64,000 nucleotides of DNA from the NCBI GenBank assembly GCA_963717315.1, contig CAVQWA010000056.1, positions 5,960-69,959 of the forward strand, read 5' to 3'. How positions within the stretch are numbered: position 1 is the stretch's first letter; each line of letters starts with the position of its first letter. Under the pieces are notes generated by a model. The model did not search any database, had not been told where the DNA came from, and saw only the letters and a list, made by a program, of their open reading frames with translations. Both the position numbers and the translations under genes were made by a program. Source of the DNA: an uncultured Gemmatimonadales bacterium. GTDB taxonomy: Bacteria; Gemmatimonadota; Gemmatimonadetes; Gemmatimonadales; GWC2-71-9. Shown here piece after piece: positions 1 through 64,000 of this stretch.

Positions 1-2
1 AG

Positions 3-1151
3 TGCATCACCCTCTGCAACGAGATCCTGGCGGAGGACGAGGAGCGCGAGGTCTCGGAGAGCATCACCCGGGTCCCCTCCCCCAGCGAGATCAAGGCGGT
101 CCTCGACCAGTACGTGATCGGGCAGGAGCGCGCCAAGCGCACCCTGGCCGTCGCCGTCTACAACCACTTCAAGCGGGTCAACTCGGGGCCGCGCGACACC
201 GACGTCGAGCTGGAGAAGTCGAACATCCTGCTCCTCGGCCCGACCGGCGTCGGCAAGACCCTGCTGGCGCAGACCCTCGCCCGCATCCTCGACGTGCCGT
301 TCACCATCGCCGACGCCACCACGCTCACCGAGGCGGGGTACGTGGGCGAGGACGTGGAGAACATCCTCGTGCGGCTGCTCCAGGCCGGCGACTTCAACGT
401 CGCCGAGTGCGAGCGCGGCATCGTCTACATCGACGAGATCGACAAGATCGCCCGGAAGTCGGAGAACCCGAGCATCACGCGGGACGTGTCGGGCGAGGGG
501 GTGCAGCAGGCGCTGCTCAAGATCCTGGAGGGGACCATCGCCTCCGTGCCGCCGCAGGGCGGCCGGAAGCATCCCCAGCAGGAGTACATCCAGATCAACA
601 CCCGGGACATCCTGTTCGTCTGCGGCGGCGCCTTCGACGGGCTGGAGAAGATCATCGAGGCGCGGCAGGGCCGGCAGCGGATCGGCTTCGGGCAGGAGGA
701 GAAGAAGCCGCGCACCGGCCCGCCCCGCGGCGACGGCGCGTACGCCGACGTGGAGCCGGAGGACCTGCTCCGCTTCGGCCTGATCCCGGAGCTGGTCGGG
801 CGCCTGCCGGTGATGGTCTCCCTGGGCGCGCTGGACGAGGAGGCGCTGGTGCGCATCCTCACCGAGCCCAAGAACGCGCTCACCAAGCAGTACCAGCGGC
901 TCTTCGAGCTCGAGGACGTGGGGCTGACGTTCGACTCCGAGGCGCTCCGCGCGGTGGCGCACCACGCCATCTCCCGCGGCACCGGCGCCCGCGGGCTCCG
1001 CGCCATCCTCGAGACCATCATGACCGACCTGATGTTCGAGCTGCCCGACCGCGAGGACGTGCGCGAGGTCGTGATCACCAAGGAGAGCGTCACCGAGGGG
1101 CGCCCGCCCCTCGTGGTCACCGAGCGGGCCCGCACCAAGCGCGAAGCCTGA
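3..1151 (+). CDS. clpX: ATP-dependent Clp protease ATP-binding subunit ClpX (5' end outside window)
   Basis: Frame +3 is open from the window edge ([14 protein letters not shown]... precedes the listed 114..1151 ORF). Walker [26 protein letters not shown] and the sensor region are typical ClpX. Confidence 0.95.
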
Positions 1152-1180
1152 GCGCGTCCTCCCCGCTCGCCGCCCTCCCG

Positions 1181-1762
1181 GTGGAGTTCGCCGGGAGCTT
1201 CCCCGACCCGCTCGTCCGCCTCGATCCCGCCCTGCCCGAGGTCGCCTTCGTCGGGCGCTCGAACGTCGGCAAGTCGAGCCTGATCAACCGGGTCCTCGGC
1301 CGGAAAGGGCTGGCCCGGGTCAGCCAGACCCCGGGCAAGACCACGCTCCTCAACGTCTACCGGCTCCCGGCGTTCTACCTCGTGGACCTGCCGGGCTACG
1401 GCTTCGCCAAGGCGAGCAAGCCGGAGCGCGCCGCCTACCGGCTGCTGCTGGAGCGCTACCTGCGCGAGCGCGCGTCCCTGGCCGGGGTGGTCTGGCTGCT
1501 CGACATCCGGCACGACCCGAGCGCCGAGGACGCCGGGTTCGGCGAGCTCCTGGCCGCCACCGGCGTGCCCACGCTGCCGGTGCTCACCAAGGGGGACAAG
1601 CTGGCCCAGGGCGCCCGGACGAAGCGCGCCCGGGAGCTGGGCCGGGCCCTCGGTGCGGAGGCCGAGCCCCCGCTCGTCACCAGCAGCAGCACCGGCCTCG
1701 GGATCGCCGATCTCGGGGCATCCATTCTCGCCGCCGTCGCCGGCGGAGGACCGACCCCGTGA
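1181..1762 (+). CDS. engB: ribosome biogenesis GTP-binding protein EngB/YsxC
   Basis: C-terminal part of the 2..1762 frame. G1 [10 protein letters not shown]3 DLPGYG, G4 TKGDK. GTG at 1181 is the first plausible start after the clpX stop; the start is uncertain. Confidence 0.85.
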
Positions 1763-2406
1763 AGCGCACCCTCCCGCTGCTCGTCCTCGCCGCGCTCGCC
1801 GCCTGCGCGCCGGCCACCCGGGCCCAGACGCCGGACGATCGCGGGGACACCCTCCACGACGCCGCGCTGCCGCCGGTCGGGTTCGGGACCCTCTCCCAGA
1901 ACGACGTCTCGGTGCTCCTCCGCGACGACGAGATCGAGCTCCGCTTCCTCCCGCTCGACGAGCGGGTGATCCGGCTGCTCGCCCCCGACGCCTACCAGGC
2001 GCTCTCGGCCCTGGTGCGCCAGAACCAGCCCGCCATCGATTCCATCGCGAGCAGCCGCGGCCTGAGCTCGCCGGGCCTCGCGCTGGTGACCTTCTACGGC
2101 CGGGTGCCACGCGCGCGCTTCGACCCGCAGCTGGTGTCGCTGCAGGTCCGCGGCCACCAGATCTTCCCGCTCGGGACGGTGCCGATCGGCCCCGGTTTCT
2201 CCAACCGGGAGCTCGGGGTGCGCGGCCAGGCCCGCGCGATCTTCGTGTTCGAGGAGATCGTGCCGGTGATCGAGCCGTTCACCCTGGCCTACGGGACCCA
2301 GCAGTCCGCCGCGTGGGAGAGCCGCATCCAGCTCCTCTCCCGCGAACGGGGTCGGGCCGTCCGCCGGGCCCAGGCGGCGGACACGACGGGGAGCGGGGAG
2401 CAGTAG
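1759..2406 (+). CDS. hypothetical secreted protein or lipoprotein
   Basis: GTG start overlaps the engB stop (GTGA). N-terminus [18 protein letters not shown] has a signal peptide and a lipobox-like AAC. No family recognised. Confidence 0.7.
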
Positions 2407-2409
2407 CCG

Positions 2410-2438
2410 GAAGAAGGGAGAGGGGAGAGGGGAGAGGG
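2410..2438. repeat. (GGGGAGA)n heptamer array, about 4 units
   Basis: gaagaagggagaggggagaggggagaggg lies directly after the stop at 2406. It has four G-runs (G-quadruplex-type pattern). Confidence 0.9.
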
Positions 2439-2462
2439 CCGCCCCACCGCCCCGAGTCACCG

Positions 2463-2921
2463 TCACGCCGGGTTCATCCCGTTCCCCGCTCCCCGTTCCC
2501 CGTTCCCCTGCTTCACCACCACCTGGTGCACCCCCAGCCCCAGGGCGAACACCACTCCCGTCCCGACGTGGATCCACTGCGCCACCGCCAGGAGCGGTGC
2601 TGCGGTGACCACCTGGATCAGGTAGCCCGTGAGCACCATCGGCGCGGTGGCGAGCACCGTCGTCACCCCGCTCCGCCGGCCCCATCCCACCCCCGACCGC
2701 CAGTGCCGCCAGATGTGACGGGTGGCGATCATCCCGATCGCGAAGAGCAGCAGCGGCGACACCACGATGTGCGCCTTCAGCACCACGGGCTGGAGCGGAT
2801 GGTTGATGACCGCCCACGGCTCGGCCGGCTCGAGGCCGTACTTCAGCCAGAGGTAGGCCAGCCCGGTCGCCACGGTGAGCAGCGAGGTCGTCCACACCGC
2901 CCAGCGCTCGAACCGGCTCAC
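2463..2921 (-). CDS. His-rich four-helix integral membrane protein (possible cytochrome-b/DUF4405-like redox subunit)
   Basis: Four hydrophobic segments with conserved-looking His (INHPLQ, KAHIVV, TRHIWRHW, WIHVG, GVHQVV). GTG start overlaps the upstream stop by 4 bp. The C-terminal GNGERGAGNG tail is encoded by a heptamer repeat. Confidence 0.7.
   Translation of the reverse strand: MSRFERWAVWTTSLLTVATGLAYLWLKYGLEPAEPWAVINHPLQPVVLKAHIVVSPLLLFAIGMIATRHIWRHWRSGVGWGRRSGVTTVLATAPMVLTGYLIQVVTAAPLLAVAQWIHVGTGVVFALGLGVHQVVVKQGNGERGAGNGMNPA
2478..2508. repeat. (CCCGTTC)n heptamer array, about 4 units (complement GGGGAAC-type)
   Basis: ccgttccccgctccccgttccccgttcccc. Partly complementary to the 2410..2438 array. 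Overlaps the 3' end of CDS 2463..2921. Confidence 0.9.
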
Positions 2922-3556
2922 CGGGCGTCCTCCGGGAACAGCACCGCGTGGAGCGCGAGCGCCCGGCGCGTGGCCGCCGTCACCGCCTCGGCGGTGAGGG
3001 TGGCGCCGGCGAGCGGCGGCACCCCGCCCCGGAGCGACAGCCCCTCGAGCGGCCGCCCCGCCAGCAGCGCGAGCCAGCCGGCCGGCGGCCGGTAATCGGG
3101 CGGCTCGTCGAACCGGAGCACCTCCACCCGCCGCACCGTGCCGCCGGGCGCCACCACGACCATCAGCACCTCGGAGAGGGTCCGCACCCGGTGCGCGTCG
3201 AAGTATGCCGTGCCCACCCGGGCACCATCCTTCCTGGCCACGTAGTACGTCACCACCGAGGGGGGCGCCACCGTGCCGCGGCCGGCCCTGGCCTGCACCG
3301 CCCCGAGCTGCGCCGGCGTCAGGAAGGCCGTCTGCCGCTCCACCTCGGCCCCGGGAAAGGCGAGCCGCAGCGCCTCGTCCTGGGTGAGGCGCTCCTGGGC
3401 GACGGCCGGCGTGGCCACGAGGGCGAGCATCAGGACGGCAGGGACGGCAGGGACGGCGAGACGGCGGGACGGCGGGTTGCGCCCCCCTCCCCGTTCCCCT
3501 CTCCCCTCTCCCTTCTCCCGTCTCACGTCTCCCGTCCCACTAGAAGAGGTACCCAA
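2918..3556 (-). CDS. exported FMN-binding domain protein (predicted ApbE flavinylation substrate)
   Basis: FMN_bind-like core with an AGATLT motif matching the (S/T)GA(T/S) flavinylation site. Has a SRRLAVPAVPAVLMLALVATPAVA-QE signal-like segment. Start ambiguous: TTG 3556, GTG 3526 or ATG 3430. The first ~30 codons are repeat-encoded. Confidence 0.75.
   Translation of the reverse strand: MGTSSSGTGDVRREKGEGRGERGGGRNPPSRRLAVPAVPAVLMLALVATPAVAQERLTQDEALRLAFPGAEVERQTAFLTPAQLGAVQARAGRGTVAPPSVVTYYVARKDGARVGTAYFDAHRVRTLSEVLMVVVAPGGTVRRVEVLRFDEPPDYRPPAGWLALLAGRPLEGLSLRGGVPPLAGATLTAEAVTAATRRALALHAVLFPEDAR
3432..3540. repeat. composite repeat block: (GGGACGGC)-like units followed by ~8 CCNTCTC-type heptamers
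   Basis: ggacggcagggacggcagggacggcgagacggcgggacggcggg ... cccctccccgttcccctctcccctctcccttctcccgtctcacgtctcccgtccc. Begins right at the porin stop codon. Confidence 0.9.
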
Positions 3557-4829
3557 GGTTCACGCTGAGCTGGTTCACCCCCGTGTCCGCCTCGTTGGCG
3601 TGCCACTGGTAGTCGGCCTTGAGCGCCACCTGCGGGATCGGCTTCCACATCGCGCCGAGCGAGACGACGGACCGCTCGTTCGCCGGGTCCCGCGCGAAGC
3701 CGGCCGGCACCTCGCGCTGGGTGTCGAGCCGCTCGTAGCGCAGGTAGGGGACCAGTTGATGCGAGGTGCGGGCGAAGCGGAGGACGTCGAACCCGCCCTG
3801 GAGGTACCAGCCGAGCGCCTCCTCGCCCACCGACTCCGCGCCGGCGAGCCCGTTGAGCTCGTTCACCTCCGCGGCGTCGTCGAGCGTGCTTCGCGCCACG
3901 AGTCCCCGGAGCTCGAGGCCGCCCCGACGGTATTCGGCGTGGCCCTCGAGGATCGTCGTCCGGGCGTCCACGACCACCGCGGGGTCGGACGGTAGGGTCG
4001 CCGCCTGCCCCGAGTTGCCGGCATACGCCGAGGCACCCAGCAGCAGGCCGGGCACGCCGGTCCAGTCCACCCGGCCGACGATCCCGAAGTCCTCCGCCAG
4101 CGAGTGCGACCCGTTCTGCCGCCCGCCGCGCAGGCCCGACGCGGTGAACCCCGCGGCGTCGAAGCCGGCCATCAGGTAGGCGCGCCAGGTGAAGTCGCCG
4201 AGGGACCCGAAGGCCCCGAGGCCGTTCTCCCGCCAGGTGGAGGGGATGATCTGTCGCTCGGTCTCCGGGCGCGCCGTGCCGAGGAAGACCGGTGGCTCGT
4301 GCAGCTCGTTGAGGAAGCCCATCGGGGCGAGGAGGAGGCCGCCGCGGAACCCGAATGCCGGCGAGAGGCGGTAGTCGAGGTAGGCGAACTCGACCGAGAC
4401 CTCGCCGCCTTCCCCGGTGGAGGCGTGCTCGAACTCGACCTCGGAGTTGAAGAGCAGCTTGTCGTTGAACTTGTAGCCGAAGTAGACGATGGCCCGGAGG
4501 TAGTCGAGCTCATCGAGCCGCCCGGAAGGCGCACCGTCCTCCCGTTCCGCGCCGAAGTTCTGGTAGAGGGCCTCGCCGTACCCGCCGATCGAGACGCCCT
4601 GGCGCACCCGGTAGACCTTCGACGCGGCCGGGCCGAAGCCCTCGGAGCTCGTATCCGCCTCCGCCACGACGTCCTTGCCGAGCTGCAATTCCTCGAGCGT
4701 GCGGGTGATCGCCTCGATCTGCTCCCGGAGCTTCCGGATCTCGGCGCTGTCGGCCTGCTGGGCGGCCGCGGGTGCGGCGGTGGCGAAGAGGGCGAGCGCG
4801 GCCAGGGCCGCGCGGGCAGGTCGGGACAA
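3540..4829 (-). CDS. outer-membrane porin-like beta-barrel protein
   Basis: TTG at 4829 gives the signal peptide MSRPARAALAALALFATAAPAAAQQ. A coiled-coil EIRKLREQIEAITRTLEELQ is followed by alternating beta-strand-like sequence ending in ...NLGYLF. The 772-aa ORF upstream of this point is an artefact. Confidence 0.75.
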   Translation of the reverse strand: MSRPARAALAALALFATAAPAAAQQADSAEIRKLREQIEAITRTLEELQLGKDVVAEADTSSEGFGPAASKVYRVRQGVSIGGYGEALYQNFGAEREDGAPSGRLDELDYLRAIVYFGYKFNDKLLFNSEVEFEHASTGEGGEVSVEFAYLDYRLSPAFGFRGGLLLAPMGFLNELHEPPVFLGTARPETERQIIPSTWRENGLGAFGSLGDFTWRAYLMAGFDAAGFTASGLRGGRQNGSHSLAEDFGIVGRVDWTGVPGLLLGASAYAGNSGQAATLPSDPAVVVDARTTILEGHAEYRRGGLELRGLVARSTLDDAAEVNELNGLAGAESVGEEALGWYLQGGFDVLRFARTSHQLVPYLRYERLDTQREVPAGFARDPANERSVVSLGAMWKPIPQVALKADYQWHANEADTGVNQLSVNLGYLF

Positions 4830-4831
4830 GG

Positions 4832-5758
4832 TCAGTGTGCTCCGGAAGGGGTGAAGGGGGAATGCAGCGTGACGCGCCCGTCGAGGGCCGCGCTCCACCG
4901 CGCGCGCGGCGCGGGCCCGTCCTCGAGGACGAGGATGCCCACGTCGGGATGCGTGGCGGCCCAAGCCAGGGCTGCGTCGGGGCCGAGCACGAAGAGCGCG
5001 GTGGAGAGGACGTCCGCGGCGAACGGGTCGACCGCCACGACGGTGATGCTGCCCCACGCCGGCGCGGGCCGCCCGGTGCGGGGGTCGAGCAGGTGACCGA
5101 TCGCAGCGCCGTTCACGACGACGCGGCGCTCGGACTGGGACGAAGTGGCGGCCGACCCGGTGATCCCGGCGATCGTGGCTGCGGGGCGATGCCGTTCGGC
5201 GGGATGGGCCACGAGGACGTCGCGCGGCGCGCCGGTCACGGCCACCTGCCCGCCGAAGTCGAGCATCGCGCCGAGGCCGCGCGCCCGGAGCGCGGCGAGC
5301 GCCGTGCGCAGGGCGAGCCCCTTGCCGAAGCCGCCCGAATCGAGCCAGGTGCGGGCATCGAGCCGGCGGAGGCAGGGGCCGGGACCGAGCTGCACGAGGT
5401 GCCATCCGGTCGCGGCGCGGGCGGCCTCGAGCTCGGCGGCCGACGGAACCCGCCCGGCGCCGCGGAGGTCCCACGCGTCCACCAGCGCCCCGATCGCGGG
5501 GTCGAACGCCCCGCCGGTGCGTTCCACCCAGTAGCCGGCCTCCGAGAGCGCCTCCGTCAGGCGAGTGGTGATCGTGACGCATTCCCCCACGGGGGCACGA
5601 TTCGCCCGCGCGAGCTCGGCCTCGGCGCGCCAGGTGGAGAGCACGGGCTCCCACCCTTCGACGGCAGCGAGGGCTTCCTCCGAGGCTGCGGCGGCCGCGG
5701 CGTGCGGTGCCCCGATCTCGATCCGGAGGGTCGTGCCCATCACCGCGGCCTCCCGCAC
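4832..5758 (-). CDS. apbE: FAD:protein FMN transferase ApbE
   Basis: Full-length ApbE-family similarity (MGTTLRIEI..., FDPAIGALVDAW, DSGGFGKGLAL, SSQSERRVV.NG..IGHLLDPRTG). GTG 5758 or ATG 5740 start. Confidence 0.9.
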   Translation of the reverse strand: MREAAVMGTTLRIEIGAPHAAAAAASEEALAAVEGWEPVLSTWRAEAELARANRAPVGECVTITTRLTEALSEAGYWVERTGGAFDPAIGALVDAWDLRGAGRVPSAAELEAARAATGWHLVQLGPGPCLRRLDARTWLDSGGFGKGLALRTALAALRARGLGAMLDFGGQVAVTGAPRDVLVAHPAERHRPAATIAGITGSAATSSQSERRVVVNGAAIGHLLDPRTGRPAPAWGSITVVAVDPFAADVLSTALFVLGPDAALAWAATHPDVGILVLEDGPAPRARWSAALDGRVTLHSPFTPSGAH

Positions 5759-5854
5759 GAAGGGTGCGGCGGCCGACTGGAGGAGGGCGGCGATGAGCGG
5801 GGCGGCGAGCAGGGGCGAATGAGGGAACGGGACGAGGATAAGTGAGAGCTATTC

Positions 5855-5873
5855 TCAAATGAAAATGACTATC
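5855..5873. promoter_or_regulatory. Fur-box-like site in an AT-rich island of the divergent apbE / acyltransferase promoter region
   Basis: tcaaATGAaAATgAcTATC matches 13 of 19 positions of GATAATGATAATCATTATC and contains a direct AAATGA AAATGA repeat. It lies in the only strongly AT-rich stretch seen in the window. Confidence 0.4.
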
Positions 5874-5977
5874 ATCCCATTGCCAAGTACTTTATTCGTG
5901 ATTCCATCCGCCGTCAACCGCGGCGTTTGCCTCCTCGCCCCCGGGGGTCTAGACTCCGGCGCTCAGGAGGCCTTCCC

Positions 5978-6829
5978 ATGCCATTGATGCCGCTTCGCAC
6001 CCTCACCCTGCCCCAGCCCGCCGCCGGCGCCTACGAGGCCTGGTTGGCCGAACTGGACGCCCGCCTCGGCGAGCCGGCGGCGGACTGGAACGCCATCTGC
6101 CGCGACACCCTCTTCCGGCTCTGGTACCCGGCCGAGTCGGACTGGGCGGCGCTGGTGGAGGACCCGGCCCTGCCCCTCGCGTCGCGCGCGGCGCTCCTCG
6201 CCCTCGACCCGCGCCACGTCACCCTCGAGCCGGAGTACTACGCGGACGTGGACCCGGTGAAGTTCGCCCGGGTGAAGCCGCTCCTCTGGCTCTGGTACTC
6301 GTTCGACCGCTCCCCCCTCGGCGGCCAGCACGTGGACCTCGGCGTGCGCTTCCGGCGGATGCTGGCGCCGCGGATCTTCAAGTCCTGCGGCGAGCGCTTC
6401 AAGTGCTTCCAGCACGTCGAGTTCTCCTACGGGTACAACCTCGAGGTGGGCGACGGCGTGGTGGTGCACCGCCACGTGCTGCTCGACGACCGGGGCGGCA
6501 TCCGGCTGGGCAACCGGGTGAGCGTGGCCGACTACGCCAACGTCTACAGTCACACGCACAGCATCGTGGACCAGGTGGACGTCACCCTGGCGAGGACGGT
6601 GCTCGACGACGACGTGCGCGTCACCTACCACGCCACGGTGCTGGCGGGGGTCCACGTGGGGGTGAACGGGATGGTCGGGGCGGGCGCGCTCGCCACCAAG
6701 GACGTGCGGCCCTACCACCTGAACGTGGGCGTGCCGGCCAAGTCCATCCGCGTGAAGCCGAATGCCCCGACGGAACTGGCGCGCACCGTGCGGACCGGCG
6801 GCGACGACGACGAGGACGACGACCGCTGA
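5978..6829 (+). CDS. hexapeptide-repeat (left-handed beta-helix) acyltransferase
   Basis: AGGAGG at 5965..5970 precedes ATG 5978. Hexapeptide repeats LEVGDGVVVHRHVLLDDRGGIRLGNRVSVADYANV...VGVNGMVGAGA. Acidic tail GGDDDEDDDR. Confidence 0.8.
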   Translation: MPLMPLRTLTLPQPAAGAYEAWLAELDARLGEPAADWNAICRDTLFRLWYPAESDWAALVEDPALPLASRAALLALDPRHVTLEPEYYADVDPVKFARVKPLLWLWYSFDRSPLGGQHVDLGVRFRRMLAPRIFKSCGERFKCFQHVEFSYGYNLEVGDGVVVHRHVLLDDRGGIRLGNRVSVADYANVYSHTHSIVDQVDVTLARTVLDDDVRVTYHATVLAGVHVGVNGMVGAGALATKDVRPYHLNVGVPAKSIRVKPNAPTELARTVRTGGDDDEDDDR

Positions 6830-6846
6830 GCGGCCCGGTCGCGTGG

Positions 6847-8883
6847 GTGCTGGTGGCCGGCGCCACGCTGCTGGGCGCCGCCGCCCTCGGCCTCGGGGGG
6901 GCGTGGCGCCGCGAGCGTGCCGCCCGCCTGGCCGCGGAGGCGGACCGGGACCGGGCGGCGCGCGAGCTGGACCGGCGGCTGAACGAACTCTTCTCCCTCC
7001 GGGAGCTGGGCTACGCGCTCGCGGCCTCGCTCCAGCTCGACCGGCTGTCCCGCGAGGTGGTGCGTTACGCCACCCGCTTCCTCCGCGCCCGCGGCGCGAT
7101 GCTCCTCCTCACCGAACCGGACGCCCACGCCCTCCGCGTTGCCGCGGCCGAGGGGACGCTGCTGGCGCACGCCGGCCGCCTCCTGCCCGACGCCGACGAC
7201 ACCATCGTGCTCCGCGCCATCGGCGAGGAGCACCTCCAGGTGGCCGCCGCGTCCGCGGGCGAGCCGGTGCGGCTGGGCGGCGGGATCACGGTGCAGTCGG
7301 CGGCGGTGGTGCCGCTCCGGGCCCACGGGGTGATGATGGGCGCGCTGGTGGTGGTGGACCGGGAGGAAGGGCCCTTCACCCCCGAGGACCTCTGGCTCCT
7401 CTCCACCGTGGCGACCCAGGTGGCGGTGGTGGTGGCGAACAGCCGCTTCTTCGAGCTGATCCGGCAGGGGAAGGAGGCGTGGGAGTCCACCTTCGACGCG
7501 CTCACCGCGGGCGTGGCCATCCTCGACACCGCGGGCCGGGTGCGGCGCGCGAACCGCGCGCTGGGCCAGCTCGTCGGGCTGGGCGAGCCGGCGCTGGTGG
7601 GGCGGCCGCTCGTCGGGTTCCTCTTCGACGTGCCCGGCGCGGCCGGCGGCTTCCTGGAGGACGCGGTGGCGGGTCGGCGCGCCGATCCGCTGGTGACCCG
7701 CTCCGACCGGCTGGGCCGCCTGCTCCGGCTCAACGCCGCGCCGGTGCCCGAGGCCGCCGGCTCCGGGGCGGCGGTGGTGCTGGTCGAGGACGTGACGGCC
7801 CAGCGGCGGATCGAGGAGCAGCTCATCCAGGCCGACAAGATGGGCGCGGTGGGCCAGCTCGTCTCCGGCGTGGCGCACGAGCTCAACAACCCGCTCGCGA
7901 GCATCGCCGGGCTGGCCGAGCTCCTGCTCGAGCAGGCCCCCGCGGGGGACCGGAACCGCGAGCACCTGCGGGTGATCCACGAGCAGGCGGAGCGGGCGGG
8001 GCGGATCGTCCGGAACCTGCTGACCTTCGCCCGGACAGGCACGCCCGAGAAGGGCATCGTGGACCTGAACGACATCGGCCGCCGCTCCGCCCAGCTGCTC
8101 GCGTACGAATTCCGGCTGCGCGGCGTGACCTTCGAGGAGCGGCTCCACGCCGCGCCGGTCGAGGTCCGCGGCGACCCGCACGAGCTGCAGCAGGCGGTGC
8201 TCAACCTTCTCACCAACGCGAGCTGGGCGGTGAGCGCGGAAGGGGGGCACGCGGGCCCGCGGGTCGTGAGCCTCGAGACCGGCGCCGAGGCCGGGGAGGC
8301 GTGGCTCCGGGTGTCCGACTCCGGCCCGGGGGTGCCCGAGGACCACGTGACCGACCTCTTCACGCCGTTCTTCACCACGAAGCCGCCCGGCAAGGGCACC
8401 GGGCTCGGGCTGCCGATCAGCTACGGCATCGTGAAGTCGCACGGGGGCCGGCTGGGGTACGAACGCGCGCCGGGCGGGGGCGCGGCGTTCACCATGCGAC
8501 TGCCCGTGACGGGTGAGGCCAGCCTGCCGCGGGCGCCGGTGGTGCTGGTGGCCGACACCGACCCGTGGGCGCTCCGCACGGCAAGCGCCGTGCTCACCGC
8601 CGAGCACGCGCGGGTGGTGACCGCCGCCACCGCCGAGGCGGCCCTCGCCGCCGTCCGGCAGGAGCGGTTCGACCTGGTGGTGGCGGACGTCCGGCTCGCG
8701 CTCCCGTCCGGCGTCCGGTTCCTCGCGGTGCTCGCCGACCCGGCCCTCGCCCCGCGCGCGACCCTCGGCATCGGCGGACCGGCCGACGCCGTGCCCGCCG
8801 CCCCCACGCCCTTCGCGATGCTCGTCCGGCCGTTCAGCCCGCGCGAGCTGCGCGAGGCGGCGAGGAGGCTGATGGACGGCTGA
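6847..8883 (+). CDS. hybrid sensor histidine kinase (TM-GAF-PAS-HisKA-HATPase_c plus C-terminal receiver-like domain)
   Basis: H-box SGVAHELNNPL, N-box LLTNASWA, G-boxes DSGPGV and GKGTGLGL. C-terminal VLVADTD...DLVVADVRL...LVRPF receiver-like region. Start GTG 6847, or CTG 6826 overlapping the upstream stop. Confidence 0.85.
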   Translation: MLVAGATLLGAAALGLGGAWRRERAARLAAEADRDRAARELDRRLNELFSLRELGYALAASLQLDRLSREVVRYATRFLRARGAMLLLTEPDAHALRVAAAEGTLLAHAGRLLPDADDTIVLRAIGEEHLQVAAASAGEPVRLGGGITVQSAAVVPLRAHGVMMGALVVVDREEGPFTPEDLWLLSTVATQVAVVVANSRFFELIRQGKEAWESTFDALTAGVAILDTAGRVRRANRALGQLVGLGEPALVGRPLVGFLFDVPGAAGGFLEDAVAGRRADPLVTRSDRLGRLLRLNAAPVPEAAGSGAAVVLVEDVTAQRRIEEQLIQADKMGAVGQLVSGVAHELNNPLASIAGLAELLLEQAPAGDRNREHLRVIHEQAERAGRIVRNLLTFARTGTPEKGIVDLNDIGRRSAQLLAYEFRLRGVTFEERLHAAPVEVRGDPHELQQAVLNLLTNASWAVSAEGGHAGPRVVSLETGAEAGEAWLRVSDSGPGVPEDHVTDLFTPFFTTKPPGKGTGLGLPISYGIVKSHGGRLGYERAPGGGAAFTMRLPVTGEASLPRAPVVLVADTDPWALRTASAVLTAEHARVVTAATAEAALAAVRQERFDLVVADVRLALPSGVRFLAVLADPALAPRATLGIGGPADAVPAAPTPFAMLVRPFSPRELREAARRLMDG

Positions 8884-8939
8884 CGGGAAGGCGGGACGCC
8901 GGGAGGACGTGGAGTCACCCGTCTTCCCGTCCTTCCGTC
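8882..8939. repeat. imperfect GGGA-rich inverted repeat (hairpin) after the kinase stop
   Basis: gacgggaaggcgggacgccgggaggacg ... cccgtcttcccgtccttccgtc. The outer gacgg(g)aagg / ccttccgtc and inner cggga / tcccg segments pair. Confidence 0.6.
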
Positions 8940-9037
8940 ATCCAGTCTCTCCGCCTCTCCGCCCTCCCCCGTGACCCGGGCGTGACCGCCCCCCCGCGTC
9001 CCGCCACTCCGTGACCAGACCGTTGCAGGTACGTGGC

Positions 9038-9067
9038 CTCCCCGTCTCGCCCGCCGGGGAGCTTTTC
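9038..9067 (+). terminator. stem-loop with T-tract (terminator or leader attenuator upstream of the TonB-dependent receptor)
   Basis: ctccccg-tctcgcccgc-cggggag followed by cttttc. 7-bp stem, 10-nt loop, T4. Lies about 60 bp before ATG 9125. Confidence 0.35.
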
Positions 9068-9124
9068 GTGCGCGACCGGCACGACCCCGCGGCGGCCCGG
9101 ACGGCCGTCACACGAACGACTGCG

Positions 9125-11947
9125 ATGATGACGAACTTCCGGATCCAAGACGTGCCCCTCCGCGGGCTGGCCGCGGCGGCCGCTGCCCTCCTCCTGGCGC
9201 TCCCGGCCGCGGCGCAGGAGCCCGCCCCGCAGCGGGCCGCGACCACGCGCACGGGCCGGATCGTCGGCCGGGTGCTCGACGCGGCCACGGGCGGCCCGGT
9301 GGTCGGCGCGGTGGTCGAGGTCGTGGGCATCGTGGCGCCACCCCGCTCCACCTCGGGCGTGAACGGGCGGTACTCACTCGACGTCGTCCCGGTCGGGCCC
9401 ACCACCATCCGGGTACGGATGATCGGCTTCACGCCGAAGACGGTGACCGGCATCCTCGTCGCCGAGGGACGGGCGGTGGAGCAGGACCTGAGCCTGACCG
9501 CCCAGACGGTGGAGCTCGAGGAGGTGACCGTCACCGCCGCGGCGGAGCGGGGGACCGTGGCGCGCGCCCTCGACGAGCAGCGGACCGCACTCGGCGTCAC
9601 CAGCGCGATCACCGGCGAGCAGATCGCGCGGAGCCCCGACGGCGACGCCGCCGCCGCGGTCCAGCGGGTGAGCGGGGTGAGCGTCCAGGACGGGCGGTAC
9701 GTGGTGGTGCGCGGCCTCGGCGAGCGCTACACCCAGACCTCGCTCAACGGCGCCCGGCTCCCGAGCCCGGAGCCGGAGCGCAAGGTGGTGCCGCTCGACC
9801 TCTTCCCGGCGGGCCTCCTCCAGGCGATCCGGACCGCGAAGACGTTCACCCCCGACCTCCCGGGCGACTTTTCCGGCGCCCAGGTGGACATCCAGACCCG
9901 GGAGTTCCCGGCCCGGGGCCAGTTCACCTTCTCCGGGGGCACCGGGTACAACTCGGCGGCCACCGGGAGCAGCATCCTCGTCGCCCCCCGCGAGGCGGGC
10001 GACCTCCTCGCGCTCGGCGCGGGCGAGCGGTCCCTCCCCTCCCTCCTGCCGCGGTTCGGGAACTTCCAGGTCAGCGCGCCGACCCAGGAGGAGACCAACG
10101 CGATCGTCAACGACTTCCGGGACGTCTGGTCGCCGCGGCGGAACACGGGCGCGCCGAGCAGCTCGTTCGCGGCGTCGCTCGGCGGCACCGCCCCGGTCCT
10201 CGGCCAGCCGATCGGCCTCGTGGCCTCGGCCACCTACGGCCTCGCATGGGAGTCGCGCCAGGACCAGCGCCGGGCCCAGGCGATCCCCGGCTCCGAACCC
10301 GGCACCACGATGGAGAGCGACCACTTCAGCGGCAGATCCGGCACCGCGAGCGTGCTCTGGGGGGGGATCCTCAACCTGAGCACCTTCATCGGGACCGGCA
10401 CCCGGCTCGCGTTCAACAACACGCTCAACCGGAGCTCCGACAACGAGGCCCGCTTCGAGACCGGCTATTACGAGCAGTTCGCGCAGGACTTCCAGCTGGA
10501 GCGGCTCACCTACGTGGAACGGAGCATCCGGTCGAACCAGCTGATCGGCGAGCACCAGCTCGGTGACCGCCACCGGTTCGACTGGAGCCTCACGTCCGCG
10601 GGGGTGACCCGGGAAGAGCCGGACCGGTCGGAGGTCCTGTACACGCTCGACGCCACCGGCGCCGCCGCGCCCGCCTGGTTCAGCGCCTACACCGAGGGCG
10701 CGGTGCGGACGTTCGCCGCCCTCGACGAGTCGAGCCTCGAGGGCGCCGGCAACGTCCGGCTCCTCTTCGGCAGCCCGTCACAGCTCCACCAGCTCCGGGT
10801 CGGCGCCCTGTACCGTGCCACCGACCGGGATGCCGACAACAGCTCCTACGGCATCACCGCCAGCGCCCTCGCGACGGCGGACCGGGAGCTCGCGCCGGAG
10901 CAGATCTTCGACGGCCGCTTCGCCCAGCCGGGCGACGCCTTCTTCCGGATCGTCCCGCTGGGCGCGGGCGGCTCGTACACCGCCGAGGACCGGCTGGCCG
11001 CCGCCTACGCCATGGTGGACTACGCCCTCTCCAGCCGGCTCCGCTTCGTGGGCGGCGCCCGGGTGGAGCGGTCCGACGTCACCGTGGTGGCCGAGCCGAC
11101 CATCGGTGACGCGGTGACCGCCGACCCGTCGTACACCGACATCCTCCCGTCCGTGGCGCTCAACTACCAGCTCGCCGACAACCAGGTGCTCCGCCTCGCG
11201 GCCTCGCAGACCCTGGCCCGTCCGGAGTACCGCGAGCTGGCGAACGTGACCTACCGCGACGTGCTGGGCGGTGACGCGGTCCTTGGCAACGCCAACCTGG
11301 AGCGGACCCTGATCCAGAACGTCGACCTGCGCTGGGAGTGGTACCTCCAGCCGGGCGAGGTGATCAGCGTCGGGGTCTTCGCCAAGCACTTCGACAAGCC
11401 GATCGAGCGGGTCTACCTGGCGACCTCGGGCAGCCGGCTCATCTCGTTCCTCAACGCCGAGAGCGCCCGGAACCTGGGGATCGAGCTGGAGGTGCGGCGG
11501 GGCCTCGGATGGATCGCCGATCCCCTCGCCGGCTTCACCGCCTTCGGCAACGTCACGCTGATGGACAGCAACGTGGACTTCGGCCCGGGGTCGGGCGCCG
11601 AGATCGAGGACGACCGCGCCATGGTCGGGCAGTCGCCCTACGTGGTGAACCTGGGGCTCTCCTGGTCGGCGCCCGACGGGGGGCTGAGCGCCACGGCCCT
11701 CTACAACGTCCAGGGCCGCCGGGTCTCGAGCGCGGGCGAGTCCCCGCTCCCCAGCGTCTACGAGGAGGCGCGGAACGTCCTCGACCTCTCGCTCCGGGTG
11801 CCCATCGGCAACGGCGTCGCCCTCAAGGCCGACGCGCGGAACCTCCTCGACGACCCCTACGAGTTCACCCAGGGCTCGGTGGTGCGCGACACCTGGCGGG
11901 TGGGCCGCACCTTCGGCGTGGGGATCTCGTGGGGCGCCGGGCTCTGA
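9125..11947 (+). CDS. TonB-dependent receptor with N-terminal carboxypeptidase-regulatory-like domain
   Basis: ATG 9125 gives the signal MMTNFRIQDVPLRGLAAAAAALLLALPAAAQE. CarboxypepD_reg-like GRIVGRVLDAATGGPVVGAVVEV. Plug domain ITGEQIARSPDGDAAAAVQRVSGVSV. Long barrel. Confidence 0.9.
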   Translation: MMTNFRIQDVPLRGLAAAAAALLLALPAAAQEPAPQRAATTRTGRIVGRVLDAATGGPVVGAVVEVVGIVAPPRSTSGVNGRYSLDVVPVGPTTIRVRMIGFTPKTVTGILVAEGRAVEQDLSLTAQTVELEEVTVTAAAERGTVARALDEQRTALGVTSAITGEQIARSPDGDAAAAVQRVSGVSVQDGRYVVVRGLGERYTQTSLNGARLPSPEPERKVVPLDLFPAGLLQAIRTAKTFTPDLPGDFSGAQVDIQTREFPARGQFTFSGGTGYNSAATGSSILVAPREAGDLLALGAGERSLPSLLPRFGNFQVSAPTQEETNAIVNDFRDVWSPRRNTGAPSSSFAASLGGTAPVLGQPIGLVASATYGLAWESRQDQRRAQAIPGSEPGTTMESDHFSGRSGTASVLWGGILNLSTFIGTGTRLAFNNTLNRSSDNEARFETGYYEQFAQDFQLERLTYVERSIRSNQLIGEHQLGDRHRFDWSLTSAGVTREEPDRSEVLYTLDATGAAAPAWFSAYTEGAVRTFAALDESSLEGAGNVRLLFGSPSQLHQLRVGALYRATDRDADNSSYGITASALATADRELAPEQIFDGRFAQPGDAFFRIVPLGAGGSYTAEDRLAAAYAMVDYALSSRLRFVGGARVERSDVTVVAEPTIGDAVTADPSYTDILPSVALNYQLADNQVLRLAASQTLARPEYRELANVTYRDVLGGDAVLGNANLERTLIQNVDLRWEWYLQPGEVISVGVFAKHFDKPIERVYLATSGSRLISFLNAESARNLGIELEVRRGLGWIADPLAGFTAFGNVTLMDSNVDFGPGSGAEIEDDRAMVGQSPYVVNLGLSWSAPDGGLSATALYNVQGRRVSSAGESPLPSVYEEARNVLDLSLRVPIGNGVALKADARNLLDDPYEFTQGSVVRDTWRVGRTFGVGISWGAGL

Positions 11948-12078
11948 CCCGGGGCACGTGACCCGATCGTGACGGCGCCGAGGGCGCATCGCCATCCGGG
12001 CCCGGTAGACATTCCGCGCTCGGACGGCGCCCCGGCGACCGGCCTGAACCAACCTCGATCCGAAAGGACCCTCCCACA

Positions 12079-13797
12079 ATGAAGCTCGCTTCCCGTTCGT
12101 GGCTGGCCACCGCCCTGCTGGCGACGACGGTGCTGGCCGGCGCCTGCAGCGACGACGACGACGGCGGCACCGGCCCGAACACCCCGCCCGCGCCGGCCAA
12201 CGTCCAGGCGGCCGCGGTGACCGAGACCAGCGTCTCGCTGACCTGGGACGCCGTGGCCGGGGCCGACAGCTACGTGGTGCAGCGCGAGGTCGCGGCCGCG
12301 CCCGCGGTCCGCGGCACGGCGCTCAGCGTGAGCCTGGTCTTCGAGACCGTCGGCACCCCGGCGACCAACGCGTTCATCGACGAGACGGTGAGCGCCGGCA
12401 CGACCTACAACTACCGGGTCGCGGCCGTGGTGGACGGGACCCAGGGCACCTTCAGCACCCCGATCCAGGTGAGCACCGGCGCGGGCGCGAAGGTGGCAAT
12501 CGTGGACGAGGACATCACGGCCGACCGGACCTTCTTCTCCGACTCGACCTACATCCTCACCGGTTTCATCCACGTCGCCAACGGCGCCACGCTGACGATC
12601 CAGGCGGGCACCACCATCATCGGCGACTACGACATCGTGGGCTCCTCGCTCTTCGTCCTCCGGGGCTCGCGGATCGAGGCCAACGGCACCGCCGAGGCGC
12701 CGATCGTCTTCACCTCGGAGCGCGCCCCCGGGCAGCGCCTCGCCGGCGACTGGGGCGGTCTGATCATCGTGGGTGACGGGATCATCAACCGGACCGGCCC
12801 GATCATCCTCGAGGGCTCGGGCACCAACACCAACAACAACTACCCGGTGGACTACGCCGGCGGCACCAACAACGCCGACGACAGCGGCATCCTCCGGTAC
12901 GTGCGCATCGAGTTCGCCGGCTACGGGCCCCTCGAGGCCGCGGAGCTGAACGGGCTCACCCTGGCCGCGGTCGGGTCCGGCACCACCATCGAGTACATCC
13001 AGGTCCTGCGCGGCCTCGACGACTCCTACGAGTGGTTCGGCGGCGCCGTGGACGCGAAGTACCTCGTCTCCTACGAGTCGGGCGACGACCACTTCGACAT
13101 GTCGGAGGGCTACGTCGGCCGGGTCCAGTACGCCATCGCCTTCCAGTCCGAGGTGCCGACCCAGCGGCCCGGCGCGGGCAGCGCGTCCGGCGACCCGCAG
13201 TCGGTGGAGAACGACGGCTGTGGCGGCGGGGCAAGCTGCCCCCTGGGCCACGCCTCCACGCCGTTCAACCAGCCGATGCTCGCCAACTTCACCCTGGTCG
13301 GGCCGCCGGACGGCATCTTCACCGCGGGGAGCGGCGGCTACGGGATGGTGCTCCGCCGCGGCACGGCCGGGTTCTACGTGAACGGGCTCGTCGCCCGCTT
13401 CGAGAAGGCGGCCTACTCGCTCCGGGACACCGAGACGGCCAACCGCGTGGCGGACAGCAGCCTCATCCTGAGCCACGTGGTGGACGCCGAGGTCGGCGCC
13501 CAGTTCCATGCCGGCCAGACCGGCGGCACGTTCGACCCGGGCACCTACAGCCTGACCGCGTCCGCGCTCACCGCCGCGGCGAGCTTCCTCGCCCTCCCGG
13601 CCAACCCCGCGGCCCCGGGCGACTTCGACTGGACCCCGGCCGCGGCCTCGGAGGCGACCGCCGGCGGGATGAACCCCTTCACCGGGGACATCCTCACCAA
13701 GGCGGGCGCATTCGTGACCGCCACCGGCTACCGCGGCGCCGTGGATCCCGCGGGCCCGAAGTGGTGGCAGAACTGGACCAACTACCTCGACAACTGA
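12079..13797 (+). CDS. lipoprotein with fibronectin type III domain (receptor-associated surface protein)
   Basis: Lipobox LAGAC. FN3-like PANVQAAAVTETSVSLTWDAVAGADSYVVQ. Conserved-looking tail GYRGAVDPAGPKWWQNWTNY. Confidence 0.8.
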   Translation: MKLASRSWLATALLATTVLAGACSDDDDGGTGPNTPPAPANVQAAAVTETSVSLTWDAVAGADSYVVQREVAAAPAVRGTALSVSLVFETVGTPATNAFIDETVSAGTTYNYRVAAVVDGTQGTFSTPIQVSTGAGAKVAIVDEDITADRTFFSDSTYILTGFIHVANGATLTIQAGTTIIGDYDIVGSSLFVLRGSRIEANGTAEAPIVFTSERAPGQRLAGDWGGLIIVGDGIINRTGPIILEGSGTNTNNNYPVDYAGGTNNADDSGILRYVRIEFAGYGPLEAAELNGLTLAAVGSGTTIEYIQVLRGLDDSYEWFGGAVDAKYLVSYESGDDHFDMSEGYVGRVQYAIAFQSEVPTQRPGAGSASGDPQSVENDGCGGGASCPLGHASTPFNQPMLANFTLVGPPDGIFTAGSGGYGMVLRRGTAGFYVNGLVARFEKAAYSLRDTETANRVADSSLILSHVVDAEVGAQFHAGQTGGTFDPGTYSLTASALTAAASFLALPANPAAPGDFDWTPAAASEATAGGMNPFTGDILTKAGAFVTATGYRGAVDPAGPKWWQNWTNYLDN

Positions 13798-13820
13798 GCC
13801 GGGGTGACCCCTGAACGCGG

Positions 13821-13850
13821 ACGGCCGGCGCCCCTCGCGCCGGCCGTTTC
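13821..13850 (+). terminator. intrinsic terminator-like hairpin
   Basis: acggccggcgc-ccctc-gcgccggccgt (11-bp perfect stem, 5-nt loop) followed by ttt. Lies 24 bp after the stop at 13797. Confidence 0.6.
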
Positions 13851-13870
13851 GCTGGCCCACATTCCATCCC

Positions 13871-14476
13871 ATGCGCTTTCACTCCCTCGCCGCCCTCCTG
13901 CTCCTCGCCGCCTGCACCGCCGAGCCGCCGGCCCACCAGGCCGCCGAGCCGCCGGCGGGGCCGCGGCGGGTGGTCGACAGCATCTTCCCCATCGAGGAGG
14001 AGATCCGGCGCTTCCAGGCCACCCTCCCCGACACCGCCCGGGCCCTCGCCGGCGGCGAGGCGAGCCGCGACGCCCTGGTGCGCCGCTTCGTCCGGGCGCT
14101 CGAGGGCGGCGACTCCACCGCCTTCGCGCCGATGGCCGTGACCCGGGCCGAGTTCGGGTACCTCTACTTCCCGGAGTCCCGCTTCAGCCGGAAGCCCTAC
14201 CGGACCAAGCCCGGGCTCCTCTGGAGCCAGATCGAGAACGGCTCGAGCCGCGGGATCAACCGGGCCTACCTCCGCTTCGGCGGCCAGCCGCTCGGCTTCT
14301 CCGGCTACGACTGCCCCGCCGAGCCGGCGGCGGAGGGGGCGAACCGGGTCTGGGAGGGCTGCACCGTCACCATCCGCCCCGCCGGCAGCGACTCCGCCCG
14401 GAGCCTCCGCCTCTTCGGCTCCATTCTCGAGCGGGAGGGGAGCTGGAAGTTCCTGAGCTATTCGAACGACCTCTGA
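13871..14476 (+). CDS. hypothetical lipoprotein
   Basis: MRFHSLAALLLLAACTAEP signal with lipobox. High third-position GC. No family recognised. Confidence 0.7.
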   Translation: MRFHSLAALLLLAACTAEPPAHQAAEPPAGPRRVVDSIFPIEEEIRRFQATLPDTARALAGGEASRDALVRRFVRALEGGDSTAFAPMAVTRAEFGYLYFPESRFSRKPYRTKPGLLWSQIENGSSRGINRAYLRFGGQPLGFSGYDCPAEPAAEGANRVWEGCTVTIRPAGSDSARSLRLFGSILEREGSWKFLSYSNDL

Positions 14477-14489
14477 CGGACGGGACGGC

Positions 14490-15944
14490 CTAGTACCCCG
14501 CCTCGCTCGCCGCCTGCCACGGGTCCACCGTCACCTTCCCGCGGACCCGCGCGAGGGTCTCCTCCTTCGTGGGCGTGCCCCAGATATTGCCGCCGGCGGC
14601 GAGGCCGGTCGCGTCCACGTACCATTCCCGGGCCCGGAGGAAGACGTTGCCGGTCACCACGGCGCCGGCGGAGACGTCGTCCACGACGAGGCCCGTCCCC
14701 ACCCCGTCGAAGAGGTTCCCCCGCACCCGCGCCTGCGTGGTCCGCTCGAGCACCAGCCCGCGCTCGACATTCGCGAGCACGTTGTCGTCCACGGCGTACC
14801 CGCGGCTCTGCTCCGCGCCCGCGGTGGGCGCGAAGAGCCGGATGCCCACGCCGCCCCCGATGATCACGTTCGCCGCCAGCGCGTTGTCGCTCCCGTGCTC
14901 GACGGCGATGCCCGCGGTCCGCGAGCCGACCACGATGTTCCCCCGCACCACCGTGCCGGTCGAGTAGCCCAGCCAGAAGCCGTAGTCGCTCGAGTCGGCC
15001 CGGTTCTCGAGGAACGCATTCCCCCAGCTGAACGTGGACTCGAACGCGTTGTGCCGCGCGTGCGAGCCGTCGTTCCGGATGACGATGTTCCCCTGGGAGG
15101 GCCTCACCCGCGGCCGGTGGCCGCTCAGGAAGAAACCGTCGCCCGAATGGGAGAGGTCGTTCTCCGCGACGTAGTTCGAGTCGCTCTCCTCCCGGAGCAG
15201 GAGGGCGGCGGAGTCGCACCCGCGGCTCCAGGTGCCGAAGGCGCAGCGGATGTTGTGCGAGGCGCGGTTCCGCACGATGACGTTCCGCGCGCTGGCCCAG
15301 AGGTGGATGCCCCAGCCGGAGTTCCGGGAGACGTCGTTGTCCGCCAGGTAGCTCCCCCGGGTGCCGACGAGCCCGATGCCGTTCTGGGCCCCGTTGGCCT
15401 TGACCCCGGTGACGGTGACCCCGTCGGCCCACTTCACCAGCAGGCCGCCGCCGTAGGTCTCGAAACTGTCGGGCCGGAAGATGTCGAGCCAGTCGCGCTC
15501 GTCGTAGCGGTCGGCGGTGGAGAGCAGCCGCTGCCGCCGCGAGCCGCTCAGGTCGGCCCCGCTCACCCGGTGGCCGCGCCCGCCCTCGACCCGGATGCCG
15601 TAGCGGTACCCCGAGATCCTCCCGCCGGTGATGACGACGCTGTCCACCCCGCGGCTCACGACCCCGGTGCCGACGAACGCCTCCGGCAGGGTGTCGCCGC
15701 TCTCCAGGACCACGCCGGAGAGGTCGAGCGTGGTGCCCGACCCGACCACCACCAGCACCCCCTTCTCCTCCGGGTCACGGATCCGGTAGCGGCCGGGGCA
15801 GACCCGGACGTCGCCCTGGACGTGGGTCTCGGCGCGCGAGGGACGGATGCAGGTGGGCATCACCTGCGCGGCGGCGCGACCGACCGGCAGTAACGCGGCA
15901 GCGACGAGGACGACGGGGATCCAGCGCGAAACCCTGGGGACCAT
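14490..15944 (-). CDS. right-handed parallel beta-helix repeat protein (NosD/pectate-lyase-fold), secreted
   Basis: Signal MVPRVSRWIPVVLVAAALLPVGRAAAQ. Repeated ~22-aa beta-helix turns (GIRVEGGRGHRVSGADLSG, NGIGLVGTRGSYLADNDVSRNSGWGIHLW, and others). Confidence 0.85.
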   Translation of the reverse strand: MVPRVSRWIPVVLVAAALLPVGRAAAQVMPTCIRPSRAETHVQGDVRVCPGRYRIRDPEEKGVLVVVGSGTTLDLSGVVLESGDTLPEAFVGTGVVSRGVDSVVITGGRISGYRYGIRVEGGRGHRVSGADLSGSRRQRLLSTADRYDERDWLDIFRPDSFETYGGGLLVKWADGVTVTGVKANGAQNGIGLVGTRGSYLADNDVSRNSGWGIHLWASARNVIVRNRASHNIRCAFGTWSRGCDSAALLLREESDSNYVAENDLSHSGDGFFLSGHRPRVRPSQGNIVIRNDGSHARHNAFESTFSWGNAFLENRADSSDYGFWLGYSTGTVVRGNIVVGSRTAGIAVEHGSDNALAANVIIGGGVGIRLFAPTAGAEQSRGYAVDDNVLANVERGLVLERTTQARVRGNLFDGVGTGLVVDDVSAGAVVTGNVFLRAREWYVDATGLAAGGNIWGTPTKEETLARVRGKVTVDPWQAASEAGY

Positions 15945-15954
15945 TGACGGCTTT

Positions 15955-15989
15955 CTCGTGACTCGTGACTCGCGACTCGCGACTCCCCT
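15955..15989. repeat. (CTCGYGA)n heptamer array, 4 units plus 1 degenerate
   Basis: ctcgtga ctcgtga ctcgcga ctcgcga ctcccct. Fills the gap between the NUDIX stop and the beta-helix gene start. Reverse complement of the 52387 array unit. Confidence 0.9.
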
Positions 15990-16458
15990 ACCTCACCCGC
16001 AGCACATCCTCCACCGTCCCGGCATCGCCCGCCGCGAGGAGCCGCCCGGCGTCCTCCAGCGCGCGCGCGCTCCGCGGCCAGGTGCACCGGGCGCGCGCCG
16101 CCTCGAGCGGCAGCCACTCGGCGGCGTCGTGCTCGCGGGAGAGCCGCACCGGCGCGCCGGGCGCCACGAACGCCGCGAAGGCGGGCACCAATTGCACCGC
16201 GCCGCTTGCCTCCACCCAGAACGCATCCACCCGGCTCAGGTTGTACAGCCGCTCCGCGGGGAGGCCGGTTTCCTCCTCCAGTTCCCGCAGGGCGGCGTGG
16301 GCCGGGGAGGGATCACCGGCCTCGACGTGGCCGTGCACCGCCTCCCAGGAGCCGGGGCAGCGGCCGTGCGGGCCGCGGCGGAGCACCAGCGCCTCGAGCC
16401 CCGCGGGGCCCTGGCGGAGGGGGTAGAGGTCCACCAGCCCGGCCCGGACCCCGGTCAC
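15988..16458 (-). CDS. NUDIX hydrolase
   Basis: Nudix box GHVEAGDPSPAHAALRELEEETGL. GTG start overlaps the upstream ATPase stop (GTGA). Confidence 0.85.
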   Translation of the reverse strand: MTGVRAGLVDLYPLRQGPAGLEALVLRRGPHGRCPGSWEAVHGHVEAGDPSPAHAALRELEEETGLPAERLYNLSRVDAFWVEASGAVQLVPAFAAFVAPGAPVRLSREHDAAEWLPLEAARARCTWPRSARALEDAGRLLAAGDAGTVEDVLRVR

Positions 16459-18710
16459 GGGCGGCCGCGGCCAAGCACCGCCTCGAGCCGGGCGGAGAGA
16501 GCGCGCGCCCGGAACGGCTTGGTGAGGAAGTCGTCGGCGCCGAGCTCGAACACCCGTACCTCGTTGTCCTCGTCTCCCTTCGCGGTGAGCACCACCACCG
16601 GCGTCCTTGCGGTGGCGGGATGCGCCCGGAGGCGCTGGAGCACGTCGTACCCCGAGAGCCCCGGGAGGTTGAGGTCGAGCACGATGATGTCGGGCGCGCC
16701 CTTGTCGGCCTGGTCGAGCGCCTCGACGCCGTCCCGCGCCTCGCTCACGTCGAAGCCGTCGCGCTCGAGCAGGTCGCGCATCACCTTGCGCAGGGTGTCC
16801 TCGTCGTCCACCAGCAGCACGTGCACTCCGCGGCGCCCCTCGGCCACCGGCGGCGGCGGCGCCACCAGCTCCTCCTCCAGCAGGTCGAAGGCGGAGGAGA
16901 GGTCCACCTCGGCGGCTCGGCGGCTCGGCGGCTCGGCGGCTGGTGCCGATGGGGCGGCGGGAGGACGGGGCGGCGGGGTTGCGACCGCCCCGCCGATCGG
17001 CAGCGCATCCAGCCCCCCGTGCCCCGGCACGTCACACACCCGGAGCAGCTCGTCGATGGAGGTCTCGCCGGCGAGCACGTGGCGGAGGCCGCTCTCCCAC
17101 AGCGACTTCATCCCCTGCTGGCGGGCCAGCCGGCCGATCCGGTCGGCGGTGGCGCCCTCCCCGATCAGCTGCTCGAGGTCCTGCGTCATCGTGAGGATCT
17201 CGGTGATGCTGAAGCGGCCGCGGTACCCGGTCTGGGCGCACTCCGAGCAGCCGACGGCCTTGTAGATCTGGGCGCCGGCGGGCACGCGGTCCCGGGCCAG
17301 CTCCGGCACCAGGTCGCCGGGGGGCACCGGCAGCGCCTCCCGGCAGATGGGGCAGAGCCGGCGCATCAGCCGCTGGGCGACGATGCCCCGGAGCGCCGAG
17401 CCGAGCTTGTACGCCTCGATGCCCATGTCCACCAGGCGCGTCACCGCGTTGGGCGCGTCGTTGGTGTGCAGGGTCGAGAGCACCAGGTGGCCGGTGAGCG
17501 AGGCCTGCACGGCGATCTGTGCCGTCTCCCGGTCGCGGATCTCCCCCACCAGCACCACGTCGGGGTCCTGCCGCAGGATGGACCGGAGCGCCGAGGCGAA
17601 GGTCAGCCCCGCCTTCTCGTTCACCTGCACCTGCACGATGTTCTGGCCCAGCTTGTACTCGACCGGGTCTTCCACCGTGACGATGTTGACGCCCTCGCCC
17701 TGGATGAGCCGGATGGCGGAGTAGAGCGTGGTCGTCTTGCCCGAGCCGGTGGGCCCGGTCACCAGCACGATCCCCTCCTTGTGGTCGAGCAGCTTGGTGA
17801 TCTTCCGCCGCTCGTCGTCGTGGAGGCCGAGCGCCTCGAGGGCCAGCACCGTGGCCTTCGAGTTGAGGATCCGGATCACGACCTTCTCGCCCAGCGAGGC
17901 CGGCAGGGTCGACACCCGGAGGTCGATCTTCTCCTGGTTCACCTGCACCCGCGCCCGCCCGTCCTGGGGCCGCAGCCGGTCCGCGATGTCGAGCCCGCTC
18001 ATGATCTTCACCCGGGAGATCACCGGAAGCCCGGCGTTCCGCGGGATCCGCATCACCTGCCGCAACACGCCGTCGATCCGGTAGCGGACGACGACGCCGC
18101 CCTCGCTCGGCTCGATGTGGATGTCGCTCGCGCGGCTGGTGACGCCGTCGGCGAGCAGCATGTCCACCAGCCGGATGATGGGGCGGGCGCTGGCCTCGTC
18201 GGCCGAGACGTTGACGTCGTCCGGCTCGTCGGTGAGCTGCCGGACCATCGGCTCGTCCATCCCGCCGAGCAGCTTGGAGAGCACCTCCTCGGGGCGGTAG
18301 TGCTCGTCGATCTTCTCCCGGAGGCGCACCGGGGGCGCGAGCGCCATCCGCACGTCGCGGCCGGTGGCGAACGCGAGCTCCTTCTCGGCGTTGATGTCGA
18401 AGGGATTCGAGGTGGCCACCTCGAGCACGGCATCGGAGATCCGGAGCGGGAGCACGTGGTGCTTCCGGGCGAGCGCCTCCGGCACCGCAACCCGCGCCTC
18501 GAGCTCGGTGCTCGAGAGGTCGGCCACCGGCAGGCGGAAGCGCTGGGCCACCGCCTGCAGGATCTGCTGGTCGGTGAGCGCACGGCGCTGCACCAGCGCC
18601 TCCCAGAGGGAGAGGTTGGTGGTCGCCTGTTCCCGCTGGAGCCCGGCCATCATCTCCGGGGCCACCAGGGGCTCGACGGACGGGACCAGCCACTCGTCGG
18701 TGAAGGGCAT
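16455..18710 (-). CDS. GspE/PilB-family secretion ATPase fused to a C-terminal response-regulator receiver domain
   Basis: ATG 18710 (MPFTDEWLV). T2SSE_N-like N-domain. Walker A GPTGSGKTTT. Asp/His boxes. CPIC...CSEC zinc motif. Pro-rich linker. Then REC with DD (LLVDDED), D (IIVLDLNLPG), T (VLTAKG) and K (LTKPF). Confidence 0.9.
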   Translation of the reverse strand: MPFTDEWLVPSVEPLVAPEMMAGLQREQATTNLSLWEALVQRRALTDQQILQAVAQRFRLPVADLSSTELEARVAVPEALARKHHVLPLRISDAVLEVATSNPFDINAEKELAFATGRDVRMALAPPVRLREKIDEHYRPEEVLSKLLGGMDEPMVRQLTDEPDDVNVSADEASARPIIRLVDMLLADGVTSRASDIHIEPSEGGVVVRYRIDGVLRQVMRIPRNAGLPVISRVKIMSGLDIADRLRPQDGRARVQVNQEKIDLRVSTLPASLGEKVVIRILNSKATVLALEALGLHDDERRKITKLLDHKEGIVLVTGPTGSGKTTTLYSAIRLIQGEGVNIVTVEDPVEYKLGQNIVQVQVNEKAGLTFASALRSILRQDPDVVLVGEIRDRETAQIAVQASLTGHLVLSTLHTNDAPNAVTRLVDMGIEAYKLGSALRGIVAQRLMRRLCPICREALPVPPGDLVPELARDRVPAGAQIYKAVGCSECAQTGYRGRFSITEILTMTQDLEQLIGEGATADRIGRLARQQGMKSLWESGLRHVLAGETSIDELLRVCDVPGHGGLDALPIGGAVATPPPRPPAAPSAPAAEPPSRRAAEVDLSSAFDLLEEELVAPPPPVAEGRRGVHVLLVDDEDTLRKVMRDLLERDGFDVSEARDGVEALDQADKGAPDIIVLDLNLPGLSGYDVLQRLRAHPATARTPVVVLTAKGDEDNEVRVFELGADDFLTKPFRARALSARLEAVLGRGRP

Positions 18711-18741
18711 CGCGGTTCCGGGAGGCGGGGGAGGCGCTCCG

Positions 18742-18990
18742 CTAACTTGTGTCAATCCCGCAAGATAGAACCCACCGGCGGGGCCGGGTAGGGCTCGGGA
18801 ACGGCGCCCGACCCGACCCATCGCGCCCGCCCGCCCCGCTTGGCCGCGAACGCCCAGAGGCCCCCCTCCGGGCCAGCGCCAGCAGGCCTGACGGGATGCA
18901 GATTCGCGCGTCGCAGCGGAGGCTCGTGGCCACCAGGGCGAGGCTCACCATCGAGACCTCGAACTGGCCCGTCGCCGTCGTCACCGCCAT
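18742..18990 (-). CDS. small ORF or former C-terminal extension, in frame with and just downstream of the outer-membrane protein stop
   Basis: 38 of the first 40 third-codon positions are G/C, versus about 62% and 55% in the other two phases (hand count). Same frame as 19039..21078 and separated from it only by TGA plus 16 codons. No family recognised. Confidence 0.3.
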   Translation of the reverse strand: MAVTTATGQFEVSMVSLALVATSLRCDARICIPSGLLALARRGASGRSRPSGAGGRDGSGRAPFPSPTRPRRWVLSCGIDTS

Positions 18991-19038
18991 CCGGCACCCC
19001 CGCTCGGAGAGACCGGCACAATCCAGGCATCGGGCCGG

Positions 19039-21078
19039 TCACAGAATCCCCCACCACGCCCGGCTCACGTCCACCGTGACGCCCGCCTGCCCGGTGCGGA
19101 GCGCCACCCCCGCCTCGACCCGCAGGAGGCCCATCGGCCACTCCAGCGCGAGGCCGGCCACCGGGCGCACGCCGTCGGTCGGCATCCACGATACGCCGGC
19201 CAGCGCGCCGTCGGCCCATCCCGCCGACGCGAACGGCGCCACGGTGACGCCGCCGGTCCCGACCAGGCCGCCGAGGCGGATCTCCGGCGCGGGCACGGCG
19301 ACCCGCCACTCGAGGTGCGCCACCCCGCCGCGGCGGCCGCCGAAGGCCCGATAGTCCTCCCCCACCTGCGTCCCCCGGCCGCCGAACGCGACGCCGCGCC
19401 AGGCGGGGAGCTCGTCGCTGCCGGCGATCCCGTGCGCGCGGAGGACGAGCGCCCCCGGGCCCGCCGGCCACCGCGCCTCGAGGTCGAGCGCCGCGCGGAC
19501 CCAGTCGAGCCGCCCGGTCGAGGCCTCGAGCCACACCCGTCCCGCCACGTCCCGCCGCGCGAGCCCACCGGCCGCCCTCCGCTCGAGGCCGAGCGTGGCG
19601 GTGGCCGCGCTCCCCGCACCGAGCGGTGGATTCTCCCGGTACTCGCCGCTCGACGGCTCGGCCCGCACCGCGAGCGAGCGGGTGCGTCCCGCCGCGATCG
19701 CGAGCGTGAGCCTCTCGCGACCGCCGAGGGCGCGCGCCACGCCCGCCTCCACCGCCTCGTCCAGCAGCCAGTCGCCGAAGTCCTGCCCTCCCTCCTGCGC
19801 CAGGATGCTGTTGAGGAGGGGCGAGATCGGCCGCAGGTCTCCCGCGTCCCGCACGCTCCGCCGCGCCTCGGCGTGGAGCGTGGTGGCGCCGAGCCCGGCG
19901 TCGAGCCGGAGCGAGCCGGTGACCCGTCCGTCGGAGAACCCGTATGCCACCCGGGGCCGGAGGGCGAGCCGGCGGTCGCGCGAGCCGAAGGTCCAGCCGG
20001 CGCCCACCGTGAGGCCCTGCACCCGGGTCACCCGGGCCACCTCGCTCACCGAGCCGACGGCCGGCCGGCTGGCGGCGAGTCCGCTCAGCGCCTGCGCCCC
20101 CGCCAGCCGCTCGAGATCCCGCCGGAGTGCCGCGAGGTCCTCCCGCGTGACCGGCGCCGCCACGTCGGCAATGGCCTCGTCGAGTGGCCGCACCCACGCA
20201 CCCGCCGTGTCCGGCGCGGGCAGCCCGGCGATGGCGGGGCCGCGGAACAGCGAGTCGGCGAGCGGCGGGTTGAACGCGTAGTCGCCGATCTCCCAGCGCC
20301 CACGGATGATCCCGCGCGCCGGGAAGTCGAGCCACTCGCTCCGGCGGCGGATCTCGATCTCCTGCCGGAAGGGGAGCCACCAGCGCCCCTCCCAGCGGCC
20401 GTTCTCGAGCACCACCGCGATGTCCTCCACGTCGGCGTCGAGGTAGGCCGCCGGCGTGAAGCCGAAGCGGAACCGTACCACCTCCGCGGTGGCGGCATCG
20501 AGGAAGAGTTCGCCGATCACCGCGGGACGGGCGTGGTCCTTCGGGCGCACCGAGAGCACCCGGACGGCCACCTCGCCCCCGGGCCCCCGGATGGCGAGCG
20601 AGTCGGTGAGCGCGAAGTCGTAGACCCGGAGCCCGCCGGGGCTCAGCGGGTGGGGGACGCCGCGGACCTCCTCGCCGTCGCCGAGCCGGATCACCGGCCC
20701 GAAGTCGCCGGTGACGATGCCGAGGTGGTCGCGGTGGTAATGGACGCCGGTGGGGAGCCAGCGGCCGTCGCGCCAGGCGCGGATCACCTGCTTGTGGGGC
20801 CCCGGCGCGCGCCAGTACACTTCGACCGACAGCTCGTCCGCCTTCACGAGGCGGGGCGGGTCGGCGAGCCCCTCGCCCACCTGCGCCAGGAAGAAGACGA
20901 ACCCGTGCGCCACCGCCGTCCAGCTCCGCAGGGCGGAATCGCGCTCGGCGGCGGTGCGGCGGGCGGCGGCGCGCTCGGCCAGGGCGCGGGCGGCGGGCTC
21001 GTCCCTCCCCTGCGCCGCGGCCGGCGGGACGCCGGCGGCGAGAGCCAGCACGGAGAGGACGGCCAGGTGGCGCGACAT
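19039..21078 (-). CDS. hypothetical outer-membrane/surface-antigen-like protein
   Basis: ATG 21078 gives the signal MSRHLAVLSVLALAAGVPPAAAQ. The C-terminal half is rich in alternating beta-strand segments (GLALEWPMGLLRVEAGVAL). The competing ORFs 18752..21238(-) and 19315..21669(+) look like compositional artefacts. Confidence 0.75.
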   Translation of the reverse strand: MSRHLAVLSVLALAAGVPPAAAQGRDEPAARALAERAAARRTAAERDSALRSWTAVAHGFVFFLAQVGEGLADPPRLVKADELSVEVYWRAPGPHKQVIRAWRDGRWLPTGVHYHRDHLGIVTGDFGPVIRLGDGEEVRGVPHPLSPGGLRVYDFALTDSLAIRGPGGEVAVRVLSVRPKDHARPAVIGELFLDAATAEVVRFRFGFTPAAYLDADVEDIAVVLENGRWEGRWWLPFRQEIEIRRRSEWLDFPARGIIRGRWEIGDYAFNPPLADSLFRGPAIAGLPAPDTAGAWVRPLDEAIADVAAPVTREDLAALRRDLERLAGAQALSGLAASRPAVGSVSEVARVTRVQGLTVGAGWTFGSRDRRLALRPRVAYGFSDGRVTGSLRLDAGLGATTLHAEARRSVRDAGDLRPISPLLNSILAQEGGQDFGDWLLDEAVEAGVARALGGRERLTLAIAAGRTRSLAVRAEPSSGEYRENPPLGAGSAATATLGLERRAAGGLARRDVAGRVWLEASTGRLDWVRAALDLEARWPAGPGALVLRAHGIAGSDELPAWRGVAFGGRGTQVGEDYRAFGGRRGGVAHLEWRVAVPAPEIRLGGLVGTGGVTVAPFASAGWADGALAGVSWMPTDGVRPVAGLALEWPMGLLRVEAGVALRTGQAGVTVDVSRAWWGIL

Positions 21079-21669
21079 TCCCGGGCAATATCCGGAGGGC
21101 TGGCGGCCGCGGCAACGGCGCTCCTCGCGTGCGGGGGCGGCGGCGGGCCGGCAGGAGCCGCGGGCGGAGACGGCGCGGTGCCGGCGCCGGTCCCCACCGC
21201 CGTCGTGGCGGAGGACCGCCTCTTCGTCCTCGAGGCATTCGGCGCGCCGCCCGCCGACACCGTGGTCCGGTTCGACCGCGCCCTCCCCCGCGTGATCATC
21301 CTCCGCCACGCCCCGCCGGACAACAGCCCCTTCGCGGAGCTCCACTTCCCCGCCGGCTCCTTCGACGGCGCCGGCGAGGTGGAGGTGCGCGTCACCATCG
21401 AGCCGGGGGTGTACGGCCTCGGGTTCACCACCTCGGCCGACCTCCGCCCGGTGGCGCGGGTGACCTTCAAGTATCCGCTCCATTTCGCGGCTCCCTCGGG
21501 GGCGAGGGAGCGGTACGGGAGCGACGTGGCGTTCGAGCAGGCGCTCGTGGTCGGGCAGGCACTCCCCGAAGGACGCATGGCCCTCCTCCCCTCCAGCCGT
21601 CCCGCGGCCGACAACCTCGCCGCCATCATCCCCGGCACGGGCCGCTACCTGGTCGTGGCCCCGCGATGA
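21067..21669 (+). CDS. hypothetical lipoprotein
   Basis: GTG 21067 gives MARHSRAISGGLAAAATALLACGGGGG (lipobox LLAC). The stop overlaps the trpE start (ATGA). The start overlaps the divergent gene start by 12 bp, so the start is uncertain. Confidence 0.55.
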   Translation: MARHSRAISGGLAAAATALLACGGGGGPAGAAGGDGAVPAPVPTAVVAEDRLFVLEAFGAPPADTVVRFDRALPRVIILRHAPPDNSPFAELHFPAGSFDGAGEVEVRVTIEPGVYGLGFTTSADLRPVARVTFKYPLHFAAPSGARERYGSDVAFEQALVVGQALPEGRMALLPSSRPAADNLAAIIPGTGRYLVVAPR

Positions 21670-23099
21670 CCGCGCCCGCCGGCACGGAGCGGCGCCGCGT
21701 GCCGGTGGTCCGCGAGGTGGTGCTCGACGGCGACACCGCCGTGGGTGCCTTCGCGAAGCTGCACCGCGGCCCGTGGGGCTTCCTGCTCGAGTCGCTGGAG
21801 GGGGGCGAGCGGTGGGCGCGGTACAGCTTCCTCGGCACCGAGCCGCGCGAGGTGCTCCGCTACCGGGGCCGGAGCGTCGAGTCGTGGACCGCAGCCGGCG
21901 GCTGGCGGCCCGAAGCCGAGGACGTCGCCCCGCTCGAGCACCTCGGTGCCCGGCTCGCGGGCGCCACCGTGCGCGTGCCCGGCCTGCCGCGCTTCACCGG
22001 AGGCGCGGTCGGCTGGATCGGGTACGAGGTGGCGCGGACCCTCGAGCGGCTCCCCGAGGGCCCGCCGGACGACCGCGGGCTCCCCGACGCCGTGCTGATG
22101 CTCTGCGACACCGTGCTGGTGCTCGACAACCTGCGCCAGCGGGCGTACGTCGTGGCCACGGCGGCGCCGGACGACTCGGCGGACGCCGAGGCGAGGATCG
22201 AGGAGTGGCTGTCCCGGCTCGCCGCGCCGTCAGCGCTGGCGCCGCTCCCCATCGGCGGGCCCGCAGTACCGGCCGTCGCCGAGTCGGGCTACTCCGGCGC
22301 CCGGTTCGAGCGCGACGTGGAGCGGGTCCACGAGCACATCGCCGCCGGCGACGCCTTCCAGGTGGTGCTCTCCCGCCGGATGGACCTGCCGGCGCCGGAC
22401 GCGTTCCTCACCTACCGCTACCTCCGGGCGCTCAACCCTGCGCCCTACCTCCATTATCTCCGCTGCGACGACGTCGAGCTGGCCGGGTCCTCCCCCGAGG
22501 TCCTCGTGCGGGTGGAGGACCGGGAGGTGACGGTGCGCCCGATCGCGGGCACCCGGCCGCGCGGCGCCACGCCGGAGCAGGACGCGGCCCTCGAGGCAGA
22601 GCTCCGCGCCGACCCCAAGGAGCGGGCGGAGCACCTGATGCTGGTGGACCTCGGGCGGAACGACGTCGGGCGCGTGGCGGAATACGGGTCGGTGCGCGTG
22701 ACCGACCTGATGACGGTGGAGCGCTACTCCCACGTGATGCACCTGGTGAGCGAGGTGCGCGGCCGGCTCCGGCCGGGCCTCGACGCGCTCGACGCGCTCG
22801 CCGCGGCCTTCCCCGCCGGCACGGTGAGCGGGGCGCCCAAGGTGCGCGCGATGGAGATCATCGCCGGGCTCGAGCCGGTGCGCCGCGGGCCGTACGCCGG
22901 TGCGGTGGGTTACGCCGGCTGGGGCGCGGAGGCGCTCGACACCGCCATCGCGATCCGGACGGCGGTGTTCCGCGGCGGCCGCGCGTGGGTCCAGGCCGGC
23001 GCCGGCATCGTGGCGGACTCGGTGCCGGCGGCCGAGCTCCGCGAGACCGAGGCGAAGGCAGGCGCCGTGCTGGCGGCGCTGGGGCTCGCGGCCCGGTGA
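21666..23099 (+). CDS. trpE: anthranilate synthase component I
   Basis: MTAPAGTERRRVPVV... with family-wide similarity (LESLEGGERWARYSF, GAVGWIGYE, IAGTRPRG, MHLVSEV.G, FPAGTVSGAPKVRAMEII, RGPYAGAVGY). Confidence 0.93.
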   Translation: MTAPAGTERRRVPVVREVVLDGDTAVGAFAKLHRGPWGFLLESLEGGERWARYSFLGTEPREVLRYRGRSVESWTAAGGWRPEAEDVAPLEHLGARLAGATVRVPGLPRFTGGAVGWIGYEVARTLERLPEGPPDDRGLPDAVLMLCDTVLVLDNLRQRAYVVATAAPDDSADAEARIEEWLSRLAAPSALAPLPIGGPAVPAVAESGYSGARFERDVERVHEHIAAGDAFQVVLSRRMDLPAPDAFLTYRYLRALNPAPYLHYLRCDDVELAGSSPEVLVRVEDREVTVRPIAGTRPRGATPEQDAALEAELRADPKERAEHLMLVDLGRNDVGRVAEYGSVRVTDLMTVERYSHVMHLVSEVRGRLRPGLDALDALAAAFPAGTVSGAPKVRAMEIIAGLEPVRRGPYAGAVGYAGWGAEALDTAIAIRTAVFRGGRAWVQAGAGIVADSVPAAELRETEAKAGAVLAALGLAAR

Positions 23100-24592
23100 C
23101 CTGGCGGCTCGAGGCCATCGGCGGGGAGCAGGCCTGGGTCCTGCCCCGGGGTCGGCCCGCGGTTCTCGGCCGCGACCCGGAGTGCGACCTCGTGGTGCTC
23201 GACGCGACGATCTCGCGCCGCCACGCGCAGCTCACCTCGTACGAGGCGGGCGTGGAGGTGCGCGACCTCGGGAGCTCGAACGGCACGCTGCTCAACGGCG
23301 CCGGCGTCGAGGTGGCGCTGGCCGGCGACGGCGACACTCTCACCTTCGGCGGGGCCTCCTTCACGCTGCGCGCACCGGCCATACCGGGCGGACCCACGCC
23401 GGCGGGCGAGATGGTCCGGCACCTGCCCCTGGGTGACGCCGATGAGGCGCTGGCCGGCGCGGGTGAGGGCGAGCGGCTCGCGCGGCTGCTCGACGTGGCC
23501 CGCCGCTTCGCCGCCGAGCCCGACCTCGGCGCGCTGCTCGACACCATCGTCCGCGCCGCGCTCGAGCTCCTCGGCGCCGACCGGGTGGCGCTCCTCCTCG
23601 CCGAGGAGAAGAGCGGCGAGCTCATCCCCGCCGCGGCACGGAGCCGCACCGGGCCGCCGGGCGAGGTGCGGGTCCCGAAGACCATCGTCCGCGCCGCCAT
23701 CGAGGGCCGGGAGGCGCTGCAGACCGACAACGCGCCGGCGGACCCGCGCTTCCGCGGCGCGTCGGTCAAGCTGCTCAACGTGCGGAGCGCACTCGCCGCC
23801 CCGCTGCTGGGCGACACCGGACCTCTCGGCGTGCTCTACGCCGACCTGCTGGGCGACCGGAGCTTCACCGAGGAGGACCTCCAGCTCCTGGCCGCGTTCG
23901 CCGGCCTCGCCGCGGCCGCGCTCCGGAACGCCCGGGCGCAGCAGGCGCTCCGGCGCGGGGCGCTGCTCCGCTCCAACCTCGAGCGGTTCGTGGCGCCCGA
24001 CGTGGCCGCGGCCATCGCGAAGGCGCCCGGAGGCCTCGTGCCCGGCGGCGTCCGGCGGCACATCGTGGTCCTCTTCTGCGACATCCGCGGCTTCACCCGG
24101 CTGGCGGAGCAGATGCCGCCCGACACCCTCGCCGCCCTCCTCTCCGAATACTTCTCCGAGCTCGCGGACGTGGTGTTCGAGCACGGCGGCACGCTGGACA
24201 AGTTCATCGGCGACGCGGTGCTGGCGCTCTGGGGCGCGCCGGAACCGCAGGCCGACGCCGCCGACCGCGCGCTCACCGCCGCGCGCGGGATGCGCGACGC
24301 CGTGGCGGCGCTCGACCGGCGCTGGCGAGCGGAAGGCCGGCCCGCGATCGAGGTGGGAATCGGGATCAACGCCGGCGAGGCGTTCACCGGGGTGATCGGC
24401 AGCCCGCGCCGGCTGGAGTACACCGCGGTGGGCGACGTGGTGAACGTCGCGGCGCGGCTCTGCGACGTGGCGGGGCCCGGCGAGATCCTGGTGAGCGGGA
24501 GCCTCCTGATGGCGCTGGCGGTGCAGCGGCCCTCGGTGGAGCCGCGGCCCGGCGTGGCGGAGGGGCGGGAGGTGTACTCGCTGGTCGGGTAG
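23096..24592 (+). CDS. FHA-GAF-class III adenylate/guanylate cyclase
   Basis: GTG overlaps the trpE stop (GTGA). FHA: LGRDPECDLVVLDATISRRHAQL...GSSNGTLLNG. Central GAF-like region. Cyclase: VVLFCDIRGFTRLAE...KFIGDAVLALWGAP...TAVGDVVNVAARL. Confidence 0.9.
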   Translation: MTWRLEAIGGEQAWVLPRGRPAVLGRDPECDLVVLDATISRRHAQLTSYEAGVEVRDLGSSNGTLLNGAGVEVALAGDGDTLTFGGASFTLRAPAIPGGPTPAGEMVRHLPLGDADEALAGAGEGERLARLLDVARRFAAEPDLGALLDTIVRAALELLGADRVALLLAEEKSGELIPAAARSRTGPPGEVRVPKTIVRAAIEGREALQTDNAPADPRFRGASVKLLNVRSALAAPLLGDTGPLGVLYADLLGDRSFTEEDLQLLAAFAGLAAAALRNARAQQALRRGALLRSNLERFVAPDVAAAIAKAPGGLVPGGVRRHIVVLFCDIRGFTRLAEQMPPDTLAALLSEYFSELADVVFEHGGTLDKFIGDAVLALWGAPEPQADAADRALTAARGMRDAVAALDRRWRAEGRPAIEVGIGINAGEAFTGVIGSPRRLEYTAVGDVVNVAARLCDVAGPGEILVSGSLLMALAVQRPSVEPRPGVAEGREVYSLVG

Positions 24593-24657
24593 GCGGACAG
24601 TCGGGCAGTCGGACGGTCGCACAGCTTCACAACCGCCCGACTGTCCGACCGTCCGAC
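24592..24657. repeat. inverted octamer (GTCGGACR / YGTCCGAC) repeat hairpin between convergent genes
   Basis: ggcggacagtcgggcagtcggacggtcgcac ... ccgcccgactgtccgaccgtccgac. cggacagtcgggc pairs with gcccgactgtccg. Spans exactly from stop 24592 to stop 24657. Confidence 0.9.
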
Positions 24658-25226
24658 TACTCCCCGAACCGATACCCCTCCCCCGCCGCCGCCAGCAGGT
24701 CCAGCACCAGCCGCACCGGCAGCCCCATCACGCTGAAGAAGTCGCCCTCGATCCGCTCCACCAGCGCCGCGCCGTAGCCCTGGATGCCGTAGGCGCCCGC
24801 CTTGTCCATCGGCTCGCCGGTGGCGACGTAGGCCCGCAGGAACGCCTCGCCCGCCGGGCGGAAGGTCACCCCGGTCACGTCGGTGGCCACCCGCATCTCG
24901 CCGCCGGCCAGCAGCGCCACCGAGCTCACCACCTCGTGGGTCCGTCCCTGGAGCCGGAGCAGCATCCGCACCGCGTCCTCCGCGTCGGCCGGCTTCTCGA
25001 GGATCTCCCCGTCCCGCACCACGATGGTGTCGGCCCCGAGCACGAGGCGGCCGGGCACGCCCTGCGCCTTCTCCCGCGCGAGCCGGCGGGAATACTCCAG
25101 CGGCGTCTCCCGCGGCAGCGGCACCTCGGGCACCGCGTGCGGGTGCACCAGGACCGGATAGCCCAGCATCTCGAGCAGCTGCTTGCGGCGGGGCGAGGCG
25201 GAGGCGAGGACGATGGTGGGGAGCAT
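24657..25226 (-). CDS. maf: Maf-like nucleoside triphosphate pyrophosphatase (septum formation protein)
   Basis: LASASPRRKQLLE...GADTIV...DKAGAYGIQG, typical Maf. Confidence 0.9.
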   Translation of the reverse strand: MLPTIVLASASPRRKQLLEMLGYPVLVHPHAVPEVPLPRETPLEYSRRLAREKAQGVPGRLVLGADTIVVRDGEILEKPADAEDAVRMLLRLQGRTHEVVSSVALLAGGEMRVATDVTGVTFRPAGEAFLRAYVATGEPMDKAGAYGIQGYGAALVERIEGDFFSVMGLPVRLVLDLLAAAGEGYRFGE

Positions 25227-25334
25227 GGGGAGAGGGGAGAGGGGAGAGGAGAGAGGGGAGAGGGGAGAGGCAAGCCGTGAGCGGTGAGCGGGAGGGGTGC
25301 CTCCCCGACTGTCCGTCTGTCCGACTGTCCGCCT
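25227..25334. repeat. intergenic region built mainly of three repeat families
   Basis: (GGGGAGA)x6 at 25227..25268, (GTGAGCG)x2, the small palindrome gggagg-ggtg-cctccc, then (CCGACTGT)-type octamers x3.5 up to the dtd stop. Confidence 0.9.
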
Positions 25335-25770
25335 ACCGCTCCAGCAATAGCGTCACCGGCCCGTCGTTCACCAGCGCCACGTCCATCATCGCGCCGAAGC
25401 GGCCGGAGGCGACCTCGAGGCCCTGCGCGCGGAGTTGCACGAGGAAGCGCTCATAGAGCGGAGTCGCGGTTTCGGGGCGCGCGGCGTCGATGAACGAGGG
25501 CCGCCGGCCCTTCTCGGCGTTGCCGTAGAGGGTGAACTGGGAGACGACCAGCACCGCGCCGCTCACCTCGGCCAGGCCGAGGTTCATCTTCCCGTCGACG
25601 TCGGTGAAGAGGCGGAGGCCGGCCACCTTCTCGGCCATCCAGTCCACCTGCGCCGCGGTGTCGGTGTGGGTGAAGCCGGCGAGCAGGAGGAAGCCGCGGC
25701 CGATCCGGCCCACGACCTCCCCCTCGATGGTGACGCTGGCGCTCGAGACCCGCTGCAGGACGACGCGCAT
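25333..25770 (-). CDS. dtd: D-aminoacyl-tRNA deacylase
   Basis: [13 protein letters not shown]...GFLLLAG...SQFTLYG...KGRRPSF, typical Dtd. ATG 25770 preferred over the longer 25794 start. Confidence 0.92.
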
Positions 25771-25793
25771 CGGGCGGGAAGGTAATGCGTTCA

Positions 25794-25855
25794 CCGCAGA
25801 GGCGCAGAGACCGCAGAGGACGCTGTGCCTCTCTGCGCTCTCCGCGCCTCTGCGG
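25794..25855. repeat. inverted array of 9-bp CGCAGAGRN units (hairpin)
   Basis: ccgcagaggcgcagagaccgcagagg-acgctgtg-cctctctgcgctctccgcgcctctgcgg. The outer 12 bp are perfectly complementary. Confidence 0.85.
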
Positions 25856-25861
25856 AGAATC

Positions 25862-26344
25862 TCAAACCGTGCCGTAGAGCTCGCTCGCCCGTCGCTTCTG
25901 CTCCTCGAGCGGGACTTCTTCCTTCCGGGTGGCGATCCACCACCGGTGCCCGAAGGGGTCGGTGATCTTGCCGCCGCGGTCGCCGTGGAACTGGTCCGCC
26001 ACCGGGGCGTCGAGCCTCGCCCCCGCCTCGACCGCGCGCGCCACCACCGCGTCCGCGTCCTCGACGTAGAGGTGGAGCATCACCGGCGACCCTCCGATGG
26101 TGTCGGGGCTCCGGGCGCCGTAGTCGGGATACTCGTCGGAGAGCATCAGCGTGGCGTCGCCGAACCGGAGGTCGGCGTGCCCGATCCTCCCGTCCCGCTC
26201 GGCGAAACGGTCCTCCTCCACGGCACCGAAGACGTGCTGGTAGTAGGCGATGGCTGCGGCCCCGTCCCGGACGGTGAGGTAGGCGGAGAGCCGGGGGCGA
26301 TCGGTGGGGATGGGAGTGATGGGGGACGGCATCGGGACCTCCAC
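25862..26344 (-). CDS. VOC/glyoxalase-family protein (PhnB-like)
   Basis: [20 protein letters not shown]...[17 protein letters not shown]...[10 protein letters not shown]. Start GTG 26344 or ATG 26332. Confidence 0.85.
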
Positions 26345-26488
26345 GTGGGGCCGGCGCTCGGGTTCCCTGGCCGGCGGGGTTCGAGATGGGTGACCCGAAC
26401 ATATGCCGAAGCCAGGAAAACGCGCAAGAGCCGGCAGGCTGGATGGCGGGATGGCAGCTCCATCTCATCCGCCGACCCGCCGAGCCGC

Positions 26489-27310
26489 CTACCCGAACAG
26501 TCCGTTCACCTCGGGGAACCCCGGCGCTCCCTCCAACGCTGCATAGCTCCCCCGCCCGAGCAGCTCGGCCGCGGCCCGCTGGACCTGCCCCATTACCGCG
26601 AGCGCCAGCTTGGGCCCCACGCTCACCCGGGCGACGCCCAGCGCGTGGAGCGCCGGCACGTCGGGCGATCCCGGCCCCGCCATCACGTTGAGCGGCGCTC
26701 CCACTGCGCCGGCGAGGCGCCGGATGACCTCGGCGTCGCTCACCCCCGGCACGAAGATCCCGTCGGCGCCAGCCGCGACGTACGCGCGGGCGCGCCGGAT
26801 GGTCTCGTCGAACCGCCGTTCCTCGGCGACCGCCTGCCGCAGGTAGACGTCCACCCGCGCGTTGATGAAGAGCCCGGCCCCCCCGCCCGCGCGCGCCCCC
26901 GCGATCCGCGCCGCGTGCTCCTCCGGGGCGAGCAGCACGGCGCCATCCCGCCCCGGCGAGTCCTCCAGGTTGATTCCCACCGCACCCGCCGCGATCACCT
27001 GCCGGGCCGTCTCCGCGGCGTCGTCCGGCACCCCGCGTCCGTAGCCGCCCTCGACGTCCGCGGTCACCGGCACCTGCACCGCGCGGACGATCCGGCCCAC
27101 GGCGGCGACCATCTCGTCCCGGGTGAGCCCCTGCCCGTCGGGCCGCCCCAGCGACCAGGAGACCCCGCTGCTGGTCGTCGCGATGGCGCGGGCCCCCGCC
27201 GCCTCGATCGCGCGGGCACTCATCGCGTCCCACGCGTTCGGCAGGACGAGGATGCCCGACGCGGGGGAGTGGAGCCGGCGGAACTCGTCGAATCGTCCTG
27301 TAGCGCTCAT
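26489..27310 (-). CDS. isocitrate lyase/PEP mutase superfamily protein (2-methylisocitrate lyase-like)
   Basis: ATG 27310 (MSATGRFDEFRRLH). LVLPNAWDAMSARAIEAAGA...TADVEGGYG...GINLEDS. The upstream part of the 363-aa ORF is an artefact. Confidence 0.88.
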   Translation of the reverse strand: MSATGRFDEFRRLHSPASGILVLPNAWDAMSARAIEAAGARAIATTSSGVSWSLGRPDGQGLTRDEMVAAVGRIVRAVQVPVTADVEGGYGRGVPDDAAETARQVIAAGAVGINLEDSPGRDGAVLLAPEEHAARIAGARAGGGAGLFINARVDVYLRQAVAEERRFDETIRRARAYVAAGADGIFVPGVSDAEVIRRLAGAVGAPLNVMAGPGSPDVPALHALGVARVSVGPKLALAVMGQVQRAAAELLGRGSYAALEGAPGFPEVNGLFG

Positions 27311-27714
27311 CGGTTGATCTCCGCGGCGATGGCGTGCGCGAGGTCGCGGTGACGCCGCTCGATCCGGAGCACTGCCCGCCCCGCGAGCGCGCCCGGGAGG
27401 CCGTCGAAGACGTCCAGCCGCCGGCCCCGGAGGATGAAGCGCGGCCACCACCACCCGCCGGCGAGCCACGCTTCCGCCACCAGCTCGATGGGCACCTCGA
27501 GCACCTCGGCCGGCAACAAATCCACGCGGTCCACCGCGCCGCTCAGCGACAGCCCCTGGGTGCTCCTCGTCCCTTCCCACTCGAACGCCAGCTGCGTGAC
27601 CTCGTGGTGGAGCAGCCCCGTGATCTTCCAGCTGATCGAGCGCGCGCCGTCCAGGCCGAGCTTGTCGCGGCCGGGGACGGCGATGCTGAACGGAAGGGGT
27701 TCTATGGGGGGCAT
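27307..27714 (-). CDS. hypothetical protein
   Basis: ATG 27714 (MPPIEPLPF...). Its stop overlaps the downstream start (ATGA). No family recognised. Confidence 0.6.
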   Translation of the reverse strand: MPPIEPLPFSIAVPGRDKLGLDGARSISWKITGLLHHEVTQLAFEWEGTRSTQGLSLSGAVDRVDLLPAEVLEVPIELVAEAWLAGGWWWPRFILRGRRLDVFDGLPGALAGRAVLRIERRHRDLAHAIAAEINR

Positions 27715-27717
27715 GGG

Positions 27718-27787
27718 GTCGAAGGTCAAAGGTCGAAGGCCGAAGGGCGAAGGGCGAAGGCCGAAGGGCGAAGGGCGAGGGTCAGGC
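27718..27787. repeat. (GNCGAAG)n heptamer array, 9 units plus 1 degenerate
   Basis: gtcgaag gtcaaag gtcgaag gccgaag ggcgaag ggcgaag gccgaag ggcgaag ggcgagg gtcaggc. Fills the gap between the ogt stop and the next start. Confidence 0.92.
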
Positions 27788-28318
27788 GGGCAGTTCCCTC
27801 TCCCCTCTCCCCTCTCCCCTCTCCCCGAACAGGTCCAGCCTCTCGTGATCGAGCAGCCACCGCTTCCGCTCGATGCCGCCGCCGAAGCCGGTGAGCGACC
27901 CGTCGGCGCCGATCACCCGGTGGCAGGGCACGATGATCGGGAGGGGATTCCGGCCGTTCGCGGCGCCCACCGCGCGCACCGCATCCGGCGACCCGATCCG
28001 GCGCGCGAGCTCGGCATAACTGACCGTCTCCCCGAAGCGGAGTCGGCGGAGTCCCTCCCACACCCGGAGCTGGAACGCGGTGCCCGCCGGTGCGAGCGGC
28101 AGGTCGAAGGTGCGCAGGCTCCCGGCGAAGTACGCACCGAGCTGCTCGCGCGCCGCCGCCAGCACCAGCGATGCCTTCCCCGACCGCCCGCGGTCGCGAT
28201 CCCACCCGGCGCCGATCCGGCCCTCGTGCGGCGCGAACCAGACCGAGGTGAGCCCCCCGTCCTCGGCACTCGTGAGCAGCGGCCCGACCGGGCTCGGGAT
28301 CACGTCGTACACGATCAT
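27782..28318 (-). CDS. ogt: methylated-DNA--protein-cysteine methyltransferase
   Basis: ATG 28318 (MIVYDVIPSPVGPLL). Active site IIVPCHRVIG. The HTH region ETVSYAELARRIG. About 15 C-terminal residues are repeat-encoded. Confidence 0.9.
   Translation of the reverse strand: MIVYDVIPSPVGPLLTSAEDGGLTSVWFAPHEGRIGAGWDRDRGRSGKASLVLAAAREQLGAYFAGSLRTFDLPLAPAGTAFQLRVWEGLRRLRFGETVSYAELARRIGSPDAVRAVGAANGRNPLPIIVPCHRVIGADGSLTGFGGGIERKRWLLDHERLDLFGERGEGRGERELPA
27796..27826. repeat. (CCCTCTC)n heptamer array, about 4 units, inside the 3' end of the ogt ORF
   Basis: ccctctcccctctcccctctcccctctcccc. Encodes the GERGEGRGE tail of the ogt ORF. Confidence 0.92.
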
Positions 28319-28983
28319 CGCCCTGCTCCTCCCGCCGTGTCGCCCAGGCTCGCCCACAGCTGCTGCGCCGCGTAGGCCCGCCAGGTCCGCCAGCGCTCCG
28401 CCGCCCCGCGCAGTGCCGCCTCCGTGATCCCGCCCATCGCCTTCCGGAGCCCAAGGTCGCCGGCCGGGAAGGCGTCCCGCCAGCCGAGCGCAGGCATCGC
28501 GACGTACTCCGCCGTCCAGGCCCCGATGCCGGGGAGGGCGGTGAACCGACGAATGAACTCCTCCGGCTCCGGCACGGACCCGTCGCCCGCGAGTTCCGGA
28601 AGGTCGCCGTCCGCCACCGCACGGGCCAGTGATACCAGGCACGCCGCCCGCGCCCGCGGGATCCCGATGCTGGCGATCGCGGCCGGCCGGGCCGCCGCGA
28701 GCCGCTCCGGCACGACTGGCAGGTGGGTCAGCACCACGGGCACCGCCCCCTCCTCCTGGAGGATCGGCTCGCCCACCAGCCGCACCAGCCGCCCCGCGAT
28801 CGTATGCACCGAACGCCTTCCTTTCATCCCGGAGCATCGCCTCCGCATCCCGCGCACCACTTCCCGGTTCCTGCGATCGAAGCGCCGGGGATTCCCGCGC
28901 AAGATCCGGGGCGCGGGCGTGGCGGGCCGGACGTAACGTGGACCCCTGCGAACGGTCACACCATTACCCACGGACGAAACCAT
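28315..28983 (-). CDS. alkA: DNA-3-methyladenine glycosylase II family (AlkA-like, HhH-GPD)
   Basis: HhH-GPD region TIAGRLVRLVGEP...LPGIGAWTAEYVAM...RDAFPAGDLGLRK. The stop overlaps the ogt start (ATGA). ATG 28983 is proposed as the start; the N-terminus is divergent. Confidence 0.7.
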   Translation of the reverse strand: MVSSVGNGVTVRRGPRYVRPATPAPRILRGNPRRFDRRNREVVRGMRRRCSGMKGRRSVHTIAGRLVRLVGEPILQEEGAVPVVLTHLPVVPERLAAARPAAIASIGIPRARAACLVSLARAVADGDLPELAGDGSVPEPEEFIRRFTALPGIGAWTAEYVAMPALGWRDAFPAGDLGLRKAMGGITEAALRGAAERWRTWRAYAAQQLWASLGDTAGGAGR

Positions 28984-29860
28984 GCAGGCTGCCACGCACG
29001 CCGCCGCCCCCGCCATCACCCACCCCACCGGCCGCCACGTGGACGTCGGCGCAACCCGTCTTTGGATCGAGGAGGAGGGCCAGGGCGAACCGCTCCTCCT
29101 GCTCGCCGGCGGGCCGGCCAACTCGCACCTCACCTTTCACCCGTACTTCTCGGCGCTGGCCGACGCGTACCGGGTGATCTACGTGGACTACCGCGGCCGG
29201 GGACGGAGCGCGCCGGTGGCGACCCGCGAGAGGTCACCTTCGCAGGGGACGTCGCCGACATCGCCGCCCTTATCGACGCGCTCGACCATCCCGCGCTGGT
29301 GCGCCGCCTGGTGCTCGCCAACACCGTGCACAGCGCGGAGATGTGGCAGAAGAGCCACGAGAACACCAATCGCGAGCTCGAGCTCCAGCACCCCGGGGTG
29401 TGGGACGAGATCCTGGCGCTCCGGGCCGGGGGCGTCCGGTCCACCTACCCGCGGATGCAGAGGCTGTACGCCGTGCACTCGAGGCTGGTGCGCTTCTACA
29501 ACCCCGACAATGCCGTGAAGCTGCTGACCGAGCCGGGATCGCGGAACGCGGAGCTCTACCCGGTCTTCGCCGGCGACGACGTCGAGTTCTTCATCGGCGG
29601 CGAGGTGGCACGGCTCCCCGACTTCCGCCCGCGGCTCAGGGAGCTCGCGATGCCCACGCTCATCCTCGCCGGCCGCTCCGACCGCGCACTCTACCCGAAG
29701 TACCAGTACCAGTTCGCCCAGCGCCGCGCCGCAGGCGGAGTTCACCTGGATGGAGCGGAGCGGCACGTTCGCGCACATCGAGGAACCGGACGCCGTGATG
29801 GCGTTGCTCAGGCGGTTCCTGCGCGGAAGAACCTCGCCGCCATCCGGACCATCGTGTTGA
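28982..29860 (+). pseudogene. decayed alpha/beta-hydrolase gene (two frame changes, nucleophile segment missing)
   Basis: Frame 2 reads MQAATHAA...VIYVDYRGRGRSAPV. Frame 1 then reads DPREVTFAGDVADIAALIDALD-HPALVRRLVLANT...LILAGRSDRALYPKYQYQFAQR. Frame 2 then reads APQAEFTWMERSGTFAHIEEPDAVMALLRRFL. No GxSxG elbow between ALIDAL and VRRLVL. Confidence 0.6.
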
Positions 29861-30356
29861 CATTGCGGAAGGTGACCGGCACGCCCAGCCGGCGCTCGAG
29901 GAGGGCGTTGGCGATCCTGGATTGGCCCACGCCGGCACGTGGCATCCACCAGATCTCGCGGCCGTCCACCTCGAAGGCGTCGGCGGGCGACTCGAGCGCG
30001 GCGAGCGCCTTCCTCCCTGCCGGGGCGAGCGGCTCGTGCAGGAGCCCGACGTGGATCGAGTGGGCCGCGGCGCGCCGCTTCGCACCGAACGGCTCGTATG
30101 CCGCGATCGCCGTCACTTCGGCGCCGGTGCGGAGGAAGGTGGGCACCTCGTAGCCGAGCGCGCCCGCGAGCGCCCGCTCGAGCTTCGATTCGAGGGCGGC
30201 CGGCCGGGCGCGGGACGCGAACACCACGTTGCCGCTCGCGATGAAGGTCTCCACGCCCTCGAGGCCGAGCCCGGCGAAGAGGCGGCGGAACTCCGCCATC
30301 GGCACCACCCGGCCGCCGACGTTCACCGCGCGGAGGAAGGCGGCGTAGCGCGGCAT
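29808..30356 (-). CDS. DUF1697 domain-containing protein
   Basis: ATG 30356 (MPRYAAFLRAVNVGGRVVPMAEFRRLF...), the characteristic DUF1697 N-terminus. Confidence 0.85.
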   Translation of the reverse strand: MPRYAAFLRAVNVGGRVVPMAEFRRLFAGLGLEGVETFIASGNVVFASRARPAALESKLERALAGALGYEVPTFLRTGAEVTAIAAYEPFGAKRRAAAHSIHVGLLHEPLAPAGRKALAALESPADAFEVDGREIWWMPRAGVGQSRIANALLERRLGVPVTFRNVNTMVRMAARFFRAGTA

Positions 30357-30431
30357 CAGAACCGCGCGCGGTCGGCGGTCAAGAGGACATCCGCAAGCAC
30401 CATCCCACGCATCACGAACCACCTCCACCGT

Positions 30432-31100
30432 TCAGGCCGTTCCCGTTCCCCGTTCTCTGTTCCCTGTTCCCTGTTCCCCGCCTTGCCCCTCCCTCCGCCT
30501 CCGGCTCTTCTCCCGCGTCCCGCACGTCGCCATCTCGCACCAGCGGCGGAGCCCGTTCCGGCTCCGGTCCACGTACATCCAGCCGCAGTCCGGGCCGGCG
30601 CACGTCCGGATCCGGTCCGCCTCGTCCGACGCGAGGAGCTTCGCCGCCGACCAGACCGCGCCCCACACCGGGGACTCGAGCTTCGACTCGGCGTCCTGCC
30701 AGGCGAGCTCGAGGCCTTCCTTGCCGCGGGCGAGCCGGAGGTGGGGGAGCGCCTCCCCGAGAAGCCGGTTGAGCTCCGCCACGTCCGCCGCGGATGGGGC
30801 GCCGCGCACCCGGGCCGCCATCGCACGCCGGATCGCCTCCCGGGCCCCGTGGGCCAGCCGGAGTGCCGCCGACGCCTCCCGCGGCCGGGTCGCCGCGCGC
30901 GAACCCAGGGCTGCAGCCTCCCGGCGGGACGCCAGCCCGGCGCCCTGGGCCCACTCCACCAGCCGCGCATAGTCGCCCAGCCGATCGTCCACCAGGCCGT
31001 GCGGGGTCCAGTCCACGGTGTTCACCAGGTCGAGCGCGGGGTCCCCGCCGACGAAGCGGAGCGAGTGGCGGGCGGGACGGGGGGCGGCGGCGGTGGCCAT
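30432..31100 (-). CDS. CGNR zinc-finger (ABATE-domain) putative transcriptional regulator
   Basis: N-terminal LRFVGGDPALDLVNTV. C-terminal CAGPDCGWMYVDRSRNGLRRWCEMATCGTREKSRR zinc finger. The final ~19 residues are encoded by a heptamer array. Confidence 0.85.
   Translation of the reverse strand: MATAAAPRPARHSLRFVGGDPALDLVNTVDWTPHGLVDDRLGDYARLVEWAQGAGLASRREAAALGSRAATRPREASAALRLAHGAREAIRRAMAARVRGAPSAADVAELNRLLGEALPHLRLARGKEGLELAWQDAESKLESPVWGAVWSAAKLLASDEADRIRTCAGPDCGWMYVDRSRNGLRRWCEMATCGTREKSRRRREGQGGEQGTGNRERGTGTA
30437..30479. repeat. (CYGTTCC)n heptamer array, about 6 units
   Basis: ccgttc ccgttcc ccgttct ctgttcc ctgttcc ctgttcc cc. Begins 3 nt inside the CGNR stop region. Confidence 0.9.
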
Positions 31101-31129
31101 GCCCGCAATCTATCACCAGTATTCGGCCC

Positions 31130-31158
31130 TTGACAGGTGCAGGCCCGGGTTCTATCGT
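31130..31158 (+). promoter_or_regulatory. sigma70-type promoter for the ABM-like gene
   Basis: TTGACA (31130..31135), 17 bp, TATCGT (31153..31158). GGGAGG RBS at 31190..31195. ATG at 31204. Confidence 0.55.
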
Positions 31159-31188
31159 GCACCAGTATTATCGAACATACTGGTGCAC
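31157..31188. promoter_or_regulatory. perfect 12-bp inverted repeat operator candidate overlapping the -10/+1 region
   Basis: GTGCACCAGTAT-tatcgaac-ATACTGGTGCAC. A third half-site CACCAGTAT lies at 31114..31122, near the CGNR start codon. Confidence 0.55.
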
Positions 31189-31203
31189 CCGGGAGGCCCG
31201 ACG

Positions 31204-31533
31204 ATGATCGCCCGCATCTGGCAGGGAGCCACCGCCGCCAGGGACGGCGAGGAGTACGTGGAGTACCTGCGGCAGACCGGATTCAGCGAGTACGCCGCCA
31301 CCCCCGGCAACCGGGCGGTGCTCGGCCTCCGGCGCGTGAGGGACGGGCGCGCGGAGTTCCTGCTGCTCACGCTCTGGGAATCGGAGGAGGCCATCCGGCG
31401 CTTCGCCGGGCCCACGCCGGAGCAGGCCGTGTACTACCCCGAGGACGAGCGCTACCTGGTCGAGCGGGGGGAGATCGTGGACCACTGGGAGGTGGTCCAT
31501 CGCTTCGAGGCCGCCGAGCCCGCCGTCCGCTGA
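31204..31533 (+). CDS. small ABM/Dabb-fold (antibiotic biosynthesis monooxygenase-like) protein
   Basis: MIARIWQGATAARDGEEYVEYL...LLLTLWESEEAIRRFAG. The fold assignment is tentative. Confidence 0.7.
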   Translation: MIARIWQGATAARDGEEYVEYLRQTGFSEYAATPGNRAVLGLRRVRDGRAEFLLLTLWESEEAIRRFAGPTPEQAVYYPEDERYLVERGEIVDHWEVVHRFEAAEPAVR

Positions 31534-31547
31534 CCCCGCCGGGAGCG

Positions 31548-31574
31548 AAAAGGGGCGGCCACCCGCGCCGCCCC
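31548..31574 (-). terminator. intrinsic terminator (read on the minus strand), possibly bidirectional
   Basis: Plus strand aaaa-ggggcggc-cacccgc-gccgcccc. On the minus strand this is an 8-bp GC stem followed by TTTT. Sits between convergent stops at 31533 and 31610. Confidence 0.6.
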
Positions 31575-31577
31575 TGC

Positions 31578-31620
31578 CTTCTCCCCACTCCCCTCTCCCC
31601 TCTCCCCTCTCACTTCCCCC
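31578..31620. repeat. (CCYCTCC)-type heptamer array, about 6 units
   Basis: cttctcc ccactcc cctctcc cctctcc cctctca cttcccc. Overlaps the stop of CDS 31610..32191. Confidence 0.9.
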
Positions 31621-32191
31621 GCACCACCACGATCTCCCGCACCATCCCCATCTCCGCGTGCGCCCGCCGCGACACGGGATCGGGAATCAGGCAGGCCGCC
31701 ACGTAGCGGCCCGGCTCGAGGTCGAGGTCGAGGTGGACCTCCTGGCCGGGCCCCAGGCGCGACACGCCGCCGACCCGGGTGGAGGGGGCGTCCTCGTCCG
31801 CGAGGAACTCGGCGAACGAGACGCCCTCGCCCAGGCGGTGCAGCAGCAGGAGATGGTCCTGGCGCCCCTCGTTGGTCACCCGGATCCGGTGCACGCCCTC
31901 GTCGAGCGTGTCCGCACCCACGAAGGCGAAGTCCACGAGCTCGAGCGTCGCCGTCGCCTTCGGCCCCACGGAGCCGTTGCTGTCGGCGGTGGCCCGGAAC
32001 TCCCGCCACACGCCGTTGGTGACGTACCGGCGGTGGTTGGCGGCCCGCGACATGCTGGCCCAGACGTAGCGGCCCGGCTCGAGGTGGAGCACCAGGCTCG
32101 TCTCCTCGGCCGGCGACACGGGGCTCTCCGACCCGCCGCAGCCGAGCGTGAGCGCCCCCGCGAGGACCGCCGCGAGCGCCGGCGGCCTCAA
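31610..32191 (-). CDS. hypothetical lipoprotein
   Basis: TTG 32191 gives MRPPALAAVLAGALTLGCGG (lipobox). The start overlaps the upstream stop (TTGA). No family recognised with confidence. Confidence 0.65.
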   Translation of the reverse strand: MRPPALAAVLAGALTLGCGGSESPVSPAEETSLVLHLEPGRYVWASMSRAANHRRYVTNGVWREFRATADSNGSVGPKATATLELVDFAFVGADTLDEGVHRIRVTNEGRQDHLLLLHRLGEGVSFAEFLADEDAPSTRVGGVSRLGPGQEVHLDLDLEPGRYVAACLIPDPVSRRAHAEMGMVREIVVVRGK

Positions 32192-32403
32192 GCCTTCTTG
32201 CGCGCCCCGGCCGCGATCAGGCCGACGCCGGCCACCAGGGCCAGGATGCCGGTCCACTGGGGGAACCGCTCGGAGCCTTCGACTTCCGCCTTCACGTCAC
32301 CGATCTCGACCAGCGTCTCCGAGGTCTTCCGGGAGAACTGGCCGGTGAGGATCAGGCCGCCGAGGACGAGCAGCAGCACGCCGACGATGGTGAGGGCACG
32401 CAT
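32188..32403 (-). CDS. small two-helix membrane protein
   Basis: ATG 32403 is preceded by GGAGG. MRALTIVGVLLLVLGGLILTG...WTGILALVAGVGLIAAGARKKA. It is the tail of the artefactual 726-aa ORF. Confidence 0.6.
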   Translation of the reverse strand: MRALTIVGVLLLVLGGLILTGQFSRKTSETLVEIGDVKAEVEGSERFPQWTGILALVAGVGLIAAGARKKA

Positions 32404-32488
32404 GGGACCTCCGGGGGAATGGATGCCTGCCCCGCCAAGGTACTGTCCGGACCCCGGGGGGCGCGAGTGACACCCCTCACACGGCACC

Positions 32489-32514
32489 GGGGGCGGCCAT
32501 CCCGCGCCGCCCCC
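32489..32514 (-). terminator. GC hairpin downstream of glmS (no T-tract)
   Basis: gggggcggc-catcccgc-gccgccccc (9-bp perfect stem). Near-identical in design to the 31552..31574 hairpin. Confidence 0.45.
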
Positions 32515-32521
32515 GCAACCT

Positions 32522-32543
32522 GCCGTCCCGCCGTCCCGCCGTC

Positions 32544-32545
<2 letters not shown>
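32522..32545. repeat. (GCCGTCC)x3 heptamer array abutting the glmS stop
   Basis: gccgtcccgccgtcccgccgtcc, immediately before the stop codon complement at 32544..32546. Confidence 0.85.
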
Positions 32546-34370
<1,825 letters not shown>

Positions 34371-34386
34371 GGGTCCGGTATTCCCC

Positions 34387-35769
34387 TCAGCTCGGCGCGC
34401 CGAGCAGCGCGCGGGTCTCCTGGATCAGCGCCTCCGCCTCCCCGGCGGTGGGCGCCTCGGCGATGAGCCGGACGATCGGCTCCGTCCCCGAGGGACGGAG
34501 GTGCAGCCACCGGTCCGCCCAGCCGAGGCGGAGCCCGTCCCGTTCATCCACCTCGGCGTCCGGGTGCCGGGCCCGGAGCGCCGCAGAGGCCGCCCCCAGG
34601 TCGGACCGGGGCGCCTTGGCCTTCACGATGCAATACCGCGGGGCGGCCTGCACGAGCTCCGACACCCGCCGGCCGGTGCTGGCCAGGAGGGTCAGGAGCA
34701 GTGCCGCCGCCAGCGGGGCGTCCCGGCCGATGTGGAGGGCCGGGAGGATGACCCCGCCGTTCCCCTCGCCGCCGATGACGGCCCCCTCGTCCCGCATCAT
34801 CCGGGCCACGTTGGCCTCCCCGACGGGCGCCCGGAGGTACCGCGCCCCCGCCTCCCGGGCGGCGTCGGCGACGACGAGGGAGGTGGAGAGGTTGGCGACG
34901 ACGGTCGGACGGTCGGACTGTCCGACTGCCCGACTGCCCGACTGTCCCAGCACCGCCCTCACCGCGAACGCCAGCGTGTAGTCCTCCCCGATCGGCTGGC
35001 CGGTCTCGTCCACGATGGCCAGGCGGTCCACGTCGGGGTCCACGGCGATTCCCACGTCGGCGCCGGCCGCGCGCACGAGACGCCCGAGGTCGCCGAGATG
35101 TTCCGGGAGCGGTTCCGGCGGGCGGGGGAAGCGGCCGTCGGTCTCGAGGTTGATGCCTGCCACCCGGCAGCCGAGCCGCTCGAGCAGCGCCGGCATCGTC
35201 GTCCCGCCGGCGCCGCGGACGCAATCGAGCGCCACGGTGAAGTGCCTCGCGCGCACGGTGGCCGCATCCACCTCCGGCAGCGCGAGCACCAGGTCGAGGT
35301 GCCGGGCGATCGCTCCGGCGTCGTCCTCCAACGCGCCGATCCCGTCCCACCCCGCGCGGGCGGGCCCCTCCTCCGCCAGCGCGCGCACCCGGGCGCCCGC
35401 CTCCGCGTCGAGGAAGATCCCGTCCGGGCCCACGAACTTGAGCGCGTTCCACTCGATCGGGTTGTGGCTCGCGGTGAGGATGAGGCCCGCCCCGGCGTGG
35501 TGGTGCTCCACCGCGAGCTGTACCGTGGGCGTGGGGGCGACGCCCACGTCGATCACCCGCGCGCCCACCGACATCAGCCCCGCGGCCGCCGCGCGCGCGA
35601 ACATCGGGCCGCTGGTGCGCGCGTCCCGCCCCAGCACCACCGCCGGCCGGCCGTTCGCCGCGGCCCAGGCGCCGAGCGCGGCGGCATGCCGGGCCACCCG
35701 CTCCGGCGTCAGGTCGGTCCCGACCAGTCCCCGCATCCCGGAGACGCTGATCATCAGGGTGTCGGACAT
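34387..35769 (-). CDS. glmM: phosphoglucosamine/phosphohexose mutase (GlmM-type)
   Basis: ATG 35769 (MSDTLMISVSGMRG). Active-site TASHNPIEWNALK. Metal site DPDVDR. GGEGNGG. This is only the C-terminal third of the 1377-aa ORF in the track. Confidence 0.9.
   Translation of the reverse strand: MSDTLMISVSGMRGLVGTDLTPERVARHAAALGAWAAANGRPAVVLGRDARTSGPMFARAAAAGLMSVGARVIDVGVAPTPTVQLAVEHHHAGAGLILTASHNPIEWNALKFVGPDGIFLDAEAGARVRALAEEGPARAGWDGIGALEDDAGAIARHLDLVLALPEVDAATVRARHFTVALDCVRGAGGTTMPALLERLGCRVAGINLETDGRFPRPPEPLPEHLGDLGRLVRAAGADVGIAVDPDVDRLAIVDETGQPIGEDYTLAFAVRAVLGQSGSRAVGQSDRPTVVANLSTSLVVADAAREAGARYLRAPVGEANVARMMRDEGAVIGGEGNGGVILPALHIGRDAPLAAALLLTLLASTGRRVSELVQAAPRYCIVKAKAPRSDLGAASAALRARHPDAEVDERDGLRLGWADRWLHLRPSGTEPIVRLIAEAPTAGEAEALIQETRALLGAPS
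34899..34948. repeat. octamer palindrome embedded in frame inside glmM
   Basis: gacggtcggacggtcggac-t-gtccgactgcccgactgcccgactgtccc. Translated on the coding strand as ...GQSGSRAVGQSDRP... Confidence 0.9.
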
Positions 35770-35780
35770 CGCGCCGGCCG

Positions 35781-36851
35781 TCAGCTCGAGGAGGCGATCG
35801 GGAGGAGTGCGGGATCGGGAAAGGCGGCCTGGAAGGCGTCCACCACCACGGGATCGAACTGGGAGCCGGTGTGGCGGCGAAGCTCCTCCATCGCGTTGGC
35901 GGGCTCGCGCGCCTCGCGGTAGGCGCGGTTCGTGGTCATCGCGTCGAAGGCGTCCACCACGGCGACGATCCGGGCCTCGAGCGGGATCCGCTCGCCGGCG
36001 AGGCCGTCGGGGAACCCGCGCCCGTCGAGCCGCTCGTGGTGCGACCGGACGATCTGCATCACCGCGGTGCGGTCGCGGAGGAGTGGGGCCAGGATCCGCT
36101 CCCCGTCGGTGGTGTGGCGCTGGATCACCGCGAACTCCTCGTCGGTGAGCGGCCCCGGCTTGTGCAGGATGTGGTCCGCCGTGCCGATCTTGCCGATGTC
36201 GTGGAGCTCGCCGCCGAGCCTCACCTGCTCGAGCCGCTCGCCGGTGAGGCCGAGCCGGACCGCCGTGCCCACGGCATAGCGCGCCACCCGCTGCGAATGC
36301 CCCCGGGTGTAGCTGTCGCGCGCCTCGAGCAGGCGCACCGCGAGCTGGATCTGCTCGACGAAGAGCTCGCGGTTCCGCGCCGTCAGCTCCCGCACCCGCG
36401 ACTCGAGCTGGAGCTGGTAGTACCGGTTCTGGAGCCGGAGCTCGTGTTTCTCCAGCGCCTGGTTCACCCGCGCCCGGAGCTCGTCCACCAGCACCGGCTT
36501 GGACAGGTAGTCGATCGCGCCGTGCTGGAGGCAGTCCACCGCCGTCTGCACCTCCGCCAGGCCGGACAGCATGATCACGACCGTGTCGGGCCGCTTCTCG
36601 CGCAGCACCCGGAGGAGGGCGATCCCGTCCATCCCCGGCATCTGGATGTCGGAGATGACCAGCGGCACGTCGCCGAGCTGTTCCAGGAGCGCGAGCGCCT
36701 CCTCCCCGCCGGCCGCCTCGCGGCAGGCAATGCCGAGGCTCTCGACCATCCGCGTGACCGCCCGCCGGACCACCGGTTCGTCGTCCACCACCAGGCAGCG
36801 GATCGGGGAGCCCCCTCCGTCCGTCGAGGGGCCCGGAAAGGGCTGGGCCAT
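35781..36851 (-). CDS. response regulator with HD-GYP phosphodiesterase domain (RpfG-like)
   Basis: REC (LVVDDEP...VISDIQMPGMDG...YLSKP) followed by HD-GYP (GGELHDIGKIG...HHERLDGRGFPDG). Confidence 0.9.
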   Translation of the reverse strand: MAQPFPGPSTDGGGSPIRCLVVDDEPVVRRAVTRMVESLGIACREAAGGEEALALLEQLGDVPLVISDIQMPGMDGIALLRVLREKRPDTVVIMLSGLAEVQTAVDCLQHGAIDYLSKPVLVDELRARVNQALEKHELRLQNRYYQLQLESRVRELTARNRELFVEQIQLAVRLLEARDSYTRGHSQRVARYAVGTAVRLGLTGERLEQVRLGGELHDIGKIGTADHILHKPGPLTDEEFAVIQRHTTDGERILAPLLRDRTAVMQIVRSHHERLDGRGFPDGLAGERIPLEARIVAVVDAFDAMTTNRAYREAREPANAMEELRRHTGSQFDPVVVDAFQAAFPDPALLPIASSS

Positions 36852-36957
36852 GCCGTAAGTTAGCGGTCCACCGGAACCTGCGACAACGCCCCGCTTGCCG
36901 CCCGCCGGGGGCGGGGCCTACGTTTCGGTCCTCCCTTCCCCGGTCCGGCCGGTCCCG

Positions 36958-38130
36958 ATGACCCACGTTGAGCCCAGCGACATCGATCACGCCCTCGCCA
37001 CCCGGGCGGTGCACGCCGGCCAGGCGCCGGACCCCCTCTCCGGGGCGGTGATGACGCCGATCTACCAGACGAGCACCTACGTCCAGGAAGGGCTTGGCAG
37101 GAACAAGGGCTACGAGTACGGCCGCACCCGGAACCCCACCCGCGACGCGCTCGAGCGGAACATCGCGAGCCTCGAGGGGGGAGCGAACGGGTTCGCCTTC
37201 GCCTCCGGCCTCGCGGCCACCGACGCGGTGATGAAGCTGCTCAAGGCCGGCGACCACGTCGTCTGCGGGGAGAACGTGTACGGCGGCACCCACCGGCTGA
37301 TCGAGCGGATCTACGGCCCCCTCGGCATCCAGGTGACCTTCGCCGACCTGCGCGACGTGGCCAATGCCGAGCGCGCCATCACGCCCGCCACCCGGATGCT
37401 GTACGCCGAAACCCCCACCAACCCGATGATGGCGCTCTGCGACCTCTCGGCGGTGGGCGACCTGGCGCAGGCCCGCGGGCTCCTCTTCGTGGTGGACAAC
37501 ACCTTCGCGACTCCGGTCTTCCAGCGCCCCCTCTCGCTCGGCGCCGACGTGGTGCTTCACTCCACCACCAAGTACCTGAACGGCCATAGCGACATGGTGG
37601 GCGGGATGCTGGTGACGAGCCGCGACGACCTCGCCGAGCGGTTCGCGTTCATCCAGAACGCCTCGGGGGCGGTGCCGGGGCCGTTCGACTGCTGGCTGGC
37701 GCTCCGCGGCACCAAGACCCTCCCGCTCCGGATGAAGCAGCACGATGCCAACGGCCGCGCGGTCGCGGCGTGGCTCAAGGGGCGGAAGGAGGTCGTGAAG
37801 CTCTACTATCCCGGCCTCCCGGATCATCCGCAGCACGAGCTGGCGGCACGGCAGATGAGCGGCTTCGGCGGGATGATCTCGCTCGACCTGGGCGACGCCG
37901 AGCGGGCCCGCCGGTTCGTCGGCGCCACGAAGCTCTTCGCCCTTGCCGAGTCGCTCGGCGGGGTGGAGAGCCTGATCGGGCATCCGGCCTCGATGACCCA
38001 CGCCTCGGTGCCGAAGCCGATGCGGGAGGCGATGGGCCTCACCGACAGCCTGGTGCGGCTCTCGTGCGGGATCGAGGAGGTGGGGGACCTGGTTGCGGAC
38101 CTGGAGCAGGCGTTCGGGGCGAGTCGGTGA
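36958..38130 (+). CDS. cystathionine gamma-synthase/beta-lyase family PLP enzyme
   Basis: ATG 36958 (MTHVEPSD). TRAVHAG...IYQTSTY...HSTTKYLNGHSD (PLP lysine)...RLSCGIE. Confidence 0.92.
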   Translation: MTHVEPSDIDHALATRAVHAGQAPDPLSGAVMTPIYQTSTYVQEGLGRNKGYEYGRTRNPTRDALERNIASLEGGANGFAFASGLAATDAVMKLLKAGDHVVCGENVYGGTHRLIERIYGPLGIQVTFADLRDVANAERAITPATRMLYAETPTNPMMALCDLSAVGDLAQARGLLFVVDNTFATPVFQRPLSLGADVVLHSTTKYLNGHSDMVGGMLVTSRDDLAERFAFIQNASGAVPGPFDCWLALRGTKTLPLRMKQHDANGRAVAAWLKGRKEVVKLYYPGLPDHPQHELAARQMSGFGGMISLDLGDAERARRFVGATKLFALAESLGGVESLIGHPASMTHASVPKPMREAMGLTDSLVRLSCGIEEVGDLVADLEQAFGASR

Positions 38131-38205
38131 GTCGAACGGTCGGACAGGAACCGCCCGACCGCCGACTGTCCGACTGTCGGACTGTTCGACCGCCGTACTG
38201 TCGCA
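38122..38205. repeat. nested inverted octamer (GTCGGAC/GTCCGAC) repeats
   Basis: gtcgaacggtcggacagg...ccgactgtccgac-t-gtcggactgttcgac. Central perfect palindrome gtccgac-t-gtcggac. Starts within the stop region of the upstream gene. Confidence 0.88.
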
Positions 38206-38266
38206 ACTTGAAACACCCCGGGCGGCTCTACCGTAAGGGGGCCAGCCCTCACCCGGAGTCCCGGCC

Positions 38267-39286
38267 ATGACCACCATCCCCGCCCCCCGGCCCCGCGTCG
38301 CCTTCCCCGGCATCTCGGGCGTCTCGTGGGAGCATCCCGCCGACCGCGCGGCACTGCAGGCGCTGCGCTCCATGCCCGGCTTCGACGAGGCGGTCCGGAA
38401 GATCATCTCCTTCATCGGCGGGGAGCGGGGCGTCCGGCTCCTCTTCCAGGGGAACGCGGTGCGCGCAGGCGCCGACCAGTTCCCCCGGCTCCACGCCCTC
38501 CACGTCGAGAACGTCGCCACCTTCGACTGGCCCGAGATTCCCGAGCTCTACGTCTCCCAGACGCCGGTCTTCAACGCCGGCGCCTACGGGGTGGACCATC
38601 CCTTCATCGTGATCCACTCCGCCGCGCTCGAGCTCCTCACCGAGGACGAGCTCCGGGTGCTGCTGGCCCACGAGATGGGCCACGTGGTGAGCGGCCACGC
38701 CCTCTACCGCACCATCGCCGCGATCCTGCTGGCGGTGAGCTTCTCCGCGCTCCCGATCCTCGCCGGCATCGCGCTCCTCCCGATCCGGCTCGCGATCCTC
38801 GAGTGGAGCCGGAAGGCGGAGCTCTCGGCCGACCGCGCGGGGCTCCTCGGCAGCCAGGACGTGCGCGCCACCCAGTCGCTCTTCCTCAAGATGGCCGGCG
38901 GGGTGCACGAGGGTCAGCTCTCCGGCGAGCCGATGAACCTCGACCGGTTCATCGCCCAGGCGCACGAGTACGCCGCGAGCAGCGAGGGGCTCGACCTGCT
39001 CTACAAGATCCTCAACACCCTCGCGCTCTCCCACCCGATGCACACCATCCGCGCCGCGGAGCTGCAGCGCTGGGTGGCGAGCGGCGAGTACGAGCGGATC
39101 CTGCGGGGCGAGTACGTCCGCCGCGGGCACGAGCAGCAGGAGCGGCCGGTCGGGCCCGACCTGAAGGAGGCCGGCGCCTACTACGCGCAGGAGGCGCGGG
39201 AGGTGGCCGGGAAGGTGGCCGACGCCGCGAAGAGGGCGGCGGAGATGGCCCAGGAGGCCTTCCGGAAGGCGCAGCAGAAGGCGTGA
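38267..39286 (+). CDS. M48-family zinc metallopeptidase
   Basis: HEMGH motif (LLAHEMGHVVSGH). Downstream E (ELSADRAG). Hydrophobic segment between them. Confidence 0.88.
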   Translation: MTTIPAPRPRVAFPGISGVSWEHPADRAALQALRSMPGFDEAVRKIISFIGGERGVRLLFQGNAVRAGADQFPRLHALHVENVATFDWPEIPELYVSQTPVFNAGAYGVDHPFIVIHSAALELLTEDELRVLLAHEMGHVVSGHALYRTIAAILLAVSFSALPILAGIALLPIRLAILEWSRKAELSADRAGLLGSQDVRATQSLFLKMAGGVHEGQLSGEPMNLDRFIAQAHEYAASSEGLDLLYKILNTLALSHPMHTIRAAELQRWVASGEYERILRGEYVRRGHEQQERPVGPDLKEAGAYYAQEAREVAGKVADAAKRAAEMAQEAFRKAQQKA

Positions 39287-41490
39287 GGATCCTGGTCGTC
39301 GGCGGCGGCGGCCGCGAGCACGCGCTCTGCTGGGCGGCGCGCCGCGAGCATCCCGAGGCCGAGCTCTGGTGCGCGCCGGGGAACCCCGGCACCGCCGCCG
39401 TCGCGACCAACCTCCCCGTCGCGGCCGACGATCTCGGCGGGATCGTCGCGGCCGCGCGGGAGCACACCACCCACCTCGTCATCGTCGGCCCCGAGGCGCC
39501 GCTGGCACTGGGCCTCGCCGACCGGCTCCGCGCCGAGCGTTGCCCCGTGTTCGGGCCCTCCGCCGCCGCCGCGCGGCTCGAGGCCTCCAAGGCGTTCGCC
39601 AAGGAGGTGATGGCGCACGCCGGGGTGCCCACCGCCGCGAGCCGCACCTTCACCGACGGCACGGCGGCGCTGGCGTACGTGGCGGCGCACGCGGAGCCGC
39701 TCGTGGTGAAGGCGTCGGGCCTCGCCGCCGGGAAGGGCGCGATCGTCTGCGCCACGCGGGCCGAGGCCGAGGCTGCGGTGCGTGCGATGCTGGTGGAGGG
39801 AAAGTTCGGCGAGGCGGGGCGCACCGTGGTGGTGGAGGAGTTCCTCCGGGGCGAGGAGCTCTCGGTGCTCGCCATCACCGACGGGGAGGAGGTGGTGCTC
39901 CTCCCGCCGTCGCAGGACCACAAGCGGCTGGGCGAGGGCGACACCGGCCCGAACACCGGCGGGATGGGCGCCTACAGCCCCGTGGCCATCGCCACCCCCG
40001 CGCTCCTCGGCCGCGCCATCTCCACGGTGATCAAGCCCACGCTCGCGGCACTCCGCGACCTCGGCGCCCCGTTCAGCGGGCTCCTCTACGCCGGGCTGAT
40101 GGTGGAGGAGGACGGCACGATCAACGTGGTGGAGTTCAACTGCCGCTTCGGCGACCCCGAGGCGCAGGTGGTGCTGCCGCTGGTGCGGGAGGGGTTCACG
40201 GACTGCCTCCTCGCGGTGGCGGAGGGGAGGTCACCCACCCCGTTGAGGCTGAGCCGGGACGCCGCGGTCACCACCGTGCTCGCCGCGCGGGGCTATCCCG
40301 ACGCACCGGAAAAGGGTGCCGCCATCACCATCCCCACGGACCTCCCCGCCGGCGTGACCGTCTTCCACGCCGGCACCAATCGTGACGCCGACGGCACCCT
40401 CCGGGTGAATGGCGGCCGGGTCCTCAACGTCACCGCCGTGGCGCCGACGTTCGAGGCGGCGCAGTTCCTCAGCCGCGACGCCGCCGACCGCATCGCGTTC
40501 GAGGGGAAGACCTGGCGGCGGGACGTGGGGTGGCGGGAGGCCGAGCGGCGGACGGGCGGGAAGGCGGCGGGAGCGGCGGGTTGCGCCCTCCTGCAACTCG
40601 CCGTCCCGCCCTCCCGCCGCCTATTCTTCCCCCGTGCCCGAGCTCCCCGAAGTCGAGACCATCGTCCGCGACATCCGGCCCCGCCTGGTGGGCCGGACCA
40701 TCACGCGGGCTTCCCTCTCCCACGACGACGTCCTCCGCGGGGTCACGAAGCGGAGGCTCCTCGCCGCCCTCGCGGGCGCGCGGATCGTGGCGGTCGAGCG
40801 CCGGGCCAAGCACGCCGTCCTCACCCTGCTCCCCTCTCCCCTCTCCCCTCTCCCCTCTCCCCGACTCGTCATCCAGCCCGGCATGTCCGGCTCCCTCATC
40901 GTCCACGACGCGCCCCTCCGGCGGGCCCAGGCCGCGTACGCCGTCCTCCGCGCCCCGCTCGACGACGGCGCCGAGCTGGTCTACCGCGACGTGCGCCGGC
41001 TCGGCACCCTGCTCCTCCTCGACACCGGGGGCTGGGCCGCGTACGACGCCGCCATCGGGCCGGAGCCGCTGGCCCCCGACTGGACGCCGGAGGCTCTCCT
41101 TCGCACCTTGAAAGGAAGTCGGCAGGCGGTGAAGAAGGTGCTGATGGACCAGCGGAAGGTCGCGGGAGTGGGGAACATCTACGCCAACGAGGCGCTCTGG
41201 GCCGCACGGGTGGACCCGTCCCGCCCCGCCTGCCGGGTCACCCCCGCGGAGGCGGAGGCGCTGCACGGCCACGTGCGCCGGATCCTCGCCGCCGCCATCC
41301 ACTCCAAGGGCACCACGCTCCGCGACTATCGCACCGGCACCGGCGGGCGGGGCAGCTTCCAGCTCGAGCTCTTCGTCTACGGGCGGGAGGGAGAGCCCTG
41401 CCGCGCCTGCGGCACGCGGCTCGCCGGCACCCACGCCATCGACGCGCGCATCACCGTCTTCTGCCACCGCTGCCAGGCCTGAACGAGTGA
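39283..41490 (+). CDS. purD: phosphoribosylamine--glycine ligase PurD; homology ends near 40560 but the frame has no stop until 41490
   Basis: GTG overlaps the M48 stop (GTGA). MRILVVGGGGREHALCW...full ATP-grasp...FEGKTWRRDVGWREAER matches the usual PurD C-terminus. The frame then runs through a hairpin repeat and across mutM out of frame. Confidence 0.85.
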   Translation: MRILVVGGGGREHALCWAARREHPEAELWCAPGNPGTAAVATNLPVAADDLGGIVAAAREHTTHLVIVGPEAPLALGLADRLRAERCPVFGPSAAAARLEASKAFAKEVMAHAGVPTAASRTFTDGTAALAYVAAHAEPLVVKASGLAAGKGAIVCATRAEAEAAVRAMLVEGKFGEAGRTVVVEEFLRGEELSVLAITDGEEVVLLPPSQDHKRLGEGDTGPNTGGMGAYSPVAIATPALLGRAISTVIKPTLAALRDLGAPFSGLLYAGLMVEEDGTINVVEFNCRFGDPEAQVVLPLVREGFTDCLLAVAEGRSPTPLRLSRDAAVTTVLAARGYPDAPEKGAAITIPTDLPAGVTVFHAGTNRDADGTLRVNGGRVLNVTAVAPTFEAAQFLSRDAADRIAFEGKTWRRDVGWREAERRTGGKAAGAAGCALLQLAVPPSRRLFFPRARAPRSRDHRPRHPAPPGGPDHHAGFPLPRRRPPRGHEAEAPRRPRGRADRGGRAPGQARRPHPAPLSPLPSPLSPTRHPARHVRLPHRPRRAPPAGPGRVRRPPRPARRRRRAGLPRRAPARHPAPPRHRGLGRVRRRHRAGAAGPRLDAGGSPSHLERKSAGGEEGADGPAEGRGSGEHLRQRGALGRTGGPVPPRLPGHPRGGGGAARPRAPDPRRRHPLQGHHAPRLSHRHRRAGQLPARALRLRAGGRALPRLRHAARRHPRHRRAHHRLLPPLPGLNE
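40563..40621. repeat. GC-rich inverted repeat at the expected purD end
   Basis: ggcggcgggag (40563..40573) is the exact reverse complement of ctcccgccgcc (40611..40621). Flanked by GGGA/GGCG-type short repeats. Confidence 0.75.
40634..41482 (+). CDS. mutM: formamidopyrimidine-DNA glycosylase
   Basis: GTG 40634 gives (M)PELPEVETIVRDI. RRAKH...GMSGSL. H2TH KVLMDQRKVAGVGNIYANEALW. C-terminal zinc finger CRACGTRL...FCHRCQ. Confidence 0.88.
   Translation: MPELPEVETIVRDIRPRLVGRTITRASLSHDDVLRGVTKRRLLAALAGARIVAVERRAKHAVLTLLPSPLSPLPSPRLVIQPGMSGSLIVHDAPLRRAQAAYAVLRAPLDDGAELVYRDVRRLGTLLLLDTGGWAAYDAAIGPEPLAPDWTPEALLRTLKGSRQAVKKVLMDQRKVAGVGNIYANEALWAARVDPSRPACRVTPAEAEALHGHVRRILAAAIHSKGTTLRDYRTGTGGRGSFQLELFVYGREGEPCRACGTRLAGTHAIDARITVFCHRCQA
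40831..40862. repeat. (CCCCTCT)x4 heptamer array embedded in frame inside mutM
   Basis: cccctctcccctctcccctctcccctctcccc. Encodes LPSPLSPLPSP between RRAKHAVLTL and RLVIQPGMSGSL. Confidence 0.9.
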
Positions 41491-42566
41491 CCGCGGTCCT
41501 CCCCTTCGCCGCCGCCGACCACGAGGTGCTGCTCGAGCGGGTGAAGCGGCTGGCGGAGAACCGGCCGGGGACCTATCGCATGACCGACGAGGCGGGCCGG
41601 CTGCTCTACGTCGGCAAGGCCAAGCGGCTCCGCACCCGGCTCCTCACCTATTTCCGCGCCGCTCCCGAGGACAAGGCCGCCCGGATCCTCCAGGCGGCGC
41701 GGAACGTCGCCTGGGAATACGCGCCGAGCGAGTTCGCCGCGGGGCTCGCCGAGCTGCGGCTCATCCGCCGCCACCGGCCGCCGTACAACGTGCAGTACAA
41801 CCGGAACCGGCGGCTCGCCTTCGTCCGGGTCACCGCGGAGGCCGCCCCGCGGGTCCTCGTGGCGGCGGCGCCGGGCGAGAGCGGCCGGAGCTACGGGCCG
41901 TTCGCCGCGCCCTCGCGCGTGACCGAGGCGGTGCGGGTGCTCGGCGACCTGCTCGGCCTCCGGGACTGCGGCGCGAAGATGCCGGTGGTCTTCGCCGCGC
42001 AGGAGGACCTCTTCACGGCGCCGGCGCTGGCCGCCTGTCCCCGGCACGCCTTCGGCACCTGCGCCGGGCCGTGCGCCGGGCTGGTGGCGCAGGCCGCATA
42101 CGCGGCGCGGGTCGAGGCGGCCGCCGCCTTCCTCGAGGGCCGCGCCGTCCGGCCGATCGACCGCGCGGTGGCCGAGATGGCCCGCGCCGCCGGCCAGGAG
42201 GAATTCGAACTCGCGCTGAGGTGGCGCGAGCGCTACGAGGCGCTCGAGTGGCTGCTCGCCACGGTGGCCCGCGCGCGCGCCGCGCGGGACCTCCTCACGT
42301 TCGTCTACCGCGACACCGGGGCCCACGGCGACGACCGGGCCTACCTCGTCCGCGGCGGCGAGGTGCGCGCCGCCTTCCCCTGGCCCGGCACCCCGATCGA
42401 GGCGGAGGCGTTCCGCGCCGTCGTCCGGGAGGAGCTCGCCCGGCCGATGGACCCGACCGGCCCGCTCCCCCTCGACCGGGCGGACGAGATCCTGCTGGTG
42501 ATGAGCTGGTTCCGCCGGCACCCGGAGGCCCTTCGCCGGACAACGCCGCTCGCGGAATGGACCTAG
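41487..42566 (+). CDS. UvrC-like GIY-YIG nuclease domain protein (Cho-like)
   Basis: GIY-YIG module GTYRMTDEAGRLLYVGKAKRLRTRLLTYF...EFAAGLAELRLIRRHRPPYN. Shorter than full UvrC. Confidence 0.8.
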   Translation: MTAVLPFAAADHEVLLERVKRLAENRPGTYRMTDEAGRLLYVGKAKRLRTRLLTYFRAAPEDKAARILQAARNVAWEYAPSEFAAGLAELRLIRRHRPPYNVQYNRNRRLAFVRVTAEAAPRVLVAAAPGESGRSYGPFAAPSRVTEAVRVLGDLLGLRDCGAKMPVVFAAQEDLFTAPALAACPRHAFGTCAGPCAGLVAQAAYAARVEAAAAFLEGRAVRPIDRAVAEMARAAGQEEFELALRWRERYEALEWLLATVARARAARDLLTFVYRDTGAHGDDRAYLVRGGEVRAAFPWPGTPIEAEAFRAVVREELARPMDPTGPLPLDRADEILLVMSWFRRHPEALRRTTPLAEWT

Positions 42567-42586
42567 AGAGGGGAGAGGGGAGAGGG
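42567..42586. repeat. (GGGGAGA)x~2.7 directly after the stop at 42566
   Basis: agaggggagaggggagaggg. Confidence 0.85.
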
Positions 42587-42604
42587 CCCCCCCACCACAC
42601 CCCC

Positions 42605-42775
42605 CCGACTCTCCGACTGTCCGACCGTCCGACCGTCCGACCGTCCGACTGTCCGACCGTCCGACCGTCCGACCGTCCGACCGTCCGACTGTCCGACCGT
42701 CCGACCGTCCGACCGTCCGACCGTCCGACCGTCCGACTGTCCGACCGTCCGACCGTCCGACTGTCCGACTCCGAC
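42605..42775. repeat. 21-unit phased octamer array (CCGACYGT) plus one truncated unit
   Basis: CCGAC recurs every 8 bp from 42605 to 42765 (21 units). The spacer alternates CGT/TGT. A final out-of-phase CCGAC lies at 42771. Confidence 0.95.
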
Positions 42776-42859
42776 CCTGAAACTTCCCCCGTCACCCGGC
42801 CGTGAGCCCCCCGTCGCCTCCTTCGAGGTGCCGATGCGCCGCTCGCCCTGCTGGCCGCC

Positions 42860-43306
42860 GTGGCGGCCGCCATTCACGCCGCCCCCGCCGCCGCGCAGTC
42901 CGCGCCGGCCGCGCGGGACGACCCGCTCAACGTCGGCCGGAAGGGCGTGCAGTGGGTCCACGATCAACCGCTCGACAGCCTGTGGAATCGCATCGACGAG
43001 CGGATGCAGGGCGCGCTGGGGTCGAAGGACGGGCTGCAGCAGCAGATCGACCGGATCGGCATCACCTTCGGGGCCGAGGTCGAGGTGGTCGAGGAAACGG
43101 TGGGCGCGAAGGACGGGAACCTGGTCCAGGCCCGCGAGGTCAAGTTCGAGGACGGACGGCTGAGCCGCCTCACTCCTCCCCCGCCGGCAGCAGCGGCATC
43201 AGCCGCCCGCGGGGGGGGATGCCCGGCTCGAGCTCGAGAATGCCGACGGAGGGCGGGAGCCCATCCTTCGTCTTCCTGCCCGCCGCCCCGGGGTTCATCA
43301 CGGTGA
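42860..43306 (+). CDS. hypothetical small (possibly secreted) protein
   Basis: Coding-like codon usage through ...DDPLNVGRKGVQWVHDQPLDSLWNRIDERMQGALGSKDGLQQQIDRIGITFGAEVEVVEE... An upstream in-frame RRLLRGADAPLALLAAVAAAIHAAPAAAQ looks like a signal peptide but has no canonical start. The 3' third overlaps the convergent gene and is probably not real. Confidence 0.4.
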   Translation: MAAAIHAAPAAAQSAPAARDDPLNVGRKGVQWVHDQPLDSLWNRIDERMQGALGSKDGLQQQIDRIGITFGAEVEVVEETVGAKDGNLVQAREVKFEDGRLSRLTPPPPAAAASAARGGGCPARARECRRRAGAHPSSSCPPPRGSSR

Positions 43307-43664
43307 CCGTCAGGTCCACCGTGGTGAGCACGGGGCGGTGCGTGTGCCCGTAGAGCAGGATCTCCGCGTCGGGAAACTCCGCGTGCAGGACCTCGGCGGA
43401 TGGCACCCCGAACTGGTCGCCGTGGGTGACCACGATCCGGAAGCCGTCGAGCTCGAGCTCCGCCACCTTCGGGCAGCGCTGCCGGATGTCGAATCCGTCG
43501 GTGTTGCCGTACACCGCCGTCACCGGCGCGATCGCCTCCAGCTCCGTCAGCAGCTCGAGCGGCCCGATGTCGCCTGCGTGGAGGATGTGATCCACCTCGG
43601 CGAACGCCTCGAAGACCTCGGGGCGGAGGAGGGAGTGGGTGTCGGAGATGACGCCGAGTCTCAC
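43170..43664 (-). CDS. YfcE/MJ0936-family metallophosphoesterase
   Basis: GTG 43664 overlaps the ubiX stop. ISDTHS...HAGDIG...GNTD...THGD...GHTH metal-ligand motifs. Confidence 0.88.
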   Translation of the reverse strand: MRLGVISDTHSLLRPEVFEAFAEVDHILHAGDIGPLELLTELEAIAPVTAVYGNTDGFDIRQRCPKVAELELDGFRIVVTHGDQFGVPSAEVLHAEFPDAEILLYGHTHRPVLTTVDLTVTVMNPGAAGRKTKDGLPPSVGILELEPGIPPRGRLMPLLPAGEE

Positions 43665-44242
43665 CCCTCCCACCGCTTCCCCACCCCGGCCTCGATCCCG
43701 AACTGGTCGAGGATGCGCTGCACCACGAAGTCCACCAGCTCGCCGACCTGTTCCGGGCGATGGTAGAAGCCGGGGGCGGCGGGCAGGATCGTGGCGCCCG
43801 CCTCCGCCGCCGCCACGAGGTTCCGGAGGTGCACCAGCGAGAGCGGCGTCTCCCGCGGCACCAGCACCAGCCTGCGGCCCTCCTTGAGCGTCACGTCGGC
43901 GGCGCGCTCCACCAGCGAGCGGCTGGTGGCGTGGGCCACCGCCGCCACGGTGCCCATCGAGCAGGGACAGATCACCATCCCGCGGGTGCGCTGCGAGCCC
44001 GAGGCGGGGAGCGCACCGCGGTCTCCGTCGGGGAAGAGCGTGACGCTCGACCAGTCGCCGGTGGCGGCCTCGAGCGCTTCGAGCGACTCGATGCCGCACT
44101 CGTCGCGGAGCAGCCGCTGCCCGTGGCCCGAGACGATGAGCCAGGTCGGCACCTCGTGCCGCACGAGGACCTCGAGGAGCCGCACGGCGTATGGCGCGCC
44201 GGAGGCGCCGGTGACGGCGAGGACGAGCGGGAACCGGCTCAC
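43661..44242 (-). CDS. ubiX: flavin prenyltransferase UbiX family
   Basis: LAVTGASGAPYAVRLLE...MVICPCSMGTVAAVA...RRLVLVPRETPL...PGFYHRP. Confidence 0.92.
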   Translation of the reverse strand: MSRFPLVLAVTGASGAPYAVRLLEVLVRHEVPTWLIVSGHGQRLLRDECGIESLEALEAATGDWSSVTLFPDGDRGALPASGSQRTRGMVICPCSMGTVAAVAHATSRSLVERAADVTLKEGRRLVLVPRETPLSLVHLRNLVAAAEAGATILPAAPGFYHRPEQVGELVDFVVQRILDQFGIEAGVGKRWEG

Positions 44243-44305
44243 CGGCCCCTCTTGTTGGGTGTCGGGGAATGCACGGGGTGCCTCGGCGGAACGGGCGGGG
44301 GCACA

Positions 44306-44366
44306 GTCGGTGCCCGGTGCCCGGTGCCCGGTGCCCAGGGGGTGCCCCGTTTCCGGTGCCCCGTGG
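44306..44366. repeat. (GGTGCCC)x4 heptamer array with degenerate continuation
   Basis: gtcggtgcccggtgcccggtgcccggtgccc then agggggtgccccgtttccggtgcccc. Lies in the 229-bp ubiA-ubiX spacer. Confidence 0.85.
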
Positions 44367-44471
44367 GCTCGGGCGGCTGCGCACCCCGCTTCGAACCCTT
44401 CCCCCCTCGCACACTTGGCACTGGGCTCTTGGCACCCCCTTGCCCCTCGTCACCTGCCACCTGGCACTCTG

Positions 44472-45374
44472 TCATATCAGCCTATCCACCAGCGCAAAGA
44501 CGAACACCGTGCCCGAGAGAATCGCGTTCATGTTGAAGAACGCCGCGCCGAGCTTGGAGAGGTCGTCGGGCCGGACGAGCCGGTGCTCGTACGCCAGCAC
44601 CCCGGCAGCCACGACCACGCCGACGTGGTACACCGCCCCGAATCCCACCCTCCAGCCGAAGAGCGCCAGCGCCGGGATCGTGACGCCGTGAAGCAGCTTC
44701 GCCACCAGCATCGCGCGCGGAACGCCGAGCCGGACCACCGCGCTCCGGAGTCCCTGCGACCGGTCGAACTGCTCGTCCGGCAGGGCGTAGAAGATGTCGA
44801 ATCCCGCCACCCACGTCGCCACCGCGACGGTGATCGAGGCGAGCACCCACCACGGGTCGCTCCACCGGCCGGTCACCGCCAGCCAGCCCCCCACCGGCGC
44901 GATGGCGAGGCTCATCCCGAGCCAGAGGTGGGGCCAGTGCGTGAAGCGCTTGGCCAGCGCATAGAGCGCCACCCAGCCGAGCGCCAGGGGGGCGAGGAGC
45001 CGCGTGATCGGGTTGATCGCCGCGGCGGCGGCCAGGAAGACCGCCGCGGCCACCACCACCGAGGCCCAGGCCTGGGACAGGGTGAGGTGCCCCTGGGGGA
45101 GCGGCCGGCCCCGGTTCCGCGGGTTCGCCGAATCGAACCGGATGTCGGCGATCATGTTGAGGCCGAGCGCCACCCAGCGGGCAGCCGAGAAGGCCACGAC
45201 CACCAGCAGCACCAGGCGCCAGCCGACCGGTGCCTGGAGCGAGGCGGCCACGACGCCCAGCAGTGCGAACGGCAGGGCGAAGAGCGTGTGGGGGAACTTG
45301 ACGAAGTTCAGGTACCGCACGGCCAGGGAGCGGCCGGCGATGACCTGTCCGTCGGGAGGGGCGGTGGCGGTCAC
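44472..45374 (-). CDS. ubiA: UbiA-family aromatic polyprenyltransferase
   Basis: Multi-TM protein with RWVALGLNMIADIRFD and DIFYALPDEQFD Asp-rich motifs. Confidence 0.9.
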   Translation of the reverse strand: MTATAPPDGQVIAGRSLAVRYLNFVKFPHTLFALPFALLGVVAASLQAPVGWRLVLLVVVAFSAARWVALGLNMIADIRFDSANPRNRGRPLPQGHLTLSQAWASVVVAAAVFLAAAAAINPITRLLAPLALGWVALYALAKRFTHWPHLWLGMSLAIAPVGGWLAVTGRWSDPWWVLASITVAVATWVAGFDIFYALPDEQFDRSQGLRSAVVRLGVPRAMLVAKLLHGVTIPALALFGWRVGFGAVYHVGVVVAAGVLAYEHRLVRPDDLSKLGAAFFNMNAILSGTVFVFALVDRLI

Positions 45375-45489
45375 GGGGGAAAAGTAGCCCGCCGGGAGCG
45401 GGGGGAAGGCGCGGCCTTCACGCCGGTTTCATTCCTTTTCGGGACGGAACGGGTAGGTTGGGGGGACACCCAACCCGGAGCCGCCCCCG

Positions 45490-46017
45490 ATGGCCGACCG
45501 CGATCACATCGTCGCCGCGATCCGTGCGAGCGGGAACTTCCAGTCCGAGGTGCGCTACATCGCGCGCGGGGGCTATGTCGTGGCCGATTCACCCCGGCTC
45601 TTCAAGCACCTCGAGAACGGCCTGGTCCGCGTCGTCTTCCCCACCACCGCCACGGAGATGAATGACGGCACCGTCGTGGCGATGGTCTGCCTCTGGGACT
45701 CGAACGAGGGGTACAACATCTACGCGCACACCATCTGCGCCGGCGGCGGGGTGAACATCCTGCTCCGGACGATGGACCACCCGATGCCGCAGGCCCTGCC
45801 CCAGCCGCTGCCCGAGGGGCCCCGCGCCATCCGGAAGTTCGTGGCCTGGAAGGAAGCCTCCTGGGTGAAGTTCCTGAACGACGAGCTCGCGGTCGGCAAC
45901 GCCCGCGCCTCGCGGCTCTGGATCGCGTGCTTCTGGAAGGCGCTGGACCGGATGTTCGGCGGCGGGAACCTGCTGGGCTTCGATCCCGAGGCGGAGATGC
46001 GGGCGGCGGAAGGCTGA
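45490..46017 (+). CDS. hypothetical protein
   Basis: ATG preceded by ggag. Coding-like composition. No family recognised. Opposite strand to the surrounding quinone genes. Confidence 0.65.
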   Translation: MADRDHIVAAIRASGNFQSEVRYIARGGYVVADSPRLFKHLENGLVRVVFPTTATEMNDGTVVAMVCLWDSNEGYNIYAHTICAGGGVNILLRTMDHPMPQALPQPLPEGPRAIRKFVAWKEASWVKFLNDELAVGNARASRLWIACFWKALDRMFGGGNLLGFDPEAEMRAAEG

Positions 46018-46086
46018 GGGGGGAGGGGAGAGGGGAGAGGGGGAGCGGCCCTCTCCCCTCTCCCCTCTCCCCTCTCCCCTCTCCCC
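46016..46086. repeat. G-arm/C-arm (GGGGAGA/TCTCCCC) hairpin between convergent stops
   Basis: 46016..46041 pairs with 46049..46074. Hand count: 25 Watson-Crick pairs plus one G-T, 7-nt loop. The C-arm extends to 46086. Confidence 0.95.
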
Positions 46087-46088
46087 GC

Positions 46089-47879
46089 CTACCACCTCCC
46101 CCGGGCCCGCCGCTCCAGCCGGTCCCCGAAGTACTCCCCCCACCGCCGCTCGACCAGTTTCTGGACCTCGTCCGGGACCGTCACCGGCGGGGGGTAGCCT
46201 TCCTTCCAGGTGGCGTCGATCCCGATCCGGCCGCGGTAGACCGGCCGCGCGCCGACGAACGACCGCTCCTGGAAGATCATGTCGCGCGCCGGGTCGAACC
46301 GGGTGAAGATCCCCCAGATGGTGCTGGTGTCGTCGGCCAGGTCCACGTCCCCGCTCACCGCCACGACGAACCGCACCGGGCCCAGGCCATCCCACTGCAC
46401 CAGCCGCTCCAGCACCTCGCGCGGGTCCTGCTCCACCTCGACCACCAGCCACCCCTCGATCAGCGCGTGCCGCCGGATCCGGCGGTCGAAGGCCGACGGG
46501 TCGTTCACCTCGTCCGGCGGGGGCGCAGTGGTGATCGCCTCGCCGGTGGCGTCGAGCACCAGCTTCGAGCCCACGTGGAGCCGGAACGAGGTGTAGTCGA
46601 GGGTGTCGAGCGGCGCGATCGGCAGGAGCAGCATCCGCTCCTCCGGCTCGAACCGGTGCCACAGCTCGCGAAGCACCGCGCGCAAGCTCCGCACCGGCAC
46701 CTCCTCGCGGACCATCACCGCCACCTTGGTGAGCGAGAGCTGGCCGGTGCCAAGGAGGTTGAACGCGGTCTTGAGGACCTCCCCGGGGTGCCGTTCGCGG
46801 AGCGACACCGCGAGAAGGTTGTGGAACACCGCGTCGTCGAAGGCGAAGAGGTCGGTGATGTTCGGGTTCACCACCTTGATGAGCGGCCCGATGATCTCCC
46901 CCGCCGCGATCCCGACCCACTTGTCCTCCTGCGGCGGCTTCCCCACCACCGCCGCGGGAATGACCGGGAGCCGGCGCCGCGTCACCGCCTTCACGTGGAA
47001 CACCGGGAACAGCTCGGCCTCGGAGTAGTGCCCGAAGTGGTCGCCGAAGGGGCCCTCGAGCCGGCGCTCGTGCGGCGGCACCACGCCCTCGAGGATCATC
47101 TCCGCGTTGGCGGGCACGAGAAGTCTCGTGGCGCGGCCGGGCGCCAGGCGGGTGGCCTTGCCGCGCACGTAGCCGGCGAAGGCCAGCTCGTCGAAGTCCT
47201 CCGGCAGCGGGAAGATGGCGGAGAGCATCGTGACCGGGTCGCCGCCCAGCACCACCGCCGCCTCGAGCGGCTCGTTCCGCCTCTCCGCCTCGAAGTGGTG
47301 CCCCCGTCCCCCCTTCATCGACTGCCAGTGCATCCCGGTGGTGGCGGCATCGAACACCTGCAGCCGGTAGAGCCCGAAGTTCCGCCGCCCCGTGCCGGGC
47401 GCCTCGGTGAGGGTCGGCCCCCAGGTGATGAACGGCCCGCCGTCCCGCGGCCAGGCGTGCAGGTTCGGCATCCGGTCGAGGGCGGGCGCCTCCACGACCT
47501 CCTGCGCCACGCCGCCCGACACCCGGCGCGGCGGCATGTGCCGGGCCCGGAGGAGCTGCGACCGCGCGCCCCAGAACGCCTTGAGCGTGGGCGGGTTGAG
47601 CCGCTGGATCAGCCCGAGCAGCTCCTCGCCGATCGCCTGCGGATGGCGGCCGAGCGCCAGCTCGATCCGGCGATGCGACCCGAACAGGTTGAGCACCGCC
47701 GGGAAGTCGGCGCCCCTCACCCGCTCGAAGAGCAGCGCCGGCCCGTCCTGGCGGATCACCCGCTGGACGATCTCCGCCATCTCGAGGTACGGGTCCACCT
47801 CCGCGGTGACGCGGAGCAGCTCGCCCTCGCGCTCGAGGGCGGCGATGAAGGACTGGAGATCGGCGAACGGGTAGGTCAT
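46089..47879 (-). CDS. ubiD: UbiD-family (prFMN-dependent) decarboxylase
   Basis: ATG 47879 (MTYPFADLQSFIAALEREGELLRV). Full-length UbiD similarity (NLFGS, GPFITWG, GMHWQ.MKGG, and others). Confidence 0.92.
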   Translation of the reverse strand: MTYPFADLQSFIAALEREGELLRVTAEVDPYLEMAEIVQRVIRQDGPALLFERVRGADFPAVLNLFGSHRRIELALGRHPQAIGEELLGLIQRLNPPTLKAFWGARSQLLRARHMPPRRVSGGVAQEVVEAPALDRMPNLHAWPRDGGPFITWGPTLTEAPGTGRRNFGLYRLQVFDAATTGMHWQSMKGGRGHHFEAERRNEPLEAAVVLGGDPVTMLSAIFPLPEDFDELAFAGYVRGKATRLAPGRATRLLVPANAEMILEGVVPPHERRLEGPFGDHFGHYSEAELFPVFHVKAVTRRRLPVIPAAVVGKPPQEDKWVGIAAGEIIGPLIKVVNPNITDLFAFDDAVFHNLLAVSLRERHPGEVLKTAFNLLGTGQLSLTKVAVMVREEVPVRSLRAVLRELWHRFEPEERMLLLPIAPLDTLDYTSFRLHVGSKLVLDATGEAITTAPPPDEVNDPSAFDRRIRRHALIEGWLVVEVEQDPREVLERLVQWDGLGPVRFVVAVSGDVDLADDTSTIWGIFTRFDPARDMIFQERSFVGARPVYRGRIGIDATWKEGYPPPVTVPDEVQKLVERRWGEYFGDRLERRARGRW

Positions 47880-47884
47880 GCGAC

Positions 47885-47996
47885 AGGGGAGAGGGGAGAA
47901 GGGAGAGGGGAGACGGGAGATGGGGGGGAGGGCATCACGCGCTTGCGCCCACGGTGCGCGTGCCGACCTCTCCCCTCTCCCCTCTCCCCTCTCCCC
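47885..47996. repeat. split G-arm (x6) / C-arm (x4) heptamer inverted repeat between ubiE and ubiD
   Basis: aggggagaggggagaagggagaggggagacgggagatggggggg ...37 nt... cctctcccctctcccctctcccctctcccc. The C-arm lies inside the ubiE ORF tail. Confidence 0.9.
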
Positions 47997-48717
47997 GCTC
48001 CGCGACGTGCAGCGCCGTCGCCCCACCGAGCAGGAGCTCGTGCTCCGCGGCCCGGAAGCCGCACTGCCGGAGCAGGTCGTCCAGCGCCGCGGGCTCGGGG
48101 AAGTGACGGGCCGACTCTGGAAGCCAGGAGTAGGCGTCCGTATGTTTCGAGAAGAACCGGCCCACGCGCGGCAGCACGCGCTCGAAGTAGAGATTGTAGA
48201 GCCCGCGAAGCGGCTGGCGCGGGGGATGGCAGGTGTCCAGCAGGACGAGCCGCGCGCCCGGCTTGAGCACCCGCGCCACCTCGCGCAGCCCGGCCTCGAG
48301 GTCCATCAGGTTCCGGAGCCCCCACCCCACCATCGCGCCGTCGAAGGTGGCGTCGGGAAACGGCAGCTGGAGCGCGTCGGCGGTCACCGGCTGCAGTCCC
48401 GGCGCCTTGCCGCGCCCGAGCCGGAGCATCGGCAGGACGAAGTCGGCGGCGGTGATCTTCCCGCGGAACCCGGGCTGACGGGCCAGGGCGGCCGAGAAAT
48501 CGAGCGTGCCGGCGCAGAGGTCGAGGTAGTGACCGTCGGGACGGCGCTCCCATCCGAGCCGCCGCACCGCCACCTTCCGCCAGTGAATGTCCAGGCGGAA
48601 GCTGATGATGCGGTTGAGGCGGTCGTAGCTCGGGGCGATGGCGGTGAACATCCCCCGCACATAGGCCCGCTTCTCCGCTCCGCCCGCAACGGGCAACTGT
48701 CCACCGGAGGCCGACAT
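47935..48717 (-). CDS. ubiE: demethylmenaquinone/ubiquinone C-methyltransferase (UbiE/MenG)
   Basis: FTAIAPSYDRLNRIISF...YLDLCAGT SAM motif...LRNLMD. The final AERGEGRGERGEVGTRTVGASA is repeat-derived. Confidence 0.9.
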   Translation of the reverse strand: MSASGGQLPVAGGAEKRAYVRGMFTAIAPSYDRLNRIISFRLDIHWRKVAVRRLGWERRPDGHYLDLCAGTLDFSAALARQPGFRGKITAADFVLPMLRLGRGKAPGLQPVTADALQLPFPDATFDGAMVGWGLRNLMDLEAGLREVARVLKPGARLVLLDTCHPPRQPLRGLYNLYFERVLPRVGRFFSKHTDAYSWLPESARHFPEPAALDDLLRQCGFRAAEHELLLGGATALHVAERGEGRGERGEVGTRTVGASA

Positions 48718-48770
48718 AGGCGCGGAATGTAGTCCCCGGCGCGGCGCGGCGGCAAGCGAGCTCGGCAGGC

Positions 48771-49376
48771 ATGGCTGATGCCCGTGCCGAGTATCCGGCG
48801 CTTTCCGACCAGGAGATCGTCACCCGCGCCCGCGAGGGGCGCGAGCCGGCGTACCGCGAACTCATCCGCCGGTACGAGCGGCCGGTGTTCTCGCTCATCT
48901 TCCGGATGGTGCGGGACCGCGAGCTCGCCGAGGATCTCACCCAGGAGACGTTCATCAAGGCGCTCAACGCCGTCGAGAGTTACCGCCCCGAGTTCAAGTT
49001 CTCGTCCTGGATCTTCAAGATCGCGAACAACGCCGCGATCGATCACCTGCGCCGCCGCGAGCTCCAGACCCTCTCCCTCGAGGGGGCTCCCAACGCCGTC
49101 ACGCCCGAGGCCATCGAGGCCACGGCACTCCAGCTCCGCGACCGGCTGGAGAGCCCGCTCGACGAGCTCGAGGCCCGCGAACTCGGCGGCCAGATCGAGT
49201 CGGCCATCGCCCGACTCCGTCCCGAGTATCGCAGCTGCATCCTGCTCCGCCACGTGGAGGGCCGGGCGTACGAGGAAATCGCCGAGATCCTGGACCTCCC
49301 CCTCGGCACGGTGAAGACCTACATACACAGGGCCCGCAACGAGTTACGGGCCTCGCTCGCGCATCTCCGCGAGTGA
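48771..49376 (+). CDS. ECF-type RNA polymerase sigma factor
   Basis: Region 2 YRELIRRYERPVFSLIFRMVRDRELAEDLTQETFIKA...FKFSSWIFKIANNAAIDHLRRR. Region 4 LDLPLGTVKTYIHRAR. Confidence 0.92.
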   Translation: MADARAEYPALSDQEIVTRAREGREPAYRELIRRYERPVFSLIFRMVRDRELAEDLTQETFIKALNAVESYRPEFKFSSWIFKIANNAAIDHLRRRELQTLSLEGAPNAVTPEAIEATALQLRDRLESPLDELEARELGGQIESAIARLRPEYRSCILLRHVEGRAYEEIAEILDLPLGTVKTYIHRARNELRASLAHLRE

Positions 49377-49413
49377 AACCTTCGCTCGGGACCGACCGTA
49401 GGAGGCCTCGAAC

Positions 49414-49998
49414 ATGAGCGACGTGCCCCTCACCCACCTGTCTGCCGACGACCTCGACGCCTGGATCGAGGGCCGCCTCGGGTCCGCCCGGGCCGGGCAC
49501 CTCCGCCACTGCGCGGAATGCCGGGACCTGGTCGAGCGCGAGCGTGCCCTGGTGGAACTCCTTGGAGCCCTCCCCCGCCTGGCCCCCGCGGCCGGGCTCG
49601 AGGACCGGGTCATGGCCCGCGTCCGGGTGCCCCAGCCCGCCGCGGCGGCGGTGGCCCACCGCCCCGCCGTCGCGCCGTCCCGCCGTCGCACCGCCGGGGC
49701 GGCGGTGCTTCTCGGCATGGCCGCGAGCATCGCGTGGAGCCTCGGCAACCGCGCGCTGCTGGACAGCTGGGGCACCTGGCTCCTGGGCGAGTCCAGCCAG
49801 CTCCTCTGGGTGAGCGTGCAGGCCGTCGCGTCGAACCTCCTCGAACAGCCCTGGTCCCGGGAAGTCCGGAGCTTCATTGCCGCTCCGGGCCGGCTCCTGC
49901 CGGTCCTGGGCGCGGCCTCCCTGGTCTACGCAAGCGGCCTCCTGGCGCTCCGGCGCCTGATGGCGCTGCCGACCGCCGGGGTGGCCCATGCGCGCTAG
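49414..49998 (+). CDS. anti-sigma factor (zf-HC2 type, membrane-anchored)
   Basis: AGGAGG RBS. HLRHCAECRDLV zinc motif. Later hydrophobic segments. Confidence 0.8.
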   Translation: MSDVPLTHLSADDLDAWIEGRLGSARAGHLRHCAECRDLVERERALVELLGALPRLAPAAGLEDRVMARVRVPQPAAAAVAHRPAVAPSRRRTAGAAVLLGMAASIAWSLGNRALLDSWGTWLLGESSQLLWVSVQAVASNLLEQPWSREVRSFIAAPGRLLPVLGAASLVYASGLLALRRLMALPTAGVAHAR

Positions 49999-51544
49999 CC
50001 ACCTCACCTCGGTCATCCTCGCCATCGTCGCGCTCGCCGGTCAGGCGGGCGTTGCGGCGGGGTCGCCCGATCCCCTGCGCGAAGCGGTGAACGCGGTGCG
50101 CGACCGGATCGAGGGCCGGCGCACCGCGACGGCCGCCCGGCACTTCGTCTCGCTCGAGCCGGGACTGGCGGCACTCCTCCTCGAGTTCCGCGACGCTCCC
50201 GCCCTCGAGGTGGCCCTCGAATCCGGCCACGTCTGGGTGGACGGGCGGGACGTCGGGACGTACGAGCCGAGCGGCGGGCTCGAGGCGAGCTGGCGCGGCT
50301 TCCTCTCCGAGGCCAATCATCTCGACGTGGTGGAGACGGTCCGCCGGCTGCACCGGTGGGAACCGACCGACGAGCGGGACGGGGGAGCGGTCCGCGCGGT
50401 CCGGCGCCGGGCCCAGGCGGTCCAGGCCCCGGCCGCCCCCCCGCCGGAGCCGACCCCCGTGCCCACGGCCCAGCCCGGCGGGCCCACGATCGACCTCTCC
50501 ACCCTCTCCGACCGACTCGCCCTCGAGGACCGGCTCCGCGCCCTGCTGCGTGACGCGCCGGCCGGCGAGCTCCGCCTCACGGTGACCGGCGGGGAGGCCC
50601 GGCTGGGCGACTTCTCGGTCGGCTCCACCGAGGTCCACCAGGGCCACCTCCTGGTGCTCCGGGGCACCGCCGACATCTACGGCCGGATGGTCGGCAACCT
50701 CGTCACCGTGGATGGCGACGTGGTGCTCCACCGCGGGGCCGTGGTCGAGGGCGACGTGCTCGCGATCGGCGGGCGGGTGCGGGACGGCGGCGGGACCGTG
50801 AGCGGGGAGATCGCCAGCCTCGCCGCGGCCGCCGCGCCGGCGGCCGCGGTGGCTCCCGCCGAGGCGGGCGTGGCGGCTCGGACGTTCTTCCGCCTGGTCG
50901 GCCTGGCGGGCGTCTTCCTCACCCTGGCCATCCTCGGCTTCGCCCTCGTCCTCTTCGGCCGTCCCCAGCTCGAAACCGTCTCCGACACCGTCAACCACTC
51001 CTTTGGCCGCGCCTTCGTGACCGGCCTGGTGGCGCAGGCGATGGTCGTCCCGACGTTCGGGATGCTGGTGGTGGGGCTCGCGCTCAGCATCGTGGGGGTG
51101 CTCCTGATCCCCTTCGTGGTGGTCGCCTATGCGCTCCTCGTGGTGGTGGGCCTGCTGGGCGGGCTGCTGGCGGTGGCGCACGCGATGGGGGAGACGTACA
51201 CGCGGCGGCGGATGGCCGCCGGCGCCGACATCGGCTCGCCGAACAGCTACCGCTACCTTCTCGTCGGGCTCGCGGGCGCCTGCGCGGTGTGGGCCACGTG
51301 GGTGGCGGTCGGATGGGTGCCGGTGGCGGGCGACCTCGTCCGCGCCGCGGCGATCCTCTGCACCTGGCTCCTCGGCACCGCCGGCTTCGGCGCGATGCTG
51401 CTCTCCCGTGCGGGGCTCCGGGAGAACTTCGCCGGCCGGATCATCCCGGCCGAGGCGCTCACCGACGAGTACCTCTGGGCCACGCCGCAGTTCGGCGTCC
51501 CGGCGGTGAAGCGGCCGGTGCCGCGCCGGACGCGCGACGAATGA
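49988..51544 (+). CDS. membrane protein with bactofilin-like beta-helical segment
   Basis: Signal/anchor MRASHLTSVILAIVALAGQAGVAAG. Repetitive GDVVLHRGAVVEGDVLAIGGRVRDGGGTVSGEI. C-terminal multi-TM region. Confidence 0.7.
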   Translation: MRASHLTSVILAIVALAGQAGVAAGSPDPLREAVNAVRDRIEGRRTATAARHFVSLEPGLAALLLEFRDAPALEVALESGHVWVDGRDVGTYEPSGGLEASWRGFLSEANHLDVVETVRRLHRWEPTDERDGGAVRAVRRRAQAVQAPAAPPPEPTPVPTAQPGGPTIDLSTLSDRLALEDRLRALLRDAPAGELRLTVTGGEARLGDFSVGSTEVHQGHLLVLRGTADIYGRMVGNLVTVDGDVVLHRGAVVEGDVLAIGGRVRDGGGTVSGEIASLAAAAAPAAAVAPAEAGVAARTFFRLVGLAGVFLTLAILGFALVLFGRPQLETVSDTVNHSFGRAFVTGLVAQAMVVPTFGMLVVGLALSIVGVLLIPFVVVAYALLVVVGLLGGLLAVAHAMGETYTRRRMAAGADIGSPNSYRYLLVGLAGACAVWATWVAVGWVPVAGDLVRAAAILCTWLLGTAGFGAMLLSRAGLRENFAGRIIPAEALTDEYLWATPQFGVPAVKRPVPRRTRDE

Positions 51545-51607
51545 GGCTCCCCGCGCTGGCCGCCCTCGCCCTGGCGCTGGTCTGCGCCGGCAGCGGGGGC
51601 GCAGACG

Positions 51608-52387
51608 ATGCGCTCGATGACCGTGGCCCGCCAGCAGCACGGCGAGACCCGGCTCCGCGCCGCCATCGGGTTCGGCGCCGGCGACGTCTCGATCCAGCCC
51701 GCCCCGGAGGGCACCCTCTACGCCGCGGACCTCACCTGGGACGCGGAGCGCTTCGCGCCCCGCACCCGCTACGATGCCGCCGCGGCGCACCTCTCCATCG
51801 CGCTCGAGCCCATCGGCGGCGGGGGGGTGCGCGTCGCCTCCACCCGCCACCTGGCGCAGCGGGCCGTGATCACGCTCTCCCCGACCGCCGAGCTCGACCT
51901 CGACGCCACGCTCGGCGCGGCGGACGCCACCCTCGAGCTGGGCGGGCTCCGCCTGGCGGAGCTCCGGGTCCGCACCGACGCGACGCGCGCCACGGTCCGG
52001 TTCAGCCGCCCGAATCCCGGGGCGTGCAGCCGGGCCGATTTCCGGGGCGGCGCCGCCGAGCTGGAGATTTCGCACCTGGGCGACGCCGGCTGCCGGGTGG
52101 TGCAGGTCGAGGGCGGCGTGGGCACCGTCACGCTCGACCTCGGCGGGGCGTGGCCCGCGGAGGCGAAGCTGGATGTCTCCGTCACCCTCGGCAGCGTCCG
52201 CCTCCGGGTGCCGCGGGACCTCGGCGTCAGGCTCACCCTGGAGCGATTCGTCGCGAGCTTCCAGCCCGCGGGGTTCGTCCAGGAGGGTGGCGCCTGGGTC
52301 ACCGAAGGCTACGCCTCGGCGGCCCGAAAGCTCGAGCTCCGCGTGGCCGCCACCGTCGGCGGCGTGCAGGTGGAGCGGGTGGAGTAG
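51608..52387 (+). CDS. toastrack/DUF2154-like beta-rich protein (possible frameshift from ATG 51541)
   Basis: Repeating LELGG..., VEGGVGTVTLDLGG, VTLGSVRLRVPRDLGV pattern. A signal peptide MRLPALAALALALVCAGSGGA is encoded from ATG 51541 in another frame and overlaps the upstream stop (ATGA). Confidence 0.7.
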   Translation: MRSMTVARQQHGETRLRAAIGFGAGDVSIQPAPEGTLYAADLTWDAERFAPRTRYDAAAAHLSIALEPIGGGGVRVASTRHLAQRAVITLSPTAELDLDATLGAADATLELGGLRLAELRVRTDATRATVRFSRPNPGACSRADFRGGAAELEISHLGDAGCRVVQVEGGVGTVTLDLGGAWPAEAKLDVSVTLGSVRLRVPRDLGVRLTLERFVASFQPAGFVQEGGAWVTEGYASAARKLELRVAATVGGVQVERVE

Positions 52388-52477
52388 TCGCGAGTCACGA
52401 GTCGCGAGACGCGAGTCGCGAGTCGCGAGACGCGAGTCACGAGTCGCGAGTCGCGAGTCGCGAGTCGCGAGTCACAC
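52387..52477. repeat. (GTCGCGA)n heptamer array, 12 units plus 1 degenerate
   Basis: Units gtcgcga/gtcacga/gacgcga, in phase from the last base of the stop codon at 52387. Confidence 0.95.
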
Positions 52478-52523
52478 CTCCCGCTCCCCGTTCCCCGTTC
52501 CCCGTCCGTGTTCCCCGTTCCCT
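52478..52523. repeat. (TCCCCGT)n heptamer array, about 6 units, contiguous with the previous array
   Basis: ctcccgc tccccgt tccccgt tccccgt ccgtgt tccccgt tccctcg. Confidence 0.9.
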
Positions 52524-52590
52524 CGCGGACACCTTCATCCGCGAGATGACCGCGGTGACCCGCGCGCCGGACGGGACTTCGTGACGGCAG

Positions 52591-52620
52591 GGCGGGGCCG
52601 CTCAGGTGGGCGGCCCCGCC
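52591..52620 (-). terminator. GC hairpin
   Basis: ggcggggccgc-tcaggtgg-gcggccccgcc (11-bp perfect stem). Confidence 0.4.
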
Positions 52621-52725
52621 TTCGCCTTCCCCGCCGCCGCTCCCCGCGCGCCGGCACCACCGCCCCGGCGTCGCGCACCGCAGCCGCCTCGATCGCGGCC
52701 ACTTCCGTGGCCTCCATCCGGCAGT

Positions 52726-52759
52726 CCCCTCCCCCTTCTCCCCTCTCCCCTCTCCCCTC
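52726..52759. repeat. (CCCCTCT)-type heptamer array, about 4.5 units
   Basis: cccctcccccttctcccctctcccctctcccctc. Confidence 0.88.
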
Positions 52760-53026
52760 GAGCGCCGCCCCCAGCAGCTCATCCAGGACCTGGCCGTCGT
52801 TCCCCTCCAACTCCTCCTTCCACCCCGGCCGGAACCGGTCGAGCAGGAACGCGATCGCCGGCCCCACGGCGTAGAAGCGGTCGCGCACGCCGGTTGCGGG
52901 CCACTCCGCCTCGGGGATCGTCACCGTGGTGCCGCCCGGGGCCCGGAGCTGGATGTAGGTGGCGAGCCCCTCGTTCAGCTCGCTCGCGCGCTCGGGGCGA
53001 CCGCGGCAGCCGCAAGCCGGCGCATC

Positions 53027-54625
53027 TCAGGCACCCCGAAGCTGCGCATCGGCTTCCCGTCCGATCCGCACCACGATGTCCGGCAGCGCCTCGACGTCCC
53101 GGAGCGTCGTCCGGAAGTTCACGATGCAGGCCCGGAGCGCGTAGCGGCCGTCCACCACGGCATTGGAGACGAAGGCCTCGCCGCCCCGCTGGAGCCGGTC
53201 GAGGATCGCCTTGTTGAGCCGGTCCAGGTACTCCCCGTGACTCGCCGAGTCGGCCCGCAGGTCGGCCGGGACGTAGCGGAAGGTCGAGATGCTGAGCCGG
53301 CAGGTGAGCGGCTCCAGCTCCGGGCGCTCCGCCACCGCGCGGTGGAGCGCCTGCGCGAGGGCGATGTCCTCGCGGATCAGCCGCACGATGCCGTCGCGGC
53401 CCGCCTGGCGGAGCCCGAGCCAGACCTTGAGCGCGCGGAACCCGCGGCTGTTCTGCGGACCGAGGGAGAGGAAGTTCACCGGTGGGTCGTCCGGGTCGCC
53501 GGCGAAGTTGTAGTAGACCGGGTCGAAGCTGAAGGTGCGGCTGAGCGAGTCCGGGTCGCGGACCAGCACGCACCCCGCCTCGAGCGGGGCGTAGAGCCAC
53601 TTGTGCGGGTCGAGGGCGATCGAATCGGCCTCGCCGAGCGCCCGGAATTCGGGATCGGATTCCGGGAGCGCCGCGGCCGGACCGCCGTAGGCCCCGTCCA
53701 CGTGGAACCAGAGGCCGTGGGCGCGGCAGGTTCGCGCGATGGCCCGGAGCGGATCCACCGTCCCGGTGCCCACGGTCCCCGCGGTCCCGACCGCGGCGAT
53801 CGGGTGGACGCCCGCGGCGCGATCGGCCACGATCGCGGCCTCGAGCGCGTCCACCCGCATCCGCCCCTCGCGGTCCAGCGGGATCCAGCGGATCGCGCTG
53901 GTCCCGATGCCCATCAGGTCGGCGGCCTTCTGCACCCAGGTATGGGTCTCGGTCGAGGCGTAGACCGCGAGCGGGGGGCCGCCGAGCACCCCGTCGGTCC
54001 GGACGTCGCCCGGGGCCTTCGCCTGCCGTGCGGCGAGGAGCCCGACGATGTTCGCCATGTTGCCCCCGCTCACCAGGAGCCCGCCCGCGCCCGCGGGGCA
54101 CCCCACCAGCTCGGCGATCCAGCGGACCGCCTGCAGCTCGATCTCCGTGGCCATCGGGGAGAGGATCGAGGCGCCCACGTTCGGGTTGACCGAGGCGGCG
54201 AGCAGGTCTCCCAGCATCCCGAGCGGCGCGGCCGAGCCGGTGACATACCCCCAGAACCGCGGATGCCCGTTGTGGAGCGAGTGGGAGAAGAGCAGGTCGG
54301 TGGCCTCGGCGAGCAATTCGGCTGGTGCGGTCCCGATGACCGGCAAGCCGTTGCCGCCCAGGGCGGCGCGCACCGCGCGCGGCGGTTCCCCGGGGGTGAC
54401 GGGTCCGTCCGGCATCGTCCCCAGCATCGTGGCGATCCGGTCCACCAGCTCGTGGCCGAGCCGGCGGAACTCGTCGGGCCCGATGTCGAGCGCGGGGTTG
54501 GGGGCGAGACGGGGCGGCTCGGCGGCTCGGCGGCCCGGCGGCCCGGCGGGGATGTCAGCGGGCCTGGCGGGAGCGGGGTCCGGGGTCATGCCCGGGATGC
54601 GCGTCGGGACGCCGGAATCCGACAT
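53027..54625 (-). CDS. group II pyridoxal-dependent decarboxylase (aromatic-amino-acid decarboxylase family)
   Basis: ATG 54625 (MSDSGVPTRIPG). HPRFWGYV, SGGNMANIVGL, DGAYGG, and PLP-lysine motif DPHKWLYAP. Pro/Ala-rich ~50-aa N-terminal extension. Confidence 0.92.
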   Translation of the reverse strand: MSDSGVPTRIPGMTPDPAPARPADIPAGPPGRRAAEPPRLAPNPALDIGPDEFRRLGHELVDRIATMLGTMPDGPVTPGEPPRAVRAALGGNGLPVIGTAPAELLAEATDLLFSHSLHNGHPRFWGYVTGSAAPLGMLGDLLAASVNPNVGASILSPMATEIELQAVRWIAELVGCPAGAGGLLVSGGNMANIVGLLAARQAKAPGDVRTDGVLGGPPLAVYASTETHTWVQKAADLMGIGTSAIRWIPLDREGRMRVDALEAAIVADRAAGVHPIAAVGTAGTVGTGTVDPLRAIARTCRAHGLWFHVDGAYGGPAAALPESDPEFRALGEADSIALDPHKWLYAPLEAGCVLVRDPDSLSRTFSFDPVYYNFAGDPDDPPVNFLSLGPQNSRGFRALKVWLGLRQAGRDGIVRLIREDIALAQALHRAVAERPELEPLTCRLSISTFRYVPADLRADSASHGEYLDRLNKAILDRLQRGGEAFVSNAVVDGRYALRACIVNFRTTLRDVEALPDIVVRIGREADAQLRGA

Positions 54626-55074
54626 CACGGCGCCCCGAAGCCGCGGGCCATTGCGGTGGCGGCCAGGACGATCGCCACCACCAGGAAGGCCTGCGCCCGG
54701 CTGGTGGCGGCGATCGCCGTTGCCCCAGCGGCATCCGGCAGGCCGCCGCGGGCCACCTGCCGCCGCCAGCGCGTGAAGGTCACGATCGGCCGGATCTCCA
54801 TCACGAGGATGAGCACGAAGAGGCCCAGCTTCGTCCAGAAGAGGTGGCTGGAGAGGTAGTAGCCGGTGGCCTTTTCCAGCCCCGCGAGGAGGCGCCAGAG
54901 GCCGGTCACCAGCCAGATCAGCGCCGCGACTCCCCACCAGGCGTCGGCCGCGAGGACCCGCCGGACCGCGGGCGCGTCGACCGGACCGGAGAGCGCGGAG
55001 GCCCGCGCCCAGACCGCGCCCAGGCCCACGCCGAGGCCGAGGAGGTGGAGCGAGGCGAGGACGAGCCGGATCAT
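54625..55074 (-). CDS. DUF2214-like integral membrane protein
   Basis: Four hydrophobic helices. The stop overlaps the decarboxylase start. The start abuts the upstream stop with no gap. Confidence 0.8.
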   Translation of the reverse strand: MIRLVLASLHLLGLGVGLGAVWARASALSGPVDAPAVRRVLAADAWWGVAALIWLVTGLWRLLAGLEKATGYYLSSHLFWTKLGLFVLILVMEIRPIVTFTRWRRQVARGGLPDAAGATAIAATSRAQAFLVVAIVLAATAMARGFGAP

Positions 55075-55308
55075 TCAGGCGTGGTCGGCCACCGCGGTGA
55101 CCCCCGCCTTCCGCGCGCAGTTGGCGCAGCAGAAGAAGGTGCCGTTCGCCTCGATGCCGTGGCCGATGATCCTGCAGCCGCAGTGGTCGCAGAAGGGCGC
55201 CAGCTTGTGGATCGCGCACTCGAAGCTGTCGAAGGTGTGGGTCGCACCGGCCGTCACCACCTCGAACGAGAGGTGGTAGTCGTTCCCGCAGGTTTCGCAG
55301 CGAGCCAT
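55075..55308 (-). CDS. small Cys/His-rich putative metal-binding protein
   Basis: 77 aa: CETCGN...FDSFECAIH...CDHCGCRIIGHG...FFCCANCA, with 10 Cys and several His. Confidence 0.8.
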   Translation of the reverse strand: MARCETCGNDYHLSFEVVTAGATHTFDSFECAIHKLAPFCDHCGCRIIGHGIEANGTFFCCANCARKAGVTAVADHA

Positions 55309-55401
55309 GGGAGCCCCCTTGGTGGGCGGGCGGCCGAGCGCCGCCCCACCACCAGTCTGGGCCCCGGGGCCGGGTTCCGGAAGTGACGGGGAGCACGGGC
55401 C

Positions 55402-55445
55402 GGCAGTCGGACAGTCGGGCCGTCGGACAGTCCGACCGTCCGTCT
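55402..55445. repeat. octamer palindrome (GTCGGAC-a-GTCCGAC core)
   Basis: ggcagtcggacagtcgggccgtcggacagtccgaccgtccgtc, ending at the stop of CDS 55444..56196. Confidence 0.9.
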
Positions 55446-56196
55446 ACCCGAGCACCGCCCGCACCGTCCCGCCGAGCCCCACGCCGATTCGCCGCGCCGC
55501 CGAGCCGCCGCGCACGGCGATCTCCACCGTGCCGCCGGAGCCGAGGTACGCCACCAGGCCGCCGTTCGGCACGTCGGCGAAGGTGCGCCGGAGCGGGCCC
55601 GCCGCCGAATCCTCGACGTGGAACGTGGTGGTGCGGCCCAGCAGGTCGGGGGTGAGGTCGGTGACCAGGTTGCCGAAACGGTCCACGTGCACCACGGTGC
55701 CGAGCAGCGTCTTGCCGTCGTAGCGGCGCTCGGGCGCGGGGAGCAGGAAGGGCGGCGAACCGGGCGGCGGGCCGAGCGAGGCGAGCGCGGCGCCGTTGGC
55801 AAGCGCCGCAGCCGCGGGGGCGAACACGTCGCGGCCGTGGAAGGTGGCCGACGCCTCGGCGGGCGGCGCCAGCTCCACCACCGCGGCGCCCTCGAGCACC
55901 GGCGTGAGCGCGCCGTTGTCGGGGCCGACGAAGCGGTGCCCCTCGAGCTCGGCGGCCAGCGCCGCGCGTCGCGTGCCGACCCCGGGGTCCACCACCACGA
56001 GGTGCACCGTGCCGGCCGGGAACCGGCGCCACGCGCGGCCGAGCAGGTAGGCGGCGGTGCGGACCGCCCCCGGCGTCACCTCGTGGCTCACGTCCACCAG
56101 CGTCGCGTCCGGCGCGGCGCTCAGCAGCACGCCCCGGACCTCCGCCACGTAGGAGTCGGCGGTACCGAAGTCGGTGAGGAGGGTGATCACGGTCAT
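55444..56196 (-). CDS. SAM hydroxide adenosyltransferase family protein (DUF62)
   Basis: ITLLTDFGTADSYVAEVRGV...VVDPGVGT...GPDNG...HGRDVFAP, typical of the family. Confidence 0.9.
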   Translation of the reverse strand: MTVITLLTDFGTADSYVAEVRGVLLSAAPDATLVDVSHEVTPGAVRTAAYLLGRAWRRFPAGTVHLVVVDPGVGTRRAALAAELEGHRFVGPDNGALTPVLEGAAVVELAPPAEASATFHGRDVFAPAAAALANGAALASLGPPPGSPPFLLPAPERRYDGKTLLGTVVHVDRFGNLVTDLTPDLLGRTTTFHVEDSAAGPLRRTFADVPNGGLVAYLGSGGTVEIAVRGGSAARRIGVGLGGTVRAVLG

Positions 56197-56280
56197 CGGG
56201 ACGGGGAACGGGGAGAGGGGAGAGGGGAGAGGGGAGCGGGGAGGGGGCCCTCTCCCCTCTCCCCTCTCCCCTCTCCCCCC
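56197..56280. repeat. G-arm/C-arm heptamer hairpin filling the whole intergenic gap
   Basis: 56210..56236 pairs with 56252..56278 (27 pairs by hand count). Three further GC pairs follow after one mismatch. Spans exactly from start codon 56196 to stop codon 56281. Confidence 0.95.
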
Positions 56281-57408
56281 TCACCCGCTCACCACCGGCA
56301 GCGTCGTCTCCAGCCCCGCCACCTCCTCCACCACCCGCTGGGCGATGTCGCGGAGGGCGGTGGCCGCCGGGCTCCCCGGCTGGGAGAGGACGATCGGGCG
56401 GCCGAGGTCGGCGTCGTCAGGGAGGCCGGGCTGGAGCGGGATCTTGCCGAGGAGCGGGATGCCAAGCTCCTCCGCCAGCCGCTGGCCGCCGCCGGTGAGG
56501 AAGATGTCGGAGTGCTGGCCGCAGTGGGTGCAGGTGAAGCCGCTCATGTTCTCCACCACGCCGGCCACGGGCACGCCGACCTTCTCGAACATCTTCGCCC
56601 CGCGGAGCGCGTCGCCGATCGCCACCACCTGCGGCGTCGTCACGATGATCGCGGCCGTGACCTTCGTGGTCTGCGCCAGCGAGAGCTGCGCGTCGCCGGT
56701 GCCGGGAGGCATGTCCACGATCAGGTAGTCGAGTTCGCCCCACGCGACGTCGTGCAGGAACTGGTGGATCACCTTCATGATGATCGGCCCGCGCCAGATG
56801 ACCGGCGCGTCGCGCTCGAGCAGGAACCCGAGCGACATCAGCTTCACCCCGTACGCCTCCAGCGGGACGATCCGGTTGCCGTCCCGCATCGGACGCTCGA
56901 AGACGCCCATCATCCTCGGCACGTTGGGGCCGTAGACGTCGGCGTCCATCATCCCCACCCGGTGCCCCGCCTCCGCGAGCGCCACCGCCAGGTTCACCGC
57001 CACCGTGGACTTCCCCACCCCGCCCTTCCCCGACGACACCGCGATGATCCGCCCGAGGTGCGGCAGCTCCATCCCCGCCGGAGCCGTCCCGGCCGCTCCA
57101 GCGGTCGCAGGCGCCCCCGCCCCCGCCCCCGCCCCCGGCGGCCCGTGCGTCGCCGGCGCCGGGCCCGCGGGATCGGTCACCCGGATCCGCGCCGGCGGCT
57201 CGACGCCCGTCACCCCCTCCACCGCCTTCCGCACCTGGCGCACCAGCGTCGCCGGGTCATCGCGGCCGAGGAGGAAGGTGAAGGAGACCTCGCCGGCGTC
57301 GGACACCGACAGGTCGCGCACCAGGCCGGCCGTGAGGACGTCGCCCTTCGCGGGATGCGCCACGCCGCGGAGCGCGGCGAGGACGCGGGAGTGGAGCGTA
57401 TCGGTCAT
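56281..57408 (-). CDS. apbC: Mrp/ApbC-family Fe-S cluster carrier ATPase
   Basis: ATG 57408 (MTDTLHSRVLAAL). N-terminal DUF59-like domain. Gly/Ala/Pro linker. Deviant Walker A SGKGGVGKST. CTHCG motif. Confidence 0.92.
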   Translation of the reverse strand: MTDTLHSRVLAALRGVAHPAKGDVLTAGLVRDLSVSDAGEVSFTFLLGRDDPATLVRQVRKAVEGVTGVEPPARIRVTDPAGPAPATHGPPGAGAGAGAPATAGAAGTAPAGMELPHLGRIIAVSSGKGGVGKSTVAVNLAVALAEAGHRVGMMDADVYGPNVPRMMGVFERPMRDGNRIVPLEAYGVKLMSLGFLLERDAPVIWRGPIIMKVIHQFLHDVAWGELDYLIVDMPPGTGDAQLSLAQTTKVTAAIIVTTPQVVAIGDALRGAKMFEKVGVPVAGVVENMSGFTCTHCGQHSDIFLTGGGQRLAEELGIPLLGKIPLQPGLPDDADLGRPIVLSQPGSPAATALRDIAQRVVEEVAGLETTLPVVSG

Positions 57409-57409
57409 C

Positions 57410-57655
57410 TCAGATCGCCTCGACGGTCCGCACCTCCGGCACCGCCTGCCGGAGCCGGGACTCGATGCCGTGCTTGAGCGTGAGCGTGCTGGCGGCGCAG
57501 CCGTGGCAGGTGCCGCCCATCCGCAGCAGGAGGATGCCGTCGGCGGCGTCGAAGTCCACCACCTCGACGTGCCCGCGGTGCGAGTTGATGTAGGGGCGGA
57601 TCGTGTCGAGCGTGTGCTCGATGCGGGCCAGGATCTCTTCGGTGGGGCTGGACAT
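57410..57655 (-). CDS. NifU-like (Nfu C-terminal domain) Fe-S assembly protein
   Basis: ATG 57655 (MSSPTEEILARIEHTLDTIRPYINSHRGHVEVV...GTCHGCAAS). Confidence 0.88.
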   Translation of the reverse strand: MSSPTEEILARIEHTLDTIRPYINSHRGHVEVVDFDAADGILLLRMGGTCHGCAASTLTLKHGIESRLRQAVPEVRTVEAI

Positions 57656-57679
57656 CTCAATTCCTGGCAATATGGTCGG

Positions 57680-57708
57680 ATTATCGCCGGGCCGGGAGCC
57701 GGGGTCAA
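57680..57708 (-). promoter_or_regulatory. sigma70-type promoter for nfu-apbC
   Basis: Minus strand TTGACC (57708..57703), 17 bp, GATAAT (57685..57680). The ATG lies 25 nt downstream of the -10 hexamer. The -35 overlaps the nrnA stop codon. Confidence 0.5.
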
Positions 57709-58730
57709 CCGGCAACCGCCCCGTCGACCAGCCAGGCCCGCGCCTCGGCCAGCAGGCTGTCCTGCACCTCGGCCAGCTTCCCCTCGAACGAGACGCCCGC
57801 TGCCTTGGTGTGGCCGCCGCCGCCGTACCGCCGGGCGAAGCTCGCCACGTCCACCTCCCCCACCGAGCGGAGGCTCACCTTGATCCGGCCCCCGGAGATC
57901 TCGCGGAAGAGGAGCGCCAGCCGCACGCCGGCGATGCTCCGCGCGTGCTCGATGACGCCGTCGAGGTCGTCGGCCGACACGCCGTGGCGGTCGAGCGCGC
58001 CGGGCGGGACGGTGAGCCAGGCGAGCCCCGCCTCCGGCTCCACCACCAGCGTGTCGAGCGCCTCCGCCAGCAGCCGCACGCGGCCCTCGGGGGCGTTGGC
58101 GTAGACGTCGAGGTAGATCCGCTCGGGGTCGATGCCGGTCTCGAGCAGCTCCGCCGCGATCCGGAGGGTACGCGGGTGGGTGTTGCTGAAGCGGAACCCG
58201 CCGGTGTCGGTGAGGATCGCCACGTAGAGCGCGCGGGCCGCGTCGCGGGTGAGCGGCCAGCCGTTGGCCTGCGCCAGCTCCCAGACCAGCTCCCCGGTGG
58301 CGGCGGCAGTGGGGTCCACGTACCGCGTGCCGGGCGGGAGGTCGCCGCCGCTCACGTGGTGGTCCACGCAGAGCACCGGCACGCCGCGGTCCCGCACCAC
58401 GTCGCCCAGCATCCCGAGCCGGCCGAGGTCGGAGATGTCGAGCACGATCACGGCCTCGGCCCGGCGGATCTCCTTCACCGCCTCCGCGCTCCGGTCCGTG
58501 CCGTCGAGGCCGTCGAGGAGGAACCGGAACCGGGGCGGCGTCGGGTTCGGGTTCGCCACGGTCACCGTGAACCCCGCCCCGCGGAGCAGGTGGGCGAGCC
58601 CGGCCTCGCTGCCGAGCCCGTCGCCATCCGGGTTCACGTGGGTGGTGAGGCAGACGCGGGCGCCGGCCGGCAGGCCGGCGGCGAACTCGCGGGCGGCGGC
58701 GGTCTTCGCCGCCGAGAGGGTGAGCGGCAT
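57705..58730 (-). CDS. nrnA: DHH-family phosphoesterase NrnA (oligoribonuclease/pAp phosphatase)
   Basis: THVNPDGDGLGS, DHH (VDHH), TDTGGF, GGGGHTKAAG motifs. Confidence 0.88.
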   Translation of the reverse strand: MPLTLSAAKTAAAREFAAGLPAGARVCLTTHVNPDGDGLGSEAGLAHLLRGAGFTVTVANPNPTPPRFRFLLDGLDGTDRSAEAVKEIRRAEAVIVLDISDLGRLGMLGDVVRDRGVPVLCVDHHVSGGDLPPGTRYVDPTAAATGELVWELAQANGWPLTRDAARALYVAILTDTGGFRFSNTHPRTLRIAAELLETGIDPERIYLDVYANAPEGRVRLLAEALDTLVVEPEAGLAWLTVPPGALDRHGVSADDLDGVIEHARSIAGVRLALLFREISGGRIKVSLRSVGEVDVASFARRYGGGGHTKAAGVSFEGKLAEVQDSLLAEARAWLVDGAVAG

Positions 58731-58751
58731 GGCGCCAAAGATAAGCGGCGG

Positions 58752-60669
<1,918 letters not shown>

Positions 60670-60686
60670 CCCGGCGTGCTCCTTTC

Positions 60687-60771
60687 GGGGGAGAGGGGAG
60701 AGGGGAGAGGGCCGAGCGGCCGTCGCGCGTCTCCCGTCTCCCCTCTCCCCTCTCCCCTCTCCCCTCTCCCC
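60687..60771. repeat. G-arm/C-arm heptamer inverted repeat
   Basis: 60688..60711 pairs with 60741..60764 (24 Watson-Crick pairs by hand count), with a 29-nt loop. The C-arm ends at the stop of CDS 60771..61859. Confidence 0.93.
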
Positions 60772-61859
60772 TACTCGACCACTTCGGCGAGCTCGACGAC
60801 GGGATTGGGCAGCCACCGCGTGCTCGCCGCGCGCAGGATGACGCGCCCCGTGAACTCGGAGAGCGGCGCCATCCCCTTGAACCGTGCCGCCTGCGGCGGG
60901 GAGACGATCACGTACACGTACCCCGGCTCCGGCAGCGGGCCGCGGGCGAGGAGGTACTCCCGACCCTCCGGCAGCTCGGGGCGGAGCGCGTCGGCGGTCT
61001 GCACCGCCACCAGCTGCAGGCGCCACTCGATGAGCTGCCCGGTGTAGCGGTCCGGCTGTGCCCGCACCTCCGAGGTGGAGACGCCGCGGAGCGCGCCGCC
61101 CGGCGCCGGCCGCGCGTCGCCCGCCGGGAGCCAGCCCTCGATCCGCACCTTCACCCACTCGCCGGAACGCGCGATGACCTCGCCCTCCGCCCCGTCGGCC
61201 AGCGTGGCGATCCCCGCGCCGCCCGGCTCCGCGGCGAGGAGCGCGTTGGTGGCGGTGGCGACGCGGTCGCTCGACGGGGCGACGGGGCCCGCAGGCGGCG
61301 CGGCGGCTCCGCCGCCTGGCGGCGGGACGGAGGGTTGCGGGGACGGCGCGCGGACGGCGTCCCCCGACGCGCCGTCCCGCCGCCCCGCCGTCCGCTCCGC
61401 GAACGCCGACCGGAGCGCCCACCCCTCCCGCCGCACCCGGACCCATCGCCCCTGCGTCGTGCGCCGGTCGAGCAGCGCGCCCCGCGAGAGCTTCGCCACC
61501 ATCGCCCCGTTCGGCGCGGCGCGGAGGTTCTCCCCGCCGTCGGCGCTCACCACCAGGTCGAAGCCGTCGCGCGTGGTGCGCGCCACGCTCGGCGCGTAGA
61601 TCCAGCCGTCGAGCGTCACCTCCACCCAGCCGCCCCGGGTGCGCCCGGTGGGCACCCGCGCGCCGGGCTGGAGCATCCCGAGCTGCGTCCCGCCGGGCTC
61701 CTTCCGGAACGCGGTGGCGCGCCGCACCGCCTGCGCATCCTGCGCGGCGAGCGGGCCCGCGAGGAGCGCGAGCGCCGCGGCGATCGAGGCTGTCAGGCGG
61801 GAGGGGACCGGGATAGATTGCGGCTCCAGTCTCACGATCCCGAATCGTAGGAGCCGCAC
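60771..61859 (-). CDS. secreted protein with bacterial SH3-like repeats
   Basis: Signal ...LTASIAAALALLAGPLAAQ. Repeated GGWVEVTLDGWI / GRWVRVRREGWA / GEWVKVRIEGWL SH3b-like motifs. Start GTG 61859, or more likely GTG 61832. Confidence 0.8.
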   Translation of the reverse strand: MRLLRFGIVRLEPQSIPVPSRLTASIAAALALLAGPLAAQDAQAVRRATAFRKEPGGTQLGMLQPGARVPTGRTRGGWVEVTLDGWIYAPSVARTTRDGFDLVVSADGGENLRAAPNGAMVAKLSRGALLDRRTTQGRWVRVRREGWALRSAFAERTAGRRDGASGDAVRAPSPQPSVPPPGGGAAAPPAGPVAPSSDRVATATNALLAAEPGGAGIATLADGAEGEVIARSGEWVKVRIEGWLPAGDARPAPGGALRGVSTSEVRAQPDRYTGQLIEWRLQLVAVQTADALRPELPEGREYLLARGPLPEPGYVYVIVSPPQAARFKGMAPLSEFTGRVILRAASTRWLPNPVVELAEVVE

Positions 61860-61865
61860 ACGGGC

Positions 61866-63413
61866 ATGTCAAACCGCGAGCGAGGGGTGGTCCTCGTCGT
61901 CCTCGACGGCTGGGGCCACCGCGCCGAGCGCGAGGGCAACGCCATCGAGCTCGCCCGCACGCCGGTCTGGCACCGGCTCTGGGAACGGGCCCCGCGGACG
62001 CTCCTCGCCGCCAGCGGCCGCGCCGTGGGGCTCCCCGAGGGGCAGATGGGCAACTCCGAGGTGGGCCACCTGAATCTCGGCGCCGGCCGCGTGGTGCCGC
62101 AGGACCTCGTGCGCATCTCCGACAGCTTCGCCGACGGGAGCTTCTGGCAGCTCGCGCCGGTGCAGGCCCTCGCCGGGGGGGTCAGGCGCCGCGGCGCCAC
62201 CCTGCACCTCGCCGGGCTCCTCGGCCCGGGCGGGGTGCACGCCATCGACGCGCACCTGCGCGCCGCGCTGGAGTTCGCCCGCCGGTTCGACCTGCCGCGC
62301 CTCGCCGTCCACGGCTTCCTCGACGGCCGCGACTCCCCGCCCACCTCCGGGCTCGACGTCGTCCGCCGGCTGCAGGAGGACCTGGCCCGGATCACCGACG
62401 GCCGCGGCGTCATCGCCACGCTCACCGGCCGCTACTTCGCGATGGACCGCGACCGCCGCTGGGAGCGGACGAAGCTCGCCTACGATGCGCTGGTCCACGG
62501 CGCGGGCCACGCCGAGTCCGACCCGGTCGAGGCGGTGCGGCACGCGTACGAGCGGGGCGAGACCGACGAGTTCATCCGCCCGGTCGTGCTGCAGCGGGAG
62601 GGCGCCCCCGCCGCGCTCCTCCGCGACGGCGACGGGCTCTTCTGCTTCAACTACCGCAGTGACCGGATGCGGCAGATCCTCCGGGCGCTCGCCGTCGAGG
62701 GGTTCGACGACTTCGACGTCGCGGGCCGTCCCCGGCTCGACGTCGTGACGATGACGCAGTACGACCGCACCTTCCCCTTCCCCGCCGCCTTCCCGCCGAT
62801 GACGCTGGCGAAGATCGTCGCCGAGGTGCTGGCCGACCACGGGCGCACCCAGCTCCGCACCGCGGAGACCGAGAAGTACCCGCACGTGACCTACTTCTTC
62901 AACGGCGGCCACGAGCCGCCGTATCCGGGCGAGGAGCGGCGCCTGGTGCCGAGCCCCAAGGTCGCGACCTACGACCTGCAGCCGGAGATGAGCGCCGCGG
63001 GCGTCACCGACGTCCTCTGTGCCGGCATCGAGGCCCGGGAGCACGACTTCATCCTCGCCAACTACGCCAACGCCGACATGGTCGGGCACACCGGCGTCGT
63101 CCCCGCGATCATCCACGCGGTGGAGACGGTGGACCAGTGCCTCGGCCGGGTGCTCGCGAGCGCCGGGCGCGCCGGCGCCGCCCTCATCGTCACCGCCGAT
63201 CACGGAAACTGCGAAGTGATGATCGACCCCGGGACCGGCGGCCCCCACACCGCCCACACCACGAACCCGGTGCCGCTGGTCCTCGCCGGCGCCGCGCCGG
63301 CCACCCTCCGGAGCGGCGGTGCCCTCTGCGACGTCGGCCCCACGCTCCTCCGGATGATGGGGCTCGAGCCGCCGCCCGAGATGACCGGCCGCGACCTGCG
63401 GGAGGGTGCCTGA
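61866..63413 (+). CDS. gpmI: 2,3-bisphosphoglycerate-independent phosphoglycerate mutase
   Basis: VVLVVLDGWG...GNSEVGH...ANYANADMVGHTG...TADHGN, full length. Confidence 0.96.
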   Translation: MSNRERGVVLVVLDGWGHRAEREGNAIELARTPVWHRLWERAPRTLLAASGRAVGLPEGQMGNSEVGHLNLGAGRVVPQDLVRISDSFADGSFWQLAPVQALAGGVRRRGATLHLAGLLGPGGVHAIDAHLRAALEFARRFDLPRLAVHGFLDGRDSPPTSGLDVVRRLQEDLARITDGRGVIATLTGRYFAMDRDRRWERTKLAYDALVHGAGHAESDPVEAVRHAYERGETDEFIRPVVLQREGAPAALLRDGDGLFCFNYRSDRMRQILRALAVEGFDDFDVAGRPRLDVVTMTQYDRTFPFPAAFPPMTLAKIVAEVLADHGRTQLRTAETEKYPHVTYFFNGGHEPPYPGEERRLVPSPKVATYDLQPEMSAAGVTDVLCAGIEAREHDFILANYANADMVGHTGVVPAIIHAVETVDQCLGRVLASAGRAGAALIVTADHGNCEVMIDPGTGGPHTAHTTNPVPLVLAGAAPATLRSGGALCDVGPTLLRMMGLEPPPEMTGRDLREGA

Positions 63414-64000
63414 TGCGCACGGCGATCCTCGCGGTCGCCGGCCTCCTCGCCGCGGCGCCCGCCGCCGCGCAGGTCGGGAGCCTCCCCGGGAAGTCGCCGT
63501 ACCGCGACATCCGCTTCGGCCACGGGATCTCTTTCACCGTGGCGCAGTGGGCCGGCGACGGCGGCGAGGTGGGGGTCGGGCCCGGCGACGGCACCACCTT
63601 CGGGCTGCGCTACGACCTCCGGGTCAGCCAGCCGGTGTCGCTCTCGGTCGGCGTCGCCCGCGGCGACTTCGACCGGGTGGTGCTCGACCCCACGGCGCTC
63701 CCCGAGGACCGCGAGGCCGTGCCGGTCACCGGGTCCCTGAGCCTGATCGACCTCGGCCTCCAGTTCACCCTCACCGGCGCCAAGACCTGGCACGGCCTCG
63801 CCCCCTACATCGGCGCGGCGGCCGGCATCGCGCTCGGGGGGGACGTGGACGATGCGAGCGGCTACGAGTTCGGCAACAAGGTCACCTTCGCGCCGCTCAT
63901 CGGCACCCGGTTCTTCGCCGGCGACAACTTCTTCGCCCGGCTGGAGCTCAGGGGCACCTTCTGGAAGCTCTCCTATCCCACCTCGTTCCTCACCTCGCCC
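63413..64000 (+). CDS. hypothetical outer-membrane beta-barrel-like protein (3' end outside window)
   Basis: ATG 63413 overlaps the gpmI stop (TGATG). Signal MRTAILAVAGLLAAAPAAAQ. Alternating beta-strand pattern. The frame is open to the window edge. Confidence 0.6.
   Translation, partial: MRTAILAVAGLLAAAPAAAQVGSLPGKSPYRDIRFGHGISFTVAQWAGDGGEVGVGPGDGTTFGLRYDLRVSQPVSLSVGVARGDFDRVVLDPTALPEDREAVPVTGSLSLIDLGLQFTLTGAKTWHGLAPYIGAAAGIALGGDVDDASGYEFGNKVTFAPLIGTRFFAGDNFFARLELRGTFWKLSYPTSFLTSP

What the first reader, a model, noticed from the sequence alone, without database searches (positions are those of the whole stretch)
2463..5873. Putative Fur-controlled operon: ApbE flavin transferase, porin, exported FMN-binding protein and His-rich 4-TM protein
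Four co-oriented genes form a tight unit, with a 2-nt gap between apbE and the porin gene and a GTGA overlap between the last two.
- apbE.
- A porin-like barrel.
- An FMN_bind protein carrying the AGAT flavinylation-type motif.
- A small membrane protein with several conserved-looking histidines.
They lie behind the only AT-rich island in the window, which contains a 13/19 match to the Fur box. ApbE-flavinylated FMN-binding proteins are known components of periplasmic and extracellular electron-transfer systems such as NQR, RNF and Listeria PplA/FmnB. Pairing one with a dedicated porin and a possible haem-b-type subunit under iron control suggests an envelope ferric-reductase or electron-export module.
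Basis: partly seen in the sequence, partly recalled or inferred. Interest (0 to 1): 0.65.

Follow-up and report, generated by a model that had tools for sequence, protein, structure and literature searches.

The report
Iron-regulated flavin electron-transfer porin operon
This is a four-gene operon (flavin-attaching enzyme ApbE, a dedicated outer-membrane porin, an exported flavin-binding protein and a small histidine-bearing membrane protein) behind a conserved iron-regulator (Fur-type) binding site, and it most likely reduces iron in the cell envelope so that soil bacteria can take it up.

Summary
All four minus-strand genes exist, with the stated 2-nt gap and GTGA overlap. They lie behind the only AT-rich island of the window (33% GC against 73.6%).

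- **Gene identities:** ApbE is a solid Pfam hit. The "porin" models as a 16-stranded barrel that matches OmpC/OmpF/OprP. The FMN_bind protein carries AGAT, where its family has an invariant TGAT(LT). The 4-TM protein has no Pfam family but has four near-invariant histidines (H51, H69, H118, H132).
- **Conservation:** The gene set recurs in about 80 Gemmatimonadota loci. In Acidobacteriota the order is permuted and the 4-TM protein is fused to ApbE.
- **Operator:** A Fur-family palindrome, TTGAGAATGGTTCTCAAT(CTCA), precedes the first gene in 58 of 62 loci. The window has a weaker double version. The same site precedes an FTR1 iron permease next to one cluster. The exact 18-mer precedes FeoA, FeoB, P19, FTR1, TonB-dependent receptors and fur genes in metagenomes.
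- **Wider module:** Porin plus FMN_bind plus a small membrane protein also occurs next to P19 or an FNR-like reductase in two other lineages.

Best reading: an iron-starvation-induced chain (membrane cytochrome-b-like protein to flavinylated periplasmic protein) that reduces ferric iron, with a dedicated channel. Haem binding, flavinylation and Fur control are inferred, not shown. It is a new variant of the known flavinylation-associated systems.

The parts
5838..5897 (.). AT-rich island (33% GC) in the apbE / acetyltransferase-like intergenic region
   Evidence: It is the lowest-GC 60-mer of the window. The next lowest is 50% and the window mean is 73.6%.
5889..5917 (-). Sigma-70-like promoter candidate: -35 TTGACG (5917-5912), 17-nt spacer, -10 TAAAGT (5894-5889)
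   Evidence: It is the only promoter-like match in 2300-6100, against 0.0 expected from shuffles. The region is almost identical in the closest relative L007.
5860..5874 (.). Operator half A: TGATAGTcATTTTCA, matching 12/14 of the Bacillus-type Fur 7-1-7 box.
   Evidence: One search gives the matches. The PWM score is 18.6-20.4 bits.
5843..5857 (.). Operator half B: TGAGAATaGCTCTCA, matching 12/14 of the family consensus TGAGAATnATTCTCA. It aligns with the operator of the orthologous loci.
   Evidence: The consensus TTGAGAATGGTTCTCAAT(CTCA) is found in 58 of 62 loci.
4832..5758 (-). apbE (FAD:protein FMN transferase), 308 aa from GTG 5758. The true start is probably upstream.
   Evidence: Pfam ApbE at E=9e-54. 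Orthologues are 345-359 aa with N-terminal hydrophobic segments.
5759..5848 (-). In-frame upstream stretch encoding a signal-like hydrophobic segment (LLAAPLIAALLQSAAAPF), with no ATG, GTG or TTG
   Evidence: Read directly. The alignment with L007 shows 11-nt and 3-nt indels here and a conserved CTG.
3540..4829 (-). Dedicated outer-membrane porin, 429 aa: signal peptide, N-terminal helix (residues 27-47), 16-strand barrel and a highly conserved loop between strands 5 and 6 (NELHEPP...RPETERQIIPSTWRENG)
   Evidence: AF2 model. Foldseek matches to OmpC/OmpF/OmpM1/OprP at E 1e-14 to 1e-11. The remote homologue in L178 hits Porin_O_P at E=8e-8.
2918..3556 (-). Exported FMN-binding-domain protein, 212 aa as called. 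The signal peptide ends ...ATPAVA|QE.
   Evidence: Pfam FMN_bind 19.7 bits, below threshold. Orthologues carry PF04205. Family alignment.
2999..3010 (-). Predicted flavinylation motif AGAT (residues 183-186), with T186 as the predicted FMN-attachment residue
   Evidence: The family has TGATLT at 90% or more across 81 sequences. The [S/T]GA[S/T] motif is from PMC8238504.
2463..2921 (-). 4-TM inner-membrane protein, 152 aa, candidate dihaem cytochrome b, with conserved H41, H51, H69, H118 and H132
   Evidence: AF2 pLDDT 90.6 with four helices. His conservation across 149 cluster representatives. Fusions to ApbE.

Best explanation
This is a Fur-family-repressed operon, probably induced by iron starvation, that encodes a short electron-transfer chain across the cell envelope.

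1. The 4-TM inner-membrane protein is proposed to bind two b-type haems. One would lie near the periplasm (H51 + H118) and one near the cytoplasm (H69 + H132). It would take electrons from the quinol pool across the membrane. This step is inferred.
2. ApbE covalently attaches FMN to T186 of the exported FMN-binding protein (AGAT here, TGAT in the family). This is inferred from the motif, the gene linkage and the 4-TM::ApbE fusions.
3. The reduced flavoprotein reduces ferric iron (chelated or otherwise) in the periplasm. The dedicated 16-strand porin, whose inward-folding loop is acidic, His-bearing and highly conserved, lets the iron substrate or product cross the outer membrane. This is inferred.
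4. Ferrous iron is then imported by a separate transporter, such as the FTR1-family permease that carries the same operator or follows the operon in two relatives.

Shown here: gene identities and folds, conserved linkage across two phyla, the conserved operator, and the operator's association with iron-uptake genes.
For: **Components.**
- ApbE.
- Porin fold.
- FMN_bind with an invariant TGAT(LT).
- 4-TM bundle with H51 149/149, H69 148/148, H118 141/145 and H132 140/145 across 50%-identity representatives.
- H118 and H132 are 14 residues apart on helix 4. The positive-inside rule puts loop 2 (5 Arg) in the cytoplasm.
- The highest-probability structural match of the 4-TM model is the E. coli hydrogenase-1 cytochrome b; cytochrome b6 also appears. 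Neither is significant.

**Linkage.**
- FMN_bind lies directly upstream of the 4-TM gene in 77/77 loci.
- The porin lies upstream in 69/70.
- apbE is adjacent in 57/63.
- Acidobacteriota have porin - FMN_bind - 4-TM::ApbE, with a fifth TM helix before the ApbE domain.

**Regulation.**
- The operator is present in 58/62 loci.
- Outside the clusters, about 0.9 Mb of these loci holds only two further sites of 13 bits or more. The strong one (31.6 bits) sits directly in front of an FTR1 permease in L045.
- An FTR1-like gene follows the 4-TM gene co-directionally in L075.
- The exact 18-mer lies upstream of FTR1, FeoA, FeoB, P19, an ABC-transporter binding protein, TonB-dependent receptors, a cupredoxin and two fur-family genes.

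**Wider module.** Porin + FMN_bind + small membrane protein occurs beside P19 (L185) and beside an FNR-like reductase and a FecR-domain protein (L178), each with the exact box.

**Precedent.** Flavinylation clusters are linked to iron reduction and assimilation and to Fur repression (PMC8238504). DUF4405 was shown to bind haem b (PMC10979944). Periplasmic ferric-siderophore reduction followed by FeoAB import is described in Bradyrhizobium (PMC10760861 abstract).
Against: - No haem-binding, flavinylation, reductase or expression data exist for any member.
- The 4-TM family matches no Pfam family. Across the 27 aligned 4-TM family members there is no DUF4405 hit, and Ni_hydr_CYTB appears once at E=0.35. 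It has no PDB sequence relative and no significant Foldseek hit (best E=0.58).
- The window's own operator is weak: 17-20 bits against 28-48 in the training set.
- The window's motif is AGAT, not [S/T]GAT.
- Its apbE lacks a canonical start for an export signal.
- No iron transporter or fur gene lies in the window.
- Only 2 of about 80 loci have an adjacent FTR1.
- The same 18-mer also precedes ZnuA-family genes in some contigs, so the box does not by itself specify iron.
Confidence: 0.5

Rival explanations
1. Electron export rather than periplasmic reduction. The flavoprotein reduces a diffusible shuttle (free flavin or quinone), or it docks at the porin. Electrons then leave the cell through the porin to reduce extracellular ferric minerals, and ferrous iron diffuses back in. 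This would be a flavin-based counterpart of porin-cytochrome conduits.
For: A dedicated porin is strictly linked to the flavoprotein in four lineages. Soil and sediment Gemmatimonadota and Acidobacteriota meet insoluble Fe(III). Listeria PplA is an extracellular FMN_bind electron donor (PMC8238504).
Against: The barrel has 16 strands with an inward-folded loop, like general diffusion porins. From general knowledge of the Mtr system, that is far smaller than the 26-strand MtrB sheath that encloses a protein. There is no CxxCH motif and no Cys at all in the porin, FMN_bind or 4-TM proteins. No surface-exposed redox partner is encoded.
Confidence: 0.12
2. The 4-TM protein is not a cytochrome. Its membrane-embedded histidines form a metal path (Fe2+ or other cation uptake), or the protein supplies FAD to periplasmic ApbE. 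The flavoprotein would then receive electrons from elsewhere.
For: There is no homology to any haem protein family. A few members give weak CopD-like hits, best E=0.008. Fusion to ApbE would also fit a role in cofactor supply. The cluster encodes no other iron importer.
Against: The His pattern is the signature of bis-His dihaem bundles: four near-invariant residues, two per level of the membrane, and two of them 14 residues apart on one helix. It is also the criterion used to recognise DUF4405, MsrQ-like and PepSY-like cytochromes. A 152-aa four-helix bundle is small for a transporter. Without it the cluster has no route for electrons across the membrane.
Confidence: 0.12
3. The operator is bound by a different Fur-family paralogue (Zur, Mur or PerR). 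The module would then serve another envelope redox task, such as zinc or manganese acquisition or oxidative-damage repair, rather than iron reduction.
For: Fur-family boxes are alike. Variants in L065, L082 and L207 (TGAAAATGATTATCA / TGAAAATGATTTTCA) resemble Zur boxes recalled from actinobacteria (from memory). The exact 18-mer also precedes ZnuA-family genes and a His-rich ABC ATPase.
Against: Within the same phylum the only other strong site precedes an FTR1 iron permease. Most annotated targets of the exact 18-mer are iron-specific: FeoA, FeoB, P19, FTR1 and TonB-dependent receptors. Module relatives sit beside P19 and FecR.
Confidence: 0.12
4. Iron sparing. Under iron limitation the flavinylated protein replaces an iron-rich periplasmic electron carrier in respiration, in the way flavodoxin replaces ferredoxin.
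For: The idea is raised in PMC8238504. Control by an iron-type operator fits it.
Against: It does not explain the strictly linked porin, the FTR1 and P19 neighbours, or the use of a probably haem-containing membrane partner.
Confidence: 0.06

Closest known systems
PepSY-like / DUF2271 / DUF4198 flavinylation clusters (Meheust et al. 2021, PMC8238504)
   Same: They combine ApbE, an exported flavinylated protein and a His/haem membrane electron carrier. They are implicated in iron reduction and assimilation. They are Fur-repressed in Shewanella and Caulobacter, and some include outer-membrane TonB-dependent receptors.
   Different: Here the membrane partner is an unrelated 4-TM family with no Pfam model. 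The substrate is an FMN_bind protein, not DUF2271. The outer-membrane component is a 16-strand diffusion-type porin, not a TonB-dependent receptor.
DUF4405-ApbE clusters and the FezC ferrosome cytochrome (PMC10979944)
   Same: A small membrane protein next to apbE was recognised as a cytochrome by four conserved membrane histidines and was shown to bind haem b.
   Different: DUF4405 is described there as a six-transmembrane structure and occurs in Proteobacteria and Firmicutes. The present family has 4 TM helices and fails the DUF4405 HMM: no hit among the 27 aligned 4-TM family members, and one ApbE fusion at 17.2 bits against a cut-off of 26.7. It comes with a porin.
P19/FTR1 iron-uptake clusters with an FMN_bind protein (PMC8238504)
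   Same: An FMN_bind protein is associated with a ferrous/ferric uptake system. A relative of this module lies next to P19 behind the same box (L185). FTR1 lies next to the cluster in L045 and L075.
   Different: In the window and in most loci no P19 or FTR1 is linked. The porin and the 4-TM protein are not part of the described P19 systems.
Four-helix dihaem cytochromes b of the FdnI / HyaC type (PF01292)
   Same: Both are four-TM bundles. One helix carries two His 14 residues apart (a feature of FdnI recalled from memory). Hydrogenase-1 cytochrome b is the highest-probability Foldseek match.
   Different: There is no sequence-level membership and the structural match is not significant. The second cytoplasmic-side His lies on helix 2 here.
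Bradyrhizobium FsrB + FeoAB periplasmic ferric-siderophore reduction (PMC10760861)
   Same: The logic is the same: ferric iron is reduced in the periplasm by an inner-membrane-linked reductase, and a separate ferrous transporter then imports it.
   Different: The proteins are different, no flavinylated intermediate is described in that abstract, and entry there is through TonB-dependent receptors.
Phosphate-selective porins OprO/OprP (PF07396) and general 16-strand porins
   Same: The fold is the same. A remote family member reaches the Porin_O_P gathering score.
   Different: The window protein itself has no Pfam hit. It has an N-terminal helix and a family-specific conserved inner loop. It is under an iron-type operator.

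Membership tests
ApbE (PF02424) extracytosolic flavin transferase | ApbE domain above Pfam threshold | tested here: met
   183 bits against a cut-off of 25.6.
ApbE (PF02424) extracytosolic flavin transferase | Export signal or membrane anchor that places it outside the cytosol | tested here: inconclusive
   Orthologues have N-terminal hydrophobic segments. The window encodes one in frame but without an ATG, GTG or TTG start.
FMN_bind (PF04205) ApbE substrate | FMN_bind domain above Pfam threshold | tested here: inconclusive
   The window protein scores 19.7 bits against a cut-off of 22. Orthologues in L001 and L002 and relatives in L178 and L185 pass.
FMN_bind (PF04205) ApbE substrate | [S/T]GA[S/T] flavinylation motif | tested here: inconclusive
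   The family has TGATLT at 90% or more. The window has AGATLT: the acceptor Thr is present but the first position is Ala.
FMN_bind (PF04205) ApbE substrate | Covalent FMN actually attached | not testable with these tools
   This needs a UV-fluorescent gel or mass spectrometry.
DUF4405 (PF14358) flavinylation-associated cytochrome | HMM match | tested here: not met
   No hit among the 27 aligned 4-TM family members. One ApbE fusion scores 17.2 bits against a cut-off of 26.7.
DUF4405 (PF14358) flavinylation-associated cytochrome | Six-TM architecture | tested here: not met
   The AF2 model has four helices. The six-TM description is from PMC10979944.
DUF4405 (PF14358) flavinylation-associated cytochrome | Four conserved membrane histidines; association with apbE | tested here: met
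   for the histidines.
Prokaryotic cytochrome b561 / Ni_hydr_CYTB (PF01292) | HMM match | tested here: not met
   One of the 27 aligned 4-TM family members at E=0.35.
Prokaryotic cytochrome b561 / Ni_hydr_CYTB (PF01292) | Four-helix TM bundle resembling solved members | tested here: inconclusive
   6g94_A gives probability 0.77, TM-score 0.52 and E=0.65.
Any haem-b cytochrome | Haem binding | not testable with these tools
   No coordinates or cofactor modelling were available. This needs spectroscopy.
16-strand diffusion porin (OmpC/OmpF/OprP type) | 16-strand barrel with an inward loop between strands 5 and 6; signal peptide | tested here: met
   The signal peptide is read.
Porin_O_P (PF07396) | HMM match | tested here: not met
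   The window protein has no hit. The remote homologue in L178 scores 32.3 bits against a cut-off of 20.9.
DUF3570 flavinylated outer-membrane protein | [S/T]GA[S/T] motifs in the barrel protein; HMM match | tested here: not met
   The porin has no such motif and no Pfam hit.
Fur regulon member | Fur-box-like palindrome at the promoter | tested here: met
   13/19 and 12/14 matches lie immediately downstream of a -10-like hexamer.
Fur regulon member | Site conserved in orthologous promoters and shared with iron-uptake genes | tested here: met
Fur regulon member | Fur binding and iron-dependent expression | not testable with these tools
   No fur gene lies in the window or the flanks. This needs EMSA or RNA-seq.
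Porin-cytochrome conduit (MtrAB / Pcc type) | Multihaem c-type cytochrome partner; large barrel | tested here: not met
   There is no Cys or CxxCH in the porin, FMN_bind or 4-TM proteins, and the barrel has 16 strands.

The most novel reading that the evidence does not exclude
The cluster is the type example of an undescribed reductive iron-acquisition pathway of Gram-negative soil and sediment bacteria.

- It would use a new family of 4-TM dihaem-like membrane proteins, with about 930 clusters at 50% identity, no Pfam model, and fusion to ApbE in Acidobacteriota.
- That protein would feed a flavinylated periplasmic reductase.
- The reductase would work with a dedicated porin family (at least 7000 relatives), whose conserved acidic and His-bearing inner loop would make it an iron-specific channel.
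- The porin + FMN_bind core recurs with interchangeable membrane partners in at least four lineages, always behind a Fur-type box.
Probability: 0.4. Interest if true: 0.75.

Novelty: new variant of a known kind. Interest (0 to 1): 0.6.

Why it matters
Flavinylation-based electron transfer outside the cytosol is a recently recognised and widespread theme, but its membrane entry points and outer-membrane partners are only partly catalogued.

- **New candidates.** This locus adds a candidate sixth or seventh class of transmembrane electron carrier. It also adds the first dedicated porin linked to such a system, with unusually clean comparative evidence for iron control.
- **Poorly known phyla.** Gemmatimonadota and Acidobacteriota are abundant in soil but poorly cultured, and how they acquire iron is largely unknown. 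A defined four-gene module with a defined operator gives a directly testable hypothesis.
- **A usable regulon probe.** The operator PWM is highly specific in these GC-rich genomes. It could be used to map the Fur regulon of the phylum.

Tried and rejected
**4-TM protein.**
- Pfam and NCBIfam on the 4-TM protein and on all 27 aligned family members found no family.
- A profile search against PDB sequences found nothing.
- Foldseek against PDB gave no significant hit.

**RNA element.** Rfam on 2300-6100 found no riboswitch, and in particular no FMN riboswitch.

**Local regulator or transporter.** I looked for a fur gene and for FTR1 or FeoB in the window and found none.

**Alternative readings of the porin.**
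- A DUF3570-like flavinylated barrel is rejected because the porin has no motif.
- A porin-cytochrome conduit is rejected as a membership claim because there is no Cys or CxxCH and the barrel has only 16 strands.

**L075.** An apparent 929-aa 4-TM-FTR1 fusion ORF is a frame artefact of high GC. The two genes are adjacent but separate.

**Recurrent metagenome hit.** The largest group of exact-motif hits (26 contigs, L090 type) lies between convergent genes and is not a promoter site, so I discounted it.

**Source contig.** A look-up of the window's own contig through the exact 4-TM protein found it not on record.

**Literature.** Searches for this gene combination found no description.

Full report
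**1. Observation.** The window is 73.6% GC.
- The 2-nt apbE/porin gap and the GTGA overlap of the last two genes follow directly from those coordinates.
- Upstream lies the only AT-rich island of the window. Positions 5838-5897 are 33% GC, and the next lowest 60-mer is 50%.
- The 13/19 Fur-box match is at 5861-5879.

**2. The proteins.**
- **ApbE** is unambiguous: PF02424, E=9e-54.
- **The second gene** has no Pfam or NCBIfam hit.
  - Its AlphaFold model (pLDDT 74, pTM 0.75) has a signal peptide, an N-terminal helix and 16 strands.
  - It matches OmpC, OmpF, Omp-Pst, OmpM1 and OprP at E 1e-14 to 1e-11 with probability 1.0.
  - A full-length remote homologue (L178, BLASTP 2e-31) reaches the Porin_O_P gathering score.
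  - The most conserved segment of the family is the loop between strands 5 and 6: NELHEPPVFLG..RPETERQIIPSTWREN, mostly invariant. It is recognisable even in a 27%-GC relative. In general porins this position is the inward-folding constriction loop (established knowledge).
- **The third protein** scores just below the FMN_bind threshold, 19.7 against 22 bits, but its orthologues pass.
  - In 81 family members TGATLT is at least 90% conserved. The window has AGATLT and its closest relative has TGATLT.
  - This is the [S/T]GA[S/T] ApbE target motif (PMC8238504). No other protein of the cluster has it.
- **The fourth protein** is a confident four-helix bundle with pLDDT 90.6.
  - It has no family assignment, no PDB sequence relative and no significant fold match. 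The highest-probability hits are hydrogenase-1 cytochrome b and cytochrome b6.
  - A profile search of 1.84 billion representatives finds 930 clusters.
  - Among the best 149 of those clusters, H51 (149/149), H69 (148/148), H118 (141/145), H132 (140/145) and the loop residue H41 (141/147) are conserved. H73 is not.
  - The charge distribution puts loop 2 (5 Arg) in the cytoplasm. H51 and H118 then lie near the periplasmic face and H69 and H132 near the cytoplasmic face. H118 and H132 are 14 residues apart on helix 4.
  - This is the classic layout of a bis-His dihaem cytochrome b. That is an inference; haem binding was not tested.

**3. Linkage.** A scan of one genome per species found 383 loci that encode the 4-TM protein. 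The best 80 are all labelled Gemmatimonadota apart from two oddly labelled bins. Among 80 distinct loci:
- FMN_bind lies directly upstream of the 4-TM gene in 77/77 with room.
- The porin lies upstream in 69/70.
- apbE lies directly upstream of the porin in 55/63 and directly downstream of the 4-TM gene in 2/63.

Flanking genes differ between lineages, so the unit is conserved in its own right.

Eight of the listed representatives have the 4-TM domain at the N-terminus of a much longer protein. In seven of these the extra part is an ApbE domain, and a fifth hydrophobic helix lies between the two. That helix places ApbE in the periplasm, which agrees with the predicted N-in/C-in topology. Their loci, some labelled Acidobacteria, read porin - FMN_bind - 4-TM::ApbE, and all parts are homologous to the window's proteins.

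**4. The operator.** Translations upstream of apbE in the orthologues showed a recurring DNA word in all three frames.
- The word is TTGAGAATGGTTCTCAAT(CTCA), a palindrome of the Fur-family 7-1-7 type: TGAGAATnnTTCTCA against TGATAATnATTATCA.
- At 22 bits or more it lies within 500 nt upstream of the first gene in 56 of 62 loci, and between apbE and the porin gene in 2 more.
- When apbE is absent or downstream, the site sits directly upstream of the porin gene.
- Outside the clusters, about 0.9 Mb of these loci holds only two sites of 13 bits or more.
  - The strong one (31.6 bits) overlaps the start of a 640-aa FTR1-family iron permease in L045.
  - A homologous FTR1-like gene follows the 4-TM gene on the same strand in L075.
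- The window and its closest relative L007 carry a diverged double site instead: 5860-5874 TGATAGTcATTTTCA and 5843-5857 TGAGAATaGCTCTCA.
  - These score 17-20 bits, reached by about 0.1-0.3% of composition-matched shuffles.
  - They lie immediately downstream of the only promoter-like match of the region, -35 at 5917-5912 and -10 at 5894-5889.
  - This segment is almost identical in L007, while the adjacent coding sequence has diverged.
- No Rfam family matches.

- It returned sites in front of FTR1, an iron-type ABC binding protein, FeoB, FeoA, P19, two TonB-dependent receptors, a cupredoxin, an MtrC-like cytochrome, two fur-family genes and an FMN_bind gene.
- It also returned sites in front of ZnuA-family genes and a His-rich ABC ATPase.
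- One group of 26 contigs is a non-promoter occurrence.
- The word is therefore a Fur-family box used mostly for iron genes. Zur or another paralogue cannot be excluded from sequence alone.
- No fur gene lies in the window or the flanks.

**6. A wider module.** Two of those contigs carry relatives of the porin and the FMN_bind protein next to the exact box.
- **L178 (55% GC):** the porin homologue is divergent from an FMN_bind gene (ITGAT motif). A 201-aa membrane protein, an FNR-like NAD-binding reductase and a FecR-domain protein are also present.
- **L185 (27% GC):** P19 lies behind the box. Convergent with it are a porin homologue, an FMN_bind gene (DGISGATLS motif) and a 159-aa membrane protein.
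- The two small membrane proteins are homologous to each other (E=4e-10) but unrelated to the 4-TM family.
- The conserved core is therefore porin + flavoprotein, with interchangeable membrane partners.

**7. Mechanism and rivals.**
- **Best-supported model.** The operon is iron-starvation-induced. Electrons pass from quinol through the 4-TM protein (two haems b) to the ApbE-flavinylated periplasmic protein, which reduces ferric iron. The porin admits the substrate or the product, and import is by a separate transporter such as FTR1.
- **Precedents.** These are the Fur-repressed PepSY-like/DUF2271 clusters and the P19-FMN_bind clusters (PMC8238504), the haem-b DUF4405 proteins (PMC10979944), and periplasmic ferric-siderophore reduction before FeoAB import in Bradyrhizobium (PMC10760861).
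- **Rivals.** These are electron or shuttle export through the porin, a non-haem role for the 4-TM protein (metal path or FAD supply), control by another Fur-family paralogue, and iron sparing.
- None of the biochemical steps has been shown.

**8. Novelty.** Literature searches found no description of this gene combination. The 4-TM family fails the membership tests for DUF4405 and cytochrome b561, and no dedicated porin is part of the catalogued flavinylation systems. I therefore file it as a new variant of a known kind, with moderate to high interest.

Noticed in passing
window 5738-5858 (minus strand): The start of apbE is anomalous. The first canonical start (GTG 5758) gives a protein with no export signal, and that codon is GTC in the closest relative L007. 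The in-frame upstream stretch encodes a hydrophobic signal-like segment but has no ATG, GTG or TTG. Relative to L007 there are 11-nt and 3-nt indels that shift the frame of the TTG at 5858. A CTG (5812-5810) is conserved in both. The cause could be a non-canonical start, an assembly indel or a decaying gene.
   Followed up: partly
window 5927-6829 (+): A divergent 300-aa protein with a C-terminal hexapeptide-repeat acyltransferase domain shares the operator-containing intergenic region. Homologues lie divergently upstream of the cluster in 20 of the related loci, so it may be co-regulated. Alternatively this is only lineage synteny.
   Followed up: partly
window 1759-2406 (+): A 215-aa secreted protein with no family is convergent with the 4-TM gene. 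Homologues lie next to the cluster in 18 related loci.
   Followed up: no
window 2410-2513: A long hairpin-like inverted repeat spans the convergent gene ends and gave weak Rfam miRNA-precursor hits on both strands. It may be a bidirectional terminator. The simple terminator scan found no T-tract terminator.
   Followed up: no
window 3460-3556 (minus strand): The called TTG start of the FMN_bind gene overlaps the porin gene by 17 nt and adds a Gly/Arg-rich stretch of about 30 aa before the signal peptide. tblastn matches to orthologues mostly begin later, so the true start is probably further downstream.
   Followed up: no
L002, L005, L010 and about 10 other loci (about 1 kb upstream of apbE); L115 1080-2090: A twin-arginine-signal aldo/keto reductase (about 333 aa) is divergently transcribed from the operator region in about 13 Gemmatimonadota loci. 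A TAT-signal aldo/keto reductase also lies just downstream of the exact operator word in metagenome contig L115; it is only weakly similar to the L002 one (24% identity). It may be a further regulon member.
   Followed up: partly
L178 3818-7785; L185 3143-6016: Two unrelated lineages (55% and 27% GC) have a second version of the module: porin + FMN_bind + a different small membrane protein with a TH(x)H motif. It lies next to an FNR-like reductase and a FecR-domain protein (L178) or next to P19 (L185), each with the exact Fur-type box.
   Followed up: partly
L045 5893-7815 (-); L075 about 7150-9298 (+): An FTR1-family permease with a roughly 320-aa N-terminal extension of unknown fold lies beside the cluster. 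In L045 it has its own operator copy. In L075 it lies directly after the 4-TM gene on the same strand.
   Followed up: partly
L090, L098, L100 and about 23 other metagenome contigs: The exact 18-mer recurs in a conserved context (TGCATGAATTGAGAATGGTTCTCAATATCGTTTG) between an MFS-like gene and the 3' end of a BamD-like lipoprotein gene in a roughly 65% GC organism that is common in many samples. Its position is not promoter-like.
   Followed up: partly
P0355 (445 aa): One representative joins the 4-TM domain to a Phenol_MetA_deg outer-membrane-channel domain. It may be a gene-call fusion of neighbouring genes, or a lineage in which a different barrel protein replaces the porin.
   Followed up: no

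What the first reader, a model, noticed from the sequence alone, without database searches (positions are those of the whole stretch)
15988..18710. Orphan GspE/PilB-type ATPase with a C-terminal receiver domain, translationally coupled to a NUDIX hydrolase
The ATPase has the full N-domain, Walker A/B and tetracysteine motif. It then continues through a Pro-rich linker into a canonical REC domain with all phospho-acceptor residues (DD, D, T, K). I know of no characterised secretion or pilus ATPase with this C-terminal fusion. No pilC/pilM-Q/gsp partner is nearby. The stop overlaps the start of a NUDIX gene (GTGA). This suggests a phosphorylation-gated hexameric motor used outside a classical T2SS/T4P locus, possibly with nucleotide-signal turnover by the NUDIX partner.
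Basis: partly seen in the sequence, partly recalled or inferred. Interest (0 to 1): 0.7.

Follow-up and report, generated by a model that had tools for sequence, protein, structure and literature searches.

The report
Pilus-type motor ATPase with receiver, NUDIX partner
A motor ATPase of the type that builds bacterial pili or secretion filaments carries a built-in phosphorylation switch and is tied to a small nucleotide-cleaving (NUDIX) enzyme; related bacteria fuse the motor directly to that enzyme, and nobody appears to have studied either arrangement.

Summary
Window 16455-18710 (-) is one 751-aa ORF: MshEN-type N-domain, T2SSE ATPase core, a roughly 65-aa Pro/Ala linker and a receiver (REC) domain. 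Its TGA overlaps the GTG start of a 156-aa NUDIX gene (GTGA).

- **Not a missed stop.** The 80 best matches in species-representative genomes, all Gemmatimonadales-type MAGs, cover the REC. Catalytic, zinc-binding and phospho-acceptor residues are invariant in 83/83.
- **Not rare.** 112 of the 150 closest 50%-identity clusters have a C-terminal REC, including Desulfobacteraceae, Methylomirabilota and Ca. Vecturithrix. I found no paper on it.
- **Signalling context elsewhere.** None of seven distant members has pilC, pilM or a secretin within 10 kb. Five sit in che operons or next to Hpt or hybrid kinase genes.
- **The NUDIX link is real.** At the orthologous locus, Gemmatimonadaceae encode one ATPase-NUDIX polypeptide (121 clusters). 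The 4-nt overlap occurs only in the closest relatives, and in 40 of 77 species hisC-hisB-hisH intervenes.
- **The canonical c-di-GMP motif is replaced** in 83/83.

Best reading: a phosphorylation-controlled PilB/GspE-family motor with a NUDIX partner, serving a filament machine encoded elsewhere. The machine, kinase and NUDIX substrate are unknown.

The parts
16455..18710 (-). Gene for a 751-aa PilB/GspE-family ATPase with a C-terminal receiver domain (N1D, N2D+CTD, linker, REC).
   Evidence: ORF and translation. Pfam MshEN + T2SSE + Response_reg. 119 of 120 listed homologues carry all three domains. The conserved N-terminus MPFTDEW fixes the start.
18285..18539 (-). N1D / MshEN-fold domain (residues about 58-142). 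The helix carrying the c-di-GMP motif lies just upstream, at residues 34-57.
   Evidence: Pfam PF05157, 1.7e-18. Motif positions are S34, W36, R43 and R57 in place of R, G, G and Q. The replacement is fixed in 83/83 family members and 0/83 have RLGxxLLxxG. The best-modelled part of the structure prediction, pLDDT 80-90.
17040..18197 (-). T2SSE ATPase core (N2D + CTD), residues about 172-557.
   Evidence: Pfam PF00437, 4.9e-134. It aligns over its full length with PilB, PilF and GspE structures.
17730..17756 (-). Walker A motif GPTGSGKTT (G319-T327).
   Evidence: Invariant in alignment A1. G319 and K325 are invariant in 83/83.
17238..17354 (-). Tetracysteine zinc-binding motif (C453, C456 ... 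C488, C491).
   Evidence: All four cysteines are invariant in 83/83.
16827..17024 (-). Pro/Ala-rich variable linker (residues about 563-628) between the ATPase and REC.
   Evidence: Low conservation. pLDDT below 50 for residues 564-627.
16908..16941 (-). Perfect octanucleotide tandem repeat (CCGCCGAG on the coding strand, 4.2 copies) inside the linker.
   Evidence: Tandem Repeats Finder: period 8, 100% matches. About 0.01 matches expected by chance. Absent from the linkers of relatives.
16485..16820 (-). Receiver (REC) domain, residues about 631-742. The phospho-acceptor D679 is encoded by codon 16674-16676.
   Evidence: Pfam PF00072, 5.8e-33. D/E635, D636, D679, T709 and K731 are conserved in 83/83. 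They are 80-95% or more conserved in 193 members of the wider family.
16455..16458 (-). GTGA: the ATPase stop codon TGA overlaps the GTG start of the NUDIX gene.
   Evidence: Read directly from the sequence. The same 4-nt overlap occurs only in L003, L004 and L005.
15988..16458 (-). Gene for a 156-aa NUDIX hydrolase. The NUDIX box is G43-L66 (nt 16261-16332).
   Evidence: Pfam PF00293, 9.6e-17. It aligns end to end with the C-terminal domain of the fusion protein P0448 (46% identity, 3e-41). The box is a variant with D49 and a one-residue insertion.
19039..21078 (-). Conserved upstream gene on the same strand: a roughly 679-aa protein with a signal peptide and a weak DUF5686 match.
   Evidence: Pfam PF18939, 3.4e-5, below its cut-off. 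Present upstream in 79 of 82 loci and also at the locus of the NUDIX-fused orthologue. No match in PDB, NCBIfam or PADLOC.
14490..15944 (-). Downstream gene on the same strand: a NosD-like beta-helix protein with a signal peptide, 43 nt after the NUDIX stop.
   Evidence: Pfam NosD and Beta_helix. Present in 61 of 82 loci. Absent at the NUDIX-fused locus.
6814..8883 (+). Candidate partner kinase: a hybrid GAF-PAS-HisKA-HATPase-REC histidine kinase.
   Evidence: Pfam. An orthologue lies within 10 kb in 44 of 82 loci and often abuts the cluster. No phosphotransfer evidence.
23069..24592 (+). Conserved neighbouring FHA-GAF-adenylate/guanylate cyclase gene.
   Evidence: Pfam. Present in 65 of 82 loci. 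A GAF-cyclase gene also lies directly upstream of a distant REC-fused ATPase in L084.

Best explanation
This is the Gemmatimonadota version of a PilB/GspE-family hexameric 'extension' ATPase. In this lineage the motor is itself a response regulator.

**Shown**
- The gene encodes a full N1D-N2D-CTD ATPase with every catalytic and zinc-binding residue intact.
- It is followed by a flexible linker and a receiver domain with a complete phospho-acceptor pocket.
- All of this is under strong purifying selection across 83 sampled genomes (the window plus 82 loci).
- The NUDIX gene downstream is a fixed companion of this ATPase. At the same chromosomal locus in the sister family the two are one polypeptide.

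**Inferred**
1. A histidine kinase or phosphorelay phosphorylates D679.
2. The phosphorylated receiver, on its roughly 65-residue tether, changes ATPase activity, hexamer state or docking to the membrane platform. The direction of the effect is unknown.
3. This input replaces the c-di-GMP input of canonical MshEN domains, whose key residues are substituted here.
4. The NUDIX enzyme binds the C-terminal side of the motor and hydrolyses a nucleoside-diphosphate-linked compound that affects it. The nearest solved relatives, weakly, are Ap4A hydrolases.
5. The motor drives a type IV pilus-like or T2SS-like filament machine whose platform, pilins and secretin are encoded elsewhere in the genome.
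For: - **Architecture and motifs:**
- **Conservation of the fusion:**. 458 stretches in species-representative genomes encode a relative, and the 80 best all cover the REC.
- **Family placement:** the closest solved proteins are PilB of M. xanthus and Geobacter, PilF and GspE.
- **Phosphorylation control:**
  - The receiver residues are invariant and also conserved across 193 members of the wider REC-fused family.
  - Two distant members overlap by 4 nt with che genes inside che operons (L086 and L087).
  - Two others follow a small Hpt gene and precede a hybrid kinase (L083 and L089).
  - One sits between a GAF-cyclase and a hybrid kinase with Hpt (L084).
- **NUDIX partnership:**
  - 121 clusters of MshEN-T2SSE-NUDIX proteins come from Gemmatimonadaceae/Gemmatimonadota.
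  - The fusion lies at the orthologous locus.
  - The stand-alone NUDIX aligns end to end with the fused domain, and the ATPase parts are 52% identical.
  - REC-type and NUDIX-type forms make one clade with 98% bootstrap support.
  - The NUDIX box is intact in 120/121 fused copies and 66/77 stand-alone copies.
- **Loss of the c-di-GMP motif:**, read against the mutational data in PMC5013675.
- **Machine encoded elsewhere:** Gemmatimonadota genomes are reported to encode type IV pili, with PilM at about 0.83-0.95 copies per genome (PMC10581226 and PMC7844134). A prepilin-type N_methyl gene lies about 10 kb from the orthologue in L090 and L091.
Against: - No platform, pilin, secretin or PilT gene lies within 64 kb here or within 10 kb in 92 related loci. 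The link to a filament machine therefore rests only on family membership.
- The protein falls below NCBIfam's equivalog cut-offs for both PilB and GspE.
- No Hpt or che gene is in the window. The nearest kinase is a hybrid kinase that would need an Hpt.
- Much of the synteny may be inertia. The whole region, including glmS, dtd, maf, trpE and clpXP, is conserved, so neighbours such as the kinase, the cyclase, the DUF5686-like gene and NosD are weak evidence.
- In 40 of 77 species his genes separate the ATPase from the NUDIX.
- The window's own NUDIX box is a variant.
- I could not count ATPase paralogues per genome, so a separate canonical PilB may exist.
- The structure model was too poor to show any domain docking.
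Confidence: 0.55

Rival explanations
1. It is a signalling ATPase with no filament machine. On this reading it is a PilB-like hexamer that has left pilus or secretion work and is the output of a two-component pathway. It would control, for example, exopolysaccharide or envelope functions through nucleotide-dependent protein contacts.
For: - REC-fused members are consistently encoded away from pil or gsp genes and inside signalling clusters.
- The scores are below both the PilB and GspE equivalog cut-offs.
- M. xanthus PilB is reported to have a signalling role in EPS regulation (PMC5544727, listed).
- The conserved neighbours are envelope proteins: the DUF5686-like protein and the NosD-like beta-helix protein.
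Against: - All features of a working extension motor are invariant, including the zinc-binding cysteines and the N1D that docks onto machine components in known systems.
- Extension ATPases are often encoded apart from their machines.
- PilM is near-universal in the phylum.
Confidence: 0.2
2. The NUDIX association is incidental. On this reading the NUDIX belongs to histidine biosynthesis or general housekeeping, and the overlap and the fusions are by-products of gene order in a slowly rearranging region.
For: - In 40 of 77 species the NUDIX gene lies between hisH and hisF, 2.3-2.6 kb from the ATPase.
- The overlap occurs only in four close genomes.
- The whole region is syntenic.
Against: - 121 distinct clusters keep ATPase and NUDIX in one reading frame, with an intact NUDIX box in 120 of them.
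- A neutral read-through fusion would not be expected to persist with both domains conserved at 46-52% identity.
- The NUDIX gene stays on the same strand, downstream, in all three arrangements.
Confidence: 0.15
3. The receiver is a pseudo-receiver. On this reading it is a structural or docking module that is never phosphorylated, as in FimX or TadZ/CpaE.
For: - No cognate kinase or Hpt is adjacent in this window.
- Some related sequences have a degenerate receiver (P0128: Response_reg 20 bits, below the cut-off).
Against: - D/E635, D636, D679, T709 and K731 are conserved in 83/83.
- The motif LTAKGDEDNEVRVFELGADDFLTKPFRA is almost invariant.
- Relatives are encoded in che and Hpt contexts.
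Confidence: 0.07
4. It is an artefact: a missed stop codon or frameshift joins two separate genes.
For: - The linker is low-complexity and GC-rich.
- It contains an 8-nt repeat that could slip.
Against: The same continuous architecture appears in the 80 best matches from independent species-genome assemblies and in well over 100 protein clusters.
Confidence: 0.01

Closest known systems
Type IVa pilus extension ATPase PilB (M. xanthus 3JC8, Geobacter 5TSG) and T. thermophilus PilF
   Same: - Same N1D-N2D-CTD layout, with Walker A and B, Asp and His boxes and the Cys4 zinc site.
- Best PDB match: 411 bits over residues 14-557.
   Different: - Carries an extra C-terminal linker and receiver.
- Scores below the PilB equivalog cut-off (553 against 675.65).
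- No pil genes lie nearby.
- The c-di-GMP motif present in M. xanthus PilB (RIGTALVKTG, seen in the alignment) is replaced.
Type II secretion ATPase GspE/EpsE (V. cholerae 1P9R, 4KSS)
   Same: - The core is as similar to GspE as to PilB (344 against 352 bits).
- Top NCBIfam hit (558.6 bits).
- Like XpsE, its N-domain has lost the c-di-GMP residues (PMC5013675).
   Different: - Scores below the GspE cut-off (630.25).
- There is no gsp operon.
- It carries the receiver and has the NUDIX partner.
Stand-alone receiver proteins that act on PilB or PilT: PilG/PilH of Pil-Chp, Synechocystis PixG/PixH and PATAN-REC proteins, Xanthomonas DrdR
   Same: A phosphorylatable receiver domain controls a pilus motor downstream of a chemosensory or two-component system (papers listed). 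Relatives of this protein are encoded in che operons.
   Different: Here the receiver is covalently joined to the motor, so no diffusible regulator is needed. No che genes lie in this window.
MshE-type c-di-GMP-binding ATPases (V. cholerae MshE, P. aeruginosa PA14_29490)
   Same: Same MshEN-fold N-domain joined to a T2SSE ATPase. PMC5013675 notes in passing that MshEN domains also associate with REC domains.
   Different: The motif-I residues R, G, G and Q are S, W, K/R and R in 83/83 members. Canonical c-di-GMP binding is therefore unlikely.
Asymmetric Ap4A hydrolases of the NUDIX family (human NUDT2 3U53, C. elegans 1KT9, T. thermophilus Ndx1)
   Same: Nearest solved relatives of the NUDIX partner. 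Similar size, about 150 aa.
   Different: The similarity is weak (E = 4.6e-6). No NCBIfam equivalog is reached (best is NudB, 37 bits against a cut-off of 103). The substrate is unknown. I found no report of a NUDIX enzyme attached to a secretion-type ATPase.

Membership tests
GspE/PilB/PilF 'extension' ATPases (T2SSE, PF00437) | T2SSE domain above Pfam's gathering score | tested here: met
   447.1 bits against a cut-off of 24.9.
GspE/PilB/PilF 'extension' ATPases (T2SSE, PF00437) | Walker A, the Walker B region with its conserved glutamate, and the Asp and His boxes | tested here: met
   GPTGSGKTT, VTVEDPVEY, DPDVVLVGEIRD and TGHLVLSTLHTNDA are near-invariant. K325 and E390 are invariant in 83/83.
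GspE/PilB/PilF 'extension' ATPases (T2SSE, PF00437) | N-terminal N1D (GSPII/MshEN fold) and the tetracysteine zinc site, which separate extension ATPases from PilT-type retraction ATPases | tested here: met
   MshEN 66.8 bits. C453, C456, C488 and C491 are invariant in 83/83.
Type IVa pilus assembly ATPase PilB (TIGR02538 equivalog) | Score at or above NCBIfam's curated cut-off | tested here: not met
   553.0 bits against 675.65.
Type IVa pilus assembly ATPase PilB (TIGR02538 equivalog) | Encoded with, or shown to work with, pilC, pilM-Q, pilT or pilins | tested here: not met
   None in the 64-kb window, and no second T2SSE paralogue in the flanks of 92 loci except L085. Genome-wide presence could not be scanned here.
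Type II secretion ATPase GspE (TIGR02533 equivalog) | Score at or above NCBIfam's curated cut-off, and a gsp operon context | tested here: not met
   558.6 bits against 630.25. No gsp genes in the window.
c-di-GMP-binding MshEN domain | Motif RLGxx(L/V/I)(L/V/I)xxG(L/V/I)(L/V/I)xxxxLxxxLxxQ (PMC5013675) | tested here: not met
   The window has SLWEALVQRRALTDQQILQAVAQR. S34, W36, K/R43 and R57 are fixed, and 0/83 members match the motif core.
c-di-GMP-binding MshEN domain | Binding of c-di-GMP | not testable with these tools
   Needs ITC or DRaCALA on the purified N-domain.
Response-regulator receiver domain (PF00072) | Domain above the cut-off, with the acidic pair, the phospho-acceptor Asp, and the conserved Thr/Ser and Lys | tested here: met
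   113.8 bits against 30.2. D/E635, D636, D679, T709 and K731 are conserved in 83/83.
Response-regulator receiver domain (PF00072) | Phosphorylation by a cognate kinase or Hpt | not testable with these tools
   The only evidence is context in relatives: che operons, Hpt genes and hybrid kinases.
NUDIX hydrolases (PF00293) | NUDIX domain above the cut-off | tested here: met
   61.7 bits against 21.1.
NUDIX hydrolases (PF00293) | NUDIX box GX5EX7REUXEEXGU | tested here: inconclusive
   The window copy has G43-x5-D49 followed by eight residues before RELEEETGL, that is E to D plus one inserted residue. The strict box is present in 66/77 stand-alone orthologues and 120/121 fused copies.
A named NUDIX subfamily (NudB, MutT, Ap4A hydrolase) | Score at or above an equivalog cut-off | tested here: not met
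   The best is NudB at 37.2 bits against 103. The PDB's best are Ap4A hydrolases at E = 4.6e-6.
Anti-phage defence systems (PADLOC) | A specific match to a defence-system protein model | tested here: not met
   Only generic P-loop, REC and NUDIX matches of at most 31 bits.

The most novel reading that the evidence does not exclude
REC and NUDIX may be interchangeable or cooperating C-terminal control modules of a distinct, phylum-wide clade of secretion-type motor ATPases.

On this reading the NUDIX enzyme, tethered or co-translated, destroys or senses a nucleotide that gates the hexamer, such as a dinucleoside polyphosphate. That would give pilus-like motors a previously unrecognised nucleotide input, replacing the lost c-di-GMP site.

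More broadly, REC-fused PilB-like ATPases would be a large unrecognised class of response regulators. Their output would be a mechanical motor that receives phosphoryl groups directly from CheA or Hpt proteins.
Probability: 0.3. Interest if true: 0.8.

Novelty: new variant of a known kind. Interest (0 to 1): 0.66.

Why it matters
How pilus and secretion motors are switched on and off is an active question. Known control works through separate proteins (PilZ/FimX, PilG/PilH, PATAN-REC proteins) or through c-di-GMP binding to the N-domain.

A motor with the receiver built in gives the shortest possible path from a kinase or chemosensory array to filament assembly. It is also a simple system in which to study how a receiver regulates a hexameric ATPase.

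The NUDIX link was unexpected. It is fixed as a fusion in one family and as an adjacent gene in another, which points to a nucleotide-based layer of control that has not been described for these motors.

The gene is also a core gene of Gemmatimonadales-type soil bacteria, a common group that is hardly studied experimentally.

Tried and rejected
- **Exact look-up of the window protein.** Neither the window protein nor P0001 has a contig on record.
- **Structure prediction.** AlphaFold2 on a 20-sequence alignment gave a poor model (mean pLDDT 55, pTM 0.28). I made no fold search and no claim about receiver docking.
- **Promoter and terminator scans** of 14300-21700 found nothing, so operon limits are inferred from gene spacing only.
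- **Neighbours as evidence of function.**
  - The NosD-like gene, the hybrid kinase, the FHA-GAF-cyclase and the DUF5686-like gene are conserved.
  - So is the surrounding housekeeping block.
  - The NosD-like gene, the kinase and the cyclase are absent at the NUDIX-fused locus.
  - I treat them as weak leads.
- **An earlier conclusion I reversed.** I first concluded that the NUDIX adjacency was incidental, because his genes intervene in half of the species. The ATPase-NUDIX fusions overturned this.
- **PilB or GspE?** PDB and NCBIfam scores do not separate the two. The neighbour-joining tree has weak deep nodes, so I cannot say whether the REC fusion arose once or several times.
The supplementary tables of PMC10581226 are cut off before the 'Type_IV...' rows.
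- **Defence-system reading:** rejected.
- **DUF5686-like protein:** no PDB or NCBIfam match.
- **Literature.** Searches for a PilB-REC or PilB-NUDIX fusion found nothing. This covers only the held open-access library.
- **Taxonomy of distant clusters.** Cluster look-ups gave almost no organism names. Names came only.

Full report
**1. The observation**

The window is about 73% G+C. I therefore called genes by third-position GC and checked them with Pfam.

On the minus strand, an ORF from the ATG at 18710 to the TGA at 16455-16457 encodes 751 aa. Pfam finds three domains:
- MshEN, residues about 58-142, 1.7e-18
- T2SSE, residues about 172-557, 4.9e-134
- Response_reg, residues about 631-742, 5.8e-33

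The stop overlaps the GTG start of a 156-aa NUDIX ORF (16458-15988; Pfam 9.6e-17) in the sequence GTGA. They cover Walker A and B, the four cysteines, the Pro-rich linker and the receiver residues DD/D/T/K.

**2. The fusion is real and conserved**

The protein search returned 120 listed homologues at 65-100% identity. 119 carry MshEN + T2SSE + Response_reg; the exception, P0007, is a truncated 601-aa record. Where named, nearly all are from Gemmatimonadales or Gemmatimonadota MAGs.

In species-representative genomes, 458 stretches encode a relative. The 80 best all cover query residues about 1-750.

I aligned the window with the 82 loci then in hand: the 80 species-genome loci plus L001 and L002.
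- K325, E390, C453, C456, C488, C491, D636, D679, T709 and K731 are invariant.
- Position 635 is D or E.
- The linker is hypervariable.
- The conserved N-terminus MPFTDEW supports the ATG at 18710.

**3. Family placement**

- The best solved relatives are M. xanthus PilB (411 bits), Geobacter PilB and T. thermophilus PilF.
- With the core alone, PilB (352 bits), PilF (345) and GspE (344) are indistinguishable.
- NCBIfam places the protein below both equivalog cut-offs: GspE 558.6 against 630.25, and PilB 553.0 against 675.65.

It is therefore a PilB/GspE-family extension-type ATPase, but not a member of either curated equivalog.

**4. The N-domain**

The canonical c-di-GMP motif is RLGxxLLxxGLLxxxxLxxxLxxQ (PMC5013675). 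Here it reads SLWEALVQRRALTDQQILQAVAQR.
- W36 and R57 are invariant in 83/83, K/R43 is present in 82/83 and S34 in 79/83.
- No member has the motif core.
- In the wider REC-fused family the consensus is still R-L-G...G...Q.
- PMC5013675 reports that comparable substitutions in XpsE abolish binding.

Loss of canonical c-di-GMP binding is inferred, not shown.

**5. Context in the window**

Pfam scans of about 58 genes found no PilC/T2SSF, PilM/N/O, secretin, PilT or pilin domain in 64 kb. The local order on the minus strand is:
1. DUF5686-like exported protein (19039-21078)
2. ATPase-REC
3. NUDIX
4. NosD-like beta-helix protein (14490-15944)

Also nearby:
- a hybrid GAF-PAS histidine kinase (6814-8883)
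- an FHA-GAF-cyclase (23069-24592)
- a REC-HD-GYP protein (35781-36875)

The rest is housekeeping: clpX, trpE, maf, dtd, glmS and glmM.

Counts across the 82 related loci:

| Neighbour | Loci with it |
|---|---|
| DUF5686-like | 79 |
| NUDIX | 77 |
| FHA-GAF-cyclase | 65 |
| NosD-like | 61 |
| Hybrid kinase | 44 |

The housekeeping flanks are conserved too, so this synteny is weak evidence of function.

**6. The wider REC-fused family**

A search of 1.84 billion cluster representatives gave 18,873 hits at E <= 1e-30.
- Of the best 150, 112 have an ATPase followed by a C-terminal receiver, at 36-58% identity to the query. This ranking favours receiver-bearing proteins.
- Named members come from Desulfobacteraceae, Desulfobacula, Methylomirabilota and Ca. 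Vecturithrix.
- Across 193 full-length members the receiver pocket is conserved: D636 and D679 about 90%, T709 about 90%, K731 at least 95%.

**7. Contexts of seven distant members**

None has platform, pilin or secretin genes within 10 kb.

| Locus | Context |
|---|---|
| L086 | cheW-mcp-cheA-cheB-cheR(TPR), then the ATPase-REC with a 4-nt overlap |
| L087 | ATPase-REC overlapping cheY, then cheZ-cheY-cheA-mcp-cheW-cheR-cheD-cheB |
| L083, L089 | small Hpt gene, ATPase-REC, large hybrid kinase |
| L084 | GAF-cyclase, ATPase-REC, hybrid kinase with Hpt |
| L085 | tandem with a second MshEN-T2SSE gene and a PatA_N-MshEN gene |
| L088 | no signalling gene directly adjacent |

This is the main support for direct phosphotransfer into the motor. 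It is context evidence only.

**8. The NUDIX link**

I first found that the overlap is clade-specific.
- Only the window, L003, L004 and L005 have it.
- In 37 of 77 species the genes are adjacent or less than 700 nt apart.
- In 40 of 77 species 2.3-2.6 kb intervene.
- In L012 that gap holds hisC, hisB and hisH, with hisF after the NUDIX gene.

That suggested coincidence. Inspection of the non-receiver hits then showed proteins in which the ATPase is fused directly to a homologue of this NUDIX.

A search with one of them (P0136) listed 120 clusters, all MshEN + T2SSE + NUDIX, named Gemmatimonadaceae or Gemmatimonadota.
- One of them, P0448, lies at the orthologous locus: glmM, glmS, dtd, maf ... 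trpE, DUF5686-like, then ATPase-NUDIX. It is followed on the other strand by hexapep, EngB, lon, clpX, clpP and tig.
- The window's NUDIX aligns end to end with P0448 residues 590-742 (46% identity, 3e-41).
- The ATPase parts align at 52% identity up to residue 563, where the linker and receiver are simply absent.
- The NUDIX box is canonical in 120/121 fused copies and 66/77 stand-alone copies. The window's copy has D49 and a one-residue insertion.

This is a classical gene-fusion ('Rosetta stone') argument for a functional link.

**9. Tree**

I built a neighbour-joining tree of 104 ATPase cores (372 columns, 100 bootstraps).
- The receiver-type and NUDIX-type Gemmatimonadota forms fall in one clade (98%).
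- Receiver-bearing sequences lie on both sides of its first split. This suggests, weakly, that the receiver was ancestral and was lost where the NUDIX became fused.
- Canonical PilB and PilF fall elsewhere.
- Deep nodes are unresolved.

**10. What the NUDIX is**

No subfamily is reached (NudB 37 bits against a cut-off of 103). The nearest solved proteins are asymmetric Ap4A hydrolases, weakly (4.6e-6). The substrate is unknown.

**11. The machine it serves**

Papers report type IV pilus genes in Gemmatimonadota (PMC10581226 and PMC7844134). A supplementary table lists PilM at about 0.83-0.95 copies per genome, like ribosomal proteins. TadB is also common. A prepilin-type N_methyl gene lies about 10 kb from the orthologue in L090 and L091.

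I could not scan whole genomes, so I do not know whether this is the only PilB/GspE-type ATPase in them.

**12. Literature**

PMC5013675 mentions that MshEN domains associate with REC domains, among others. A 2024 review of PilB regulation describes no receiver-fused PilB. Searches for PilB with a receiver or with Nudix found no study of either fusion. This covers the held open-access library only.

**13. Verdict**

The most likely mechanism is a phosphorylation-controlled PilB/GspE-family motor with a NUDIX partner. It would replace c-di-GMP control and serve a filament machine encoded elsewhere (confidence about 0.55).

The receiver fusion is a widespread but uncharacterised variant of a known kind. 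The ATPase-NUDIX pairing has no described precedent that I could find.

Noticed in passing
L012 12323-15928; window 15988-16458: In 40 of 77 related species the NUDIX gene sits inside a histidine-biosynthesis run: hisC-like aminotransferase, hisB (IGPD), hisH, NUDIX, hisF. It could double as a his-pathway pyrophosphatase. No his genes are in this window.
   Followed up: partly
window 16908-16941: A perfect octanucleotide repeat (CCGCCGAG, 4.2 copies) lies in the coding linker between the ATPase and the receiver. Gain or loss of one unit would shift the frame and cut off the receiver. It is absent from relatives' linkers, so it is probably recent slippage in low-complexity sequence.
   Followed up: partly
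window 19039-21078; L090 7356-9425: A roughly 680-aa exported protein with only a weak DUF5686 match is the most constant neighbour of the ATPase. It lies upstream on the same strand in 79/82 loci and also at the NUDIX-fused locus. It has no PDB, NCBIfam or PADLOC match, and its function is unknown.
   Followed up: partly
proteins P0126, P0130-P0134, P0326-P0355 (about 1000 aa): Many close hits are tandem double ATPases, with two complete T2SSE cores in one protein. Some are named Patescibacteria or Moranbacteria.
   Followed up: no
proteins P0135, P0219, P0241, P0259, P0154, P0180: Other receiver arrangements exist: three C-terminal receivers (P0135), an N-terminal receiver before the ATPase (P0241, P0259), a receiver followed by three N1D copies (P0219), and 1500-aa forms.
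   Followed up: no
window 23069-24592; L084 8376-9968: An FHA-GAF-adenylate/guanylate cyclase is conserved near the gene in 65/82 Gemmatimonadales loci. A GAF-cyclase lies 32 nt upstream of a distant REC-fused ATPase in L084. This may point to a cyclic-nucleotide link.
   Followed up: partly
window 35781-36875: A receiver-HD-GYP protein (a predicted c-di-GMP phosphodiesterase-type response regulator) lies in the same conserved region and is also present at the edge of L001.
   Followed up: no
L090 and L091: 22128-22232 and 3505-3987: At the NUDIX-fused locus a prepilin-type N_methyl gene starts about 10 kb downstream of the ATPase, and a second, separate 160-aa NUDIX gene lies next to maf.
   Followed up: no
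protein P0128 (706 aa): A relative inside the Gemmatimonadota clade has a degenerate receiver: Response_reg 20 bits, below the cut-off, with the acidic pocket altered. This suggests the receiver is decaying in some lineages.
   Followed up: no
L084 1-3409: A gas-vesicle gene cluster (gvpL/F, G, O, A, K) lies directly upstream of the signalling cluster that holds a distant REC-fused ATPase.
   Followed up: no
L066, L078 and P0007 record titles: Three records with typical family sequences are labelled Ilumatobacteraceae (L066), Bacillota (L078) and Methylomirabilota (P0007). Synteny and identity match Gemmatimonadales, so binning or labelling errors are likely.
   Followed up: no

What the first reader, a model, noticed from the sequence alone, without database searches (positions are those of the whole stretch)
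31101..31203. Consensus promoter plus perfect 12-bp inverted repeat between a CGNR zinc-finger regulator and a small ABM-like gene
The 103-bp divergent region contains TTGACA-17 bp-TATCGT. It is followed immediately by GTGCACCAGTAT-N8-ATACTGGTGCAC, which overlaps the -10/+1. A third half-site, CACCAGTAT, lies 14 bp from the regulator's start codon. This is a textbook repressor-operator layout. DNA targets of ABATE/CGNR regulators are poorly defined, so this is a clean candidate site.
Basis: partly seen in the sequence, partly recalled or inferred. Interest (0 to 1): 0.6.

Follow-up and report, generated by a model that had tools for sequence, protein, structure and literature searches.

The report
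Twin operators of a CGNR zinc-finger regulator
The 103 bases between two back-to-back genes hold a promoter covered by two conserved palindromes that are very probably the docking sites of the neighbouring zinc-finger regulator, and related palindromes precede this regulator family's genes in many bacterial phyla, which gives a large uncharacterised family its first testable DNA target.

Summary
TTGACA, a 17-bp spacer and TATCGT lie at 31130-31158. A perfect 12-bp inverted repeat lies at 31157-31168 / 31177-31188. A further CACCAGTAT copy lies at 31114-31122.

The interpretation (operator of the adjacent ABATE/CGNR regulator) is supported by comparative evidence and needs one correction. The "third half-site" is the left arm of a second full operator, O1, whose right arm is fused to the -35 box (TTGACAGGTG).

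- In 60 related metagenomic loci both operators keep their sequence core (CACCnGTA) and exact geometry, while spacers and flanks drift.
- The arms show no RNA-type covariation.
- O1 stays with the CGNR gene when the divergent partner gene differs. An ABM ortholog without a CGNR neighbour lacks the site.
- Distant CGNR genes (Proteobacteria, Acidobacteriota, Bacillota, Deinococcota, Actinomycetota) carry a related palindrome, TGTAACC-N18/19-GGTTACA, in the same layout.
- In a motif-first scan of genomes, 15 of 120 exact matches lay just upstream of a CGNR gene.

Most likely mechanism: CGNR dimers bind O1 and O2, repress the ABM-like gene and autoregulate, and are released by an unknown ligand. 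Binding itself is untested. The held literature reports no DNA target for this family.

The parts
30432..31100 (-). Gene for the ABATE + CGNR zinc-finger regulator (222 aa). The zinc ligands are C167, C172, C188 and C193, and the helix motif is CGTREKSRRRR.
   Evidence: Pfam ABATE E = 4e-20 and zf-CGNR E = 7.5e-17. The four Cys are invariant in 30 homologs. The only significant PDB relative is 3H0N, by sequence (E = 1.3e-4) and by fold (Foldseek E = 3.4e-6).
31107..31115 (-). Proposed extended -10 element of the regulator's own promoter (minus strand TGaTAGATT). It ends 6 nt before the ATG, so the mRNA would be leaderless.
   Evidence: Read from the sequence. In 59 non-redundant loci TG is kept in 59 and 57, T1 in 47, A2 in 48 and T6 in 52. 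The transcription start is inferred, not mapped.
31112..31141 (.). Operator O1: aTCACCAGTAttcggcccttGACAGGTGCA (core CACCAGTA at 31114-31121, GACAGGTG at 31132-31139). The left arm overlaps the regulator's -10. The right arm is fused to the -35 of the ABM promoter.
   Evidence: O1 has the same 18-nt arm offset as O2 and lies exactly 46 bp from it (D5 and D7). The distance from left arm to -35 is 16 nt in 60 of 61 sequences. The cores carry about 2 bits per position and the spacer about 0.5 bit. O1 is kept next to the CGNR gene in all 8 loci where the divergent gene is not the ABM homolog.
31130..31135 (+). -35 hexamer TTGACA of the ABM-gene promoter.
   Evidence: Promoter scan. The hexamer is invariant or nearly so in 58 loci. 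The same fusion, TTGACAGGTTACA, is seen in distant CGNR loci.
31153..31158 (+). -10 hexamer TATCGT of the ABM-gene promoter. The predicted start is near 31164-31166, inside the left arm of O2.
   Evidence: TAnnnT is present in 50 of 59 loci, with a 17-bp spacer in 46 of 59, and ends 1-2 nt before the O2 core. The transcription start is inferred.
31157..31188 (.). Operator O2: the perfect palindrome GTGCACCAGTAT-N8-ATACTGGTGCAC, covering the end of the -10 and the +1.
   Evidence: I3. The arm offset is 18 nt in 61 of 61 sequences. The cores carry about 2 bits per position and the spacer about 0. There is no covariation beyond shuffles (0.076 against 0.075).
31191..31196 (+). Shine-Dalgarno-like GGGAGG, 7 nt before the ABM start codon.
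   Evidence: Read; GGAGG recurs at this place in most homologous loci. The distance from O2 to the ATG varies from 5 to 47 nt, so the operator is tied to the promoter and not to the ribosome-binding site.
31204..31533 (+). Target gene: a 109-aa ABM-like (ferredoxin-like alpha+beta) protein of unknown substrate.
   Evidence: Pfam ABM E = 0.005, below the cut-off. The AF2 model has pLDDT 77, with best PDB matches TT1380, IsdG and MhuD at probability 0.92-0.98. An ortholog is divergent from the CGNR gene in 60 of 80 loci, and also in Acidobacteriota and Thermoanaerobaculia loci L118 and L131.

Best explanation
The intergenic region is a compact bidirectional control region governed by the adjacent ABATE/CGNR zinc-finger protein.

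It holds two promoters placed back to back. P_abm consists of TTGACA, 17 bp and TATCGT, and reads rightward. P_cgnr is an extended -10 element, TGnTAGATT, on the other strand. It ends 6 nt before the ATG, so its mRNA is probably leaderless.

It also holds two palindromic operators of identical geometry (tGCACCnGTA-N8/10-TACnGGTGCa), with centres 46 bp apart. O1 spans the regulator's own -10 and the -35 of P_abm. O2 spans the -10/+1 of P_abm.

In the proposed mechanism, dimers of the regulator bind each palindrome through the C-terminal treble-clef zinc finger. The helix that carries the family's CGNR motif (here CGTR) reads the outer TGCACC half-site. Occupancy excludes RNA polymerase from both promoters. 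The ABM-like gene is then repressed and the regulator limits its own synthesis. An unidentified small molecule sensed by the ABATE domain releases the protein.

Shown here: the anatomy, its conservation, its exclusive association with CGNR genes, and the absence of RNA-type covariation.
Inferred: physical binding, the sign of regulation, the transcription starts and ligand control.
For: **Phylogenetic footprint**
- In the window plus 60 metagenomic loci, the CGNR proteins are mostly 45-58% identical to the window's.
- The cores CACCnGTA and TACnGGTG and the block TTGACAGGTG carry 1.8-2.0 bits per position. Spacers and flanks carry 0-0.5 bit.

**Rigid geometry tied to the promoter**
- The left arm of O1 lies 16 nt from the -35 in 60 of 61 sequences.
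- The O2 arm offset is 18 nt in 61 of 61.
- The -35 lies 30-32 nt from O2.
- The distance from O2 to the start codon floats between 5 and 47 nt.
- The -10 keeps TAnnnT in 50 of 59 loci.

**DNA site, not RNA stem**
- The covariation score is 0.076 against 0.075 for shuffles (234 of 500 shuffles reach it).
- The variable arm positions are unpaired in 29 and 34 of 56 sequences.
- Rfam finds no match, and the predicted leader folds no better than shuffles (z = 0.68).

**The site follows the regulator gene**
- All 8 loci with a different divergent gene keep O1 next to the CGNR gene, and 5 of them keep an O2-type palindrome.
- An ABM ortholog without a CGNR neighbour (L210) has no site.

**Concerted change**
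- In L063, L076 and L077 all four half-sites read CAACC instead of CACC.
- The zinc-finger helix in those loci differs: CGGREKARRHY.

**Family-wide motif, gene-first test**
- Of 16 plasmid-borne CGNR genes from five phyla, 11 have TGTAACC-N18/19-GGTTACA (2 mismatches or fewer) just upstream.
- The chance probability per locus is about 1.3e-3, and for 9 or more of 16 it is 1e-22.
- Four more loci have symmetric variants or N9 spacing.

**Family-wide motif, motif-first test**
- Of the first 120 exact matches in 185,579 genomes, 15 lie at or just upstream of the start of a CGNR-family gene. In 13 the match ends 8-198 bp before the estimated start; in L188 and at one of the two L175 sites it overlaps the estimate.
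- These are the only 15 CGNR genes in the 888 kb sampled. The chance probability is about 1e-28.

**Shared layout**
- Those loci also have two operators, mostly 41-48 bp apart. The operator proximal to the CGNR gene is fused to the -35 of the divergent gene (TTGACAGGTTACA, against TTGACAGGTGCA in the window).
- L118 and L131 pair a CGNR gene with an ABM ortholog; the ABM orthologs are 42-44% identical to the window's.

**Helix and half-site vary together**
- Every canonical TGTAACC locus has CGN.
- The lineages with TGCACC, TGCAACC, TGTAACG and TCTTACC have CGT, CGG, CGS/T/V and CGS respectively.

**Protein compatible with the model**
- It has the ABATE and zf-CGNR domains, and four invariant Cys.
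- Its only fold relative is 3H0N, a dimer whose authors proposed DNA binding.
Against: - No binding, footprinting, expression or transcription-start data exist for this or any family member in the held literature. The PDB holds only the one apo structure of the family. The link between protein and site is therefore purely comparative.
- COG/JGI annotation calls the family "possibly RNA-binding".
- Half-site centres lie about 24-26 bp apart, roughly 2.3-2.5 helical turns. This is unusual for a simple dimer, and I could not check it against the 3H0N dimer.
- The zinc-finger part of the AF2 model has low confidence, pLDDT 53-65.
- Two metagenomic homologs (L056, L061) and one plasmid locus (L217) show no recognisable site.
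- The helix/half-site correlation rests on a handful of lineages and has exceptions: CGN with TCTAACC, and CGN with TATAACT.
- The sign of regulation is inferred from operator position alone.
- No other site occurs in the 64-kb window, so no regulon supports the assignment.
Confidence: 0.78

Rival explanations
1. The CGNR protein binds O1 and O2 but acts as an activator or a dual-function switch, in the manner of MerR or LysR, rather than as a simple repressor.
For: Nothing here measures expression. O1 lies at and upstream of the -35, a position that class II activators also use. In the window the -10 is imperfect (TATCGT), and across loci it usually matches only 3-4 of 6 positions, so the promoter could need help.
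Against: - O2 covers the end of the -10 and the +1 in every locus, which is a position that blocks RNA polymerase.
- The -35 is a perfect TTGACA with the optimal 17-bp spacer in 46 of 59 loci. This is typical of a strong promoter that needs restraint.
- O1 overlaps the regulator's own -10.
Confidence: 0.1
2. The palindromes are operators, but for a different, unlinked transcription factor; the CGNR protein does something else, for example it binds RNA.
For: No binding data exist. COG5516 members are annotated as possibly RNA-binding. The window holds no second copy of the site that could tie it to one regulon.
Against: - The only gene common to all loci that carry the motif, across at least six phyla, is the CGNR gene. 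The divergent partner may be ABM-like, an alpha/beta hydrolase, DinB-like, an EamA or MFS transporter, or a large secreted protein.
- All 15 CGNR genes in the motif-first sample sit next to the motif.
- Half-site variants coincide with changes in the CGNR helix.
Confidence: 0.06
3. The inverted repeat acts as an RNA hairpin in the 5' leader of the ABM mRNA, as an attenuator, a stability element or the target of an RNA-binding zinc-ribbon protein.
For: The right arm of O2 and part of its left arm would be transcribed. The truncated hairpin AGUAU...AUACU appears in the minimum-free-energy fold. The family carries an "RNA-binding" label.
Against: - There is no covariation: the score is 0.076 against 0.075 for shuffles, and the variable positions are mostly mismatched.
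- The predicted start falls inside the left arm, so the 12-bp stem cannot form in the RNA.
- O1 has the same architecture but lies upstream of the promoter.
- The distance to the start codon is not conserved, at 5-47 nt.
- Rfam gives no hit, and the leader's folding energy is ordinary (z = 0.68).
Confidence: 0.03
4. The repeats are a chance or selfish feature, such as a REP- or MITE-like palindrome, with no regulatory role.
For: The genome is rich in short repeats: heptamer arrays flank the locus. One Saprospiraceae MAG carries a dispersed palindromic repeat that happens to match the family pattern.
Against: The exact 12-mer is unique to this locus in the window. Position relative to the -35 and -10 is fixed to the nucleotide across 60 loci. 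The cores are conserved while the spacers drift.
Confidence: 0.01

Closest known systems
Jann_2411 from Jannaschia sp. CCS1 (PDB 3H0N), founding structure of the ABATE / CGNR zinc-finger family (PMC2954205)
   Same: Both have the two-domain architecture (Pfam ABATE + zf-CGNR) and a four-Cys treble-clef finger followed by a basic helix. 3H0N is the only significant sequence and fold match in the PDB. Its authors proposed a dimeric, ligand-responsive DNA-binding regulator.
   Different: The two proteins are only about 24% identical. The motif is CGTR here and CQNR in Jann_2411. No DNA site, target gene or ligand was identified for Jann_2411. Here a specific pair of operators and a target gene are proposed.
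TetR with tetO1/tetO2 in the divergent tetR-tetA control region of Tn10 (comparison from my own knowledge)
   Same: It works in the same way. The regulator and target genes are divergent. Two tandem palindromic operators overlap both promoters. Autoregulation is built in, and release is presumed to be triggered by a ligand.
   Different: The DNA-binding domain is a C-terminal zinc finger, not an N-terminal helix-turn-helix. Each operator spans 30-33 bp with an unconserved spacer of 18-19 bp between the outer half-sites (8 bp between the 12-bp arms in the window's version), rather than a compact 15-bp palindrome. The protein is not a member of the TetR family: it has no TetR_N domain.
MarR- and PadR-type local repressors of small detoxification or efflux genes (comparison from my own knowledge)
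   Same: The genomic logic is the same: a small regulator transcribed divergently from a transporter, hydrolase or small oxidoreductase, with palindromes over the shared promoter region.
   Different: The fold is unrelated: Foldseek matches to MarR proteins have E above 1 and TM about 0.1. The half-site spacing is also different.
Ros/MucR prokaryotic zinc-finger proteins (comparison from my own knowledge)
   Same: They are bacterial transcription regulators that use a zinc-stabilised domain to bind DNA.
   Different: Ros/MucR use a C2H2-derived globular domain and prefer AT-rich sites without a strict palindrome. Here the finger is a Cys4 treble clef attached to an ABATE sensor domain, and the site is a GC-containing inverted repeat.
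Nuclear-receptor and GATA-type treble-clef DNA-binding domains (comparison from my own knowledge)
   Same: They are treble-clef fingers in which the helix after the zinc knuckle reads a 6-7-bp half-site, and dimers read inverted repeats.
   Different: They are eukaryotic, with two zinc modules per domain and 0-5 bp between half-sites. No homology is implied. The resemblance suggests how the CGNR helix might read DNA, and it was not tested.

Membership tests
ABATE / CGNR zinc-finger regulators (Pfam PF07336 + PF11706) | N-terminal ABATE domain | tested here: met
   PF07336 E = 4.1e-20, 73 bits against a cut-off of 24.4, residues 19-158.
ABATE / CGNR zinc-finger regulators (Pfam PF07336 + PF11706) | C-terminal zf-CGNR domain with four zinc-binding Cys | tested here: met
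   PF11706 E = 7.5e-17, residues 163-204. C167, C172, C188 and C193 are invariant in 30 homologs.
ABATE / CGNR zinc-finger regulators (Pfam PF07336 + PF11706) | The eponymous CGNR motif in the C-terminal helix | tested here: inconclusive
   The motif here is CGTR (C193-G194-T195-R196). Asn is replaced by Thr in most of this orthologous group. The founding member itself has CQNR, so the motif is not strict.
ABATE / CGNR zinc-finger regulators (Pfam PF07336 + PF11706) | Fold like 3H0N | tested here: met
   The AF2 model has pLDDT 82. Foldseek finds 3H0N at E = 3.4e-6, probability 1.00, TM 0.53/0.62, and no other hit with E below 1.
ABATE / CGNR zinc-finger regulators (Pfam PF07336 + PF11706) | Dimerisation and sequence-specific DNA binding | not testable with these tools
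   Only inferred, from the palindromic sites and from the 3H0N dimer reported in PMC2954205.
Local repressor with operators in a divergent promoter region (works like TetR/tetO) | Palindromic sites overlapping the core promoter elements | tested here: met
   O1 overlaps the -35 of P_abm and the extended -10 of P_cgnr. O2 overlaps the -10/+1 of P_abm.
Local repressor with operators in a divergent promoter region (works like TetR/tetO) | Sites conserved in orthologous loci while the surroundings drift | tested here: met
   58 non-redundant loci: about 2 bits per position in the cores against 0-0.5 bit in the spacers.
Local repressor with operators in a divergent promoter region (works like TetR/tetO) | Sites co-occur with the regulator gene rather than with the target gene | tested here: met
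   All 8 loci with another divergent gene keep O1. The ABM ortholog without a CGNR neighbour lacks the site. In the motif-first scan, 15 of 120 matches are adjacent to CGNR genes.
Local repressor with operators in a divergent promoter region (works like TetR/tetO) | The regulator binds the sites, represses transcription and is released by a ligand | not testable with these tools
   This needs EMSA or footprinting, reporter assays and ligand screening.
Sigma-70-type promoter | -35 and -10 hexamers with a 16-18-bp spacer | tested here: met
   TTGACA-17-TATCGT matches 10 of 12 positions, with 0.0 sites expected from shuffles. TTGACA is invariant, TAnnnT occurs in 50 of 59 loci and the spacer is 17 bp in 46 of 59.
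Sigma-70-type promoter | Mapped transcription start | not testable with these tools
   No transcript data are available. The starts near 31165 (+) and 31100 (-) are predictions.
Cis-acting RNA element (riboswitch, attenuator or leader hairpin) | Base pairs maintained by compensatory change | tested here: not met
   The covariation score is 0.076 against a shuffled mean of 0.075, and 234 of 500 shuffles reach it. Columns 9/26 and 13/22 are unpaired in 29 and 34 of 56 sequences.
Cis-acting RNA element (riboswitch, attenuator or leader hairpin) | Match to a described RNA family, or unusually stable folding | tested here: not met
   Rfam gives no hit at E up to 10. The leader's folding z-score is 0.68.
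ABM (antibiotic biosynthesis monooxygenase) domain, PF03992, for the target gene | Pfam match above the gathering score | tested here: not met
   17.5 bits against a cut-off of 23.1, E = 0.005. Only a few orthologs carry a precomputed PF03992 hit.
ABM (antibiotic biosynthesis monooxygenase) domain, PF03992, for the target gene | Ferredoxin-like alpha+beta fold as in IsdG, MhuD and TT1380 | tested here: inconclusive
   The AF2 model has pLDDT 77, with a disordered stretch at residues 77-91. The best PDB matches are TT1380, IsdG, IsdI and MhuD at probability 0.92-0.98, but with E of 0.02-0.05 and TM about 0.5. "ABM-like" is a fair label; membership and catalytic function are open.

The most novel reading that the evidence does not exclude
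The CGNR zinc finger is a family-wide, sequence-specific DNA reader with a shared code.

- Across Proteobacteria, Acidobacteriota, Bacillota, Actinomycetota, Deinococcota and Gemmatimonadota, the regulators sit behind one to three inverted repeats of the type TGTAACC-N18/19-GGTTACA. Streptomyces uses N9, and this lineage uses TGCACC-N18-GGTGCA.
- The eponymous CGNR helix would be the recognition helix, with the Asn position helping to set half-site identity.
- Half-site centres fall at about n + 1/2 helical turns (16, 24 or 25-26 bp). The two fingers of a dimer would then reach opposite faces of the DNA, or the DNA would be wrapped or bent. That is an unusual architecture for a bacterial repressor.
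- If this holds, thousands of unannotated regulators acquire predictable operators and target genes.
Probability: 0.55. Interest if true: 0.75.

Novelty: new member of a known kind. Interest (0 to 1): 0.65.

Why it matters
ABATE/CGNR proteins form a large and diverse family: 7,402 cluster representatives at 50% identity match this one protein at E of 1e-3 or better. Since the 2009 structure they have been called "putative stress-induced transcription regulators", yet no DNA site, target gene or ligand appears in the held literature or the PDB.

This locus, read together with its relatives, supplies three things. The first is a precise operator model. The second is a promoter architecture that predicts repression and autoregulation. 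The third is a list of recurrent target genes: ABM-like proteins, alpha/beta hydrolases, DinB-like proteins and EamA/MFS transporters. The question "what do CGNR zinc fingers bind?" becomes testable with a gel shift on a 103-bp fragment. Regulon prediction across thousands of genomes also becomes possible.

The mechanism itself, a local repressor with twin operators, is textbook. The value lies in opening an uncharacterised family, not in a new principle.

Tried and rejected
- **RNA element.** An Rfam scan at E up to 10 found nothing. The covariation count on 56 aligned O2 sequences was indistinguishable from shuffles. The predicted leader folds no better than shuffles. Rejected.
- **Regulon in the window.** A search with the exact 12-mer (2 mismatches or fewer) and with the 26-bp operator model (3 mismatches or fewer) found no further site in 64 kb. 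No paralogous CGNR or ABM gene is present in the window.
- **Operon with the downstream DUF1697 gene (29808-30428).** This gene is conserved only in the closest locus, L001, so it is not part of the conserved module.
- **NCBIfam.** No model matched any of the four local proteins.
- **PDB sequence search for the ABM-like protein.** Only marginal hits, with E of 0.13 or higher. A fold search was needed.
- **Literature.** I searched for CGNR, ABATE, DUF1470, COG5516, PF11706, Jann_2411 and 3H0N, and for TGTAACC/GGTTACA with "inverted repeat". Only the 2009 structure paper and incidental table entries turned up. Subscription-only papers are not covered.
- **Whole-genome regulon search.** This was not possible, because the tools hold at most 10 kb on each side of a hit. 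I used the single genome-contig scan for the family motif instead of the lineage-specific one.
- **Loci without a recognisable site.** L056, L061 and L217 remain unexplained.
- **Dimer and DNA geometry.** Only monomer prediction was available, and the zinc-finger region of the model has low confidence.
Full report
**1. What is at the coordinates**

- The region 31101-31203 separates a minus-strand gene (30432-31100) from a plus-strand gene (31204-31533).
- TTGACA lies at 31130-31135. It is followed by 17 bp and then TATCGT at 31153-31158.
- GTGCACCAGTAT (31157-31168) and ATACTGGTGCAC (31177-31188) are perfectly complementary with 8 nt between them.
- CACCAGTAT recurs at 31114-31122, 13 nt from the regulator's start codon.

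The pattern is not a chance feature.
- The promoter scan finds this single site where shuffles give none.
- The 12-mer is unique to this spot in the window.
- A perfect 12-bp hairpin-type repeat in 103 bp has a probability of about 8e-5.
- GC content falls to 58% here, against 70-80% around it.

**2. The genes**

- The minus-strand protein (222 aa) matches Pfam ABATE (E = 4e-20) and zf-CGNR (E = 7.5e-17). Its four Cys are invariant among homologs.
- Its AF2 model (pLDDT 82) has one significant PDB neighbour, 3H0N/Jann_2411.
- The plus-strand protein (109 aa) is ABM-like only loosely. Its Pfam score is below threshold. Its predicted fold is nearest to TT1380, IsdG and MhuD.
- Close homologs of the regulator are annotated as coming from Gemmatimonadales.

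**3. Comparative footprint**

A metagenome scan with the regulator returned 80 loci.
- In 60 of them an ABM ortholog is transcribed divergently from the CGNR gene.
- The regulators are mostly 45-58% identical to the window's.
- Even so, the upstream regions align without gaps over two blocks. The first reads tAGCACCAGTATTcggcnCTTGACAGGTGCA. After the -10 comes ttGCACCAGTAa-N-tATACyGGTGCA.
- Information content is 1.8-2.0 bits per position in CACCnGTA, TACnGGTG and TTGACAGGTG, and 0-0.5 bit in the spacers and flanks.

The geometry is fixed to the nucleotide.
- The left copy lies 16 nt from the -35 in 60 of 61 sequences.
- The arm offset is 18 nt in 61 of 61.
- The -35 lies 30-32 nt from the downstream palindrome.
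- The distance from the palindrome to the ABM start codon ranges from 5 to 47 nt.

The element therefore belongs to the promoter, not to the ribosome-binding site.

**4. Re-reading the anatomy**

The "third half-site" is not alone. CACCAGT at 31114 and ACAGGTG at 31133 form an inverted repeat with the same 12-nt inner spacing as CACCAGT at 31160 and ACTGGTG at 31179. Both arms lie exactly 46 bp upstream of their O2 counterparts (D5, D7 and I21).

The region thus holds two full operators.
- O1 spans 31112-31141. Its right arm is fused to the -35 box.
- GGTG after TTGACA is invariant in 56-58 of 58 loci, which the -35 hexamer alone cannot explain.
- O2 spans 31157-31188. It begins within the last bases of the -10 and covers the predicted +1.

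On the opposite strand, the left arm of O1 supplies the TG of an extended -10 element, TGaTAGATT (31115-31107).
- TG is conserved in 59 and 57 of 59 loci.
- T1, A2 and T6 are conserved in 47, 48 and 52 of 59.
- The element ends 6 nt before the regulator's ATG, which implies a leaderless mRNA. This is an inference.

The ABM promoter keeps TAnnnT in 50 of 59 loci, with a 17-bp spacer in 46 of 59.

**5. DNA site or RNA stem?**

The evidence favours a DNA site.
- On 56 aligned O2 sequences the covariation score is 0.076, against 0.075 for shuffles; 234 of 500 shuffles reach it.
- The two variable arm positions are unpaired in 29 and 34 of 56 sequences.
- The predicted start lies inside the left arm.
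- O1 has the same form but sits upstream of the promoter.
- Rfam gives nothing.
- The leader's folding energy is ordinary.

The arms are conserved as sequence on both strands, which is the signature of a symmetric protein-binding site.

**6. Who binds?**

Five independent lines point to the CGNR protein.

(a) *The site follows the regulator gene.*
- Eight loci pair the CGNR gene with a different divergent gene. The partners include a large secreted protein and an arginase-like protein.
- All eight keep O1, and five keep an O2-type palindrome.
- An ABM ortholog next to unrelated genes (L210) has no site.

(b) *Concerted change.* In L063, L076 and L077 all four half-sites read CAACC instead of CACC. 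The zinc-finger helix reads CGGREKARRHY instead of CGTREKSRRRR.

(c) *Gene-first test in distant relatives.* Sixteen plasmid-borne CGNR genes, 22-40% identical to the window's, were sampled from Alpha-, Beta- and Gammaproteobacteria, Deinococcota, Bacillota and Actinomycetota.
- Wherever annotation exists, nearly all are divergent from a neighbouring gene.
- Eleven have TGTAACC-N18/19-GGTTACA (2 mismatches or fewer) just upstream. The chance probability is about 1.3e-3 per locus, and 1e-22 for 9 or more of 16.
- Two Streptomyces loci have a perfect TGTAACC-N9-GGTTACA.
- The Deinococcus locus has two copies of TCTTACC-N18-GGTAAGA.
- The Macrococcoides locus has TATAACT-N18-GGTTATA.
- Only L217 shows nothing.

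(d) *Motif-first test.* I scanned 185,579 genomes for exact TGTAACC-N18/19-GGTTACA. The scan stopped at 120 stretches (888 kb).
- Fifteen of these lie at or just upstream of the start of a CGNR-family gene (HMM E between 1e-32 and 1e-63). In 13 the match ends 8-198 bp before the estimated start; in L188 and at one of the two L175 sites it overlaps the estimate.
- Those are the only CGNR genes in the sample. The chance probability is about 1e-28.
- The hosts include Brevibacillus, several Acidobacteriota, Caballeronia, an enterobacterial MAG, Sphingomonas and Thermoanaerobaculia.
- Part of the remaining matches is a dispersed repeat in one Saprospiraceae MAG.

(e) *Shared layout.*
- The canonical loci usually have two operators, mostly 41-48 bp apart.
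- The operator proximal to the CGNR gene contains TGTAACCTGTCAA. On the other strand this reads TTGACAGGTTACA, the same fusion of -35 and half-site as TTGACAGGTGCA in the window.
- Two canonical loci (L118, L131) pair the CGNR gene with an ABM ortholog that is 42-44% identical to the window's.
- The window's operator is therefore the diverged counterpart of the canonical one: TGCACC-N18-GGTGCA against TGTAACC-N18-GGTTACA. The L063 form, TGCAACC-N18-GGTTGCA, is intermediate.

Finally, the helix that gives the family its name tracks the half-site.
- Every canonical TGTAACC locus has CGN.
- TGCACC goes with CGT and TGCAACC with CGG.
- TGTAACG goes with CGT, CGS or CGV, and TCTTACC with CGS.
- This rests on few lineages and has exceptions, so it is suggestive only.

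**7. Most likely mechanism**

Dimers of the CGNR protein occupy O1 and O2.
- O1 blocks the -35 of P_abm and the extended -10 of P_cgnr.
- O2 blocks the -10/+1 of P_abm.
- The ABM-like gene is therefore kept off, and the regulator limits its own level.
- A ligand sensed by the ABATE domain would release it, as the authors of 3H0N speculated.

The recurrent partners suggest small-molecule stress or detoxification functions. They are ABM-like proteins, alpha/beta hydrolases, DinB-like proteins, and EamA and MFS transporters.

Shown: the anatomy, its conservation and its association with CGNR genes. Inferred: binding, repression, the transcription starts and the ligand. I put 0.78 on this package. 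The main residual alternative is that the protein activates or has a dual role (0.1).

**8. Comparison with what is known**

The locus works like TetR/tetO or MarR-type divergent control regions, but the protein belongs to neither family. It is a member of the ABATE/CGNR family on domain, cysteine and fold criteria.

The held literature offers little.
- It contains the 2009 structure paper and incidental mentions. One example is a CGNR gene induced during sulfur starvation in Bordetella pertussis.
- It reports no DNA target.
- The PDB holds no DNA complex.
- Subscription journals are not covered, so prior description cannot be excluded.

**9. Limits and oddities**

- No experiment supports binding.
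- Half-site centres lie 24-26 bp apart, or 16 bp in Streptomyces. That is about n + 1/2 helical turns, which is unusual, and I could not model it.
- The zinc-finger region of the AF2 model has low confidence.
- Three homologous loci lack a visible site.
- No second target site exists in the 64-kb window.

**10. Verdict**

The mechanism is ordinary. The payoff is a concrete, family-wide operator hypothesis for a large uncharacterised regulator family, with 7,402 cluster representatives at 50% identity. Interest: 0.65.

Noticed in passing
window, about 17 places, e.g. 27796-27826, 30437-30480, 31580-31611, 46018-46086, 47879-48003, 56203-56285, 60688-60771: Tandem heptamer arrays (CCCCTCT)n / (AGAGGGG)n give 62 matches where 0.56 are expected. 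Several are inverted pairs that could form long hairpins between genes, like REP or terminator elements. They flank the CGNR-ABM pair on both sides.
   Followed up: partly
window 30432-30480: The window's CGNR protein has a 15-20-aa C-terminal tail (…GEQGTGNRERGTGTA) that most homologs lack; they are about 200-210 aa long. The tail is encoded by a CCGTTCC-type heptamer array, so a repeat seems to have extended the ORF.
   Followed up: no
window 29808-30428: A DUF1697 gene starts 4 nt after the CGNR stop codon on the same strand, which looks like an operon. The arrangement is conserved only in the closest locus, L001.
   Followed up: yes
L154 490-565 (Edaphobacter MAG): Two exact TGTAACCGG…CCGGTTACA palindromes lie 43 bp apart upstream of a gene for a Tat-signal secreted protein. 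No CGNR gene occurs in the 8-kb locus, so this may be a remote member of a CGNR regulon.
   Followed up: partly
L101, L106, L109, L130, L134, L149, L157, L159 (two Saprospiraceae MAGs, GFS_12016 and GFS_9243): At least 10 copies of a dispersed ~40-bp palindromic repeat, gcggTGTAACCGCnAAAC…GTTTnGCGGTTACAccgc, were found; nine are in MAG GFS_12016. The repeat is unrelated to CGNR genes and matches the family pattern by coincidence.
   Followed up: partly
L211 2300-2500: An ABM ortholog is preceded by an O2-type palindrome only. Next to it is an uncalled remnant that encodes the N-terminus of a CGNR protein (…LPFKYIGGDPSVDLVNTVDW). This looks like a decaying regulator gene that has lost O1 and the -35.
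   Followed up: partly
L087 1541-1563 and L219 729-751 (Streptomyces plasmids): A perfect TGTAACC-N9-GGTTACA sits right before the CGNR gene, with a spacer one helical turn shorter than in other phyla. Here the CGNR gene is followed by an SRPBCC-domain gene in the same orientation.
   Followed up: no
L044 298-2919, L046, L175: A large (800-870 aa) secreted protein of one family is the divergent partner of CGNR genes in two settings. In the Gemmatimonadales-type loci the operators are of the TGCACC type. In a locus from an AT-rich, unidentified genome they are canonical TGTAACC operators. The same target has therefore been kept across operator dialects.
   Followed up: no
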